DNA from: Saccostrea echinata
Taxonomy: Eukaryota
NCBI RefSeq assembly: GCF_033153115.1
Contig: NW_026889781.1
Span: 7,874,001 to 7,938,000, forward strand
Direction of reading: 5' to 3'
Length of the DNA: 64,000 nucleotides
The translations under genes were made by a program, and so were the position numbers. Shown here in pieces: positions 1 through 64,000 of this stretch. The notes beneath the pieces were generated by a model, which made no database searches, was not told the origin of the DNA, and saw nothing but the letters and a program-made list of their open reading frames with translations. Every line of letters starts with the position of its first letter. Positions within the stretch are counted from its first letter, which is position 1.

Positions 1-11900: not shown

Positions 11901-13330
11901 TCCATTACATGTGATTCATTCATGATGTTATTGATAAATACAACAAACACATAAAAACAAACTTTTATCTAGACTTTCTATCCTGACAACAACATAAATG
12001 TTCACAAAAATCAAACAGAACCTAAACTTCATAACTCGACGTAACTTCATGCCCTCCTTTGCAGTAGTATGCAATTAGTGAACTTCGATCCAGATCGAGT
12101 GTGAACTCAATTACATAGCGATCCATATCGGGATCGAAGTTCGTTTTTTTATGTACTGCTTACGTCTTTACCGATGAACTTTCAATAGTCGTTCTTTTTA
12201 TTATTTGAAGACTTCTTTATATTAAAATGCACTTGTCTAATCGGACAAGTGCCCAGCAATATTCACTTGTCCGTAATTTTTTTTCACTGGTACCGGACAA
12301 GCGTTAATGTCGAGCCCTGGTTGCGGATAATACAAAACATGCCAATCTCAATCCAGTTTTAAATGTTAAATGTATTTGTCTTTCCAATTAAAGAATAGAA
12401 GAACTAAAAGACATATGTAAGAGAGCAGGAACCCTAAATTTATCATCCATTAATAAAAAATACGACATTTCCGAGGCATGTGTATTGTATTTAGATGTAC
12501 CATATGATAAATACATAAGATCAACAATAGATATAAATTGATATCGTTGTCATTCCTACTCTTGATGTATATAAAGTCCACAACAATAAAATATTTCATT
12601 TGCATTTTCTTAGGAATTGTTCATCGACATTCAACATATTGTTCACATGTTTATGTTACGTTTGTCCCAGAAATCCCGCGAGATTTGTATATTTTCCAAC
12701 TTTTTCACAAAAGAGCGCACTTAGAAGTATAACTCTTCCATAGTGGAAATAGAACGTATTGGCAAAGCTAATTGTGTATGGTTCTGAATTGTGTGCATTT
12801 GCCTTTTGACAACAGTAATTGTCTGTGGCAATGGATTTGGTCCATTTCCCATTAGGCAACAATAACTTAATTAAATTTTTGAAGATATACTTGTATGTAC
12901 ACATATCGAAAATAAGGGTCAAGATAACATTCCCTTTTTGAGTTAACTGTAATGAGTCCATTTATTTATATATTACATGTAGTTATTTGTGCTTTCTGGT
13001 ATCTTTTTAGGTGAAGTTGTGAAAACCAGTGATCTCAAGTGTGTAATGAATGAAGGAATGCCCATGTACAAAAACCCATTCGAAAAGGGACGACTGATTA
13101 TTAAATTTGAAGTGAAATTTCCCAAAAACATGAAAATTGAAAAAATTCCAGAGTTGGAAAAAATATTGCCACCGCGTAAAGAACCCATAATTCCAGATGG
13201 TGCCGAGGAACATGATTTGACGGAGTTTAATCCCGAGGAATATGAACATCAGCGTCGACGAGAGGCTTACGAGGATGATGACGATGATGACATGCACGGG
13301 GGTCAAAGAGTTCAATGTGCATCTCATTAA
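5948..13330 (+). CDS. DNAJA1: DnaJ homolog subfamily A (Hsp40), 400 aa; exons 5948-6079, 8097-8388, 10325-10552, 11296-11526, 13011-13330
   Basis: [13 protein letters not shown]...[10 protein letters not shown]-domain, G/F region, CxxCxGxG-type zinc motifs, C-terminal domain, and CaaX end (CASH*). All junctions are GT-AG and phase-compatible; 1203 nt total. Confidence 0.95.
6497..7736. mobile_element. 1.24-kb non-autonomous TIR transposon with 6-bp TSD (hAT-like CAG termini)
   Basis: Perfect 15-bp TIR CAGAGTTCCCGAAAC/GTTTCGGGAACTCTG; GAGTAT duplicated at 6491-6496 and 7737-7742; subterminal aaatttaccgg repeats. Confidence 0.8.
8389..8633 (+). repeat. Degenerate ~40-bp minisatellite at the start of the intron after DNAJA coding exon 2
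   Basis: Repeated aagtatctgaaagtatccactatttatct.acaaag units; the array resumes at 10189-10225 after the LTR insertion. Confidence 0.65.
8634..10188 (+). mobile_element. Probable solo LTR (Gypsy-type), 1555 bp
   Basis: TG...CA termini (tgaagtg / cgctaca, imperfect IR); 4-bp TSD GTAT at 8630-8633 and 10189-10192; TATA-like GTATAAAAG near 9159; AATAAA at 9965; interrupts a minisatellite. Confidence 0.7.
11685..12756. mobile_element. ~1.07-kb TIR element in a DNAJA intron, carrying a nested MITE
   Basis: (ta)cgttctatttcca ... tggaaatagaacg(ta) inverted termini; interrupts a ~55-bp gtaattgtgtgtgg minisatellite (11540-11680, 12760-12860). Confidence 0.6.
11760..12319. mobile_element. MITE with CAGGG termini and 5-bp TSD (hAT5-like)
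   Basis: TIR CAGGGCTCGACATTAA/TTAATGTCGAGCCCTG; GTTGC on both sides; repeated subterminal ACTTGTCC/GGACAAGT motifs. Confidence 0.75.
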
Positions 13331-15489
13331 TGATGAAAAATGGGGAGGGTGGGAGTGATGTTTGATTATTTTAAAGGAATTCAAAAAATTACTGTATAAA
13401 GATGTAAAAATGTGTGTTGTGTGTGAATGTTAAATTGTTTAAATCTTTTTGAAAATGTGATGAAATTTCTTTTTCATTACATGATTTGTTGATTTTAAGA
13501 CCTTAAATTCATCTCTTTTTTTTGTGTCTGCTCTTTCTTTTTATTTCAGCAGTAGGATATTGTGTCAGTTTTGATCTGCCTTTGAAGCACATGTAGATAA
13601 AATCATTTTTTATTTAAATTCTTTATTTAAATTATGGATTCTGCACAATGTACATGTCTATGTGGTAATGGCATTTGAGAATGAAACTGTGTTTTATTTC
13701 AAGGTAGTATGAACTATAGAATGGTAAAGCTAAAACTTAAAGCAACTTTTGTGCATGTTAGATGTGGATACCAACTTAATGATCTTTTTCACAAATTGTT
13801 AACTAAAATTTGAAATTTGAAACCCAATACATACATGTATGTTTGTGAAACTTTCTGTATGTCATGTACAATTTTTTCAATAATTGAATTTATCGTTTAA
13901 TATAATAATAAGGATGTTTTTTTAAAGTATTTTGTCAAAATGACATATTGTTTTCGTTTTTGTTGAAAATAATTAGTTCAATCAGTCTCTAATTCCTTAG
14001 ACTAGTCTCTGATTAAGTGTTATGTATAGGATTTCAATTTATCTATCTGAAATTTGCCCATTGAGGATGACTAAAGGCAAAATCAAGGAGGGAACAGATT
14101 TTTTCAGGAACTTTTGATTTCACCATTCAGTAGTTTCTTTAGGAACATACATTGTTTTTCATTTAATTAAAAAAAAAAGAAAGCTATCTTGATAGATTTT
14201 GAATAAAAAAAGTTTTTATGTTGTACATGTACAAGGTAGGATTGAAGGAAGATTCTTTTATATTTCCAACATAAAAAAAATTAAAACAGAAACATAAATT
14301 TTCTTTACAATACGTATGAATTTTACTTTAATTTTAATTCTGTGCATCAAATTTGGTGGATTTAGATTCTTGTTTTAAAAAAAAATCTGTCATTCTCGTA
14401 AATTTTGGTTCAAATATGCAGGTATCAGTGCACTGACATAATAAAAAGTGGACCTTGTTGCCATGTGCAGATCTTTGTTTAATTTTTTGACAATATATGT
14501 AATTCTGTGAATTAGAAGATGAGATATGTTGAGTAAGATACCTGTTTAAATGTACATGTAACTGTGGCAAAGAAAAACTTGGTTATAATTGTAAAAATAG
14601 ACCAATGCATTTCATCATAACTGCTGTATGAATATACTTAAAATGTTTCAGAAATTGTTATACATGGAGAATGTACACGAAGGGAGATTAAATTGGATCG
14701 AGCAAATATGAAAAAAAAGAGATGTTATTCAAGATGCATTTAAAAGAAAACTATATTAGGTCCATCTGTGATACATACATTTAAAGATCTTGCAGCAGTT
14801 AGTATAAGGTATGTTGAAGGGAATTTGAAGAGTTTGTTTTATACCATTTATTGTGAAAATGAAAGCTTTCTAGAAATATGTTGAAAGCAAAAATGTGAAG
14901 AATAAATAATATATTGAATTTCTGCATTTGTGTGTTTGTGATGGCAGTTTGATGGCATAGCCTTTTACATGCACATGTAATGTATGTTGATTCATTCAGG
15001 ATTCAAAGCATGGTAATAGATGAGAATGGATATATAGCAATATATCACCCAAGTGACTCTGATGAGGTAGATAAGCTATAAACCTATATTTTCTACCAAA
15101 CTAAGAAATAAAAGAGTATTGTCGTATTGAATTTACTGTGAATTATGCATATATAGACCTAAGGAAGAAAGTCAAAATTGCATGTTAAATATGGTACACT
15201 GATACAGTAACTTCATTATAAATATGAAAATAATGAATTCATACACTCTATAAGTACATGTATATAGGATGGAAATGCATTTATCTGAGCCAATTAAAAA
15301 TAAACTTTTCTTTTTGAATAATAATAAGAGTGTCGAGCTGACATTAGTTTCAACTCGAACTTTTCAAATTTTTATAGCCTTCTAAAGAATTTTCTGACAA
15401 ATTTGAACCAAATTTAACGGCCCTCCAACAGTTCTTTCTTCTCATAGAATGAACAGTTTTCGGCCTATAACCTTTACATAAAGATGTAT

Positions 15490-15832
15490 AATGGGAAAGG
15501 AGAAAATGTTTGATTGGTTTGGGAATCAAACCCAGGACCCTGGGTCAGGTGCTCTACCCAGCTACCCAGGCTAATATCCATGACCCAAACTATTTTATTC
15601 CTCCCTCTATAAATTGTCTTCCCCCTCAAAATTTAACCAACCCAAGTTCTTTTGCCCATGGCAGAACTTTCACCTGCAGGTCCAGAGGTGGTCAGGGGCA
15701 CCAAATTATTAACGGGAAAGGAGAAAATGTACCGGGTATGACTGGATCGGGAATCAGATCATGGACCCCTGCATCAGCAGTCAGGTGCTCTACCTATCAA
15801 GTTACCCAGGCAAATATCCATGACCAAAACCA
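15490..15832 (-). repeat. Two ~220-bp-spaced direct copies of a degenerate tRNA-derived repeat
   Basis: gggaaaggagaaaatgt...gggaatca(aacc/gatc)...tcaggtgctctacc...acccagg..aatatccatgacc occurs twice; the reverse complement has A/B-box-like segments. Confidence 0.45.
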
Positions 15833-15892
15833 TTACAGTTGCATGGAGTAACTTCATAATTGAATGATACAAATTGTGCTGATCTTCTGCCT

Positions 15893-16540
15893 TTTTAGCT
15901 CACCTCAATGAAGTTGGGGGAGCTTATGTAATACCATCGGCTTCGGTGTCCCAGATTAGAGTTTTTGAGCAAATTTCTGTTCAACTACTTCTATGCACTA
16001 TATTAATCAGAGGTTCATGGAGAATGCTGCAATTTCAGCTTAAGAATGACCAGGTTAATGTTTTTGGAGCAGGTTAAAGTTTTAAGAGCAGATGATTGAC
16101 CAGGTTAAATGCGTAAGTCCTATGTTAACCAAACTTGCATGGATGATACATCTAAGGATGCACACTACTGGACTTGCTTCGGATGCTGGATCTGACCTTC
16201 ATTTTCCAGATGAGTGACCAGGTTAAAGTCTTTTGAAGCAGGTCTATTGCCAAGAAACTATAAGGCCTATCTGAACCAAACTTGCATGGACGATGCACCA
16301 AGGGATGGACACTCTCAAACTTGCTTCAGATGCTGGATTTGACTTACATTTTCTGGATGAGTGACTAGTTTAAAGTTTTAGGTAAGTCCATCACCAAGTA
16401 ACTGCAAACCCTATCAGACCAAAATTGCATAAATGTTACATCTAGGGATGCACACTACTAGATTATTAGTGTGGGACTTTGCCTTACTTAAAGACAACAT
16501 TCACTGAGATGAGCTCTGTAATCTCTGATTACCTATGTTT
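15893..16540 (+). mobile_element. HINE-type element with ~133-bp tandem units (same family as 34750-35520)
   Basis: TTTAGCTCACCTC start, repeated accaaacttgcatggatgat.catc.agggatg...cttgcttcggatgctggatctgacc units, GAGATGAGCT 3' sub-TIR. Confidence 0.65.
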
Positions 16541-19500
16541 AATAAATAAAATCAATACTTGCTGATTAAAATCAAGTACCTGTATGTACATGTACTTGCA
16601 AGCAAGAGAGATCAAAAATAAGATGTAATAAAACACTTTTTATTACTAATAAAATAAAACAATTTTATTTCTTGTATCTTCTCAATTCTAAGAACATGTT
16701 AACTTACTACACATTTGTATAATGATATATTAAGTACATACAACATTCATAGATCTTTTTGCAAAATACAATAGCAATTCAAGAAAAAAAAATGACCAGG
16801 TATTTTATAAAAGATAGACTGACACCTCTGTAAATTTTAATACTAACAAAATACCAATACTACTGCTTTTGATTTTAAAACAAAAGTAATGAAAAACTAG
16901 TGAATAAAATTGTCATTTGTCTATCATTTGGGCTTCTTTTTCTATTGAAGAAAATTGTTATAGAAGAAATTAACAAAAATCACACAATATTGTCCGTCTG
17001 AATAAGCAATGGTAACGGTTTGAATAACAAGTTTTGCTTTAAAATCTAATTACACTTCAAAAATGACAATTTTTAGTTCATTTAAAGTCTAAAATCATTT
17101 TATTTTACATATTTAAAACACTTCTTAAAAAAAATTACTAAAGATATTTTTAATTATTTTCCTTCTTTAAATTTCCAAAACATCATGAAGAAATATAACA
17201 ATACATGTATATATTTTTTCTGTTACTAAATTAAAATCTATTAATGAACTTATATCCATGTCCATGTATGTAAAATAAAAAGTTTCAAATGAACAATTTT
17301 CTCGTTAATTATTATGTCCTATTTTAATTTTGCTCACTTGTGACCTTATTAAATCTACACTTGCCAAGATTTCTTTTTTATAATTCAAACGTAGAACACA
17401 TTCAAATTTACGGGGAAATACCACCCCCCCTCCCCCCCCCCCCCCAATGATTAGGGACATAAACAATACTGGTAAATTAATTTCCTTTTCATCCTCAACT
17501 ACTGTTGAATATAACAAATTCGCTTAAAATTTCAGTTTTAGCTCCATTTTCTACACTAAATAGTCTTGGAAAGAGGTTAATTCTAATGCATATTTCCTAT
17601 AAAAGATGACATGTCTCCCTACTTCTTTTCTTCCTATAAAACTGAAGTAATATTTATAGTATATAATCATGTTAGCTTCAGCTTCACTCAGAAAAGAACC
17701 AAAAAAAAAAATGTTAACATGTAGTAGCTTGTAGAACAAAAATAAAATTTTGAAAAGAAAATTTACAACAGAATAGTAAAACAAAAAATTGCACTGTGTA
17801 ATACTTCTAACAAAAAATGAGTGATTCTGAGGAATATACAATTATTGGAGCATTATCTAATTACAAAAACAAATTACAAAAGAATAATTTAAAATTAACA
17901 TATTTGATAGAAAATAAACCAAAGACTTATCAGATGCACAAAACATAAAGAGTTAAGTGGTTATTTCAGAATTTCATATGTCATGGTGTCCTTTTCTGAA
18001 CAAAATTAATTTTGATATATAATATGTACCATTTTTCATGCATATATCAACACTTAGATTATCGTTAATTTCATATTTTACCTTCTTTTTGCCCAAAACT
18101 TGTTGCAGAATCAGTTATGGACAAATGCAGTTTTTAAAGCAGATTGGATTTTCACCTACATTGTTTCAACAAATATTCATGACTGATAAATTTCACCAAT
18201 ATAAAGGAATCTTCCAGACACTTTTCAAAAAGTAAATACACTTGAACTTCAGCATCTCAAATATCAGTATCTCGAATACCATGGATATATATCACATCAA
18301 GTTAAAAGTCCCAACCACATCCTTATGTATTTAAACTCAAATGTCTCAAATCCTCAGATATCTCTCTGTTTTTTCTTCACCCCATGGAGTTTATATAATG
18401 AGGTTAAATGTACAGTAATATTTTATCCACAAATTTTTCCCATAATCCTTTGAATTCAATATTGTAAATCACTTTTTATTCATGAGAACTTTATTTTCGC
18501 ATAATTACGCAAGACTTGTTAGTGAAAATTTCATCTCGCTTATAAATACCAAATACCATCTCGCTAAAATAAGATGTCGCAAAAATTAAGTCATCTACAG
18601 TATTGCAATGAACTTGAAGTGCTTAAAATTTGTTATTCTTTTTTAACCAATAAAAAAAAATCTACATTTGACTTTCAGTGTCTTGAACACTAACAAACTG
18701 AACACTTAGGATAAATACTGGACTCACTATATATGTTAGATGAATCACTGAAATTACATTGAAGTTAAATTGTGCATTCAGCAAAGGCAAGCGATTTAAA
18801 AAAATGATTTTTTTTATATCTTTAATGCAACTTTATGTTTTGGCATTAAGTAATGTTTCACTTCTAGGATAATCAGTGTAAATAAGGAACATGTACGTAA
18901 ACATGAATAAACATATATATACATATGTTTTTATCATTTAATATTACAGAAGGAATGTACTCACACAAGACATCTATATTTATCTATAGATATACGCTAA
19001 CTCCACCCCATAACAAAAAGCTGAATGGTTCTCAATTCTCCAAAAAAAAAAAAAAATTACTTTGGGAGAAAGCATATAACTACATGTAAAAGCAAACTGA
19101 TATGGTTAAAACAGAGATTTAAACTGTACAATCATGCATTTTTCCAACTGCCCCATTATTGCTAAAAAAAATTATAACAAATATATGCAAACAATCATTT
19201 CAACATATTAATGTAATGTAATAAAGTTTTAAAAGTAATGCCAGAAACATGTATTTATCTGGTTATTAATGAATGCATTAACACACTTTGCACAACCAAT
19301 ATTGTTTTTTAGTCTACTGCTTAATTTATAAATATAATAACATGATCTTGTGTTCAACCAAGTATTCCATTACATGTAAATGCACAGCATTTATGGTCTT
19401 TAAAAAACAAGAGACATAACAAGCATGCTACCAGCAAAAATGGGCACATAAGATAATATCATTTAAAAAATAATTGGTTTTATTGATAAGAATTAACTCC

Positions 19501-20022
19501 CCCCCCCCCCCCCCCCCCAAAAAAAATAACTAGAGAAGTTTAAATGCTGCTGATCATCAGTCCAATATTATTTTCAAAATGACCAATTCATGTAGCATTG
19601 CTCTGCATTATCTAGTTTTTATTTAACAATTTTGAACTCGGATTAGGTACAAGTACAGTTTTGTATTTTTTTTTTTAATAACAGGAAGAAAATGATATTG
19701 AAATCTCAGACATTAAGCAAAAAGAAAAAAGAAAAAAGGAAAAAAAACCCACTGAAGTTCTTATAATATCCATGAGTATGGATATACTTCTATAAACTTT
19801 TATATCTATATATGACAGGCAATAGAGGTGGGATATATGTTTCCATGATAACAATAAATCTTCAGTCTTCTTTTAATGCATGATTTCTGTTGATTTCCTT
19901 ATGTTCCTCTTTTATTCATTCAAACTTTTATTTCTCTTCCATGTACATCCAGAAAGAAAATGTCACATCACAAAAAAATAATTTAGCTGCTGATAATAAA
20001 AATGTCTCCTAGTTTGAGTGAA

Positions 20023-21003
20023 TCATAATTTCTTCTTTTGTTGTCTCTTTTGTTGTTCCTTTTCTTTTCTTTGTTGCTTCATTTTCTTCTTTTCTTCCTT
20101 TGCTTTTTCTTTCTCTCTTAAACTTTTGAACAGCTTGTAGGCAAAGAAAGCTGAAATGTACGGTACTCATTTATACAGTGAAGTATAATTGTTTTATTTC
20201 TTAATTGAAATGTAAACAAAAAACATACGAACTCGGAAATTTTTCATAACGGTTGAAAAGGTTGATAACAATTTTAATGCAAAACTACAAAAGGCCTTTC
20301 AAAATGTGCTGGTACCCGGTACTTTTACCGGGCTGAAATTACGAAAGTAATTATGTACCGTCCAAAACATTCGTTGGAAAAAAATTTGATAACATATTTA
20401 GTTACAATTGCTTCCATAAGGTACCCCCTATTTTTGAAATAGCATTGCCTGTTACTAATCTTTTTGAAAGCCTTGAAACTATGAAAGAAATGCTTAACTA
20501 CTCCCAGTATAAGTTGATATAACAGAATTTGAATAGCTGTGCACCCCCAACCCCCCTTTAGTAGTGTCGGGAACATAAACGTCCTGGTAGTACATATGTC
20601 CTTAGGTTCCAAATTTACAAAGTTCAAATATGTATGCTTAAAATTAATTATATCTGCATATAAATAATTCTTTTAGCATTGCATTATATGATTTTACAAT
20701 TATTTATTACACCAACATATGTACTGCTGATTTTTTTCACACTCCCTTACATCACAATACCTTTTGGTAAAAGAAATTTTAAACCTTCAATACCGTGACC
20801 ATATCAAAACCAGTTAAAATATATTCTTCATCGGGGGAGAGAATTACACGGCATAGACCATATTGTGCCCAGTCTTCAGCTGTTCAGAAAAAATTAGGAA
20901 TATTATTGCACTCACAGACTAAGCATATGACAATGATCCCTGGAATTATAAACACCGTGTTGTCGATGCTCTCTTTCACTGGTCCAGAACCGTAGTCCAC
21001 CAT
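20023..21003 (-). CDS. 71-aa small integral membrane protein (single TM plus K/E/Q-rich tail); exons 21003-20916 and 20150-20023
   Basis: Spliced ORF MVDYGSGPVKESIDNTVFIIPGIIVICLVSFFAYKLFKSLREKEKAKEEKKKMKQQRKEKEQQKRQQKKKL*. Donor T|GTGAGT, acceptor TTTCAG|, 216 nt in frame, good Kozak (atcATGG), next to a shared ETS-rich promoter. Confidence 0.8.
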
Positions 21004-21361
21004 GATTGATTTGGTTTGAGTCGCCAAATTACAAAATATGGACAACAGTGCAAAAAGCCCGTCTGGTTGTAACTTTCACCCGGAAGCGACGTTGACACAG
21101 GAAGTTGTTTTCATTCGTATCTATAAAGAAGAGGGAATACGCTAGGACCAGAAACTTCCGTAAAGTTCTGATTTGGTCTGCTATCACGTTTCTGAACAAT
21201 TTCCATCATTATCTATAGAGATGATTTTTAGAACAAATCCTAGTCTAAACCAAACATTCCCAAAGACGTCAGAATGACAGGTTGTTAATCAGTTTGTTAT
21301 TACGAATTACTTTTGGTTCGATTTACTTCTTAAGGATCAAAGAATACCAAAGGTGAAGGTC
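21004..21361. promoter_or_regulatory. Bidirectional promoter between the microprotein gene and MICOS13
   Basis: Head-to-head ATGs about 360 bp apart; ETS/GABPA-type motifs CCGGAAGC (~21079), CAGGAAGT (~21098), ACTTCCG (~21154). Confidence 0.65.
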
Positions 21362-22773
21362 ATGGCTGTGACACTTGCAAAGTGAGTTGATAGTCATTTT
21401 ACAGCGGTATATATCTTTGTAGAGGAGGATAAAACAAAAGAAATGTTTTGTTAGTTCAGTAATATATGTTTGATTAACATGTTTAAATTAATTCAGCTGT
21501 AAGCCTATTGTAAATATTAATTAAGAAGTTGCATCATTTTGACATACAGAGGAATTTCGAACGATAGCAGCTGATTGTGGTATGCATTTGATTCTCATTT
21601 TATTTTCTCATACAATCTTTTGAGAGTGAAATTTGAAATTATTTTTAATGGAGACTATGCATCCAACCCATGATATAGATCTTAATGTTTCAGCTTTTCT
21701 GGCCCAGTGGTTCTTGAGAAGAAGATTTTTAAAGATTTTTTTTTATATTTTTCAATGTAAAACTTGGATTCTCTATTGTGGCCCCGCCCTCTCCTGGGGG
21801 GTCATGATTTTAACAATTTAGAATCTACACTACCCCAAAACTTTTTCTTTGTGTTTGAGTTTCTCATGTGACTTCCTATCTATTGTAGTTGTCTTTAGTG
21901 CAGCATGTGCAGTATGTACATGTTCAAGTTTTCAGATTGAAGTTTTTATTGTTAATTCACAGGGCGACTGCGAAGCTTGGAGTTGCTGGTGGAGCAGTGT
22001 ATTTAACTGTGAAGGAAGGATTATGGGGAAACAGTAAAGAGAGTAACGAGGCGTACAAACGTCTGAAATCTAGGACACTGGATGAGTGGTTACCAGCTAC
22101 TGTAGAGAAACCAACAACAACAAAGAAGGTTTGTACTAATCAACACCACCTAAACAATACCACCTTAGGAGCATAGTGAAATAGTACCATCTTAAGATTG
22201 CATATGAAGTGAAATAATATTATCACCTTAAGGCAGCAAAATGACAATAACACTGAAGGCTGCATACAGAGTGAAATATTACTGCCACCTTAGGGCTATA
22301 TACTGATTAAAATACAATCTAATTAAAATTAGATGTTCCGAATCCGCTATCGCTTCTCAAACATCTAACAACATCCCATTCGGGGTCACGTCAGAGCGAC
22401 CTTTCGATTACCCAATGAAATCGCCGTCGTCAAAATCTTGGCTTATAGTTCGGATGCGTTTCTTTTTTTTACTGCCAAACCGAAACGCCCGAGAGGTTTC
22501 GTAGTAAACAAAATATGCATGGTAAAGACCATGCTATATATGAATTTATATACATATATATATATATGAAAGGTCGCTCTGACGTGACCCCGAATGGGAT
22601 GTTGTTAGATGTTTGAGAAGCGGTAGCGGATTCGGAACATCTAATTTTAATTAGATTGATTAAAATATTTATATGATACCACCGTATGATTGCATATTGA
22701 ATGCAATAACAGCATCGCCTCAAGGACTCACACAAGGAAATAATAACACAGGTGGAAAATAATCCTTCAGACA

Positions 22774-22834
<61 letters not shown>

Positions 22835-23804
22835 TGTATGCAAGGTTTTTGTCATATTTGGACTGAAAATAATATTGATCTTTTTTTAATACTCTTAACT
22901 ACAAGATCTATATATGAAAAGGGATTATCATTTCTATTTTACTACATTTTTGACTATTTTTTGTCCCAACAGATTGTTGCACAAAAATCAGTGAAGAAAG
23001 AAGTCACTCCAGAAATCAAACCTCAACAACCATCACAATATAATGCCTGTAAGTGTAGAAATAACATTATCAAAACCTCATACTTATATCAATAAGGCCT
23101 AGATAAATAAATTGTGTGTTTCCGGTTCCCCGACCGACCCTAAAATATATGAGCTGACCCTGAAAAATTTATCTGCGATATTTTTCCAGAAGTAAACTAT
23201 TCCAGTTTCACTATTAGAAATCCTAATCTCAATCACTTCTGTGTTTCAGAAAATGCATTTCCTATACAAATTAATCAGAAATGTTTTGACAGCGATTTCC
23301 CCAGGGAAAAATTGTAGCGTGCTTGCCAATAAAATTTTAAATTAAAATGTCTTCCCTTCCTACCTACCTACCCTATTTTGTCTCAGGTTGGGAAACACAC
23401 TATTTATTTATCTTAGCCTAATCTCTCATAATGGTGTTATTAATAGTCTATCACTTACACATGTCAAAATGACTCTATCCCCCCCCCCCCCCCCAGAATT
23501 CAAAGCAGTGAACCAGATTGCAGAGGTTCTGATTAAACAGTTTTTACTGCATTTAGAAATGGTCACAGTATAAACAATTCTGTCCTTTTACAGCCCTTAT
23601 ATTTTTTCTCACTTGTCAACATTTCTCTTTTTTATTGATTCTACTGTATGTACATGAACTATTTTACTCTTTTTCTCAGAATCAAGTTTATATTTTCTCG
23701 TTGTAGGTGTGAACACTGTCTTCAAAACACTTGCAGATTTACCTGAAACAGTACCAGAGAAATTAAACTCAGTTGTGGCTTACTTCAAAGACCTCAGTGG
23801 ATAA
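21362..23804 (+). CDS. MICOS13: MICOS complex subunit MIC13/QIL1, 119 aa; exons 21362-21381, 21963-22128, 22973-23048, 23707-23804
   Basis: MAVTLAKATAKLGVAGGAVYLTVKEGLWG... matches the QIL1 N-terminus (GSVAGGAVYL in human); C-terminal YNACVNTVFKTLADLP aligns with WNAGIMTVMSAL; GT-AG junctions in phase; AATAAA near 23846. Confidence 0.85.
22315..22658. mobile_element. MULE-like MITE with ~91-bp TIRs and 9-bp TSD in MICOS13 intron 2
   Basis: TIRs 22315-22405 and 22568-22658 differ at one visible position; ATTAAAATA at 22306-22314 and 22659-22667. Confidence 0.85.
22777..22830. repeat. (TA)n microsatellite
   Basis: Uninterrupted TA run of about 27 units. Confidence 0.95.
23096..23418. mobile_element. 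MITE with GGC...GCC termini and TAA TSD (Zator/Harbinger-like)
   Basis: ggcctagataaataaattgtgtgtttcc / ggaaacacactatttatttatcttagcc flanked by TAA; internal ccgaccgaccc/cctacctaccc motifs. Confidence 0.7.
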
Positions 23805-25815
23805 AACCTTTTGACTTTCCATTTTTTTTTTTGTACAGTGTGTAAATAAAATAATGTAGAAAAGAAGTATTGTATTTTGTTTAGTGTTAAGTTATATAAA
23901 TAAGGAAGGCCAAAGGTGCCAGGGTGAACAAATTTTTGTCAGGTGATTCTAAATTGGTGTCTCAGGCCAGATATTTTTCCTGGTGGCTGCTAGAGTCTCC
24001 ATCAGGTTACTGCTTAGGTTCTGTAAATGGCCATCAGATACTTGTTTCGGCAAATGGCAACCAGCATATCATTTTATCACTTTTTTTATATAGGGTTATT
24101 TTCACCTCTGTGTTATTTTCGCCCTTTCTCAATTTTGTCCCGTTTTTGAATTCGCCTAAGACACAATTGTATTTCTTTGAATTCGCCCACTTGCTACAAG
24201 GGTGAAAGAGATGAAGATAAAACAAGAGGCAAAAAATTATTAATTTGCAGCTGGCAGACTTTTTTTTCTGTACTTAGCCATCTTTGGGCTTCCATATTTA
24301 GTTTCATATACACATATAATTATATTTACCATTTACCTCAGAGCTGTTTATGAGTATAGTTTATAATCAATGTAAAGAATTGCGACTGCAATTAACTAAT
24401 TTTATATTGCACAAATTTAACATGGGATCAGCCTAAAAAGGATGTTCATTTTCTGTTACAATTAACATTTATGTTGAAGTATTTTAATGCCATCAGATGA
24501 GGATTGATAGTAGCCGTGTAGTTGGTGAAAAACGTGAAGAAAACAAACAACTACAAATAATACAAATCTGTGACACAGGGCATAAAAGATGGACCCCCCC
24601 CCCCCCCCCAGAAATTCCAGAGGTGTGATCAGGTGCATAGGAGGAGTAAGCATCCCCAGTTGAGCGTAACACCCTCCATGAGCCCTATATGTATTGATAT
24701 CTGATGATAACTCCAGACCAGCATTACAGATCTGAATATTGTGTATTCTGATTTGAGTGCTAGCAATACAGTAAAACTTTTCTAATCTGGATGTTGTGTA
24801 TTCCGAAATCTTGTCTATTATGAAAATTTTTAGTCCCTGTTAGTGAATTGTATAAAATGTTTTTTGCCAGAACATAGCCTATACATCTAGCAAATTTCTT
24901 TAGAACCAGCAGTGTCCAGATTACGAGATAAGTACAGTATTTGCCATTTGTCTGCTTGTTAATGCTTATCTTCCTAAATGATAATTTTCTAACATATCAA
25001 TCCTGTTTTACATGTCACCAACAGGTAAATTGAAGATTATACGAGACTCACCAAGCAACAACCAAAGGTAGCCTGCATCCGTATATGTATGCATCATCCG
25101 TGTAAGTTTGGTTAGGTAGGGCTTACTGATACTTGAAAATGAACCTGCTCCAAAAAATATTGCCTGTTCACTCATCTGGAAAATATAGGTCAGATGCAGC
25201 TTCTGAAGCAGGTCAGGTACTGTGCATCCCTAGATGCATCATCCATGCATGTTAAGTACTGGTTGGACTTCTTGTTTCCTGGAGTTACTCCTAAAACTTT
25301 AAACTTGGATGCAGACATTGATGACAAGGATATAACATTAGCTCATCCTGTATTGTAAGTTCAAATAATTTATTGTTGCATAAAATTCTCGAAAGAAACA
25401 ACCTTGATAAAGATGAATTTAATCAAAAACAAGAAAATTTATTCCTTCAATAACTATAGGTGATTCACTTAAAAGCTGAAATTTATTTTAACATAAACAA
25501 TAATATCAAAGCCCTTTCCAATATAATGATCATTATATTGTATCTGGTCAGATGACTATCAAAGAATGACAAAAGAATTAAGAAATGGCAACATCAAAAT
25601 ACAAAAAATCAAACTCTCCATGGAAAAAAACCCAAAACACATGCACAGTTTGTACTTGATTACCTTTGATAATATTTTGTACACATTAAATGAATCCAAC
25701 AATTACTAATAAATTGCTGATACTTAAAACCTTAAAAAAAATTGCCTAATATGCATGTATTCAACATCTATACATAAATTACTTATATTTTTATCACATA
25801 ACACTTTTAGGTAAA

Positions 25816-28278
25816 TTAGGCACATTCAAATTCTTCCTCAGAATCCGATTCATCCGATGAAGGCTGGGAATGAATCTCAATATCATCCCCTGTGTGGACT
25901 TTAAGATGATTTTCAAGAGCCCGCTTGCTACCACATTTTTTTTCACATACTTCACATGAATAAATGTGCACGGCAGACTCCCCGGTGTGTGTCAACATGT
26001 GTCGCATCACATGTTCCTTCCTGCGGAACCGACGCCCACAAACATCGCACTCGAACTCTCTCCTTGTATCATCAATGCGAGGATTATACGTACATTTCTT
26101 CTTCTTGCCTTTATGGTTCTTCATAGTTTTAACTTTCTCTTTTAAATTTTCGTGTACGTCTTGATGACGTTTTAGTGAATATGCGGTGGAGAAACTCGTG
26201 TCACATTTTAAGCATTTATGGCGTGGAGATTCTGGAAGTCCTTGATGCGTTTTCTGGTGTCGGAGTAAATTGCTTATCTGAGTGAAATCTCGTCCACATT
26301 CCTCACATGAGTAAGGGCGCTCACCCGAGTGAGTTCGCTTGTGTCCATTTAAGTGATGAGCATGCTTAAACCCTTTTCCACAAATCTCACATACAAAGGG
26401 GCGCTCAGTTGAATGTATCTTCATGTGGTTTTTCAAATGATGCTGTAATTTTGCAGTGTAATTGCACTGTCCACAAGCAAATGGATAAACATAGGAGAAT
26501 CCTTCACCATTACTAGTCTGATTAGAAATCACCATTGCTTCGATGTTGGTTTGAATGGCACTTTGGATATCATCTTTCATTTCTTGACTAAGGTCAAACT
26601 CACACTGGTCTGTCCCTGCGTCTTCAATTTCCTCCTTCACAGAAGAGCTTGTCTCGGCAGAAGGTGCTTCAGTGTCAGAATTATGTCTTAAGAACATTCC
26701 CTGTTCTGATGCTTCAATAAATATTTCTTCATCTTCTCTCCTGTCCGTTTTTCCTTTGCTGCTAAACTTATCACATGGATTTTTTCCTGTAGTATCAGAA
26801 TAATTACAGTTATAAGTGACACCTTTCATTTTTAATCTCTTCAACACCACAACGGGTTGTTTTCCTGATAATATACAAGATGCGGGAAGTCTTTTCTGAC
26901 CATTATCTTTGATCTGTGGATCTTTTGCTTTGAGTGAGCTATGTTTTACAACTGTTAAATTTGAGTCATTATTGGTGTCCATGTTCACAGAATTTGTATC
27001 ATCTATCCCTGTGGTTGGTTTTATGAAATTGTCTTTTTCTGTTTTATCATACCTGCATCCCTCCCACTTTATTATGGTAAAACCTTCTTGTAGATTTTTC
27101 TCTACAGCTGTCTCTGAATTTACATCATTGTTTTCCCTTGACTCTTTCTGATTATAGAAAACAATGCTTCTTTCAAAACATTCACCTCTTTCAGAATCAC
27201 TAATACTATTTTCAGACTTTATCCCCTTTTCCTCTAACACTCCCTGCTGAGTATTATACATCTGACCTAGATATTTTTCTACCCTTTTCTCCTGTTCATC
27301 TGTCTTGTGTTTTATAGTAACAACTTCATCACCAAGAGAGGGTAAGGATATCATAGAATTTGGATTATCCATTCCTGTGGTTTGTCCGTTTATCTTGTCA
27401 TCAAAACAGTTCTCTTTTTTATTATCATGCATTGGCTCCTTCCACTTTATAATGGTAAATCGTTCTTTTAAATCTTTTTCTGCATATCCTTCTGTATTGG
27501 CAACAGTGTTTGTCCTTGACTCTTTCTGATTTTTAAAATCTTTGTTTCTTTCAAAACATTCATCAATTTCAGACTCACCAATACTATTTTCAGACTTAAT
27601 TTCCTTTTCTCCTAACATTCCTGGTAGAGTAAGATCCATCTGAAATCCTCCTTGCTTTGTCTTTTGTCCACCTGCTGTGTGCTTTATAGAAACAATTCCA
27701 TCACTGAGAGTTGGTGAGGATATCATAGAATTTGTATTATCCATCCCTGTAGTTTGTCTATTTAAATTATAATCAAAACAGTTCTCTGTTTTAACATGCA
27801 TGAGATCCTCCAACTTTATTATGGTAAGACCCTCTTTTACATATTTCTCTGCATCTGTCTCTGGATTAGCATCAGTGTTTGTCCTTGATGCTATCTGATT
27901 GTAGAAATCATTGCTTCTTTCAAAACATTCACCATTTTCAGAATTGCTTATAGTATTTTCAGTAATTGCTTCTTCATCTAACATTTCTGGTTCAGTATTA
28001 TCCATCTGACATTTCACTTGCTTTCTCATCTGTTCATCTTCCATGTGCTTTATAGCAACTAGTCTGTCACCTAGAGATGGTGATGATGTCACATGACCTA
28101 TATTTCCTTCCTTCTTTATTGAAAATTCCATCTTTGAAGGTTGTGATATATTAGATTCTTTACATCCTTGAGATGTTTGTGATTTATTTGTCTGGGTGGT
28201 GAAGTGCACAATATTATCATTGGTAATGTTGGACTCATGTTTGATACATGTAATTGAAAGAGAGATAGCTTTCTCCAT
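25816..28278 (-). CDS. C2H2 zinc-finger protein (820 aa from first ATG, single coding exon): six C2H2 fingers, three ~122-aa N-terminal repeats
   Basis: Six CxxC-x12-HxxxH fingers with STERPF/SGERPY linkers. First ATG at 28278 lies downstream of an in-frame TGA and a splice acceptor (ttctcctag| at 28369). Confidence 0.9.
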   Translation of the reverse strand: MEKAISLSITCIKHESNITNDNIVHFTTQTNKSQTSQGCKESNISQPSKMEFSIKKEGNIGHVTSSPSLGDRLVAIKHMEDEQMRKQVKCQMDNTEPEMLDEEAITENTISNSENGECFERSNDFYNQIASRTNTDANPETDAEKYVKEGLTIIKLEDLMHVKTENCFDYNLNRQTTGMDNTNSMISSPTLSDGIVSIKHTAGGQKTKQGGFQMDLTLPGMLGEKEIKSENSIGESEIDECFERNKDFKNQKESRTNTVANTEGYAEKDLKERFTIIKWKEPMHDNKKENCFDDKINGQTTGMDNPNSMISLPSLGDEVVTIKHKTDEQEKRVEKYLGQMYNTQQGVLEEKGIKSENSISDSERGECFERSIVFYNQKESRENNDVNSETAVEKNLQEGFTIIKWEGCRYDKTEKDNFIKPTTGIDDTNSVNMDTNNDSNLTVVKHSSLKAKDPQIKDNGQKRLPASCILSGKQPVVVLKRLKMKGVTYNCNYSDTTGKNPCDKFSSKGKTDRREDEEIFIEASEQGMFLRHNSDTEAPSAETSSSVKEEIEDAGTDQCEFDLSQEMKDDIQSAIQTNIEAMVISNQTSNGEGFSYVYPFACGQCNYTAKLQHHLKNHMKIHSTERPFVCEICGKGFKHAHHLNGHKRTHSGERPYSCEECGRDFTQISNLLRHQKTHQGLPESPRHKCLKCDTSFSTAYSLKRHQDVHENLKEKVKTMKNHKGKKKKCTYNPRIDDTRREFECDVCGRRFRRKEHVMRHMLTHTGESAVHIYSCEVCEKKCGSKRALENHLKVHTGDDIEIHSQPSSDESDSEEEFECA

Positions 28279-28540
28279 AGTTAGCCTCTCTGCAATTAAC
28301 GTTCTAACAGTACATGCATGCACGCCATCACGATTTCAGTACAACTTCCATATATTTTTCTTTAGTACCTAGGAGAATAAAAATTTCACATTAAATCTGT
28401 GAGAACAACTTCACAAACTCGTCCAGGCAAGGTAAAGTAATATGTTGAAACTTGAATGAACATGAAAAATGATAGAACAGATTACTAAAATGTTTTTGAC
28501 TAAAAATAATACCCTATATTTGTTTGATACATGTAATTTT

Positions 28541-29280
28541 ACAGGTCCAGCACAATCTCTTGATTTAGCTTTATAGCTTGAAAAAGCTATATAGCTTTAA
28601 TAAGCTATTCAAAATAGCTTGATTATGTGCAGTTTTTCAGAAAAATGTTTTTTGTAAGAAATAGACAAAAAGTCACAAGTACTTGACTATTCATATATGT
28701 GCTATGGGCTATCAAAAAAAAAAAACAACCGAAATCAAAGATAGTTCTAACATTGCAGCATTTTAAGCAAAAGATGAATTTCCATTGTTTGAGTAACTGT
28801 ACACTACCTTATGTGCGTTGAGGCGTGGATAAGTATGATTGCTTCTCATTGTACTGAATTATTACCAATCAATTATCTTGTTGACCATAATTGGTCTCTT
28901 TTAAAATTTCAATGAAGAAGTAACTGTATCAATTTGCTTTATATAGCCCCAAAACTTTTAGAACTGAGAGTACAAAGTCTCTAAAGGAGATGCAATTTGA
29001 TGAGTAATTTTTACACGCATTATTTTCAGAAGCGTCTCCACACGAGTGAAAAATTCTCGAGAGGGACGTTAAACAATAAACAAACAAACAAACAAACAGA
29101 AGAGTTTAAGGTTGAATATTATCACTGCACCAAGGTGCGACTTTTTGTTCATGCGGAGAAAATGACATATTTAAGAAAAAAAGTGTGATAAAATAGCTAA
29201 ATCAAGCTATTCTGAATAGCTTAATAAAGCTATATAGCTAAATCAAGCTATAATGCTACATCAAGCTATACATATAGCTA
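28541..29280. mobile_element. Left part of a MITE split by the 13-kb transposon (right TIR remnant at 42382-42408)
   Basis: Left end ACAGGTCCAGCACAATCTCTTGATTTAGCT is the reverse complement of agcTA|[insert]|TAaatcaagagattgtgccggacctgt; subterminal atagct/aagcta repeats; a related fragment lies at ~57497-57663. Confidence 0.75.
29030..29098 (+). mobile_element. 3' tail fragment of the tRNA-SINE family
   Basis: cgtctcc...gagtgaaaaattctcgagagggacgttaaacaataaacaaacaaac matches the reverse complement of 50964-51020. Confidence 0.75.
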
Positions 29281-29694
29281 TAGTCTGTCCCACCAAGCTA
29301 TTGTAACCACTTTTTGCAACATATCTCAAAATATATAAATACCTTGGCCTTCAACTTAGGTCCGATCGATAGATCATTTTTTTTCCAATTTTCCTCCATT
29401 TATCCGAACCCTCGAGTTCAACCGGTGTATTGACACGGCGGCAAATTCAAAGTCTACGGGGATTTAACATTGCCAAAATGGCTGCCACTTCGGCAAGGGA
29501 TCATATATTATTTTTTACTTATTCGTTATTTTCCGTAGCCTTCCGTCAATGACGTCACTGACGTTAAACGCAGCGCACGTTGACGTTATTTACGCATGCG
29601 TTACTGTCGTCAGAAGATATCCGTTTCGTTTTATACTTATATTTATATACATATTTTTTATCCATATACCATTATTATACAAGAAAATTCAAAA

Positions 29695-32600
29695 ATGCCA
29701 AGACAGAAAACGAAGAGCCGGCAAGTAGCAAAGTCATTGAAGGTATTAGCCTCAATACAGAATCATGAAATATCTGTCGACAGTTTTTTATCACTGTCGT
29801 TTGCAACTGTGGCTGAACTATATTCCGTAAAGTCATATAAATTTGAAGCCGTAAAAATCATTAATAATTTTTGGAGGCATTTTTTGTAAAAATCCTGATT
29901 CAATTATCTCAATAGCTGTAACAAAAAAAGTTCACTTTACCTCACGAGAACAAAAATCCCATGAACACAGGGGAAGTCATCGATACAATCACCACACACC
30001 ATACATTTGTATAATCCAATACATTACACTAAACCATATTTTAAGCAGTATATCCGAAGTGAATTGCAGTCCTTTAAAGCACTTTGCACACATAAAAATT
30101 CCAAATTTATGAACAAGTGCAATAATTTTGCCAAGTTTTCAAGCTGTCTGCATAACATTGCGTCAAGAAACGACCTTGCCCTTTGGTATGGGTGACAGGT
30201 CTATTCAGACCCGCATAAATTTTACCCGTCCTATATAAATGTATTGAAAGAAAGAAAAGAAGATTAAATCCAGCAGTTATGATTTTATTCTTGACTACAT
30301 GATATGTACACTTTCCAAGTCATACTTAAATATATATTCAAAAGAACTATTTATGAATATATATCAAAGAATGAATACAGCACATGTATAGATATTTTTT
30401 TGTAAACAAGAAAGATAACTCTTAGATGAAGAAATGTAATTCAATAGTTGCCAAGAGTTATTTCCCACAAATTTTACTGCTAAGCTTCAGTTAAAGAAAA
30501 ATAACAACAAATTAACCAAATGTTTACTTTTTAATGGTATCTCCAAAAATTTTCAGATATGATATTTTAAACAACAACAAGAATGACTTTATTCTTTGAA
30601 AATAGAGAGAAAACATGAATATAGTGATGCCATGAGTTGCAAAACATGCATGTTAGTTAAAATTGAAGTTATTTGTAAATGTCAAGAATATGAGCCTTTC
30701 ACAACTTCCATAAACAAATGACTATCTGATGGATGAGATTTTAATTTTTTTTAATGTACCTATGTCAGAAATCATAAATCAAAATTGTCTCTGTTTTAAA
30801 TGCATGGAAGAAGTTGTGATTGGACAACTGTATGAAATTATAACCGAATAATTAAGAGATCAACAAGAACATGTTTTGAAATCAAAAACAAAAAAGTCCA
30901 TGGGAACAAGTGTTCATTTGCTAAACAGTTAAGGTTTAGGAAATAAGATTTTATGCGAGCAACAGTTACTGATATAGGAATTGTACATTTTTTTCTTGGA
31001 TATATAATTTTCAAAAATTTTTCAGTCATCATGATAAAAAAATAGTTGTGCTAAAGTCGTTGTGTCTCAAATGAACATTTTTCTCTGGAGAATTTTGTTT
31101 CAGATTTCAAGACTGTAAAAGGGTCAATATGGCAGATACATAACTGCAAGGGCTCAAATAATCTCCCATGTTTAATGTGACTGTGACCCAAGGGCACTGA
31201 CTTTGAAATCAGACAATATTACAGTTGAACTTGGTTATTTCGTATATTGATATCTCATATACTATAGATATGTTGAAGTACTTTGGCAGTCCAAATCATC
31301 TTCTTTTATGTTTTTTACCCTGTTTATATTTCGAATCATTGAATATCTGAGTTTAATCTTGGTTCAGTCTAGTTCATAATAATGAGGTTTGACGGTATAC
31401 GAAAGGCATAAAGAAAACTGTTCTTGATAGTGTAAAAGGGGAAGGGGGAGAGAGCGATTATCTGAAAAACTGTTATCTCTTTGAGAAGCTAAAATCATTT
31501 TTCCTTACATAACCCAAAAGCATAGGCAAGCAAGCTATTATGATCAAAGATTATTCATGTAAAACTCTGTTCAGATGACAAAACTTGCCCCCCCCCCCCC
31601 CCGCCTTACCACTGAGGGACAATAACAATAGGTCCATTTGCTCAGCTGCTGCTGATTTTTACGAACTATTCCCTCTTTCTTCACATGAAAATTTGAACCC
31701 CCTAGTGGGGAGGGGTGGGGGTCTTGATTTATGCAGACCTCAATCAACACATGGAAATACTTGAGATCCTGGTACATTTAAAAGGTTATTGAAACTTTAA
31801 TCCAATAAATTACAATGTATATAAAGCTACATGTATGATCCCCTATACTAACCGTCCCCCAATACCCTGGGGCCATGACTAGAACAAATTTTAATGCACT
31901 ACTCCAGGATGCTTGCATTTCAAGATTTACAATCATGACCTTGCTGTTCTTGAAGACTTTGAAGATTTTTTTTTTATATTCTGATGTAAAACTTTGATCC
32001 CCTTTGAAAAACCTTCACTTGTGTATAATTGTGATGAAGATGAAACTCATGTGCAATCATCCTAAGGTAGTGTAGATTTAAGTTTGTTCAAATCATGACC
32101 CCTGGCGGTAGGTTGGGGTCACAATGGACGATCAAAATTTTACATAGGAGTATATAGGAAAAATCTTCTCAAGAACAGCAAAGCCATGATTGGTCATATT
32201 TATATGGAAGCATCATCAGGTAGTGCAGATTCAAATTTGTACGAATCATGACCCTTGGGGGTAAGACAAGGCCACAATGGACGATCAAAGTTTTATATTG
32301 GAGTATATAAGAAAAATCAGCAAAGCCATGATTGGTTATTAACTATTTGGAAGTATCTTAAGGTAGTGTAGATTCATGTGTGTTCAAATCATGACCCCCT
32401 AGGGATAGGGTGGGGCCACAATTGATGAAAGTTATACATAGGAATACATAAGAATTTTTTTTTAAAGTCTCCTTTTCAAGAACAGTACAGCCATGGTTGG
32501 TCATATTATATGGAAGCATCCTCAAATAGTGTAGATTCACATTTGTTCAAATCATGACCCCCAGGGGGAGGGTGCACGTGGGACCATAATGAAAGTTCAA

Positions 32601-35600
32601 ACTTGTAGGGGAAAAAAGTCACAGTTAGTCAAAGAAATATGTAAGCATCTTTAGTAAGTGTAGATTCAATTTTGTTCAAATCACCCTCCCCCCCCCCCCC
32701 CCCCCTCTTTATAGGGGTAGGTTGGGACCACTTATGCATTAAAGCTTTTCAATACTGAACTTTTCCTAGCCACAGTGCTCAGGTGGGTATGTGGCCCATG
32801 GCCTCTTGTTTATCTTGCAAAAAAGATTTTAAATCTTTTCCTATATAAAACTTTGATCTCCTAATCATGATTTGAACAAATATGGATCTACACTATGTCA
32901 GAAACCTTCTATATAAGTTTCATATTATCTGTCCAAGTGGTTGATTGTGGTTCTGAAAAGGAAGATGAAACTGTGAAAAGTTTACAATAAGGTCTAAGAC
33001 AACAAACATGGAGGAATATTGATGAGAAAAGCTCACTTGAATCTTTGGCTCAGGCAATTAAGCTTTAAAAGTTGAAAATTTGAAGAAAAAAAAAAATAAC
33101 AGATGATTACACAGGCAGATGCCAGACACAGGGTGATCAGTCAAGCTCTTAGGTGTGGTAAGAAAAAAGAAAAAAATCTAAAGAAGGAAAAAAACATTAT
33201 TTTTGGTATTTTAATTTCCATTGAAAAATTACTCAGAAAAGGGGCATAACTCATGCTATAATAGTAAATTTTGGTTAAAATCTTGGTGCATTTTTCTCCC
33301 TAAAAAAAATTGAAATTAAATAATTTTTGTTTTATGATATTTATAGATGCAGTTAAACATTTTATACCTAGAAAATATTTAAGTGTATTCTTTTAGAGTA
33401 TATTAAGTTGAGTTTCTTCACCTGATAATAACATTTTAGGGTAAAAGTTATCAGAAAATTGGTCAAAATAAATTTTGTCTCTAAACCTTTACATATAATA
33501 TTTCAAGACTATAAAATAGTCAGAATGGCAGATACATAACTTTGAAATCACACAATATGCAGTTGAACTTGGTTTTCTCAAATACTGATATGATTTTTAT
33601 CCAACTCGGGTATTGCAATTATTTTGAAGTTCATTTTTGCAAGATTGACTGGACTATACATATAACATAAAATGGATGACCATGGGCTGAATAAATTACT
33701 AAAATCAGGTGTCTCAGAACTATTAATTAATTTAACAAAAACATTTTTGTAATCCACAGGTTGTTGACATTCTCAAGAAAATTTACAATTACTTTAACAA
33801 AGAGATGAGAGATGGAAAAGTTAAAAACCTCTCCAATCCTCTAAGGAGGCTTGCAACTGCCACAGGTATTGATTAGTAGATTACAGTAAAACACGCTTAT
33901 AACAGAGTGCCAGGGACAGACAATTTTCCTTTGTTATAAGTGTAATTCCTTATATCCATTAAGTGTTCAATATGTTTTAAAGTCAAGGGGAATGAAAATC
34001 ATTTTGCAATAAGCATCCATTCATTAAAAGCGTGTTTGTTATAAGTGTGTTTAACTGTATCCTACAATAAATCCTATTACATGTACAAAGAAATGTTTTG
34101 ACGAGCAAATTGCAAATTTTTTTCAGGGGGAGGAGGGGGGATTCATTAGATCAGTGCATGGAATTCTTTGATATTGATGGTGAACTGTTAATTAGTTTGA
34201 TGGATACATTGACAATATTCATATTCAAGTACTTTTGTTCTAGAAAACATATATATAATCTTTACAATTCATCCTCTCACATGTAAAGTACATGAATGTT
34301 TTAACATAATTTAGGAATATCTGAAAGGAATTTGAAGACATGGATAATTCCTGATCCTGTTGAGGAAGTGGTGGAGGACCTGCAAGTCCCTCCTGTAGAG
34401 CAGAAGTTCCACTCCAATAAGGGGCTTGATGACTTTGATGAGGACCTGGTGAAAAGGACCATCCATGAGATGCAGTTGAGGGGCGAGTATGTTTCTCTCC
34501 GTCGACTGTCTGGTGTGTTGGTAGAAAGGGGTATCAGGATCACCAAGTCATCACTGGGACGGCTTGTGAAGAAACTTGGATTCAGGTAAGGTACACTAGA
34601 GGCAAACAATTGATTTTAAAAAATTACCTACAATGCACATGATACAACCATTTTATCATTAAATTAATAAATGAAGCATTTTATATTAAAGCAAAAACAA
34701 ATCATGTTAGATAGAGACATTTGCTTGCAGAAAAAAAGAGTTTTTCATTTTTAGCTCACCTCGACGAAGTCAAGATGAGCTTATGCTATACCCCCGGCGT
34801 CAGCGTTAGCGTCGGCGTCCCGGTTAAAGTTTTAGTAGCAAGTCCATTCCCAAGTAACTATAAGCCCTACCTGGACCAAACTTGCATGGATGATGCATCC
34901 AGGGATGGACACTACCACACTTGCTTCGGATGCTGGATCTGACCTAGATTTTCCAGATGAGTGACCAGGTTAAAATTTTTGGAGCAGGTCCATTCCCAAG
35001 TAACTATTGGCCCTACCTGGACCAAACTTGCATGGATGATGCATCTAGGGATGGACACTACCACACTTGCTTCGAATGCTGGATCTGACCTAGATTTTCC
35101 AGATGAGTGAATTTTATCCATATTTTTACCAAATTAGCATGGATGATGTAGCTAGGGATGGTCACTTCCAGACTTGCTTTGGATTCTGAATCTGACCTAC
35201 ATTTTCCACGAGTGACCAGGATAATTTTTTTGGAGTAGCTATATAACATTATGGCCTGTTATGACTAAACTTGCATAGATGGTGCATCTAAGTGAAAACT
35301 TCCAGACTTACTTTGGATGTTGGAACTGACCAAAATTTTCTTGATTAGTAAACAGGATAAACGTTTTTTGAACAGGTCTATTTCCAAGTAACTATAAGTC
35401 GTACTTAAACCAAACTTGCATGGACATTGATCTTGGGATGTACTCTAAATAAAAAAAAATATGACGTGAAATTTGCCTTACTTAAAGATAACATTCGTCG
35501 AGGTGAGCTTCGTAATCTTTGATTACCAATGTTTCAAAATGTCATTCTTTTTTTTTCAGGTTCTACAAGACTGGTTCAAATCGGAGGTACATTGGAGAGC

Positions 35601-36748
35601 GTAATGACATTGTCAGTATGCGCCATACTTACCTGAGGTCCATCCGAAACTTTAGAGAGTTGGGTCGTCCTATTGTATACTTGGACGAGACTTGGTTGAA
35701 CACCAATCATGTAGCGAGGGGAGATTGGGTGGACTGTCCTAGGATATCTACCTCTGCCTTTGAGTCGCATCGTGGAGGTCATGGGCGCTTCGTCCCACCT
35801 GGGAAAGGCTCTCGTCTGATAATCGTGGATTCTGGTTCTTCGGCTGTAGGCATGATCCCGGGATCAAGCCTAGTTTTCGAGTCGAAAACTGGCACTCAAG
35901 ATTATCATGATGAGATGAACTCAGGAAACTTCACGAGGTGGTTCACTGAGCAGTTGCTCCCTAATCTACCGGGTAATTCGGTCATCGTGATGGATAATGC
36001 TTCCTATCACAGTCATCTGGATCCCGAGTCTAAGTGTCCGACATCGTCGGCGCGAAAGGCCGAGATCCAGTCTTGGCTTGATAGAAAGGGTATCCATTAC
36101 ACTCCGGGAATGATTAAGGCCGAATTACTCACATTGGTGAAGCAACATAAGCCTCGTCCAAAGTATGTGATTGACGATTTGGCTTCACAGGCAGGTCACA
36201 CAGTTTTGCGTCTACCTCCTTATCACTGTGAGCTGAATCCCATCGAGCTGGTTTGGGCTGAATTGAAAAGCTTCGTCGCCAGGAGCAATGCCACGTTTAA
36301 GAAAGATAAAGTGATGGAGCTATTCAATCAAGCAAGATCAGCTTACGATGCGGAGAAGTGGAGGAGGGTAGAGAGCCACGTGATAAATGAGGTAGAGACA
36401 AAACTGTGGAAACTTGACGGAGTTCAGGACAACGAGGTCGCTCCGGTGATCGTTGACTTGACAGACTCGGAAGACAGTGACAGTGACTTAGACACAGATT
36501 CTGGTGATGACGAAAATGACGCTGACTCTGACGTGTCCATGAACTCCGTCGAGGAATCTGATGATGAAGTCACTTGCTGCATATGTGGTGACTATAATGC
36601 TCCTGGACGGTCTCGAAAGATTGCCTGGGTGGAATGTGAGTTGTGCGAAAGATGGAGTCACCGCATATGCACCAAGCCCTCTCTAAAGTCAGGTAAGTGC
36701 CTTCGATGTTGGAACAGTTTGTATGGACTGAATCCTCTTTCTTCATGA
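29695..36748 (+). CDS. Intron-containing DD83E transposase with acidic tail and PHD-like finger, ~537 aa; exons 29695-29742 (less certain), 33760-33865, 34315-34585, 35560-36748
   Basis: HTH-like N-terminus (IYNYF...LATATGISERNLK; TKSSLGRLVKKLGF), catalytic YLDETW / MDNASYH / LNPIE with 83 residues between D and E, C-terminal C4HC3 finger; in-phase GT-AG junctions, no stops. Confidence 0.88.
32040..32812 (+). mobile_element. Cg170-like Helentron fragment in transposase intron 1 (further inverted fragments at ~31600-32000 and ~32820-33065)
   Basis: Same ggaagcatcctcaggtagtgtagattcaagtttgttcaaatcatgacccc units and 3' CTCAGGTG...GGCCCATGG.CTCTTGTT end as 4910-5922. Confidence 0.75.
33884..34057. 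mobile_element. Tigger/pogo-like MITE in transposase intron 2
   Basis: TA|CAGTAAAACACGCTTATAAC ... GTTATAAGTGTGTTTAACTG|TA. Confidence 0.7.
34750..35520 (+). mobile_element. HINE-type element with ~133-bp tandem units filling most of transposase intron 3
   Basis: Sub-TIRs AGCTCACCTCGACGAA / TTCGTCGAGGTGAGCT, ggcgtc repeats, 4-5 tandem units, 3' GTAATC...GATTAC hairpin. Confidence 0.75.
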
Positions 36749-38483
36749 GCCTTTCCTCTGATGATTGGAGAACTGTTCCTCTTTAAAGGTAGAAGAAAGA
36801 TTATTAATCATTGATGCATGTATCAGTTGGTGATTATAATATATGTGATTATATTTTGAAATACCCATATTTGAGAATAGTAAGCTATTACAATAAACCA
36901 TCGTTAAGTGACTTCTGAAACGTTAAGTTATTGATGCAAGGCAAAAGATATTTTGTGATGTCTGAAATTATAAATTATTCGAGTGGATGAAAGATAAGAA
37001 AAGTACTTTATTTAAATTTGAATACTTTGTTTTCATACTTGAAAAAGCTGCAAACAAATTTCTTCAACCAGTCTTCCTCACTGTCAAATCTGTGTCAGAT
37101 ATCTAAAATTAAAATGTTTTAAGAAAATATTTGCTTTCAATGATTAATACAGCATAAGAAATTACCTATACTGAATATTTTGGAACTATAGATACATGTT
37201 AGTGTGACATAAAGGCCCAATCAAAAATTAGAAAGTCCAAATAAGTAAAATAAAACATGAATATTTTATAATCCTTTGTTTTTCTTGAATTAGCTCTACA
37301 GATACAGCAGAAGGAAATTAAGGTATAGAAATACAGTGAATATTGAATTGAAACTTGTCAGTATCTAAGGGCAATAACCTATGTGAATAGGTCAATCACC
37401 ATAAAACTGAAACTACTAGTAGATTAAACATTAGCTCAGTACCTACAAACATAAGAAAAAAAAGACTAGAAAACTAACTATGACAGAACAACAATGACAA
37501 AATGACAGACATAAAGGGTAATAGTAAGCACTATCTGCCCCGTTCATTTCATGGTGGATGGGGGCAAAAAAGTCTTTTTATTTCATGTTATTTGGTTTAG
37601 AAATGTTTACAGTTAACATTCACTGGTGAATCTATGATACATGCATTGTTCAATGATTAATTATCTTTCAAAAGGTGGGACTGTGTGTAACTAATCTTTT
37701 TTCTGCATCTGGTCTATGTATTGGAGAGTTTATATTACATATCTGAAATCATTCTTATGATCCATGGGTGAAATTTTTATTCAACCAGCTATCACTGAAA
37801 GTAATGAAGATCATTATCATGATTATTGGTTTGAATTCCTATTTGCGGATCCATGCAAACTTAAATATACACTATATGAGAATGCTTGTATGTGAATTAC
37901 AATATTTGCCCCCGTGCTGTTTCATAGATGATTTCAAACTTCTTTTTTTTTAAATATACATTTATTATACAGACTCATAATAAATTTCATTCTATATATT
38001 GTTCGTGAAGTGCAGAAGGAAAACAGGACATAGATAAAGAAATGTTCATGTACAGAGTATGTGTGATTTAATATGAATACAAACAGATCTTCCTCTTGTT
38101 TATAGAACAAATCAGAATTTTATGGAATATGATTCAATGAGAACAGAACAACTGTATTTTTATAGTATCATCCCTTAAAAATGTTACATGTTTTTATTAT
38201 ACCTCTACTGATTTTTTTTCCCCTATATAACATTAGATTGTTAGATGTGACTAATTCTCTAGAAATCGTTAAGAATGGACTTATCCCCATGCATTTGTCA
38301 AGTGAGCTAATCCCTGCTTTGAGAGCCAATTCCCAGTTATCTGTAATCTTCTAGATTTTACTTTTATATTTGTATGATATGTGAATGGACTAGTCCCCGT
38401 GCATTAGTTCAGTTAGCTAATCCCTGTTTTGAAATCATGCCATCTGAATCATCTAAATTTTACGTTTGTATTGGTGTAATAAA

Positions 38484-38629
38484 ACAGTTAAAAGTATATC
38501 ATTGAGGGAGTTAGCAAGATTCCAGTTCCCCTCGACCAAGACTATTTCCCTCGGCTTCGCCTCGGGAAATAGTCCCGGCCTTGGGGAACTAGAATCTTGC
38601 TAACTCCCTCAATGATATACTTTAACTGT
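38484..38629. mobile_element. 146-bp palindromic MITE with GGCTTCGCC loop
   Basis: acagttaaaagtatatcattgagggagttagcaagattc...gaatcttgctaactccctcaatgatatactttaactgt forms a near-perfect foldback. Confidence 0.75.
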
Positions 38630-41047
38630 ATACTGTAGCTCTATCTTGGGGTTGAAATTGAATAGTGCACATGTAAGCATATACTGCATGATTAGTTACA
38701 CACAATGCCCTCTACCGAACCAACAAACCTGACTTTTGATGAGTGAAGCTGCTTCCCCTCCTCTGTATCTCCTGCATGTTAAATTTTCACAGGTCAGCAT
38801 TTAGTCTCAGTTTCTTATTGTGATCCACTTCTTCTCTACAATTGGGACTTGCATGATTAATATTTTTTTCATTTCTTATTATACTTATACTTTGTAAAAT
38901 GCAATCAACTGTAAAAAATACTGTACAAGTTTCAGTGGTTTTAATTCATTTGCAATTTTGATATTGAAACATTGTTTATTCAAGCATAAATATACATAAA
39001 TCCTACTGTGGTTCCATATTACTGTGATAAAATCTGCTCTGATATACATGTATGCTGTTATCTAACTTATGTACATAATCAATTGCAAGAAAAGTTGTAC
39101 AAATTTCATTGGTTTTAATTAATTCATTTGTAATTTTTTTCTTAATATAGTTTATTCAACTAATTAAAACAAAAATATATAAAATTCCTACTGTACTTTC
39201 ATTTTTGCATCATAAATTTACTGTGATAAAATCTGTTGTGATATATTTATTATATGTTATTGTTAAATTGTAATTATTTATTTTAAGCATATGAATTATG
39301 ATATCAACAAATTAACTAAAATGGTACTGTAATAATTAATTGATTAAATGTAATTGATTAGTTTTTCCTGTCCTTGTATACATTTTATACACTGTGATAA
39401 AAATTTTGCTGTGTTCTGCATTCTAAATCCACATGAATTTTCAATCTCTTTGCTTCTTTGTGATATAAGTACTTGGCTGTTAAACATTTTTTTCACTTAT
39501 TTACCTACTATGATTATCTGCAATTAATTTATTCAATTTGTATGAAAATAGCCTTATTCTTACACTTTAACTGTAAATGCTATAGTTCCATGCAGTGACA
39601 TGAATTTGTGATGTTTGAATTTTAAGATGTTTTCACACAGAGACATATAATTGCTATTTACAGGTAATGCATATTTGCACCAAATTCTTATACAGTTTTC
39701 TGTAACTGACTGTCTGTTTGCATTATGGTTTTATCATGTAATACTTAAGGTTCTTTCTACCAAACATTGAATGTGTACAAAGGTGGTGTGAAATGCACTA
39801 CAACAAAGCTAGTCATAAAAAAATAAACAATATATTATAACTAGCTGTTACGGTTTGTAGTCTAGCATAGCAGTAATTTACTGCATATGATTTATATACT
39901 ATAATTGTAACAAATCTAGACTACATTAACAAAATATGGTGAATTATATACATATGTATACCTACATGGGGCCATGAATGGCATATTACAGTGGTTATAT
40001 TCAGTACACATTTCATTGTTGGTTTACATGATATGGAGTCACTGGCACGACAGAGATGTCTGTAAACTTCCGTCTTTGTGACATTACCTAAATGCTTACA
40101 TACAGGGCAAGATATTTAATTTTTTTAATTATCTCATTTCTACGTTTGATATACCAGTATAACAAATAGTTTCTGTGTGTAAAATATTTAAGAAGAATTT
40201 CAATTTTTGGCTGAACTTTTAAGTCCTGAGCTTTTTAGATGTATTCTTAAGTTATTATCATGATTATTGTAAAAAAAAAAAAAAAAATCAGGAAATACAC
40301 AATATGAACTTTACTGCAAATTAAAATGGATTGTTAAATTAATACACCTTTAAGTAACTACATGCTCATGCTGTACGTGTAACTAAATATTATATGTATG
40401 CTATTTTGTTTAATTGTGAAATAAATTATTTGCTGTTATTCCACACCATGTTTTGTTTTTTTTTCAGATATATGAAATTTTATTATTGAAATCCTTAGAC
40501 AATATGCTATACATTACTCAGTAATGTGGTGCCCAGTGATTGACATGTTACAAAAGCTATGGGTCGAATTAGCAAAGAATCAATATCCCTTTCAAACAAG
40601 GAAAAGTTTAACCGTGAGACCTATAGCTATCACCGTCAAAGGTTTTCTGTATTACATCAATAAATTATTACTGTCCTGTGTGATATTAATCCCATTAAAA
40701 GACAATTACAGTGAGGAAATGAGGAATGAAATATTATAACAATTGAGTATCTGATGAAATTTTGACATGACTATTCCATTTACATGTGTCTATGTGTTCC
40801 AAAATTTTCTATATGAAAAAATATGAATTTCCTGTCATATATAATGTAGTGGAATATTGAGAATGTCTGTCTTAACCGCTTTGAGGTTGTAACAACAGTA
40901 ACCACATTTGTTTACATTTTGTTTACCATTGGGCATGATCTTGCCAATCTGGAAATGAAAATCCTCATCAAAAGTTACAAATCTTAATATTTAAAATTAA
41001 AATGAATAGTGTACACATTTACGTACATTGAAGGCTACAGATTTTAG

Positions 41048-41080
41048 CAGGGACCTATATACTATATATATAGGTCCCTG
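41048..41080. mobile_element. 33-bp mini-element: 14-bp TIRs with 7-bp TSD
   Basis: ATTTTAG|CAGGGACCTATATA-CTATA-TATATAGGTCCCTG|ATTTTAG. Confidence 0.7.
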
Positions 41081-41390
41081 ATTTTAGTAAACAAGGTCTG
41101 CATCTTTTGTGGAATCAATATGTCATAAATGGTAGGCTGGGATACAGAAAACTTCTATATATTATATATAGCAGTAAAAGTTTTTTTTTCTTTCTAATAT
41201 ATGACAGACCATTCATCCAGGTGGATTTTTTTCTTACAAATCTAGTGTTAAATGATTTTTAAAATCAATTTATTTGCTCTTTGTAACATAACTACACAAT
41301 AAATATAATACCTCTATATAGAGATTTTGGGATTAAAGAAGTTCTCAGAGATTTTTGAGTGCCAAAGATTATATTATGGTAATATATCAA

Positions 41391-41428
<38 letters not shown>

Positions 41429-44400
41429 AGAATTGATTCTTCAGGGTGTTTTGTACTTCATAATTATTATTATTATTATTATTATATATCTTTGTTTTTC
41501 TTTACTGTTGAATTGTATTTGTACAAAGTGAAAGTAGACATATTTCACACATGGTTTATGTAATGCAAAATTTGCCAGCTTCTATCTATATAATTCAAAA
41601 TCAGCCAGCGTTGTGATTATTTGTAAAAAAAAAAAAAAAAAAAAGGTATTTTTTTTAATGCTTTCTTTTCCTGTGAAGTTCTATGTTTTGATATCAGATT
41701 TTAGTTGACCGTTTATGTTTTTTTTCAAGGACGAATGTATTGATCAGCTGTGTATTGTTTAGCCTTTAGAAGCATAGAGTATTTTTTTCTTTCTTTTCAT
41801 TGCACTTACCAGCTTCTGATGTGTGCATTTTATCATACTTTTAGAACTGATAACACTTCTTTCTGGATGTCTGCTTTGCAATAAGAAAAACTTACGTTTT
41901 ATAGATAGGAAGGTGTAAACACATCTCTTGCATCTTGTTGACATCCGTTCTAGGAACAGTGTACGTATCCACTTGTACTGTATTGATTCGGTCTGCTTTC
42001 CCATTGTTCGTTATAAACCCGTTAAATATACTTGAATATGAAAAAATACTTATATATTTTTAGAAAAACACATTGAATTATTTTCTCCGAATTTTTAATT
42101 TTTTTTGGTAATTTAATTTGAAAAGAACGACTACTCCATCGATAAACTGGTTTCCCGCCCCGTGATCTTGACGATAATGGACGAGTTTACCATGTTAAAT
42201 CCCCGTAGACTTTGAATTTGCCGCCGTGTCAATACACCGGTTGAACTCAAGGGTTCGAATAAATGGAGGAAAATTGGAAAAAAAATGATCTATCTATCGG
42301 ACCTAAGTTGAAGGCCAAGGTATTTATATATTTTAAGATATGTTGCAAAAAGTGGTTACAATAGCTTGGTGGGACAGACTATAAATCAAGAGATTGTGCC
42401 GGACCTGTTGAAAGACAGGTAACTTTCTCCATCTTCGGCCTCTCGCAACCACCGTTCTAACAGTACTCATGCATGCATGACATCAGAGACATCATCCTTA
42501 TCTTTTTCTATAAAAATAATTAAAAAAAAATCCCATTAAATCTGCAAGATCAACTTCATGAATTCGTCAAGGCAAGTTGTAAAAATGAAAAGTCCTAACT
42601 TGAATGAACATTTAATATGATAAGGCAGATTATAAAAAAATGTATTTAACTAAATTTGATACCCTATAGGAATTGTTAACTTCAATACTTACCCTTTGGC
42701 CTTCGCTTTCCGATTTCAAGACTGGAAATAAACATAGCTTGATAATATTAAAACCAGAAGTGGGAAACAATTAAATTCCGAAAAAATAGCTGTAAAGCGA
42801 TGCTGACAGAACCCGGGCACTATCGATCTTAACTCCCTTCTTCGGACTACTTATATTTAACCACAAAAAAACCTTGGCCAATGAGAAACCAGCCAATAAA
42901 CAATACAACAAGGAATAAAAAGTTAAAAACAAAACAAAAACTGAGAAAAATCTTTAGTTTTACTAAATGATTACCTCTTTGTTATACTACATGCACTACG
43001 GGTTCATATCACATATAATACATGTATTAAAGTTCATAAAGGAAACTGTCTTTTAGATTTTTTATGTGCCTAAAAAATAAAATGCCTCATATAAAATATT
43101 AGGATTTTACCAAAGGTGCTTGAGGATTCGACCCCCTCCCGATATAGACCCAGCGGGCCTTTCTGAATAATGGACAGAAGGATGAAACGTTCGCTCAACT
43201 AGGACCTTAGGTCATCAGCTCAGTTCTCAATTATCAAAACTGTTTACACCGCGACAAAATGCAGTGTATTGCAACCGTAAAGTGAAAATAGAATAAACCG
43301 CACTACTGTGAAGCCTTTACAGTGTAAAACAACAAACAGTAAATCTATTTTTGCCAAAGGAATAATCATTTGATATTAGGAAAGATACGGGGGAGGGGGG
43401 CATTGACTGCAATAGGCCCCCTATTATAAAATATAAGTTATAAAGCAATGGATTACGTTGGGTTACCTGTGGTCTCCTTAATGATATTATTATTCCATGT
43501 AAGGCAACAGTATCTATTTGACAAGTACCTAACCTCTGATCTCCTCAGTAGTATTTCAGAGTAGACGACCTCCTAGCTGTCTCTGCATTCGCAGATCTAA
43601 CAGGCAGGGGGAGGAGGAACATTGTAGGTCTTACCCCCTACCCCGCTTGGACTCTTCAGTGATCCTTAAAGATAATGGAATAATTATTTGGTAATAAATT
43701 GTATTAACTGTCCTTTGGTCTCCCTTATGAGGTCATACCGACCTTATCAGTTTAACACTTTAGTAAACCTCTGGTTATTATTAATTTTACAGAATAGATG
43801 TACGCCCTGTCTTGCGAGGATGGGGGCTGGAGTTCACCTCCCCCCTTTCCCTGGAATTTACACTTATCAAATTTATAAACGAATCAAAACTATATTTTCC
43901 AAAATAATAAACTTAAAAAACATAGGTCCATTGTCAATTGCTTCTGGGATACATATAATGTATATGAAGAAAAAGTTGTCTAATATCATCCCCCATCCAA
44001 TTACATAAATTTAGAAAATTTATTTGGAGAAATTGTAAACTTGTTTGCTTGTAAAAAAAATCAGGGTCTCATTTTTTGTTTGGAGTGGATTTGAAAAATA
44101 ATTCTAATAATGAAGGAGAATTTAAAAATTCCCATATTTATAAATGTTTACGAGATTAAACTTTAGTAATTCGTTCTATTGAGTCGAAGTCCCGAGTTGT
44201 CAACGGCTTTGTCTTCTATGACCTCTCCAATTGTCGACATCTTTTCCAGTTATTTCTCTTTGCTAGACGTTCATACAGAGAAGATTGACCGTCCATAACC
44301 AAAGAAATATATTCGATGTCAAAATTTCAACCGGCCATATTGTGTATTTTATTTATTTAGCGTAAAAATCCATTCAATATATGTTTTCTTACGATAAGCT

Positions 44401-44443
44401 TTACGAGTTCTATTGACCATTGACACCTATGGCGTTTCAGTAC

Positions 44444-46753
44444 TATCACGATGAAAATTTTACTGTTATAAGAGATTTTTCTAGTTTCTAAAATTAAGTT
44501 ACTGTTTTGTGTTTTTTTGAACAACGCTTTCTAAATTCTTGAGCTTTTCAAATCATTTTCTTTATTGAATTTACGACTCTTAATCTTTATTGAATTAAAA
44601 CATCGGCGATTCAGATAATCCAATCCAGTTGGGTTTAACGCCTGTCATCGTTTGATATTGCTAAATTATCTTTAGGCAAAATAACATCAAAAGGACGATA
44701 ATCTGGCCCTCAATTATTTTAAGGGTCTACTCAAGTGTCAAAACCTTTATCTATTTATCTCCAAATGTCATTTTTACACATGTCACTCTATAATTGTTAT
44801 ATATACTGTTGAATTTGTTTTGGATGATCAGTCGGAATCGGACAGCCGTCCCGAGTACACCGACCTGTATCAAAATTTGTTAGTTCCATATTAAAAGTTA
44901 AAACGCTGGTCGGAGTTTGTCTCAAATCTGTTTGATAAGACTCATAGATAGAAAGGAACGTAAATCGTGGCTGACAGAATCCGTGAGCGGCATCGTCAGG
45001 GAACTCAAAGAGAAGTTCTTCAAGCGAGCAATAAGACGTTCATAGTTTCTACATAGTCTTATTTTAGCACAGCCTGAGTGTTGATCGGGCGAGATTATTT
45101 AAAAAAAAAATGTGCTAATTTGTGCAGATATCCGGGTACAACACCACCTCTCATGAAGCTAAGCGAGTATTCCCCAAATCTCAAAGTTTCCGAGGACGAC
45201 CAGCTTTAACATTGGACTGACATGCAGTTCCGACCACAGTGGCAGGTTTCAGCGCCGCTTTGCAGCAGATGTAACAGACGGCATTACTCCGTCTGCAACG
45301 CCTTGGAGAAACGCTGCCATAGATGTGGAGAAGAGGGACACTTTAGCAGAGTGTGCGGAGAACGTTCGTGCCGCGCTGTAAAATCGGATGCAAAGAGGAA
45401 AAGGGACACCGAACGACTGCAGGATTACAACAGCAGGAAAAGACTGTTCCGGGTACTTCCATTTGCAAACATAAGTGATTCCAAATTTAAAGAGTGTGTC
45501 AATTTAAAGTCAGTGTTTTCATCAGAAGTTCAGTCCGTGGTAAAAGATCTCCAATATACAAAAGCGCTAATGAAAATGGACATTGAAATCCTAGAATGGA
45601 AATTGGAAAAACAGTCAAAGTCGAACGATGAAAAAGATCAACAGATAAAACTGTATTCTACATACTTAAACTATGCCGTGTCAGATCTAAAGAAACTTTC
45701 CGGACTTGTTTCCCATTACAACTGGCTTCTGGAAAATTATGAAATGGAACACATCGTACTGCGATCAATCAAACAGAACTGTATGTGTAAAAGAGATGTT
45801 GAAAACAGTAAACTTGTCCGAAAGGAATATAGACAGTTTAAAGATTCTGAATTATACAAAGAAATTTTGAACACTAAATTTTGAATATTTACTATTGCAC
45901 AATGTTTTATTTTTTATTTACATGTGTATATTTTTTTTAAGTTTGAGGACAAACTTTTTGTGGCAAGGGGAGAATTGTCATATAAAAATTTAAATTGAAA
46001 AAATTCTAAATTTTTGTAGAGGACAGATTATCACGATGAAAATTTTACTGTTATAAGAGATTTTTCTAGTTTCTAAAATTAAGTTACTGTTTTGTGTTTT
46101 TTTGAACAACGCTTTCTAAATTCTTGAGCTTTTCAAATCATTTTCTTTATTGAATTTACGACTCTTAATCTTTATTGAATTAAAACATCGGCGATTCAGA
46201 TAATCCAATCCAATTGGGTTTAACACCTGTCATCGTTTGATATTGCTAAATTATCTTTAGGCAAAATAACATCAAAAGGACGATAATCTGGCCCTCAATT
46301 ATTTTAAGGGTCTACTCAAGTGTCAAAACCTTTATCTATTTATCTCCAAATGTCATTTTTACACATGTCACTCTATAATTGTTATATATACTGTTGAATT
46401 TGTTTTGGATGATCAGTCGGAATCGGACAGCCGTCCCGAGTACACCGACCTGTATCAAAATTTTCAGTTCCATATTAAAAGTTAAAACGCTGGTCGGAGT
46501 TTGTCTCAAATCTGTTTGATAAGACTCATAGATAGAAAGGAACGTAAATCGTGGCTGACAGAATCCGTGAGCGGCATCGTCAGGGAACTCAAAGAGAAGT
46601 TCTTCAAGCGAGCAATAAGACGTTCATAGTTTCTACATAGTCTTATTTTAGCACAGCCTGAGTGTTGATCGGGCGAGATTATTTAAAAAAAAAATGTGCT
46701 AATTGTCATATAAAAATTTAAATTGAAAAAATTCTAAATTTTTGTAGAGGACA
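44444..46753 (+). mobile_element. Non-autonomous retroelement with split direct repeats A1-[gag-like ORF]-PPT-B1-A2-B2 and 4-bp TSD
   Basis: A1 44444-45119 and A2 46029-46703 (about 4 differences); B1 45976-46025 identical to B2 46704-46753; PPT AAGGGGAGAAT before B1; GTAC at 44440-44443 and 46754-46757. Confidence 0.85.
45222..45884 (+). CDS. Gag-like protein (220 aa): double zinc knuckle followed by predicted coiled coil
   Basis: CSRCNRRHYSVC...CHRCGEEGHFSRVC (CX2CX4HX4C) at the N-terminus; intact ORF inside the split-repeat element. Confidence 0.7.
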   Translation: MQFRPQWQVSAPLCSRCNRRHYSVCNALEKRCHRCGEEGHFSRVCGERSCRAVKSDAKRKRDTERLQDYNSRKRLFRVLPFANISDSKFKECVNLKSVFSSEVQSVVKDLQYTKALMKMDIEILEWKLEKQSKSNDEKDQQIKLYSTYLNYAVSDLKKLSGLVSHYNWLLENYEMEHIVLRSIKQNCMCKRDVENSKLVRKEYRQFKDSELYKEILNTKF

Positions 46754-46929
46754 GTACCACGTGACCCCTATCTAATTAGTGGAGATTTTTACTTCGAGGA
46801 CCCTATTTTACGGGCGTTTCCTCGGCATTATTTTATAATTAAACGATAATTATATGTTTCAAGAATGTAATAGTGTTTCATTTTTAAGAAATTTAGATAA
46901 AAACCCTTTAAGAAAGACCAATGCTCACT

Positions 46930-48320
46930 CTACATGTATCTTGTACATCAATAGGATACCAGAGGACACCTTATATTGTACATTAATAGAGAGAACACCT
47001 TATGTATTGTACATTAATGGAGGCCTTCTTAAATAAAACATCATTAGGGAGACCATGCAGACGTCACGTAATGTTGTGTATGAATACAGAGACCAGAGGT
47101 CCCCTTATATTGTACATCATTGGGGAGACCAAAGGTCACCTTATATTGTACATCAATAAGGAAACCATGCAGTCATTTATATTGTACATGAATAGAGAGA
47201 CCAGAGGTCACCTTTTGTTGGACATCAAAGAGGTCACATAAAGTTGTCTGAATACAGAATCCATAGGTCCCCTATGGTATGCATCAATAGGGAGACCTGA
47301 GGTCACATAATGTTGTGTATGTGAATACGGAGACCCAAGGTCCCGGCCCTATATTTGAACATTATTAGGGAGACCAGATGTCTTCCTGATGATTACAATA
47401 TACACAACCTCAATGTGACCTTAGGTCTCCCTTATGATATACGTTATAAGGGGGCCTCTGGTCACATTAAGTTGTGTATGTGAAATCGGAGACCCGAGGT
47501 TCCCTTATAATTAAACATCATTAGGCAGTCCAGAGGTCTCCGTAGTCATGTACAATATATACAACTTATGTGACCTTTGGTCTCTTTAATAATGTATGTT
47601 ATTAGGGGACTCCTGGTTTCCGTATTCATCACCTCTAGTCTCCCTCATGATGCACAATCCAAGGGAACCTTTGGTGTCCGTATCAATATATGAATACGGA
47701 GATCAGAGGTCTCACTAAATACGGAGTTCAGATGATTTCTTATATAGATCATCATAAGGGAGACCAGAGGTCATAAATAAAATGCATATTAATGCGGATA
47801 CCAGAGGTATCCATAATAGAACATAATAAAAGAGTCCTCTGATCTCCCTATTGATGTACAATACAAGGTGACCTCTGGTCTCCCTATTGATGTACAATAA
47901 TAGCTCTCCTATGGTCTCTCTATTGATGTACAATAATAGGTGACCTCTGATCTCCCTATTGATTTACAATATAAGGTGACCTCTGGTCTCCCTATTGATG
48001 TACAATAATAGGTGGCCTATGGTCTCCCTATTGATGTACAATATAAGGTGACCTCTGGTCTCCCTATTGATGACTAATATATATAGTGGCCTCTGGTCTC
48101 CCTATTGATGTACAATATAAGGTGACCTCTAGTTCTCCTAATGATGTTCCATCAAAGGTGACCTCTGGTCTCCCTATTGATTTACAATATAAGGTGACCT
48201 CTGGTCTCCCTATTGATGTACAATGTAAGGTGACCTCTGTTCCCCTGTTGACGTACAATATAAGATGGCCTCTGGTCTTCAATTTGATTGTAACATTAGC
48301 TTACCTCTGGTCTCCACATT
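46930..48320. repeat. 36-bp minisatellite array with orientation switches
   Basis: Unit TCCCTATTGATGTACAATATAAGGTGACCTCTGGTC, best conserved at 47835-48290; reverse-complement units at 46940-47380. Confidence 0.85.
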
Positions 48321-50255
48321 GGTGGTATCTTGAGACTGTTTAGAACAAGGGATGCTCGCTCCTATGCATCTGATCCAATCTCTGGAATTTAGGGATCTGT
48401 GTTTTATGCTCTGTTCTCAAATTTCCCTTGTTAATATGATTCTTGAGAACGATCTCTGTTTGGTATCCCAACCTTTTTTTTTATTGTTCAGTATATGTTT
48501 GTAGTTGAATTATATCGGTTAAATTTGTTTGATTACAGGATATCAAAAACTAAATTTTGACTTAATTTTATTATCATTTAAAGTTCTTAAAGTCTGTGGA
48601 TTTTCTTTTTTCTATAGAAGCAGAGGGAACCTTTATTCGTATTTTGATATAATTTTTATTTGTGTTATGATATAAAAGAACTACTGTTATCTTTGTTTAT
48701 ATAAGATAGGAGAAAATATAGAGTGAAAGAAGTACATGTACATTGGCTGCTAAAACTGCTGATAAAAATACATGTTTTGTTTGATAAAGTTAAGTAGTAA
48801 AACATTTGTGATCGGGGGAGGGGGGGGGAGAGGGGGGGGGGGGGACACCTGTTCGACACCGAGTCTTATGACGTCAACTTGTTGTTGTGTTTAAATGTTA
48901 AAAACATTACCTTCACGTCTCTGCTAATCTAATAGAAAGTAAATCTATATAAAGTTATGAATATCATTGTATTGGAGTAAGACAAAGAAAACTGTTTATT
49001 AAATAAAATCCATTCAAAATATAAGGTGACCTGAGGTCACCGTATTGATATAGATGAATTTACTTTTGTGCCTTTAATGCTTGAAGAGTTCATATAATAT
49101 TTTATTACTACGCAAAATGACGAACTATTTGCGGGTGACCCAAGGTCCTTGTTGAGCATAAATTTCATCCTCCTGCATCTTGCCGCAAACTAGTGCGCTC
49201 TCGAGGAAACAACAAAAAGTTAAAAAAAAATGAAATAAATAAATAAATAAACTCACCTTGTTTTAATGGATATTGCAGATAAATAGTAGATTAAGAGTCC
49301 TTTATTAAAATTAGCACTGTCAGGCTTCGGTTTGGAAATGCAACTTACATGCATATGACGTCATATGTTATGTGACATCAGAGTCTAGATGTGCCAAATG
49401 AAAAGACGGATCTAAATAAAGACTGAATAGGTATCGGTGCTCGCCCTAACGGTCGCACTGTCAACATTGCAATTGTTGAATTTCCACATTGTATGGTGTT
49501 CAATCAGAAATGAAAATGGGATAATTTTCACTAATTTTGAAGTTTATCATTAAGTATGCATTTAGTATGCGACATCATGAATATCACAATGATGCTTTAA
49601 CCATGTAAGAGTACATTCTGTGACCAGAATGCAGTTAGACTGTTTTTCGATATGCAAAAACGTTTATAAAAATAATGAAACATTTCAAAATGCCTAATTA
49701 AAATTTATATAGTAAGTTAAGTAATAATACTGCATAAAAACATGTCTCAATAATAAACTATATCCTAACAGTAATATTTGTGTGAGCAAGCCTTAAACAA
49801 TAAATGTACTAAAACAAATGGACTGAGAATAGTTTTAAGATGACAGATATTTATTTCGGTAGTAACTGTTGTAATCTTACTCGATAAGGACAGGTGTTGC
49901 AACCATATTCTGTAAATGTTGGTCATTTGATCTTCAGCAGTTTACAGAAATGGTGTAAACACACGGGAATCTAATTTAGTATACTATTTGAACATCTGTT
50001 TACAAGTTTTAATCGTTAAAGTGCATTTCAAAAAGACAGCTGAGGCTAAGTCAATCATCGAATGAAAATGAAAACTGAAAAACTTTCGTGTAAATAAAAC
50101 GTGGTTCTTCTCTTAAATAGAATTTCAAAAAGCGGTAATTTTTTTGCTTTCTTTGATAACAATTATCCTTCCTCGATTTTTCTTTAGAATATGAGGCTTG
50201 GGAAGTATTGCTGTTTTAAATTATATAATTGTTGAACTTTTGTACATTTTCATGG

Positions 50256-50466
50256 TACTGTAAACCAACTATTATTCGCGTCATCTTTTATTCGCGATTC
50301 GTCAGTTTGAAATCAATCCACGGCGATTTGTTTTCGCTACTGAGGATATATTCTCTACAAATAAAAAGCAAAATAAATGGTTAGCGGCGATTAATATTTG
50401 CTAGTTAAAGTAGGTCGCGAAACTCACGGACATTTCTCGCACGCGAATGAAAGTTGGTTTACAGTA
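50256..50466. mobile_element. MITE with TACTGTAAACCAAC...GTTGGTTTACAGTA termini (relatives at 62145-62363 and ~18462-18602)
   Basis: Inverted termini ctgtaaaccaact.ttattcgcg / cgcgaat.aaagttggttta; CGCGA-rich interior. Confidence 0.7.
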
Positions 50467-50963
50467 TTAAGAATATGAGACGAACAAACTTTTTACATGT
50501 GCGCAAGTGCACACGTGGCAGACAATGGATGCGATGTGTATCTAACAAGATTTTATTAATTTTAAAACTATCTGTTACCCTCATTTAATGATGGTTTTGT
50601 CAATCAATACACAATAAAAGTGACTTATTTAGAAACTTTATCATTGAATCTTTGCTTTATATTGCAATTCTCTAAAGTGAGAAAATCTTTCATACAGTGT
50701 GCTTGCAGTTCTGGATAGCAATTATTAATTACATGTAAGCCTTAAAAATATGCATGTTTTTTTCTCGTTAGTGTCTTGTTTTCTTTTTGTTTTTATTGCT
50801 TGTTTATTTTTTTAAATTTGGTTGCTTATTTGTTTAGTTTTTGTGAAGATACTTTTAATAATCTTTTATAGTATGTACCTCAAAGTAGCCTCTTACATTG
50901 ATTTTTGAGATAAGTAAAGAAGATTCGTCATCTCTCTTGGGAGTCCTTACCTTGGTAAATTGT

Positions 50964-51248
50964 TTTTTGTTTGTTTATTGTTTAACGTCCCTCTCTAGAA
51001 TTTTTCACTCATATAGAGACGCCACCACTTGCCGGTGGAGAGCTGCAAATTTTTTACCTATACTCGGCACTTAGGGCAATTGAGCAGTGAGGGATCTTTT
51101 TCGTGCCAACACCTACTGCGACATGGGACCTCGGTTTATACGGTCTCATCCGAAGGACCGGTCCCACAGTGGGATTCGAACCTGCGACGTAAGGATCAAC
51201 TCCTTACTCTGACTCTAGAGCGAACGCTCTAACCACTGCGCCACACGG
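50964..51248 (-). mobile_element. Full-length tRNA-derived SINE
   Basis: Minus strand: A box TGGCGCAGTGG, B box GGTTCGAATCC, CAAA-type tail; 12-bp TSD TTGGTAA(A/T)TTGT at 50952-50963 and 51249-51260. Confidence 0.85.
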
Positions 51249-53935
51249 TTGGTAATTTGTAGATACATGTAGCGCTATGGACTTTTTATCTTCTAGGGAA
51301 AAGGAACAAATTGCTTAATCCTATCGTGACAATAACATCGAAATGCTACAAACTTTTCTGATATCTTCTAGTAACAATTGCATAAGGACGTGGAAATGGA
51401 GCTTCATATTCTTTCCCGTTAAAATCGCTTTAAATATATCACTAAAACACCTCATTGGAACTGTTAGCTGTCTTTGACAATTAAACGAAACACGAAATTC
51501 TTAATTCTCTTATTAAAATTTAAACCTTGCATTTTTTTTAACCTCCTTTGTAATAGTTCAAATTATTATATATTTTCCCTTTTTACTTAAAAAGAAAACT
51601 TTATTTATTTATTTATATAATTATTTATTTATTTTTATGAATTATGTTTTGTTTTGCATTCATATCTTGACATAATTCATAGCAATAAAAGTTGTGTGTT
51701 ATTTATTCTTAAGCAAAGGTAGGATCTGAAAATTAATCTCATGAAGTCAGAAAGAATCTTATTTTTTGGTATCTTAAATTTTGATATTAAAATTGTTACT
51801 TTGCATGCAAAAAAAATAATCTAATTTGATTGTAATAAAACTATTTCCTCTCGAAAGTTAAATTCAATTTAAACACTAAAGAGTCATCACTAGGTGTCGG
51901 GAAAGGGGGTCTGGGAGAGGTACCCCGCCCCTAAGTAAGTTTCTTTAATATTTACATATAACAGATTGGTGGGATAGGGATACTATAGCTACTGGTGCAA
52001 TCTGGAAATAATTTTGTCGAGCGTCAAATAAAGAAAACTCAACAGCATTACTTTGAATAGATGAATAATGTATTTATTTTGCTTCAAAAACAATATTTTT
52101 CATTTTTTCAATGGGTGCCATCACCCTCCCCTATTCGGTCAGCCTTGCACTGCTCCCAATGAAGGAGCCTACAGATTTCTCAAATTTGAGAAATATATTC
52201 CTTTAATGATGCTTTATAACTTGAGAACTTGGTCTAATAAGGTGTATATCGGGGCCTAATTTGTTGGTACCTGTAAACAAGACGAAAAATCATATTTCAA
52301 ACTGTCATTTTCAATGAAAAAAAAATAATAAGACAACAAGTCATCAATATGGGAGTTTTTACCATATCAGAAAAATGTTTGCAGAAAGTCTACAGTCTAT
52401 CATAAAACGGTAACATGTATGTTCTTAGCCTTTCCTTTAAATTAATATTAAACTGAATATAGGCTTCGGGACCAATTTTCACATCCTTTCAATTTGAATT
52501 CATGGAAATACTTTATTTTCTAAATAATTCTATCAGAAACGTAAAGTACGGGAAAAAGAAAGTTTTAATTGATTATGATGTCATAATGGATCTAGCACCA
52601 AAAAGCCAGTCTGAAGTCATTTACTAACTCTTGACCTAAAAAAAAAAATAAAATTAAGATTATTTCTACATACATAACTTCTGTATACAGTTGGATACTT
52701 CAATTATCACAGAGCAGGGAAAGTGGAATATATTGTTTTGTTTGTAAAGGAATGTTTAAAATTAAACGTTTACTCCTCCATGGCACCTTATCCCACCTCT
52801 GGTGTTTTTAGAGATCCATGTTTGTTCTCCTTCAAATTTGTATTGTTTCAATTAACTTTTTGAGCTTGATTACTCTCTATTATCTTCATAATTTATTACT
52901 TCTAAACAGAAAGTAATAAAAAGTGTAAGCATGTTTATGATAAGCAATGGAACCTCTACCAAAAATGTGAAATTCATGGTCTCTGTGTTCAGGCTGCAGG
53001 GTTGGACCTAGTTTGTGATGCTTCTATTATGAAAATGCATCATATCCCATCTTTTTAACTCATGGACAAATGATGAACCTTTAGTCCGCTTCAAAAATTA
53101 TGAAATTTATGGTCCATGATTTAAGCCCCAGGGTAAGGCTTAGTTTGTCATAAATTAAAAAATCATGTAATCTCCTTTACCCAAAGACAGCTATCAGGCA
53201 AAATGTTTGCAAGGTTTTAATGTGTACTTAACCCTAAAACTGAGGGTTCCTGAGACCGGGGATTTTGTCCAGGATGGGGTTAAATTGATGATGTGTTGAA
53301 GTTTATTATACGATGTAATTTACCTTTATTATGCTTAAAATTCTAAGAGTCAAGATGCATGAATATGATAATGAGTTTAAAGTCTTCACCAAACGGTGGA
53401 TTTTTGTCACAGAAAGTCCAGACTAGTTCCAGGTGGGCTCAAAAAATGTTTATAGCCTGAGAAACTCGTGATATATAGGTATAACCGTCAAGACTCATAA
53501 GCTTCTTGTTTTGCATTTCAACTCTTTTGCAGTTCCATCGTACATGCTTAATCTTGTTTTCTAAATAATTTGAAAGTGTATCTTAAAAAAAATATTAAGG
53601 TTCTGAATTAATAATGTTTAAGTTACTGTCATCAGTTTAGTATATTATATAGAAAATAACGCATTTTAACGTATGTGTATAATCTATCATATTCTAAAAT
53701 TGAGTGTACAAGATCTGGCAAGAGACCATGTATTTTGTGGGCTTAATTCAACTGTTGAAAAAGTAAACAAAATGAATAGTCATAACAAAATGAAAAATAA
53801 AAACTGCAGGAATACAACCATTTTGACCTTTTGAAAGTTAAAATTGTTATTCTTACGCATATTCGTATATTTTAACGAAGTAATGATCAGCAATAAGGGA
53901 TCCCAGATTTGTAATAAATATTTTTCAGTCAGAAA

Positions 53936-56900
53936 ATGAGAGTGAAATCCTTGTGTTGTTGTACTGGAGAAGCGGACACTTACAAACAAGAAATAATAGA
54001 GTTGCTCAAGATGGCGTGGCCAATGGTGAGTGGTTCAGGTTAAATAATGATTGCAATATAGGGAACTCAGATGTATATGGATATCAGAAGTAGGTCACTG
54101 GAAGATAACTATACATTGTCAGTCCAATGATTCAAGTATTGATATCATGATCTCTTTTAGCCGATGTCTGCTCACAAAAGAGGTTCAAAAATCAAAGAAT
54201 AGAAATGTTTATAGATGTAGGAACAACGTTTTAACATTTTTAAAGTAATAAATAAAATTTGAAATGTACACTTATTTAAGCTGACGTGTTGAAAGCTCAA
54301 TTTTTAGCTCACCTGAGTTAAAAGCTCAAATGAGCTTTTCTGATCACCTGTTGTCGGGGTGTCCGTCCGTCCGTCCGTCCGTCTATCTAGCTGTCTGTGT
54401 CTGTCCGTCCACAAACTTTTCACATTTTCAACTTCTTCTCAAGATCCACTCGGCAAATTTTAAATTAAGTTGGTACAAAGCATCCCTGGGTTAAGGAGAT
54501 CCCAAATTGTAAAAATGAAGGGCCAAGCCATCTTTCAAGGGGAGACAATCAAGAAAAGGCAAAAATAGGGCGGGGTTATTAAATAAAATTCTTCTCAAGT
54601 ATCACTAGACTAGGAAAACTGAAACTTATGTGGAAGCTTCCTGAGGTAGATTCTAAATTGTTCAGGGCTCTTTTTTTTTTTTATCCCAAATTGGCCCCTA
54701 GGTTGGAAATGAATTTTTTGCACATGTTCAAGGCACCATCAATCGTATTCCAAAAGATGAATTAAAGTGTAAAAGTGGTTTGAGGAAGAAGAAAGTGTGA
54801 CAGATGGACGAATGGACCGTCCAGGATAACAAGGACAGACATGGCTCAAATGCTTACCAGAAAAGTTCATTTGAGCCTTCAGCTCAGGTGAGCTAAAAAT
54901 AAAGGAGGTGGGGGTGGGATGAACCTGAGTAACTTGCCAAACATGATACTCATTGCATCTTGACTTAAGCAGCTAGAATATATGTGGTTTAGGGATAGAT
55001 ATTGCAACTGTTTTAGAAGTATTTGAATAATTATGGATTACCCCAGGGGCACTTGCCCAACAAAATATAAAATGTTTCTTATGCATTGTGGGTTCATTCT
55101 AAAATTTTTGGATGCATAGGATAAGAATATTTTTGGTAAACTTTTCCCAAGAGATTTGGTATTGATCGAGCAAAATGAGGGATCAAATCGAGGCGAGATA
55201 AAAGTTTAACAACATACTAAATATAACATGTTTTTCACATTGTTTTACAGGAGAAATAAAACTCTTTGTGTTCCTATCTATGTTCTTGTTTATTAAGATG
55301 ATGATTTAATCCTGAGTGGTCAAATTTTGTACAGGACCAGGTATGATGACTATACCCTGAAGGGTATGGTCTTACCTGTGTACAAATCAGGTGAGGGTCC
55401 ACAGTGAGTAGTTTTCAAATATCGTTTGAATCATATCTGTATATTCAAAACATGGAATCATATATTTTGTTATGGATTTAAGTCAGGAACTTAGATGTAG
55501 TTTCTTTTGGTTTTGTTTTCCTGATGCTAATTCTCAAACTGCCCCCCATCCCCCCCCCCCCAAAAAAAAAAAAAAACTTTAAAAAGAAATATTCCATTGA
55601 AACACACTAATTGAGCATTAGGACTTCCATGTGAAATTTGTAACAAATTATGAGAAATACTTCTCTCTGTATCCTTTTGTAATTAAATGACCAAAGACAA
55701 AATGGTGAGTAAACTTACAATGTAAAATCCTAAAAAGTCAATAGATTTAAAAACCCTTGTAATTTCATTTTCATGTTTGGCAAAAGTAGATATCAGACAG
55801 AGAGAAAGAGGAGAGAGAGCGAAATATTACTCCGGTCTTTTAGCCTATGCAAAACTTAAAAAAAAAAACTTATGAATGCAAATGCTCGGAGGGAGACACA
55901 ATATTTTGAAATATTTTTTAAAAGAAGTTTCTATGCATTGTTTTCAGGAAGTTCAAAAATTAAATTGTTTGTCTTTGTTTGTAAGGTTCATTTTTTAAAT
56001 TGTGTTTTTAGAGGAACTGGGATTTAATTCTGCAGGTGGAAATCCAACTTACACCCATAGCTCCCTTTCTAAGGATGAAATTCTTCAAAATTATATGTCC
56101 GTTTTAGATATTCTTTAATATTCCCAACAATCAAAATGAATTTGAATTACCATACCTTTACTGGATTCCAAAACTTCATAAAAATCCTTACAAACAAAGA
56201 TACATAGCGGGTTCCAGTAAATGTTCTACCAAGCCTCTTTCTCTACTCCTCACTAAGATAATTACTGTAATGAAGGAAAAACTTCAGGAGTACTGTACAA
56301 TAGGATATTCGAGATGTGGTGTAAATCAGATGTGAATACTTAAAAACTCCAAAGAACTTTTAGAAAATTTGAAATCGCAAAATTTTACTAAAATCTATAA
56401 CATCAAAACTACGACTTTTCAACACTTTATTCAACCATTCTCCACGATCAATTCAAGTCAAGGCTTTTTGATAGACAGCTGCTTTTTCAATAAAAATGGA
56501 CTCGTAAATATACCTACATTCTCATTTGCAAAATTATTTTGTTAAAAAGCATTCTGATTGTACACACAATTAAGTACTCTGAAGATGAAATTAAAAAGAT
56601 ACTTGAGTTTCTGATTGACAATATCTATGTAGTTTTTGGAGATCATGTCAATCCAACAATTCCCATTTGTACCAATTGCGCCCCCTTATAAGCAGACCTA
56701 TTTTTGTATTCATATGAAGCAGAATTTATTAAAAAACTTCTAAATGAGAAGAAGAAAACACTTGCTGTGGCCTTCAACTCGACATTTCGTTATATCGACG
56801 ACGTATTATCAATTAAGAATAGTTACTTTCATTCATATGTCGCCTCGATATTTCCCAGTGAGCTTGAAATAAAAGATACCACAGATTCTGACACGTCTGT

Positions 56901-59900
56901 TTCATTTTTGATATTTTATTAGAAAAAGACCTTAATAGTTATCTAACAACAAAGCTTTATGATTAACGTGATGACTTCAACTTTTCATTCGTCAACTTCC
57001 CTTACTTATATAGCAATATACCCTTATCACCTGCATATTGGGTTTATGTCTCTCAGTTGATTCAATACGCAAGAGCATCCTCCACGTATGAACAATTTCT
57101 AAAACCAGTCACGCTATTGACAAACAAGCTGATGAAACAAGGATATCAATAGTCTCGTTTGAAGTCATCATTTCGCAAGTTTAGCGGTCGATACAATAAC
57201 CTTGTCAGCACATACAACCTATCATTAACTCAGATGCTGACTGATGTTTTTCATACTAATTGTTAGGCCATTATTTAGACACTGAACTCTGAACTGTCTA
57301 CGGATTTTTTCGTTTTTTTTCCGATCATGACAAGGAGCACACGGCGGGTGTGACCGGTCGGCAGGGGATGCTCAGTCCTCCATGGCACCTGATCACACCT
57401 CTAAATTTTGAGGCGTGTTTGCTCTGCTCCAAATTTGTATCGTTTCATTGGACTTTCGAGATTGAATACTGTTCATTATCTTCATATCTCATTGACTATA
57501 TCACCAAAGTGCGACTTTTATTTATCTATGTTGAGAAAAAAACTTCACATTTTAGAAAAAAGTATGATTAAATATCTAAATCAAGGTGTTTTGAATAGGG
57601 AAATCAAAATATACCGGTATAGCTAATTCATCTACAAAGCTTAATCAAGAGATTGTACAAGACTTAATCATTCTTAAAATATTTATATCACCATTCCTGA
57701 TGCAAGGGAGGGCTAGAAATATGACCAAAGTTCCATGATCTATTGACTAATAAATATGTATGTTGTGAGAAGGGGTAGGTAATGGTGACAAGTGGAAAAT
57801 GGTGGTAATATTCACGAACTTCAGTAGTTTTCAACATTCTTGTTAACTTTCACACATTTTAGAAGTACATGTCCAACTTCTATGTAGATATATGTACAAA
57901 ACAGAATCAAATAAGAAAAAAATATTTAAAACAATCAAAAATCAGTGTAAAAGTTCATTAAGAGAGAGAAAGAGAGATGAGAGATAGGCGGGCTCTAATC
58001 TTTCAAAATAGGGTATATATAAATACGGTTTGTCAAAGAAAAATTGTAAAAAAAAAAAAAAAAAAAAAAAGAGCAATAATATTAATAATAATAAAAGTAC
58101 CATTTTATACCCTAAAACATACTAAGTTTCATTTAAGGTCGCTATTGGAAAAGAGAAAAAAGGGTGTGTGTGTGTGTAAAGAAGCCTAAAACAGTTCCGT
58201 TTTGAGGGATTCAGTTAACATGCATATCAAAGTGATAACCAAAGAATTTTTTTAATATTTAGGGCCATGCAGAGATAAGTCCTTCCCCTCCTTCTCCCCA
58301 TCCCAGCCCCAGGTGTTGTTCATATATACAAACCAATACGTCGACATTAACAAATTATGAGTATATACTAAAATGTACACACGATTTAGTGGCGGGACTC
58401 TGAATGAGTTTCATTTCTAATTCTATAAATAGTACAAATCTGTAAAGAGGTTATAAAACACGGCCCCCTGAAATTCCAAAAGATAGGATCAGGTTTCTAG
58501 GAGGAGTAAGCATCCCCATCGACCGATGTCGCATAATATTTGCTCTGCCACGTTGAAAGGGTGGGGGGGGGGGGGGGGGCAATACGATAAAGGAGTAAAT
58601 ATTCTCTGTTAACCGGTCACACCCGCCGTATTGATCAGTTAGAATATTCCGTAGTCAAATTAAGTATAAAAACAAAGGTCTAACGATCGATATGAAATAT
58701 GCCAGTCAAAATACGACCCAATGATGGGTTAAATTTGCTAACAAAATCATTATAACGACCATGGACTTTACAAAATGATAACCTTAAACATCAACTTATC
58801 GGCATGTCAGTAGCCTGCCTCGGTTTAGGAACTGATCGTACTCAAGTCATGAGTATCAAATAAGTTGGGAGGCACAAAGACCATATGCAGGTGATAGTGG
58901 AATGTAATATCAAGCGGATTGGATGAGTTGTTGACGCAGGTTATATTGTGATTATTTCCAGATTCAGGGGGGGGGGTGATCTGCAGGGGGTCATGACTTT
59001 TATACCATTTAATGCATAATGACACAATATTATGTATGGTAAAGGGGGAAAGTGTTTAACCGTTTTCGAGATATATGATCATTTGTAGTTTCAGGGGATG
59101 ATCTCCGGGGGTCATGATCCCATATATCAGTTAATGGGTCATAATACAAATATGACTTAGGGGCTTTCTATTTTGATTAAATCTTTTTTATTATTTCCGG
59201 TTCCAGGAATTGGGATTGACCCCAATGACTTGCTTCAACGCATAACTTGCATCCAACGATCTGTGACCCTTTTCAAGCTATTACCATATAGCTTGAATAT
59301 TCTATCATAGTTTTATTGTACTATAATGTGAACTCAATTCTTAGGCTCTGACACAGTTCCTGATGTATCTGCCATTGTTTGTTAGCCAGAGTTTTTGTGG
59401 ACATTTAGGAAAGGAGTCAATAGACGGTGTTGCCTTAGCATCTACAGTAAGTACAGTTCAGACACTTACACACAGGGTGGTGCCTTTGACTAAAATAGAG
59501 AAGATAAGATTAATTATGTTTCCATTATATAATTGTACTAGTTTTTTGATCATTTGGTTTTTGTTCATATATTGTTGTATATTTATATTCCATATGTATA
59601 TTTTCTTAAAATGAGAGTTTGAAAGCTTTGACTTTCAAAACACCATAACACACTGAGGGAGATCAGAAGCTAAAATAAATGATTTTTTTTTTAGTTTGAA
59701 ACGTTGAAGCTCCCTGTCATAAATCAAAATCCACGCTCACGTTGAATGGTAACGACTTCTCCTTCAATTCACGAGAGTCGTTCAATAAATAATGCAATAG
59801 GTCATCTAAAAGTATGAAAAGTACGCAATACATATTCTGAACATTTTTTCAATCCCTCAAGGCATTCCCTTTATCCTTTACACCTGTATTTTAAAGTCGT

Positions 59901-61429
59901 TTTATCCATGACCAGAAAATCTCAGCATATTTATCTTAAGGGATGCCCTAAAGACTCTGATGAATATCACTTCCCATGATATATCTTATATTGTACAGTC
60001 TTCATTTGATTGTTTTTAAGCGTTTTTTTTTCTTTTCTTTTTTGTTTTTTTTTTTAAATAAAAAGATCTCACAATGAATTTTGATTCATGACATTGCGCT
60101 TCAACGTTTCAAACTAAAAAAAAAAAACACATTGATTTAACCTTTTTGACTGGATAAGCATCCAGATTGTGAATTCACCATTGTTATTATCCAAGCTGAT
60201 CCAACAAATATACATATGTGTTTTACTGCTAAATTACATACTAGCAAATTCTTGAAAATCGGATGCATTTATGGTGTTTAGAAGTACACATCAGTAAGGT
60301 ATATCTAATAAAAACAAACTCTATAGAATTACAAGGAAAGCAAGCTGTTGAGTAGCATTCATGTTAAAATCAAAAAGTCATTTTAAAACGACCCATTAAT
60401 AATTTTCCTCAGTAAAAATTCATTTAGGTATTGATTTGATGAATTTTTCACTTATGAACTGATTGAATTCCTCAGTCAAAAGTATACATTGAAATGAATA
60501 AGCATCGTGAAATTTGAAAGAAAAAAGTAGAAAATTGTTGAGGTTGTTGCCTCCAAGACATCGAATATGATAACAGACTTTGAAAACATTACGCACTTTG
60601 AAAAAAAAATCAAAGTGCATTAAAATTCGGACAAAATTGACGCACTTTGATTTTTTTTTTTCAAAGTGAGTTAAGAATGTACATCAACATTTTTTTACCA
60701 TGGAGACACTAAATGCACTTTGAAAAAAAAAATATATCAAACAATAATTCTGTGCTTAGATTTTAGTAATAGATACATGTAGCATTATTTTGTTATATTT
60801 CTTTTGAAAAACTGTTGAATTGATCTACCCTCATCGAGAACAAGGAGAAAACAGACAGAAGGTCCCTCAGCCCAAATCTTTCCTACACAAATATATGTAT
60901 TTTCATAATTGGTATGACATTGATATGCTTTCTCTCAATAAATTTGAGTTAACGTAAAATAGATGAAAAAATTGAAATAAGCTTTCCTGAGAAAAAAAAA
61001 TCGCAACCTGTGATATTAAAAAAGAGAGGCTCAGGGGCAATATCCCTCAACTAAGCAACAATCGCCAACTGACTATACTTTGACCAAAGTAGCTTTACAA
61101 AATCAAATACAATACAATACAAAGGAAAAATGAGCCTTGCATAAGATGCATGAATTATTTTTTCATACATCGGTGTACTAATCAAATCACTTTTAAAAAG
61201 GCCATCATTTATTACCGGAATGAACATTTTTCATACTTATATTCTTATCAAAAAACTATAGAAAGACCATCATATTGTCCTGGAAAATTATTTTCAATTA
61301 TCATACAAACTTGGTCCTCATTTTGTCGCGTTTCTCGTACCCCTAAGGGTCATATTTGAACAAAAAATTAGAAAATTCTAAATACAGTAAAAAATATAAG
61401 TAAGTCCTTCGTACTGAACTTAGTTCTTT

Positions 61430-61487
<58 letters not shown>

Positions 61488-62136
61488 TTTCTCCTTTTCC
61501 CTAAGAAATATGTGATGTTTTAAGTCACTTATCGACCCCTACATTTATAAACTTATTACAGACTGGATAAAATAAAAAAAAGTACCGAAATTGTGCTATT
61601 AAACAATTATTCCTCCATTATTTCGAAAAGATCCATTTCATTTTATAAAATTAACGAGAACCTTTTTGGAACAAGACAACCCCTAAAAATCTTTCAAACG
61701 TCTAAATCTCAAAGTGATGTCATCACCGAAATGTTATCCAACCAGGTTCAAATAATTTCAAAGTGCGTTGTAACAATGCTCTCATTTTAATTGTTTCGAA
61801 GTACGTAAAAAACTCTTTTCTGTAAGACTTTTCATTTTATCTACGTTTGGAATCAGAATATCAACCGACTACAGTTAAACTTCGGTATCTCGAACACTGA
61901 TATCTCGAATACCATGGATATAACGAACTGAATTGGAAGTCCCAACCACTTATTCTTTATGTATTTTACACCCGATATCTCGAAACCTCGGATATCTCGA
62001 AATTTTTACTCTGTCCCATCGAGTTCGAGATAATGAGGTTTGACTGTATTTTAATGTGTCATTACAGGTTATCAATGTTACAGGGATTATTGTGATAACG
62101 GGCTTGTCTACAGCGGCCGATGCTTTATTTTCACAG
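53936..62136 (+). CDS. SLC47A1: Multidrug and toxin extrusion (MATE/SLC47) transporter, 5' part; exons 53936-54025, 59345-59446, 62068-62136; continues beyond the last exon found
   Basis: Peptides ...KQEIIELLKMAWPM | ALTQFLMYLPLFVSQSFCGHLGKESIDGVALAST | VINVTGIIVITGLSTAADALFSQ match MATE1 motifs (FCGHLGKLELDAV; VINVTG...GLSSACDTLISQ), with phase-0 exons of 102 and 69 nt. Confidence 0.88.
54303..54898. mobile_element. Two Helentron/HINE 5' ends joined in inverted orientation
   Basis: TTTAGCTCACCTGAG...(GTCC)n on + at 54303 and CTCAGGTGAGCTAAAA with ggac repeats on - ending near 54898. Confidence 0.65.
55995..57490 (+). mobile_element. 5'-truncated, decayed Penelope-like retroelement (RT pseudogene plus 3' tail) in MATE intron 1
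   Basis: ELPYLYWIPKLHKNPYKQRYIAGSSKCSTKPLS, TNCAPLIADLFLYSYE and FRYIDDVLSI motifs with stops/frameshifts; GC-rich tail GGCGGGTGTGACCGGTCGGCAGGGGATGCT...GGCACCTGATCACACCTC. Confidence 0.8.
59692..60116. mobile_element. MITE with ~40-bp TIRs
   Basis: tagtttgaaacgttgaagc...tgtcataaatcaaaat / attttgattcatgaca...gcttcaacgtttcaaacta. Confidence 0.65.
61431..61482. repeat. (AG)n microsatellite
   Basis: Uninterrupted AG run of about 26 units. Confidence 0.95.
61872..62046. mobile_element. Tigger/pogo-like MITE (older relatives at ~6140-6290, ~18238-18412, ~31219-31400)
   Basis: TA|CAGTTAAACTTCGGTATCTCGAAC ... GTTCGAGATAATGAGGTTTGACTG|TA. Confidence 0.75.
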
Positions 62137-62144
62137 GTAATCTT

Positions 62145-62363
62145 TACTGTAAACCAACTTTTATTCGCGTGCGAGAAATTTTTGCGAGGTTCGCGAGAGC
62201 CTCGTCATCGCGAATATTTCTCGCCGTGAACCGGTCCTTAAAGTCTCTCTTTCTATTGACAACAGATAAAAAAGGCTTGATCGCGAAAATTAATCGTTGC
62301 GAACTAGTTTACCCCGGTAAATCGCGAAATAAAGTTGTCGCGAATAAAAGTTGGTTTACTGTA
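62145..62363. mobile_element. MITE of the CTGTAAACCAAC family, 8 nt downstream of a MATE exon
   Basis: tactgtaaaccaacttttattcgcg / cgcgaataaaagttggtttactgta TIRs. Confidence 0.75.
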
Positions 62364-64000
62364 TTCAGAATCTAATAATTCATATTTTGAATGAGGCATA
62401 AAATTTTCAAATATTTTTAATTTACTTTGACATTGTTGGATTGAAATTATAAATGTTGAGTGAATAACGTTGGATTGAAATTATAAATGTTGAGTGAATA
62501 ACGTTTTTCTCAATGAGAGGCTTTTAACAATCCTCACCTTAACTAGTGGGGGGAATTTTAAATCACTGTTCTTCAATGTGATGAATTATTCGATTATACA
62601 ACAAATATCTCGTATAATTCTTATAATTCTGTTTAATGAATGCTTCAGAAATTTGGCATTTAATTTCTAAAGCTTTAAGAACAACAAGTATCCGAAAATC
62701 TAAACACTTACAGTATTCTACAATTGTGGAAACAGTGTTAATAATTTAGCTATGATATTTTAAAATTTTATTTTGCAATGATATTTTCTTTGAAACATGT
62801 CAACTCAAAAAGTTTTCATATACATTTAAGTTCCTTTTCTACCATTGTTTTACTCCAACCAGAGATGCTACAAGATGAATGAACTCCAAAATTTTAATAC
62901 AGAGTGCAATGGTGATACATGCATTTAGTATCACATATTACGTAAGACCCTTCTTTTGAAAAGATCTATATCAAAGATTTACCTTTCATTCAAATAAAAT
63001 ACTTTGACCTTAAATGTGGTCCATCCTGGCCTCGGTACCCATGTTGTAAAGAAAATTGCATCTTTACTGTATGAATTTACTTTAGTGAATGTTGTTTCTT
63101 CTGGTCATATACTTTTGAGTTGACTGTTATTTTTTACTGTACCCTAATTTTATATCTATTAAACATCTCTCCTTAGAAAGGCATCTTGTTTTTCTTTTGA
63201 ATAAACTTAAGGTAGTCCGTCCCTTGGGTTTAGAAAATCTATGTTAAGTAATTGAAATGCTCACAAAAATGTCACTGAATTCACAATCATGTTATATCTT
63301 GAAAGTTCATCATCATGCTAGTTAACCATATCATTCATGTATATTAAGGGAAATTATCAAATTTGTTAATCAAGCTATGAAATATATTTGCAAGATATCA
63401 TAGATCACTTTCAATTTTATATCATGCTAATAAGCATTGGTATCTAAGACAAGTTTACATTTTAAAGAAATTCGATTTCTTTAAAAATGTTATTTTTAGT
63501 ACTATTACGGGGTGCAAACGTCTACTTTTTAAAGGACCGTTTCTAAGATTTCAAAGAACCATGAAACATATGATGATGCGTAAAATGAAAATTGTTGCAC
63601 AAAAAATCTTTTAATTTCAAGCTTCATTTTGAGACTTATTCAATTAAATTTTAGGAGTTACTGTACTTGGCCGAGGAGCGGACATCCTTAAGCTGAATTT
63701 CTAGGTTTATTTATGTCACCTTGGTTGAAATTGATTTTGGAGTGGAAAAAGTGAAAATTTTAGATGGACTTTCAAAAAGGAGATACATGGCAAAGGTTTC
63801 CTGTTGTAAAGAAGTATTCAAATATTTAAATGAGCACTACATTGTTTATTTAGGAGATGGCAACTAACTACCACCAAGATATAACTCCCAATCCATGTGT
63901 ATTTTTTGTGCTTTTATGTTTGCTCGAGATAGTAGGAAGCCACAGGTCTAACGCTACCAGGGTCTTTGAAAAAGTTTGATTTAATTGGCATACATAACCT

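What the first reader, a model, noticed from the sequence alone, without database searches (positions are those of the whole stretch)
29281..42381. Giant (13.1 kb) Sailor-type DD83E transposon with intact TIRs and a spliced transposase gene
Seen: 190-bp TIRs with about 4 mismatches, a TA TSD that exactly restores the host MITE sequence, and an uninterrupted transposase split by three GT-AG introns (about 4.0 kb, 0.45 kb and 0.97 kb) containing other TEs. Known: IS630-Tc1-mariner elements are typically a few kb long, and a D-E spacing of about 82 residues defines the Sailor group. Inference: a recently mobile, host-gene-like element whose introns absorb secondary insertions without killing the ORF.
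Basis: partly seen in the sequence, partly recalled or inferred. Interest (0 to 1): 0.8.

Follow-up and report, generated by a model that had tools for sequence, protein, structure and literature searches.

The report
Giant intron-bearing Sailor transposon in oyster
This is a 13-kb cut-and-paste jumping gene of the Sailor group in a rock oyster, several times larger than its described relatives because its enzyme gene is split by introns and followed by long non-coding DNA.

Summary
Window 29281-42381 is a 13,101-bp element in Saccostrea echinata. It has 190-nt inverted ends with 4 mismatches in 192 compared positions, and TA(TA) on both flanks. It sits inside a MITE whose end is restored when the element is removed. 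It carries a four-exon IS630-Tc1-mariner transposase with a DD83E triad and the three motifs published for Sailor.

Exon borders rest on comparison, not on RNA. A diverged subfamily B keeps all four reading frames and all GT..AG sites (dN/dS 0.13-0.23). Oyster gene models are collinear across introns 2 and 3. The single reads call showed none of the three junctions among the 15 of 279 joints listed, so splicing is inferred.

The size is a family trait. B copies measure about 11.7-12.9 kb and are 99.7-99.9% identical. Most non-coding DNA matches only family copies, and nested repeats add about 3-4 kb.

About 5-kb non-autonomous partners share the ends. Two empty-site comparisons favour a TA duplication over the published TATA. 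The C-terminal PHD-like finger recurs in 19 of 120 relatives.

Verdict: new variant of a known kind. The scan noted this family before, at two other places in this genome.

The parts
29279..29280 (.). Left copy of the TA target-site duplication. Together with the element's first two bases it reads TATA.
   Evidence: Empty-site comparisons favour TA over TATA.
29281..29470 (+). Left terminal inverted repeat, 190 nt
   Evidence: 98% complementary. (4 mismatches in 192); conserved blocks shared with subfamily B and with the non-autonomous copies.
29471..29694 (+). 5' subterminal region upstream of the start codon, with three TGACGT (CRE-like) motifs at 29550, 29559 and 29581. Inferred promoter / 5'UTR.
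   Evidence: sequence; two adjacent TGACGT motifs are kept in the A, B and non-autonomous left ends. The promoter role is inference.
29695..29742 (+). Exon 1, 16 codons starting at ATG, donor GT at 29743
   Evidence: In subfamily B the ATG, the frame (one-codon deletion) and the GT are kept, and by my count from the alignment most substitutions are synonymous. B exon 2 has no ATG, so an upstream start is needed. No RNA support. The NCBI model for the sister copy uses a different first exon.
29743..33759 (+). Intron 1, 4017 nt. The first roughly 1.7 kb matches family copies only. About 31450-33740 is an A-lineage block with high-copy repeats, including a tandem array of 129-163-nt units (start-to-start spacing) at 32049-32703.
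   Evidence: Depth peaks (bins 31850-33049).
33760..33865 (+). Exon 2, 106 nt, first helix-turn-helix
   Evidence: Oyster and mussel proteins are collinear across the junction. An in-frame stop at 33733-33735 lies upstream of the acceptor (read).
33866..34314 (+). Intron 2, 449 nt, containing a 136-bp piece (33902-34037) that one DNA-like contig of run X1 skips
   Evidence: joint 33901>34038.
34315..34585 (+). Exon 3, 271 nt, second helix-turn-helix, ending ...KKLGF(R)
   Evidence: dN/dS 0.23 against B.
34586..35559 (+). Intron 3, 974 nt. Of this, 34752-35534 is a nested repeat with 107-146-nt tandem units (start-to-start spacing).
   Evidence: absent from L047 and L050.. (depth peak and loose ends at 35534).
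35560..36748 (+). Exon 4: DDE catalytic domain (D42, D145, E229 in exon numbering), acidic linker, C4HC3 PHD-like finger, stop TGA at 36746-36748
36749..42191 (+). 3' non-coding region, 5.4 kb. AATAAA at 36892-36897. Nested roughly 440-bp high-copy palindromic repeat at 38192-38634. An island at about 39980-40100 is 98-100% identical to subfamily B. No conserved reading frame.
42192..42381 (-). Right terminal inverted repeat, 190 nt
42382..42383 (.). Right copy of the TA target-site duplication
28528..29278 (.). Left part of the host MITE that was interrupted. Its right part is 42384-42421.
   Evidence: pair I9. (1496 first-look candidates of this MITE in the genome).

Best explanation
Window 29281-42381 is one full-length copy of an autonomous cut-and-paste DNA transposon of the Sailor (DD82E-type) branch of IS630-Tc1-mariner, in the oyster Saccostrea echinata. 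Inferred mechanism follows.

- A promoter in the left subterminal region drives a pre-mRNA.
- Three GT-AG introns are removed, giving a transposase of about 537 residues.
- The transposase has two N-terminal helix-turn-helix units (exons 1-3), an RNase-H-like DDE domain with a helical insertion between the second D and E, an acidic linker and a C-terminal PHD-like zinc finger (all exon 4).
- The enzyme binds the 190-nt inverted ends, excises the whole 13 kb and inserts it at a TA.
- It also moves a family of about 5-kb non-autonomous elements that share only the ends.

The large size is inherited. Long introns and a 5.4-kb non-coding 3' region are common to both subfamilies. Later TE insertions land in that non-coding DNA and leave the four exons intact.

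Shown here: the ends, flanks, target restoration, exon frames, purifying selection, fold, copies and subfamilies. Inferred: transcription, splicing, the catalytic competence of this particular copy, and any chromatin reading by the PHD finger.
For: Ends and target.

Family membership: Pfam DDE_3 at E 1.9e-11. DD83E with the Sailor motifs. Among the 120 best relatives, 90 align as D-D-E. Counted to the NPIE glutamate, their spacing is 81-83 in 88 of the 90 (which counted to the HCE glutamate, plus 5).

Fold: the best PDB matches are Mos1, SETMAR/Metnase and Sleeping Beauty catalytic domains, E about 1e-7, TM 0.63-0.65 on the target. The model has mean pLDDT 79.6.

Gene structure: Crassostrea, Saccostrea and Mytilus proteins are collinear over exons 2/3/4 with contiguous protein coordinates. 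This includes the NCBI model of the sister copy (525 aa). Subfamily B keeps all four frames open and all GT/AG sites. dN/dS against B is 0.13 for exon 4, 0.23 for exon 3 and 0.19 for exon 2.

Mobility of the large form: the sister copy has a different left flank but shares the nested blocks. Four B copies are 99.7-99.9% identical over 4.2 kb, and the left end of one B copy and the right end of another are 100% complementary over 193 nt.

Partners: 8 of 8 fetched elements of 4.4-5.2 kb share only 29279-29571 and 41879-42384 with the window, and all have TATA flanks.
Against: - No spliced read was seen. One search listed only 15 of 279 joints, all inside repeats, and none at 29742/33760, 33865/34315 or 34585/35560.
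- The RNA runs come from another organism and lie 90-95% from the window. They carry B-like letters at 9 of 12 listed exon-3 positions.
- No indexed RNA run holds half or more of the exon-4 words.
- Exon 1 rests on one A/B comparison. NCBI's model of the sister copy starts instead in a nested repeat.
- The nearest relative of this copy is 2.6% diverged, and no right end was found for it within 3.3 kb. The window copy is therefore the only A-type copy shown here with both ends.
- The A-type non-autonomous elements are 89-95% alike (one pair at 99.8% is the same insertion in duplicated flanks), so the A burst is not very recent.
- No phylogeny with named Sailor references was made.
Confidence: 0.85

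Rival explanations
1. The window copy is a dead relic. The family is real, but only subfamily B is active now, and this A-type copy is neither expressed nor able to move.
For: B copies are 99.7-99.9% alike and have complementary ends that match perfectly. The window is 97.4% identical to its nearest relative. A-type non-autonomous copies are 89-95% alike. No RNA run holds the window's exon 4 well. The RNA reads laid on exon 3 carry B-like letters.
Against: All four exons are open with intact splice signals. The ends are 98% complementary, and the ends of the non-autonomous copies are 96-99% identical to the window's. The TA flanks are intact and the target is cleanly restored.
Confidence: 0.4
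2. A composite accident: two ends of an unrelated non-autonomous element happen to flank a transposase gene that is not theirs.
For: The 5-kb elements share only the terminal 290 and 500 bp with the window copy.
Against: Subfamily B has the same order of ends, exons and 3' region, and its ends have diverged together with the gene (85% against 94%). The sister copy is collinear over 12.5 kb. The ends start GT next to TATA, as described for Sailor.
Confidence: 0.04
3. A domesticated, host-gene-like transposase, as proposed for the intron-bearing TLEWI genes of bivalves, and no longer a transposon.
For: It has an intron-exon structure, purifying selection and a chromatin-type PHD-like finger. NCBI annotates copies as ordinary 'uncharacterized protein' loci.
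Against: It is multi-copy, at different sites, with inverted ends and target duplications. It has non-autonomous partners. Degenerate copies with stops and frameshifts exist beside intact ones. A domesticated gene would be single-copy and syntenic.
Confidence: 0.03

Closest known systems
Sailor (DD82E) superfamily of IS630-Tc1-mariner (Shi et al. 2021, PMC8533490; I read the abstract, found passages and Table 1)
   Same: DD83E spacing, which lies within the published DD78-111E range and is reported as frequent in Mollusca. The motifs I/VVYLDET, VIIMDNA and HCELNPIEL. Ends starting GT next to TATA. Relatives in molluscs and arthropods. One of the paper's founding references is a 376-aa Crassostrea gigas RepBase transposase, which is exactly the length of the window's exon-4 ORF counted from its first Met.
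   Different: - Published total length is 1.38-6.98 kb, and 2.22-2.47 kb in molluscs. This element is 13.1 kb, and subfamily B is 11.7-12.9 kb.
[quoted passage not shown] Here there are four exons, and the ends lie 5.4-6.1 kb from exon 4.
- The main text of the paper has no occurrence of 'PHD' or 'zinc', and 'intron' occurs only in its reference list.
- The paper calls the TSD TATA, while two empty sites here favour TA.
TLEWI, the Tc1-like elements with spliceosomal introns in bivalves (Puzakov et al., bioRxiv 10.1101/656579; I read the abstract and section 10)
   Same: An ITm transposase gene split by 2-5 introns in pteriomorph bivalves. Lengths reach 11.46 kb, mostly because of non-coding DNA.
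   Different: TLEWI is DD36E, low-copy, lacks TIRs and TSDs, and is proposed to be domesticated. This element is DD83E, with 190-nt ends, target duplications, near-identical copies and non-autonomous partners.
Mos1 / Sleeping Beauty / SETMAR catalytic domains (solved Tc1/mariner transposases)
   Same: RNase-H-like DDE fold. These are the top Foldseek matches. TA target.
   Different: The D-E spacer is 83 residues rather than 34. The extra residues form a confidently modelled helical sub-domain (helices 166-175, 186-195 and 203-210, pLDDT about 96). There is also an extra acidic linker and a PHD-like finger.
Recombinases with PHD-type fingers (RAG2 PHD, piggyBac cysteine-rich domain). These are recalled; the search listing shows only piggyBac-type cases.
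   Same: A cross-brace zinc finger appended to a DDE recombination system.
   Different: A different superfamily. Here the finger is fused to a Tc1/mariner-type enzyme. Its ligand, histone tail or DNA, is untested.

Membership tests
Sailor (DD82E) superfamily | A long spacer between the second D and E: DD82E typical, DD78-111E allowed, DD83E frequent in Mollusca | tested here: met
   D145 to E229 in exon-4 numbering gives 83 residues. E229 is invariant in the 43-sequence alignment.
Sailor (DD82E) superfamily | The motifs I/VVYLDET, VIIMDNA and HCELNPIEL around the triad (PMC8533490 section 4.2) | tested here: met
   The window has IVYLDET, VIVMDNA and HCELNPIEL.
Sailor (DD82E) superfamily | TATA target-site duplication | tested here: inconclusive
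   TATA is seen at 18 of 18 ends of 9 complete elements, plus the sister's left end and two B ends. However, 2 of 2 empty-site comparisons fit a TA duplication with ends that begin with TA.
Sailor (DD82E) superfamily | TIRs usually start with GT or CC | tested here: met
   GTCTGTCC follows the TATA. If the TSD is TA, the end begins with TA instead.
Sailor (DD82E) superfamily | Monophyly with named Sailor references in a DDE-domain tree | not tested
   No named reference sequences were available, and the paper's supplements are closed. Indirect support: the 120 best relatives are DD81-83E proteins and include Callosobruchus, a genus with a described Sailor.
IS630-Tc1-mariner | RNase-H-like DDE_3 catalytic fold, paired helix-turn-helix N-terminus, TA target | tested here: met
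   Pfam DDE_3 at 1.9e-11. Foldseek top hits are Mos1, SB and SETMAR. HTH matches are weak, below the cut-offs. TA target.
TLEWI (DD36E intron-bearing Tc1-like) | DD36E signature and no TIRs or TSDs | tested here: not met
   The element is DD83E with 190-nt TIRs and a TSD. TLEWI definition from 10.1101/656579.
PHD finger (C-terminal tail) | C4HC3 spacing and a Pfam PF00628 match | tested here: inconclusive
   The C4HC3 pattern is present and recurs in 19 of 120 relatives. The tail alone scores 23.0 bits against a cut-off of 24 (E 7.9e-5). Most of the 18 weak PDB hits are PHD fingers, the best at E 0.01. The model has two short strands and a helix, pLDDT 58-83.

The most novel reading that the evidence does not exclude
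Autonomous Sailor elements of bivalves may really be 11-13-kb, four-exon, host-gene-like transposons that are active now. The short mollusc 'Sailor' entries in print (2.2-2.5 kb, 338-432 aa, including the 376-aa C. gigas reference) would then be exon-4-only views of such elements. The published TATA duplication would be a TA duplication plus TA-starting ends. The conserved C-terminal PHD finger, which keeps both tryptophans aligned with those of methyl-lysine-reading PHD fingers (the alignments are; their role is recalled), would tether the transposase to H3K4-methylated chromatin. That would make it the first chromatin-reader fusion in a Tc1/mariner-type enzyme.
Probability: 0.3. Interest if true: 0.7.

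Novelty: new variant of a known kind. Interest (0 to 1): 0.52.

Why it matters
Transposition of Tc1/mariner-type elements is known to fall steeply with length (recalled, for example for Sleeping Beauty). A family whose 11.7-13-kb members are 99.7-99.9% identical at several loci suggests an enzyme that tolerates very long cargo. That is of interest for transposon biology and as a lead for gene-delivery tools.

The case also shows how a DNA transposon can adopt a host-like, multi-intron gene structure and still keep its ends and its mobility. The intron-bearing TLEWI elements of bivalves were read as domesticated genes partly because no ends were found, so such cases may deserve a wider search for distant ends.

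Finally, it indicates that current mollusc Sailor annotations may be truncated, because pipelines that look within 2 kb of the ORF cannot see ends about 6 kb away. The PHD-like tail offers a testable route to chromatin-targeted integration.

Tried and rejected
- RNA evidence. The output lists only the 15 best-supported of 279 joints, all within nested repeats, so the three introns stay untested. Run X1 behaves like DNA of the same species: its contigs run through intron-exon borders with 0-2 differences. Runs X21 and X22 are RNA of another organism.
- A second gene in the 5.4-kb 3' region or in intron 1. Stop-to-stop frames of 35 aa or more (57 and 56 of them) were compared with subfamily B by tblastn. 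The hits fall in several frames and on both strands over the same DNA, with stops, so they reflect nucleotide conservation and not coding conservation. Rejected.
- An RNA in the island at about 39980-40100 that is 98-100% conserved. The fold z-score is 0.70 and there are no Rfam matches across the whole element. The island remains unexplained.
- DD78E. My first count used the wrong glutamate. It was corrected after the alignment.
- The idea that the size is mainly nested TEs. Rejected: apart from about 31450-33740, 33902-34037, 34752-35534, 38192-38634 and a short piece at 31220-31398, the non-coding DNA matches only family copies.
- Literature. Searches. One search, requiring five terms together, found 0 papers. 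I found no paper describing a PHD finger on a Tc1/mariner or Sailor transposase (one search lists piggyBac-type cases only), and no paper describing an intron-bearing Sailor. Supplements were not opened, and those of PMC8533490 (element lists and sequences) could bear on both points.

Full report
**What is there.** The window is G000:C32:7874001-7938000 of a 923-Mb assembly. The assembly is Saccostrea echinata: NCBI proteins of that species lie on contigs of exactly the lengths of C36, C32 and C33.

- The repeat finder reports one long inverted pair, 29279-29470 / 42192-42383, 192 nt and 98% complementary. I count 4 mismatches.
- The outermost letters read TATA|GTCTGTCC...GGACAGAC|TATA.
- A 40-nt inverted repeat, 28528-28567 / 42382-42421, brackets the whole element and belongs to a MITE with 1496 first-look candidates in the genome.
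- Uninterrupted copies of that MITE end in TAGC-TA-AATCAAGAG. All 20 of 20 occurrences in the sequence I held have a single TA.

**The gene.**

- The only long ORF, 35519-36748, matches Pfam DDE_3 (E 1.9e-11) and, weakly, PHD.
- Read with the proposed borders, the exons are 29695-29742, 33760-33865, 34315-34585 and 35560-36748. Donors are GT and acceptors AG throughout.
- The lengths sum to 1614 nt, which is 537 codons plus TGA. Every search, alignment and fold used them apart.
- An in-frame stop at 33733-33735 and the lack of an ATG before the acceptor show that exon 2 cannot start translation on its own border.

**Evidence for the introns.**

- Proteins of Crassostrea angulata, C. gigas, Saccostrea cucullata, S. 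echinata and Mytilus edulis align to exons 2, 3 and 4 with contiguous protein coordinates across both junctions. For P0003 these are aa 2-24, 23-113 and 112-476.
- One of these is NCBI's 525-aa model of the sister copy (P0125).
- A diverged subfamily B (L057, L058) keeps all four frames open: 75%, 60%, 86.5% and 96.5% amino-acid identity for exons 1-4. It also keeps GT and AG at every border.
- dN/dS between the window and B is 0.13 for exon 4, 0.23 for exon 3 and 0.19 for exon 2. Over the same comparison, the intron pieces that still align are 66-94% identical and much of the introns does not align at all.
- Exon 1 is the weakest part. In B its ATG and GT are kept, the only indel is one codon, and by my count from the alignment eight of eleven substitutions are synonymous. 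B exon 2 has no methionine, so an upstream start is required.
- Against exon 1: NCBI's model of the sister copy begins with four residues encoded inside a nested high-copy repeat in intron 1. In the window that site is not followed by GT.

**RNA.**

- No indexed RNA run holds half or more of the exon-4 words. The best share is 0.36.
- The single reads call laid two raw RNA runs of another organism, one RNA contig set and one probable DNA set on 29650-35649.
- Most RNA reads are 90-95% alike. They cover exon 3 (about 4-22 per bin and strand direction in runs X21/X22) and the start of exon 4 (about 36-68). They leave 34050-34249 at 0 and 35250-35449 at about 2-4.
- At 9 of 12 listed exon-3 positions they carry the subfamily-B letter. 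A B-like transposase is therefore transcribed in a related oyster.
- The table shows only 15 of 279 joints, all in repeats, so it neither shows nor excludes the three junctions. Splicing therefore remains inferred.

**Which family.**

- In a 121-sequence alignment of the 120 best relatives plus the window's exon 4, 90 of the 121 rows align as D-D-E.
- The invariant glutamate is the E of NPIE (E229). This gives 83 residues after the second D in the window. After the +5 correction it gives 81-83 in 88 of the 90 rows.
- PMC8533490 (abstract, found passages, Table 1) defines Sailor by DD82E. It allows DD78-111E, with DD83E frequent in Mollusca. It gives the motifs I/VVYLDET, VIIMDNA and HCELNPIEL, TATA duplications, and ends that start GT or CC. 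The window has IVYLDET, VIVMDNA and HCELNPIEL.
- The AlphaFold model of the exon-4 product (mean pLDDT 79.6) finds Mos1, SETMAR and Sleeping Beauty catalytic domains first. The extra D-E residues form three confident helices.
- I made no tree with named Sailor references, so clade membership is inferred from signature, motifs and nearest relatives.
- The paper's founding C. gigas reference is 376 aa. This is the exact length of the window's exon-4 ORF from its first Met, and of several exon-4-only models in the same 90% cluster. That is a lead that the mollusc entries are truncated, not a proof.

**TA or TATA.**

- All 18 ends of 9 complete elements show TATA, as do the sister's left end and two B ends.
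- The host MITE has TA at the site, 20 of 20.
- The repeat that hosts element L038 reads caaatt-TT-gacc in 3 of 4 empty paralogues (the fourth, in the window, is more diverged), while L038 has caaatt-TATA[element]TATA-gacc.
- Both comparisons are length-neutral under a TA duplication with TA-starting ends, and need two extra bases under TATA. Two sites are few, so I score the published TATA feature as inconclusive.

**Size is a family trait.**

- The TIR query found 381 first-look candidates. All 40 scored hits are full-length and 96-100% identical.
- Eight pairs lie 4.4-5.2 kb apart. Those elements share only 29279-29571 and 41879-42384 with the window and have no ORF above 117 aa in the one I listed. 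Seven pairwise comparisons with L031 give 89-95% identity. They are non-autonomous partners.
- Exon 4 has 9 full-length matches at 95-100%.
- The sister copy on C33 is collinear from its left end to window position 41975, 97.4% identical in substitutions over 12,501 aligned bases. It has its own flank and an extra 743 bp in intron 2. It contains the same nested blocks, so those blocks predate the copying. I did not find its right end within 3.3 kb.
- Subfamily B ends are 85% identical to the window's. B shares, in the same order, pieces of intron 1, all exons, and 3' pieces at 37618-37898, 38679-39369, 39707-40220, 40403-40508 and 41974-42384.
- Four B copies are 99.7-99.9% identical over 4.2 kb.
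- The distance from the left subterminal region to exon 4 is about 5.14 kb in three B copies and 6.37 kb in the C36 copy. That puts B at about 11.7 kb and the C36 copy at about 12.9 kb. Two earlier notes of this scan on other DNA of this genome record 11,662 and 12,902 letters.

**What fills the non-coding DNA.**

- The 3' 5.3 kb matches only family copies, except for a roughly 440-bp palindromic high-copy repeat at 38192-38634.
- The first 2.4 kb after the left TIR also matches only family copies, except for 31220-31398.
- High-copy nested material lies at about 31850-33050, within an A-specific block at about 31450-33740. It also lies at 33902-34037 and 34752-35534.
- Nested TEs therefore add roughly 3-4 kb. 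The ancestral element was already about 10 kb.
- I found no conserved reading frame outside the four exons.

**The tail.**

- The last 69 residues score 23.0 bits on Pfam PHD against a cut-off of 24 (E 7.9e-5).
- Most of the 18 weak PDB hits are PHD fingers: ALFIN-like 3 at E 0.01, SHPRH, KDM5A, KDM5B, Pygopus.
- A C4HC3 pattern at the C-terminus occurs in 19 of 120 relatives. Those with names are bivalves and a limpet, and none of the named arthropod hits has it.
- Both tryptophans that align with those of the ALFIN-like and KDM5A fingers are kept. Their cage role is recalled, not tested here.

The element is a new variant of a known kind. It is a Sailor-type transposon that is about twice the published maximum length. 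It has a multi-intron gene, like the TIR-less TLEWI genes of bivalves (10.1101/656579). It also has intact ends, partners and near-identical sister elements.

Noticed in passing
window 39980-40100 (compared with L058): A non-coding island of about 100-130 nt in the 3' region is 98-100% identical between subfamilies A and B, while its surroundings are 46-90%. It has no RNA-fold signal (z 0.70) and no Rfam match. It could be a cis element or a conversion patch.
   Followed up: partly
window 35560-36898 compared with 33760-34585: Synonymous divergence between subfamilies A and B is uneven: dS 0.13 in exon 4, 0.42 in exon 3 and about 1.5 in exon 2. This suggests recombination or gene conversion between subfamilies over exon 4.
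   Followed up: no
window 29550-29586: Three TGACGT (CRE-like) motifs lie just inside the left end, upstream of the ATG. Two adjacent TGACGT motifs are conserved in the A, B and non-autonomous left ends but are absent from the right ends.
   Followed up: no
window 36035-36230 (exon-4 residues about 160-210): The Sailor-specific insertion between the second D and E folds as three confident helices. In mussel relatives it gives weak HeH/LEM-type Pfam hits, E 0.003-0.02 and below cut-off.
   Followed up: partly
window 32049-32703 and 34819-35433: The nested repeats carry tandem arrays with start-to-start spacings of 129-163 nt (32049-32703) and 107-146 nt (34819-35433). They are extremely abundant in both DNA-like and RNA runs, with bin depth up to about 1,100 per strand direction in RNA reads and tens of thousands in contig word depth. 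NCBI's model of the sister copy takes its start codon from one such unit.
   Followed up: partly
L032 (C58:6998962-7003806) and L035 (C16:27452025-27456874): Two non-autonomous copies are 99.8% identical and have identical flanks in opposite orientation. This is the same insertion present twice, either a segmental duplication or an assembly duplicate, and not two transpositions.
   Followed up: no
G000:C50:2689390-2695931 and C50:3060220-3066736: Two loci on C50 match the window's intron 1 and 3' region at 78-93% but gave no exon-4 match. They are probably internally deleted derivatives of the large element.
   Followed up: no
window 50959-51147: This is a copy of the dispersed repeat into which non-autonomous element L038 inserted elsewhere. 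I used it as an empty-site paralogue.
   Followed up: partly

What the first reader, a model, noticed from the sequence alone, without database searches (positions are those of the whole stretch)
36460..36748. Transposase carries an acidic tail fused to a PHD-like finger (possible chromatin reader)
Seen: after the catalytic domain comes a ~38-aa D/E/S tract, then CCIC-x16-CELC-x4-HRIC-x9-CLRC, a C4HC3 pattern with a WVEC motif, in frame to the stop. Known: PHD fingers commonly read histone H3 tails. Inference: this transposase may choose targets through chromatin marks, which would fit its position near the 5' end of a host gene. I am not aware of this fusion being a standard Sailor feature, but I cannot check that here.
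Basis: partly seen in the sequence, partly recalled or inferred. Interest (0 to 1): 0.7.

Follow-up and report, generated by a model that had tools for sequence, protein, structure and literature searches.

The report
Oyster Sailor transposase with PHD finger
An intact 13-kb cut-and-paste jumping gene of the Sailor family encodes an enzyme that ends in a conserved PHD zinc finger, which likely grips methylated histone H3, but its insertion sites show no measurable pull towards promoter-like DNA.

Summary
It is the end of a 537-aa, four-exon DD83E transposase in a 13.1-kb element (188-bp TIRs, TATA duplication), a Sailor member. The finger is a real PHD. All eight ligands are invariant in 14 of 14 homologues, and 7 synonymous versus 0 replacement changes separate two subfamilies. 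It keeps the two tryptophans and the acidic pocket with which KDM5A PHD3 reads H3K4me3. It marks one branch of Sailor (oysters, mussels, other molluscs, a nemertean); 0 of 83 homologues outside that branch have it. The acidic tail is ordinary (95 of 115 Sailor homologues). The targeting inference was tested and not supported. Insertions go to YTATAR, and a weak CpG-richness signal (P=0.013) vanished in a pre-set replication (P=0.67 and 0.96); the proxy is weak. PHD fingers on transposases are known (Ginger1, Mutator, RAG2), and the same subtype ends pogo-type enzymes. The Sailor founding paper lists near-identical oyster elements but its main text never mentions the finger. Verdict: a new variant of a known kind, likely a chromatin tether; binding is untested.

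The parts
29283..42379 (+). Whole Sailor element, 13,097 bp, flanked by TATA on both sides
29283..29470 (+). Left terminal inverted repeat, 188 bp, begins GT
   Evidence: 98% to right TIR
42192..42379 (-). Right terminal inverted repeat
29695..29742 (+). Transposase exon 1 (ATG, 16 codons), inferred
   Evidence: GT-AG and open frame in six copies of two subfamilies
33760..33865 (+). Transposase exon 2 (first half of a predicted helix-turn-helix), inferred
34315..34585 (+). Transposase exon 3 (DNA-binding region; weak HTH hits)
   Evidence: RNA depth in a related species
35560..36748 (+). Transposase exon 4: DD83E catalytic domain, acidic linker, PHD finger, stop
36455..36568 (+). Acidic D/E/S tract, 38 aa, predicted disordered; common to Sailor transposases
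36575..36709 (+). C4HC3 PHD finger with two-tryptophan cleft and acidic pocket residues

Best explanation
This is an intact Sailor (DD83E) cut-and-paste transposase whose C-terminal PHD finger, held on a flexible acidic linker, likely binds histone H3 methylated at lysine 4 and so would tether the enzyme to active chromatin, while the insertion site itself is set by the DNA word YTATAR. Shown: the element, the reading frame, the finger, its conservation, selection on it, and the target word. Inferred: the exon joins; zinc binding; H3K4me2/3 binding through the two Trp (matching KDM5A W1625/W1635) and two acidic residues (matching D1629/D1633). Also inferred: the tether works at the donor ends, where the element's own promoter lies just inside the left TIR, or broadly on open chromatin, rather than steering insertions to promoters. 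The finger was likely gained once in a spiralian branch of Sailor, from a PHD subtype that several transposon superfamilies carry.
For: Element ends and TATA duplication. Six copies give complete 536-537-aa frames. Eight ligands and one Trp are invariant in 14 of 14 fingers, the other Trp in 13 of 14; an acidic residue follows C3 in 13 of 14 and C4 in 9 of 14. Between subfamilies the finger has 7 synonymous and 0 replacement differences, P=1.6e-5. Best PDB profile matches are KDM5B, AL3 and KDM5A fingers; KDM5A PHD3 uses exactly these positions (PMC9172573 passages). The linker has pLDDT <50 over residues 294-335 of exon 4. All 35 PHD-bearing rows fall on one side of a branch (SH-aLRT 90), with 0 of 83 on the other side. 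Poly(A) reads of a related species cover exon 4 evenly through the finger.
Against: No binding was measured. The oyster finger is trimmed: a short second loop and no aromatic residue before the last Cys pair. It is net basic (9 K/R against 4 D/E), unlike some relatives. It scores just under Pfam's cut-off, and its model ties between PHD and FYVE folds with no Foldseek match at E<=0.001. No chromatin bias was seen at insertion sites. Most Sailor transposases lack the finger, and two complete ones inside the branch (P0053, P0071) end without it, so it is not needed for transposition in general. The donor-end idea has no direct evidence.
Confidence: 0.45

Rival explanations
1. The finger reads H3K4me3 and steers new insertions to promoters.
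For: Reader residues are intact. An exploratory test gave higher CpG o/e in 250 bp beside 51 ends than at 211 random YTATAR sites (0.79 vs 0.62, P=0.013). The window's copy is 1.0 kb from a host ORF start, and one full copy abuts a histone gene array.
Against: That P was one of 12 comparisons. The pre-set replication on 34 new ends gave 0.67 vs 0.62 (P=0.67) and, against local sites, 0.70 vs 0.68 (P=0.96; 17 of 34 higher). An earlier 1.5-kb test was also null (P=0.30). 0 of 95 end loci held an H3 gene. The proxy is weak and old insertions are filtered by selection, so the idea is not excluded.
Confidence: 0.15
2. The finger is a structural part of the transpososome that binds the TIR DNA or dimerises, like the cross-brace cysteine-rich domain of piggyBac.
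For: Bivalve fingers are net basic. The piggyBac C-terminal cross-brace finger binds DNA and is essential (PMC5861402 abstract start; PMC8086355 passages). The TIRs here are long (188 bp).
Against: Other members of the branch have acidic fingers (4 K/R against 9-10 D/E) yet keep the tryptophans. Subfamilies with different TIR sequences have identical fingers. Most Sailor elements transpose without it.
Confidence: 0.18
3. The finger binds a non-histone host protein that has an H3-like N-terminus, or another silencing or repair factor, and protects or recruits for the transposase.
For: Some PHD fingers are solved with non-H3 partners (PHF2-VRK1 and MLL4-TET3 entries). The same finger subtype sits next to Ulp1 and OTU protease domains in other proteins and in Ginger1.
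Against: No partner is identified, and the conserved residues are those of the K4me3 and R2 sites.
Confidence: 0.15
4. The finger is a neutral passenger or a chance cysteine pattern.
For: Sub-threshold Pfam score; lost in two complete relatives.
Against: Invariant ligands across molluscs, a matching finger in a nemertean relative, and significant purifying selection.
Confidence: 0.03

Closest known systems
Sailor (DD82E) superfamily of IS630-Tc1-mariner (Shi et al. 2021, PMC8533490; parts 2-3 of 6 read, term search of the whole main text, supplement passages)
   Same: DD83E triad, the three motifs, TATA duplication, TIRs starting GT. The paper's Mo-Sacglo catalytic domain differs at 3 of about 119 printed residues (compared by eye).
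   Different: 13.1 kb against the reported 1.4-7.0 kb; four exons; C-terminal PHD finger, not mentioned in the main text ('PHD' 0, 'zinc' 0).
Ginger1 and Mutator transposases with Ulp1 + PHD (Bao et al. 2010, PMC2836005; passages)
   Same: A PHD finger at the C-terminus of a DDE transposase.
   Different: Other superfamilies; the finger follows a protease domain there; no chromatin role is discussed in the passages seen ('chromatin' 0, 'histone' 0).
RAG2 non-core region: acidic hinge + PHD (review PMC8355894; passages)
   Same: An acidic stretch followed by a PHD finger on a transposase-derived machine; that finger binds H3K4me3 and the hinge damps transposition.
   Different: RAG2 is a separate subunit of a Transib-type enzyme. 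No RAG2 chain appears among the 60 PDB profile matches shown, so this is an analogy only.
KDM5A/KDM5B PHD3 (PDB 2kgg, 2ma5; PMC9172573 passages)
   Same: Two-tryptophan cleft and acidic R2 pocket at the same positions.
   Different: Host demethylase domain with measured binding; the oyster finger has a shorter second loop and its binding is untested.
piggyBac and PiggyMac C-terminal cysteine-rich domains (PMC8086355; passages)
   Same: Cross-brace zinc finger at the end of a transposase; binds DNA (piggyBac) or the H3 tail weakly (PiggyMac).
   Different: Different ligand order or fold in PiggyMac; family-wide there, branch-specific here.

Membership tests
Sailor (DD82E) | D-to-E spacer of 78-111 residues | tested here: met
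   83 residues; range
Sailor (DD82E) | Motifs I/VVYLDET, VIIMDNA, HCELNPIEL | tested here: met
   IVYLDET, VIVMDNA, HCELNPIEL in the ORF
Sailor (DD82E) | TATA target-site duplication | tested here: met
   Both ends of the window copy; the four positions read T 29, A 28, T 28, A 29 of 29 parsed ends (30 loci)
Sailor (DD82E) | TIRs beginning GT or CC | tested here: met
   188-bp TIRs beginning GT
Sailor (DD82E) | Placement in the Sailor clade | tested here: met
   Near-identity to Mo-Sacglo and Mo-Cragig in the founding paper's alignment and tree file; no tree with outside ITm families was built here
Sailor (DD82E) | N-terminal DNA-binding domain | tested here: inconclusive
   Only weak HTH hits (E 0.014-0.06); HTH families in 2 of 17 homologues each
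PHD finger | C4HC3 ligand pattern | tested here: met
   Invariant in 14 of 14
PHD finger | Profile match to PHD | tested here: met
   13 of 14 members match PF00628 at E<=0.01; window copy 23.1 bits against cut-off 24; PDB profile hits to E=1.6e-7
PHD finger | Cross-brace two-zinc fold | tested here: inconclusive
   Model pLDDT 75; most top rows are PHD or FYVE fingers, tied, best Z 4.8 (rmsd 4.8, 61 aligned), no Foldseek E<=0.001
H3K4me3-reading PHD (KDM5 PHD3 type) | Two-tryptophan cleft and acidic R2 pocket | tested here: met
   W, E, E, W at the matching positions
H3K4me3-reading PHD (KDM5 PHD3 type) | Measured binding to H3K4me2/3 | not testable with these tools
   Needs a peptide or nucleosome binding assay

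The most novel reading that the evidence does not exclude
This Sailor branch has evolved, in one polypeptide, the control logic of the RAG2 tail: the family's acidic tail damps the transposase and the added PHD finger releases or tethers it on H3K4-methylated nucleosomes. That would make it a natural chromatin-gated Tc1/mariner-type enzyme, and the two-tryptophan PHD a swappable reader module shared by several animal transposon superfamilies.
Probability: 0.2. Interest if true: 0.75.

Novelty: new variant of a known kind. Interest (0 to 1): 0.45.

Why it matters
If the finger reads H3K4 methylation, intact young copies offer a single-protein Tc1/mariner-type system, with PHD-less relatives as natural controls, for testing whether transposases use histone marks to choose donors or targets. 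That question is open for the PHD fingers seen on many animal transposases. The finding also corrects the picture of Sailor in molluscs: elements of 12-13 kb with introns, whose ends and N-terminal exons are missed by short-range annotation.

Tried and rejected
Promoter targeting by CpG proxy: null at 1.5 kb, a nominal hit at 250 bp, not replicated. Two of the 34 replication flanks look duplicated and were kept; 1 of 35 was dropped by the TIR filter. Idea that the neighbouring C2H2 zinc-finger gene is cargo: rejected, it is single-copy and outside the TIR. Idea of a domesticated gene: rejected, there are TIRs, TSDs, near-identical dispersed copies and 230 exact end matches against 5 for the control. 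Complex prediction of the finger with H3 residues 1-30 from this genome: no verdict (score 0.29, mark 0.34; methylation cannot be modelled). RNA on the whole element was swamped by intronic repeats. On a sister copy, reads skipped intron 3 but landed about 75 bases inside the modelled exon 4 without GT-AG ends, so the modelled joins are not directly confirmed. Histone-array preference: one copy only. Earlier-findings search by sequence and by the full word set gave nothing. FYVE was considered from the fold search and set aside because the ligand pattern and profile are PHD.

Full report
Observation. The ORF 35516-36748 ends as described: a 38-residue tract with 27 D/E/S from 36455, then CCIC-x16-CELC-x4-HRIC-x9-CLRC (36575-36709) and the stop. 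Pfam gives DDE_3 for the core and PHD for the tail (E=7e-5 alone, 23.1 bits, cut-off 24).

The element. A search of the genome gave 23 matches at 14 loci. Comparing 50-kb stretches around ten of them with the window placed the shared ends at 29283 and 42379: 13,097 bp, 188-bp TIRs (98% alike) beginning GT, TATA on both sides. Other copies with both ends measure 11.7-17.3 kb. Four exons (29695-29742, 33760-33865, 34315-34585, 35560-36748), all GT-AG, give 537 aa with a D-D-83-E triad. Five sister copies from two subfamilies give complete 536-537-aa frames with the same joins. The joins are inferred from this conservation. Poly(A) reads of a related species (three runs, one study, mostly under 95% alike, unstranded) cover exons 3 and 4 through the finger and leave the intron empty, but their joints do not fall on the modelled acceptor. 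An exact 15-base end word occurs 230 times against 5 for the control; many pairs are about 5 kb apart, likely non-autonomous derivatives. The model of exon 4 matches Sleeping Beauty and Mos1 catalytic domains (E 5e-8 to 2e-7) and leaves the acidic linker disordered. The closest named proteins are from Saccostrea (96%) and Crassostrea (80-89%), so the host is likely an oyster.

Is the finger real and kept? It is present at 12 of 14 loci; the two others lack most of exon 4. Between subfamilies it shows 7 synonymous and 0 replacement differences (P=1.6e-5), against 19.5 and 12.5 in the catalytic part. Within a subfamily the counts are too small to test. In 14 homologous fingers, chosen by me as those with a complete pattern and low redundancy, all eight ligands and one Trp are invariant and the other Trp is in 13. 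A profile of these matches 70 PDB sequences, best KDM5B, AL3, KDM5A and BPTF. KDM5A PHD3 binds H3K4me3 with W1625/W1635 and holds R2 with D1629/D1633 (PMC9172573 passages). The window's finger has W, E, E, W at these places. The fold search confirms only a cross-brace-type finger, with PHD and FYVE tied. Against this reading: the oyster finger has a short second loop, lacks the aromatic residue before the last Cys pair, and is net basic.

Distribution. Of 2405 homologues I saw the best 120, a sample biased towards the query. The acidic tail is in 95 of 115 rows that could be scored, so it is a Sailor trait. In a quick tree of 132 catalytic cores, all 35 PHD-bearing rows lie on one side of a branch of 49 (SH-aLRT 90, not starred) and none among the other 83. 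The tool counts 14 label changes. By my reading of the sequences, 12 of the 14 unlabelled rows inside the branch are cut or frameshifted before or within the finger, and two (P0053, P0071) end normally at the acidic tail. One gain with at least one loss is the simplest reading, not a proven one. Named members with the finger are oysters, mussels, Solemya, Patella and the nemertean Tubulanus, plus a partial Ruditapes model. A library-wide profile search gave 1352 proteins at E<=0.001. Among the best 150, 128 of 142 parsed fingers have both Trp and 114 lie at a C-terminus. Pfam on 57 of the 150 showed this subtype beside DDE_1 (two pogo-type transposases), DDE_3 (two), Ulp1, OTU and YqaJ domains, and in host KDM5 and Alfin proteins. 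The finger is therefore a module used by several transposon groups; no single donor was established.

Does it steer insertion? The target is YTATAR: C or T precedes TATA in 27 of 29 ends. As a proxy for unmethylated, promoter-like DNA I used flank CpG o/e. A 1.5-kb test was null (P=0.30). A second, over four widths and three measures, gave one nominal hit at 250 bp (0.79 vs 0.62, P=0.013; 51 ends, 211 control sites). I fixed that test in the notebook and repeated it on 34 new ends: 0.67 vs 0.62, P=0.67; against local sites P=0.96. The proxy is weak, because much mollusc intergenic DNA is unmethylated too (recalled), the ends come from several subfamilies, and selection has filtered them. Strong promoter targeting is unsupported but not excluded. 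The window's copy lies 1,005 bp from the first ATG of a single-copy C2H2 ORF, on the opposite strand. It is inserted in the end of another palindromic repeat, and the spot is probably intronic.

Mechanism. Most likely the HTH region binds the TIRs, the DD83E core cuts and joins at YTATAR, and the finger on its 40-residue leash binds H3K4-methylated tails. It would hold the enzyme on active chromatin, possibly at the element's own left end, where promoter-like motifs (YY1- and CRE-like, labels recalled; 29475 and 29550) lie between the TIR and the ATG. Binding and the place of action are inferred. Rivals are promoter targeting, a DNA-binding or dimerising role as in piggyBac, and a non-histone partner.

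Against what is known. Every defining Sailor feature that could be decided was met, and the founding paper's own alignment holds near-identical oyster domains. Its main text has no 'PHD' or 'zinc'. Its supplement, cut when stored, has 'phd' three times, the two I saw being residues in alignments; Table S6 was not seen. Ten library searches listed no paper on a Sailor or Tc1/mariner transposase with a PHD finger. Most were seen as listings only, and subscription journals and Repbase are not covered. I recall, without a call, that bivalve L31 elements carry a second ORF with a PHD domain. PHD fingers on transposases are in print for Ginger1 and Mutator and for RAG2 with its acidic hinge; H3-binding cysteine-rich tails are in print for PiggyMac. 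Intron-bearing mollusc Tc1-like elements (TLEWI, DD36E, no TIRs) are a different group (passages). Earlier notes of this scan report PHD fingers on pogo, Zisupton, MULE and Academ-like elements (unchecked).

Verdict. A real, selected, branch-specific PHD finger on an intact Sailor transposase: a new variant of a known kind, with a testable but unproven chromatin role. Interest 0.45.

Noticed in passing
window 36000-36160 (D-to-E spacer of the transposase): 7 of 17 homologues match Pfam HeH/LEM (best E 1e-7). The scan gave no coordinates; the two predicted helices in the spacer are the likely place. The Sailor paper found no domain for this insert.
   Followed up: partly
G000:C86:3875067-3886755 (copy D; L027, L050): A full-length copy forms the edge of a tandem histone gene array, about 570 bp from an H3 gene; the left TSD is imperfect and the right flank does not continue the array.
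   Followed up: partly
window 33760-36898 against L026: Two subfamilies are 94% alike in exon 4 but 84% in exon 3, 70% in exon 2 and largely unalignable in introns, with different TIR interiors. This suggests exchange of the catalytic/PHD exon between subfamilies.
   Followed up: partly
window 28545-29282 and 42380-42407: The Sailor copy sits inside one end of a roughly 0.75-kb element with palindromic, inverted ends.
   Followed up: partly
window 28254-28518 and 42408-42668: A 270-bp direct duplication (73% alike) that includes the acceptor-like tract and start codon region of the C2H2 zinc-finger ORF 25816-28335. A strong donor-like site on the minus strand near 49256 could end that gene's first exon.
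   Followed up: no
window 34740-35530 and 31865-32900: High-copy repeats with 140-165-bp units inside introns 3 and 1; the first is absent from several sister copies; both attract very many poly(A) reads of a related species.
   Followed up: no
window 44411-46710: An approximately 700-bp direct repeat pair around a 224-aa ORF with a zinc-knuckle-like motif (45210-45884), resembling a small LTR or DIRS-type element.
   Followed up: no
window 8076-13330: Exons of a DnaJ (type A) co-chaperone-like gene on the plus strand; label recalled from motifs.
   Followed up: no
L109, L129, L130, L133, L134, L192: Ends that share the first 11 TIR bases and TATA but diverge afterwards: further Sailor-like families in this genome.
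   Followed up: no

Follow-up and report, generated by a model that had tools for sequence, protein, structure and literature searches.

Our data indicate that the element at positions 44444 to 46753 of the window (the whole 64,000-nt stretch of Saccostrea echinata DNA analysed here) is, on balance, probably a young copy from a family of small non-autonomous LTR-type retrotransposons. The cDNA ends of these elements would be joined to each other, and a DDE integrase acting in trans would open the joined molecule at an internal site resembling an LTR-LTR junction. Tyrosine-recombinase elements are commonly recognised by their split direct repeats, and "no TSD" is one of the points used in their curation. 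The same geometry is found here together with clean 4-bp duplications and LTR-type priming, and annotation pipelines would misclassify such elements.

The split-repeat layout of the window element is real. Comparison of the repeats reproduced what a first-pass annotation of this DNA had reported, namely the order A1-internal part with ORF-B1-gat-A2-B2, the repeat identities, the total length of 2310 nt and the presence of GTAC on both sides (44440-44443 and 46754-46757). The features are as follows:

44200-44443, no strand: left flank, host repeat, ending in GTAC (44440-44443), the left target-duplication copy
44444-45119, + strand: A1, 5′ long repeat; starts TATCACGATG (left integrase-type end) and ends GTGCTA+AT, adjoining the primer site
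45120-45138, + strand: primer-binding site, tRNA-type, decayed; TTGTGCAGATATCCGGGTA in the window copy, TGGTGGAGAATCCGGGTA in sister copies
45222-45884, + strand: ORF of 220 aa; two CCHC knuckles at the N-terminus followed by a long coiled coil
45941-45975, + strand: conserved hairpin (45941-45954) and polypurine tract GGCAAGGGGAGAAT (45962-45975), directly 5′ of B1
45976-46025, + strand: B1, 50-bp "mini-LTR"; TGTCAT start (LTR-start motif), GAGGACA end (right integrase-type)
46026-46028, + strand: gat, 3-base spacer between ..GGACA (right-type end) and TATCAC.. (left-type end)
46029-46703, + strand: A2, 3′ long repeat
46704-46753, + strand: B2, identical to B1; right end of the element, ..GAGGACA
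46754-46940, no strand: right flank, the same host repeat continued, beginning with GTAC (46754-46757), the right target-duplication copy

A1 and A2 of the window copy differ by three mismatches and one indel (676 nt versus 675 nt), each difference being private to one of the two repeats. B1 and B2 are identical, and together with the AAT in front of B and the G behind it the identical stretch measures 54 nt. In alignments with two canonical cousins, L075 and L076, A begins and ends where their LTRs do, and A1 is homologous to a complete canonical LTR. By eye, the first ~22 nt of B1 resemble the start of A.

Both flanks of the window element are parts of one host repeat with more than 400 copies. 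In a search with the left flank the best 40 of 406 candidates were scored (90-93% identity), and at four uninterrupted paralogues of the host repeat the matches to the left and right flanks were contiguous with an overlap of exactly 4 positions. The overlaps at these paralogous empty sites are:

C54, 43254572-75
C2, 23730050-53
C14, 20446319-22
C30, 15228140-43

Because the flank matches overlap by 4 positions at these sites, GTAC is a true target duplication, and the earlier claim of a 4-bp TSD was borne out. Perfect 4/4 flanking repeats, all of different sequence, were present at 10 of the 15 family loci with both ends readable (chance expectation among 15 loci about 0.06); the remaining five showed a 3/4 match (four loci) or 0/4 (one locus). 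The ten loci comprise three full copies (GTAC in the window, GTAT and AGAC in the others), one B-first copy (C30, which uses the B start as left end and has its own duplication, TAAG) and six A-B units. Integrase-type LTR elements have short duplications of fixed length (4-6 bp) and inverted termini of the TG..CA type; the length here is 4 bp at ten loci. The first-pass annotation had also suggested testing whether all copies begin TATCACG and end GAGGACA with independent 4-bp duplications. The duplications of the ten loci are independent; C30 starts at B, and an older copy, L026, starts TGTCACG. The termini are TA..CA in the window family, TG..CA in L026 and C30, and TGTCGT..ACGACA in a second family.

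The priming signals are those of LTR elements, with a primer site after the 5′ repeat and a polypurine tract before the 3′ repeat. The earlier statement that no canonical TGG primer site follows A1 is wrong for the family: copies C2, C27 and C83 carry TGGTGGAGAATCCGGGTA with canonical TGG directly after A, and in the window copy TGG is mutated to TTG, with further changes. A 20-base query holding the 18-base primer site gave 61 matches in the genome versus one for the control (2 mismatches allowed), and these matches sit right after LTR-type ends in several families. With T-stem, acceptor stem, discriminator A and CCA, the reverse complement of the site reads as a well-formed tRNA 3′ end; none of nine loci examined held a tRNA gene matching it. 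The position of the polypurine tract directly before the TG of B1, likewise noted before, is conserved, as the joint is intact in 6/6 copies that keep it and is homologous to the joint between polypurine tract and LTR in the cousins. The arrangement of hairpin, polypurine tract and LTR start is common to L075, L076 and the second family (L039), and the hairpin motif of the cousins has 113 matches in the genome. Complete identical LTRs at both extreme ends are present only in C83; in the other copies the LTR as defined by reverse transcription (B-gat-A) is split, with B missing at the 5′ end and an extra B after the 3′ A.

The polypurine tract adjoins B on its 5′ side and the primer site immediately follows A, so that the genomic copies are circularly permuted relative to an element with a B+gat+A LTR. 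The RNA would start within A1 and end within A2, spanning the primer site, the ORF, the hairpin, the polypurine tract, B1 and gat, and its reverse transcription would give cDNA with B-gat-A as LTR. Joining of the U5 end to the U3 start would follow, either in a 2-LTR-type circle or through an end-to-end jump; a trans-acting DDE integrase would open the joined molecule at B-gat-A, and the opened molecule would be inserted with a 4-bp duplication. The product, A-internal-B-gat-A/B, would be a permuted provirus that is still able to give the same RNA. The internal joint may represent a fossil LTR-LTR circle junction captured inside the LTR, the original U5 end apparently being out of use. We infer the joining step, the internal opening with B-gat-A as its site, and the identity of the enzyme. 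The first-pass annotation had proposed a 2-LTR circle opened at CA/gat/TA; of this proposal the permutation of a B+gat+A LTR and the integrase-type ends stand, and a closed circle can only be inferred.

An internal LTR-LTR junction reportedly served as attachment site in the SNV constructs of Panganiban and Temin (1984). Integrase cleavage of 2-LTR circle junctions was reported in vitro for PFV and HIV-1 (PMC11054761, PMC1180852, PMC1905944), and integrases can cleave palindromic LTR-LTR junctions (PMC1180852, PMC1905944); the accepted substrate of retroviral integration is linear DNA, not circle junctions (PMC11054761). As in these systems, right- and left-type LTR ends meet in the oyster element at an internal palindrome-like joint and are used as insertion ends. 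The SNV, PFV and HIV-1 junctions were engineered or studied in vitro, whereas the oyster elements are natural families with repeated occurrence of the expected product, the enzyme and the intermediate being presumed.

The joints between the repeats were compared among copies. B-gat-A occurred 13 times, was nearly invariant and looks like an LTR-LTR circle junction. The insertion-end motifs ..GGACA and TATCAC.. adjoin at this joint, 53 bases inside the LTR, and the right end of the cDNA, ..GTGCTA+AT, was never used as an insertion boundary. While B-gat-A is constant, the A/B joint varies between copies. In the window it is GCTAAT/TGTCAT, which reads like the form expected if the U5 end were joined to the U3 start via AATT microhomology. 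C2 and C27 have an additional TAAT (GCTAAT+T/AAT+TGTCAT), and this would correspond to a blunt join of the predicted unprocessed ends. Truncated A, cut back to 109, 416 or 641, is joined to (G)AAT+B in C30, L030 and L010, and a copy of the second family on C33 shows the same pattern.

Two further full copies, C2 and C27, are laid out like the window element, at sites with flanks and duplications of their own. The second family (L039) shares this layout; its ORF is 33% identical, its duplication is GCAT, its termini TGTCGT..ACGACA are perfect, and its internal joint ACGACA-TT-TGTCGT is a palindrome. The layout recurs in three full copies, in many A-B units and in a second family. The first-pass annotation had left the choice between an undescribed mode of replication or integration and a one-off aberrant integration, and this recurrence decides against the one-off event. 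C83 is the only canonical-form copy in the family (B-gat-A...B-gat-A); with LTRs that are 100% identical, an unprocessed right end GCTAAT and no duplication, it has the form that would be expected of a captured linear cDNA. C30 and L017 are B-first copies with three B's, a form that would be expected from staggered nicks on either side of one B in the joined molecule. A1 and A2 differ by 0-3 mismatches in C83, C27 and the window copy, and both B's within one copy share a copy-specific variant (G, T or C at one position). Since the A1/A2 differences are private and the B's share the variant of their copy, each pair of repeats derives from a single template in each cycle, in which both A's and both B's are regenerated. 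A reading with A+B as the LTR and a deleted 5′ B was rejected, as the same "deletion" occurs in independent copies and in the second family.

A linear route without a closed circle is unlikely, though it, too, agrees with most of the data. A alone would be the functional LTR, as it is in the cousins; plus-strand priming at the purine-rich end of B (..GAGGACAGAT) would set the left end TATCAC, the unprocessable end ..GCTAAT would be extended by RT, which would use AAT(T) microhomology to copy a B-gat piece at the left end of this or another cDNA, and integrase would trim ..GGACA/GAT as an ordinary near-terminal end. In the cousins a purine tract and AT directly precede TATCAC or TGTCAC, which is the position of ..GGACAG+AT here, and L012 may keep AGAT at its left end, as from an imprecise primer cut, with AT-rich flanks making this boundary ambiguous. 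A linear route would yield A-internal-B-gat-A/B only. In line with this, only one of the two possible permutations is present in 4/4 full copies, and A-internal-B alone, the expected product of a 1-LTR circle, is absent among 5 informative copies. A closed circle has two identical opening sites, so the single permutation hints, in small numbers, at a directed and possibly linear route. A linear route would also explain why the A/B joint is fixed on its (G)AAT+B side and variable on its A side, and the third B of C30 carries a 7-nt deletion missing from its other two B's, as if copied from another molecule. Against the linear route, the conserved strong polypurine tract precedes B and not A, the end of B in the second family (..AAACGACATT) is not purine-rich, and an unusual extra template jump would be required in every cycle. 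The canonical copy C83 starts at B, and priming before B therefore does occur.

An improbable alternative combines DIRS-like copying with integrase-type insertion: the whole RNA from A1 to B2 would be copied, with the B-gat-A joint guiding completion of the ends, the A/B joint would be inherited and not remade, and a DDE integrase would insert the product. Most A-B units of the second family run collinear through the A/B joint, so the joint may be largely inherited instead of being remade in each cycle, and the close relatives C2 and C27 share the +TAAT joint. Inheritance of this kind is difficult to reconcile with A1/A2 and B1/B2 being homogenised within copies and different between copies, or with the precise junction of a truncated A to the start of B at four or more loci, the second family included. 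Moreover, C83, from the same recent burst, shows that LTR-type cDNA of the ordinary kind is produced.

Tyrosine-recombinase elements insert without target duplication, and the trinucleotide that flanks them equals that of the internal junction (PMC3266345, PMC8969392). It is very improbable that the window element is a non-autonomous Ngaro/PAT-type element whose circular cDNA recombines at the B/A junction with a tyrosine recombinase acting in trans. The order A1-internal-B1-A2-B2 with scattered solo A-B units is exactly the Ngaro layout, and in Ngaro/PAT elements, too, the internal B/A joint is the joint of the circularised element (PMC8547959, PMC8969392). The flanks of the oyster copies never repeat GAT. 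The ten different 4-bp duplications, none related to GAT, together with the window's duplication as confirmed at the four paralogous empty sites, largely refute this reading. The oyster element further differs by its tRNA-type primer site, its polypurine tract, its TG/TA..CA ends and its LTR cousins, which share primer site, polypurine tract and terminal motifs and have 4-bp duplications themselves (L075 TATG, L076 TGTG). No recombinase, RT or RNase H was found in the element or in the 84 relatives of its ORF, all of them short stand-alone proteins and none fused to RT or recombinase.

Rearrangement of a single copy, nested insertion or faulty assembly could account for the odd layout of the window locus only and can practically be dismissed, as C2, C27 and the second family have the same layout, each with its own duplication and flanks, no inner duplication was found, for which reason nesting was rejected, the repeats are not identical, unlike those of a collapsed assembly, and the paralogous empty sites fit a clean insertion.

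Among other known elements, TRIM/LARD-like elements and the cousins L075 and L076 share with the oyster element the primer site, a hairpin before the polypurine tract, the tract itself, LTR motifs, 4-bp duplications and dependence on enzymes acting in trans. The LTRs of the cousins are at the extreme ends, whereas the oyster element has the 50-bp B between polypurine tract and A, lacks B in its 5′ copy and has a second B after the 3′ A, so that it is permuted relative to the RT-defined LTR. Plant retrozymes are reported to be small and non-autonomous, with LTR-like repeats, primer site, polypurine tract, 4-bp duplications and a circular RNA stage (PMC4918200). The oyster element resembles them in all but the last of these points, its own circle being a presumed one. 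It differs from the retrozymes in that it has an ORF and that no ribozyme was found in it, and its circle would be DNA with a U5-U3 joint, not RNA.

The copies look like repeated products of an internal LTR-LTR-type junction used as a pair of integration ends. They bear on the old question whether retroelement DNA with joined ends can ever integrate productively, and offer a natural system for a direct look at extrachromosomal retroelement DNA as well as a concrete scenario for the evolution of permuted retroelement architectures. We tentatively suggest, as a possibility short of an expectation, that in a lineage of integrase-type retrotransposons of bivalves U5-U3-joined cDNA (a 2-LTR-type circle) is a regular and obligatory substrate of a DDE integrase, opened at the internal attachment site. 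If true, this would be the natural counterpart of the long-rejected circle-junction integration model, and a bridge from ordinary LTR elements to Ngaro/PAT-style split repeats that is independent of tyrosine recombinase.

An autonomous partner encoding DDE integrase or tyrosine recombinase, for which the first-pass annotation had suggested to look, was not found by searches based on ORF, primer site or hairpin. The ORF search of the genome gave ORF-sized relatives only, and one relative that was examined, on C85, had no pol ORF. A library search with the ORF returned 84 relatives, all short or matching via the knuckles only and none fused to RT or recombinase. Pairing of primer site and hairpin across the genome gave internal lengths of 274-1656 nt only. 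The genome contains at least 1,922 integrase-domain loci, many in intact long ORFs; none of them was near the primer-site matches listed. Ribozymes (hammerhead included) or known RNA families were not detected in the element. Three thin public read runs, searched for the empty allele, gave short contigs of other family copies only, without the joints, and no circular or joined extrachromosomal DNA was seen.

The 220-aa ORF of the window element contains no capsid, protease, RT, integrase or recombinase. The Gypsy-like character proposed earlier for the internal part has the nucleocapsid-type double zinc knuckle as its one basis; with neither capsid nor pol present, the Gypsy assignment, which is defined by a pol of the order PR-RT-RH-IN and by RT phylogeny, is unproven. 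The Cys and His residues of the knuckles are invariant in 33 ORF relatives, a profile search matched EIAV NC p11 (E = 2.6e-7) and also HIV-1 NC, and a helix is predicted over residues 96-207. The product is a nucleocapsid-like zinc-knuckle/coiled-coil protein. The cousin L076 carries a related zinc-knuckle ORF, and the C2 and C83 copies encode exactly XP_061169071.1 of Saccostrea echinata.

Re-reading of the window bore out the order A1-internal-B1-gat-A2-B2 and the flanking GTAC on both sides that the first-pass annotation had described. The features of the element are as follows:

44444-45119, A1, long repeat
45120-45975, internal part
45222-45884, ORF of 220 aa, with a pair of CCHC knuckles at the N terminus and a long helix
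45976-46025, B1, 50-bp repeat, followed by gat
46029-46703, A2, long repeat
46704-46753, B2, 50-bp repeat

A1 and A2 differ by three mismatches and one indel, and B1 and B2 are identical. The ORF is the sole notable one of the element, and pol is absent. Pfam recognized only a zinc knuckle in the ORF. A profile built from 33 ORF relatives matched nucleocapsid proteins of retroviruses (EIAV p11, E = 2.6e-7), its remaining matches all being coiled coils, and structure prediction placed a helix over residues 96-207 behind the knuckles. Because of these matches and the predicted knuckles-then-helix structure, the product is nucleocapsid-like and not a full Gag. The exact product of the copies on contigs C2 and C83 (loci L032/L033) is found in RefSeq as 'uncharacterized protein LOC133178355' of Saccostrea echinata, so that the element ORF is carried there as a host gene. 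Related ORFs are annotated in Mytilus edulis.

The flanks of the window copy (44200-44443 and 46754-46940) are parts of a host repeat present more than 400 times in the genome; between its copies the left part is 90-93% identical and the right part about 80%. This allowed the empty-site check proposed in the first-pass annotation to be run on paralogues. At four uninterrupted repeat copies the matches to the left flank (ending with GTAC) and to the right flank (beginning with GTAC) are contiguous, and comparison of their coordinates gave an overlap of exactly 4 positions. The GTAC duplication is real. Perfect 4-bp duplications were found at 10 of the 15 evaluable loci, compared to a chance expectation of about 0.06.

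A has about 43 matches in the genome, and the internal part is present in 6-7 copies. On C2 and C27 the order is again A-internal-B-gat-A-B, and these two copies have duplications of their own, GTAT and AGAC, respectively. Six stand-alone A-B units are flanked by perfect duplications (GTTA, GTAT, ATAT, CCAG, CTAC, ATAC), and four further units by duplications matching at three of four positions. A second family (locus L039), whose ORF is 33% identical, repeats this order. Its termini are perfect (TGTCGT..ACGACA), its inner joint is palindromic and its duplication is GCAT; besides a single full copy it includes numerous old A-B units. These independent insertions refute the option of a one-off aberrant integration. 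The copy on C30 begins one B earlier (B-gat-A-internal-B-gat-A'-B') and is flanked by TAAG. The C83 copy (L006/L005, G000:C83:1499924-1502238) is a canonical B-gat-A-internal-B-gat-A element with 100% identical LTRs and an intact ORF; the right end has not been processed, and a target duplication is absent. This copy resembles a linear cDNA that was captured without the help of an integrase, or a recombination product of two copies.

The element is of the LTR type. In sister copies a primer site, TGGTGGAGAATCCGGGTA, follows A with AT in between; read backwards it gives T-stem, acceptor stem, discriminator and CCA. It is mutated in the window copy. A 20-base query with this site gave 61 genome matches versus 1 for the control; the matches follow LTR-type ends in several families and lie about 110-165 nt upstream of distant ORF relatives. 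A hairpin and then the tract GGCAAGGGGAGAAT precede B. Two ordinary small LTR elements of the same genome, L075 and L076 (duplications TATG and TGTG), share the primer site and have a hairpin and a polypurine tract of the same type. Their LTRs start with TATCACAG and TGTCACAG and end with GGTCACA and GTGTGATA, respectively. The start of A, and the GTGCTA+AT with which A ends, align with their LTR ends, and the start of B aligns with their LTR start downstream of the polypurine tract. From these alignments and the rules of reverse transcription it follows that the LTR is B-gat-A. A is the homologue of a whole LTR, and B, which has preserved both a left-type start and a right-type end, is a mini-LTR of 50 bp. 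The structural reading of the first-pass annotation is supported, and its assignment to Gypsy is unproven. Genome-wide, a superfamily of small elements has in common one 18-base primer site (61 matches), one hairpin ahead of the polypurine tract (113 matches) and internal lengths of 274-1656 nt.

Each cycle renews both pairs of repeats. Where A1 and A2 differ, the difference is private to one copy, and at one position that varies among copies the two B's of a copy always agree (G in the window and C30 copies, T in C2 and C83, C in C27). This pattern is consistent with an RNA that has just one B and whose R region lies within A, and it speaks against B1 and B2 being copied separately. The B-gat-A joint is near-invariant across 13 sites, while the A-to-B joint differs between copies and looks like U5 joined to U3. 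In C2 and C27 the latter reads GCTAAT+T, then AAT+TGTCAT, which is the right end in its predicted unprocessed form (+1 primer base) joined bluntly to the left end (+3 polypurine-tract bases); in the window joint the same two ends overlap by AATT. A stops early, at 109 in C30, at 416 in L030 and at 641 in L010, and is there joined exactly to (G)AAT+B, and in a family 2 copy on C33 A(1-206) is joined exactly at the start of B. A fixed B side with a variable A side is the pattern expected from end joining or from an end-to-end template jump.

On the right, every insertion boundary is ..GGACA; on the left it is TATCAC.. or, more rarely, TGTCAT... Among the copies obtained, A's own end never serves as a boundary flanked by a duplication. 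The ..GGACA and TATCAC.. motifs lie 3 bases apart at the B-gat-A joint, which resembles an LTR-LTR circle junction. Since the A end is unused in these copies and the used boundaries meet at this joint, the most likely course is that the two ends of the cDNA become joined and that a DDE integrase provided in trans opens the molecule at B-gat-A and inserts it with a 4-bp stagger. Nicks flanking one B rather than gat would yield the B-first copies with three B's (C30 and locus L017). The permuted provirus would give the same RNA if promoter and R lie within A, making the cycle self-consistent. A closed circle as intermediate is unproven. Integrases have been reported to cut palindromic LTR-LTR junctions (PMC1180852, PMC1905944), and a 1984 experiment with an internal circle junction had the same design as the internal joint of the element; the accepted substrate of retroviral integration is linear DNA (PMC11054761).

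This scheme has weak points. Only one of the two possible permutations was seen, no A-internal-B product occurs among the copies, no joined DNA turned up in the thin public read sets, and a genome ORF search, primer-site/hairpin pairing and integrase-domain hits identified no autonomous partner or enzyme. The single permutation and the missing product are better accounted for by a linear route, with copying of a B-gat piece onto the cDNA's right end; we consider this route rather improbable. Ngaro elements share the layout and the solo A-B units (PMC8547959), but tyrosine-recombinase elements make no duplication and start and end with the trinucleotide of the circle junction (PMC3266345, PMC8969392), whereas the 4-bp duplications here all differ and are unrelated to GAT, and Ngaro identity was rejected. 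In the literature searched, the term 'split direct repeats' was tied to tyrosine-recombinase elements in each of the 17 papers using it, and we came across no account of an integrase-type element with such an arrangement.

Some partial copies have inverted joints: A(1-628) is followed by an inverted A end in L014, A(1-617) by reverse-complement B and then B in L018, and reverse-complement B lies ahead of gat-A in L021. They resemble snap-back or auto-integration products. In L025 (G000:C2:21227713-21228113) A(1-401) stops exactly past an internal CGGACA, similar to the right-end motif of B, with no matching duplication at its ends (CTAC versus TGTA); this may be use of a cryptic end or coincidence. 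Cousin families also occur as tandem internal-LTR-internal arrays. Three cousin ORFs are spaced by 1.5 and 2.9 kb on C33 (G000:C33:27028775-27034026), and the hairpin lies 610-740 nt upstream of the primer site in L050 (C2:32514500-32515954) and at C56:21905075-21905814. Next to the window element, 46937-48317 holds two blocks of ~36-bp tandem repeats in opposite orientation. Since their arms (47058-47167 and ~47840-48240) are 78-88% complementary, the blocks suggest a foldback-like satellite or the termini of a different element.
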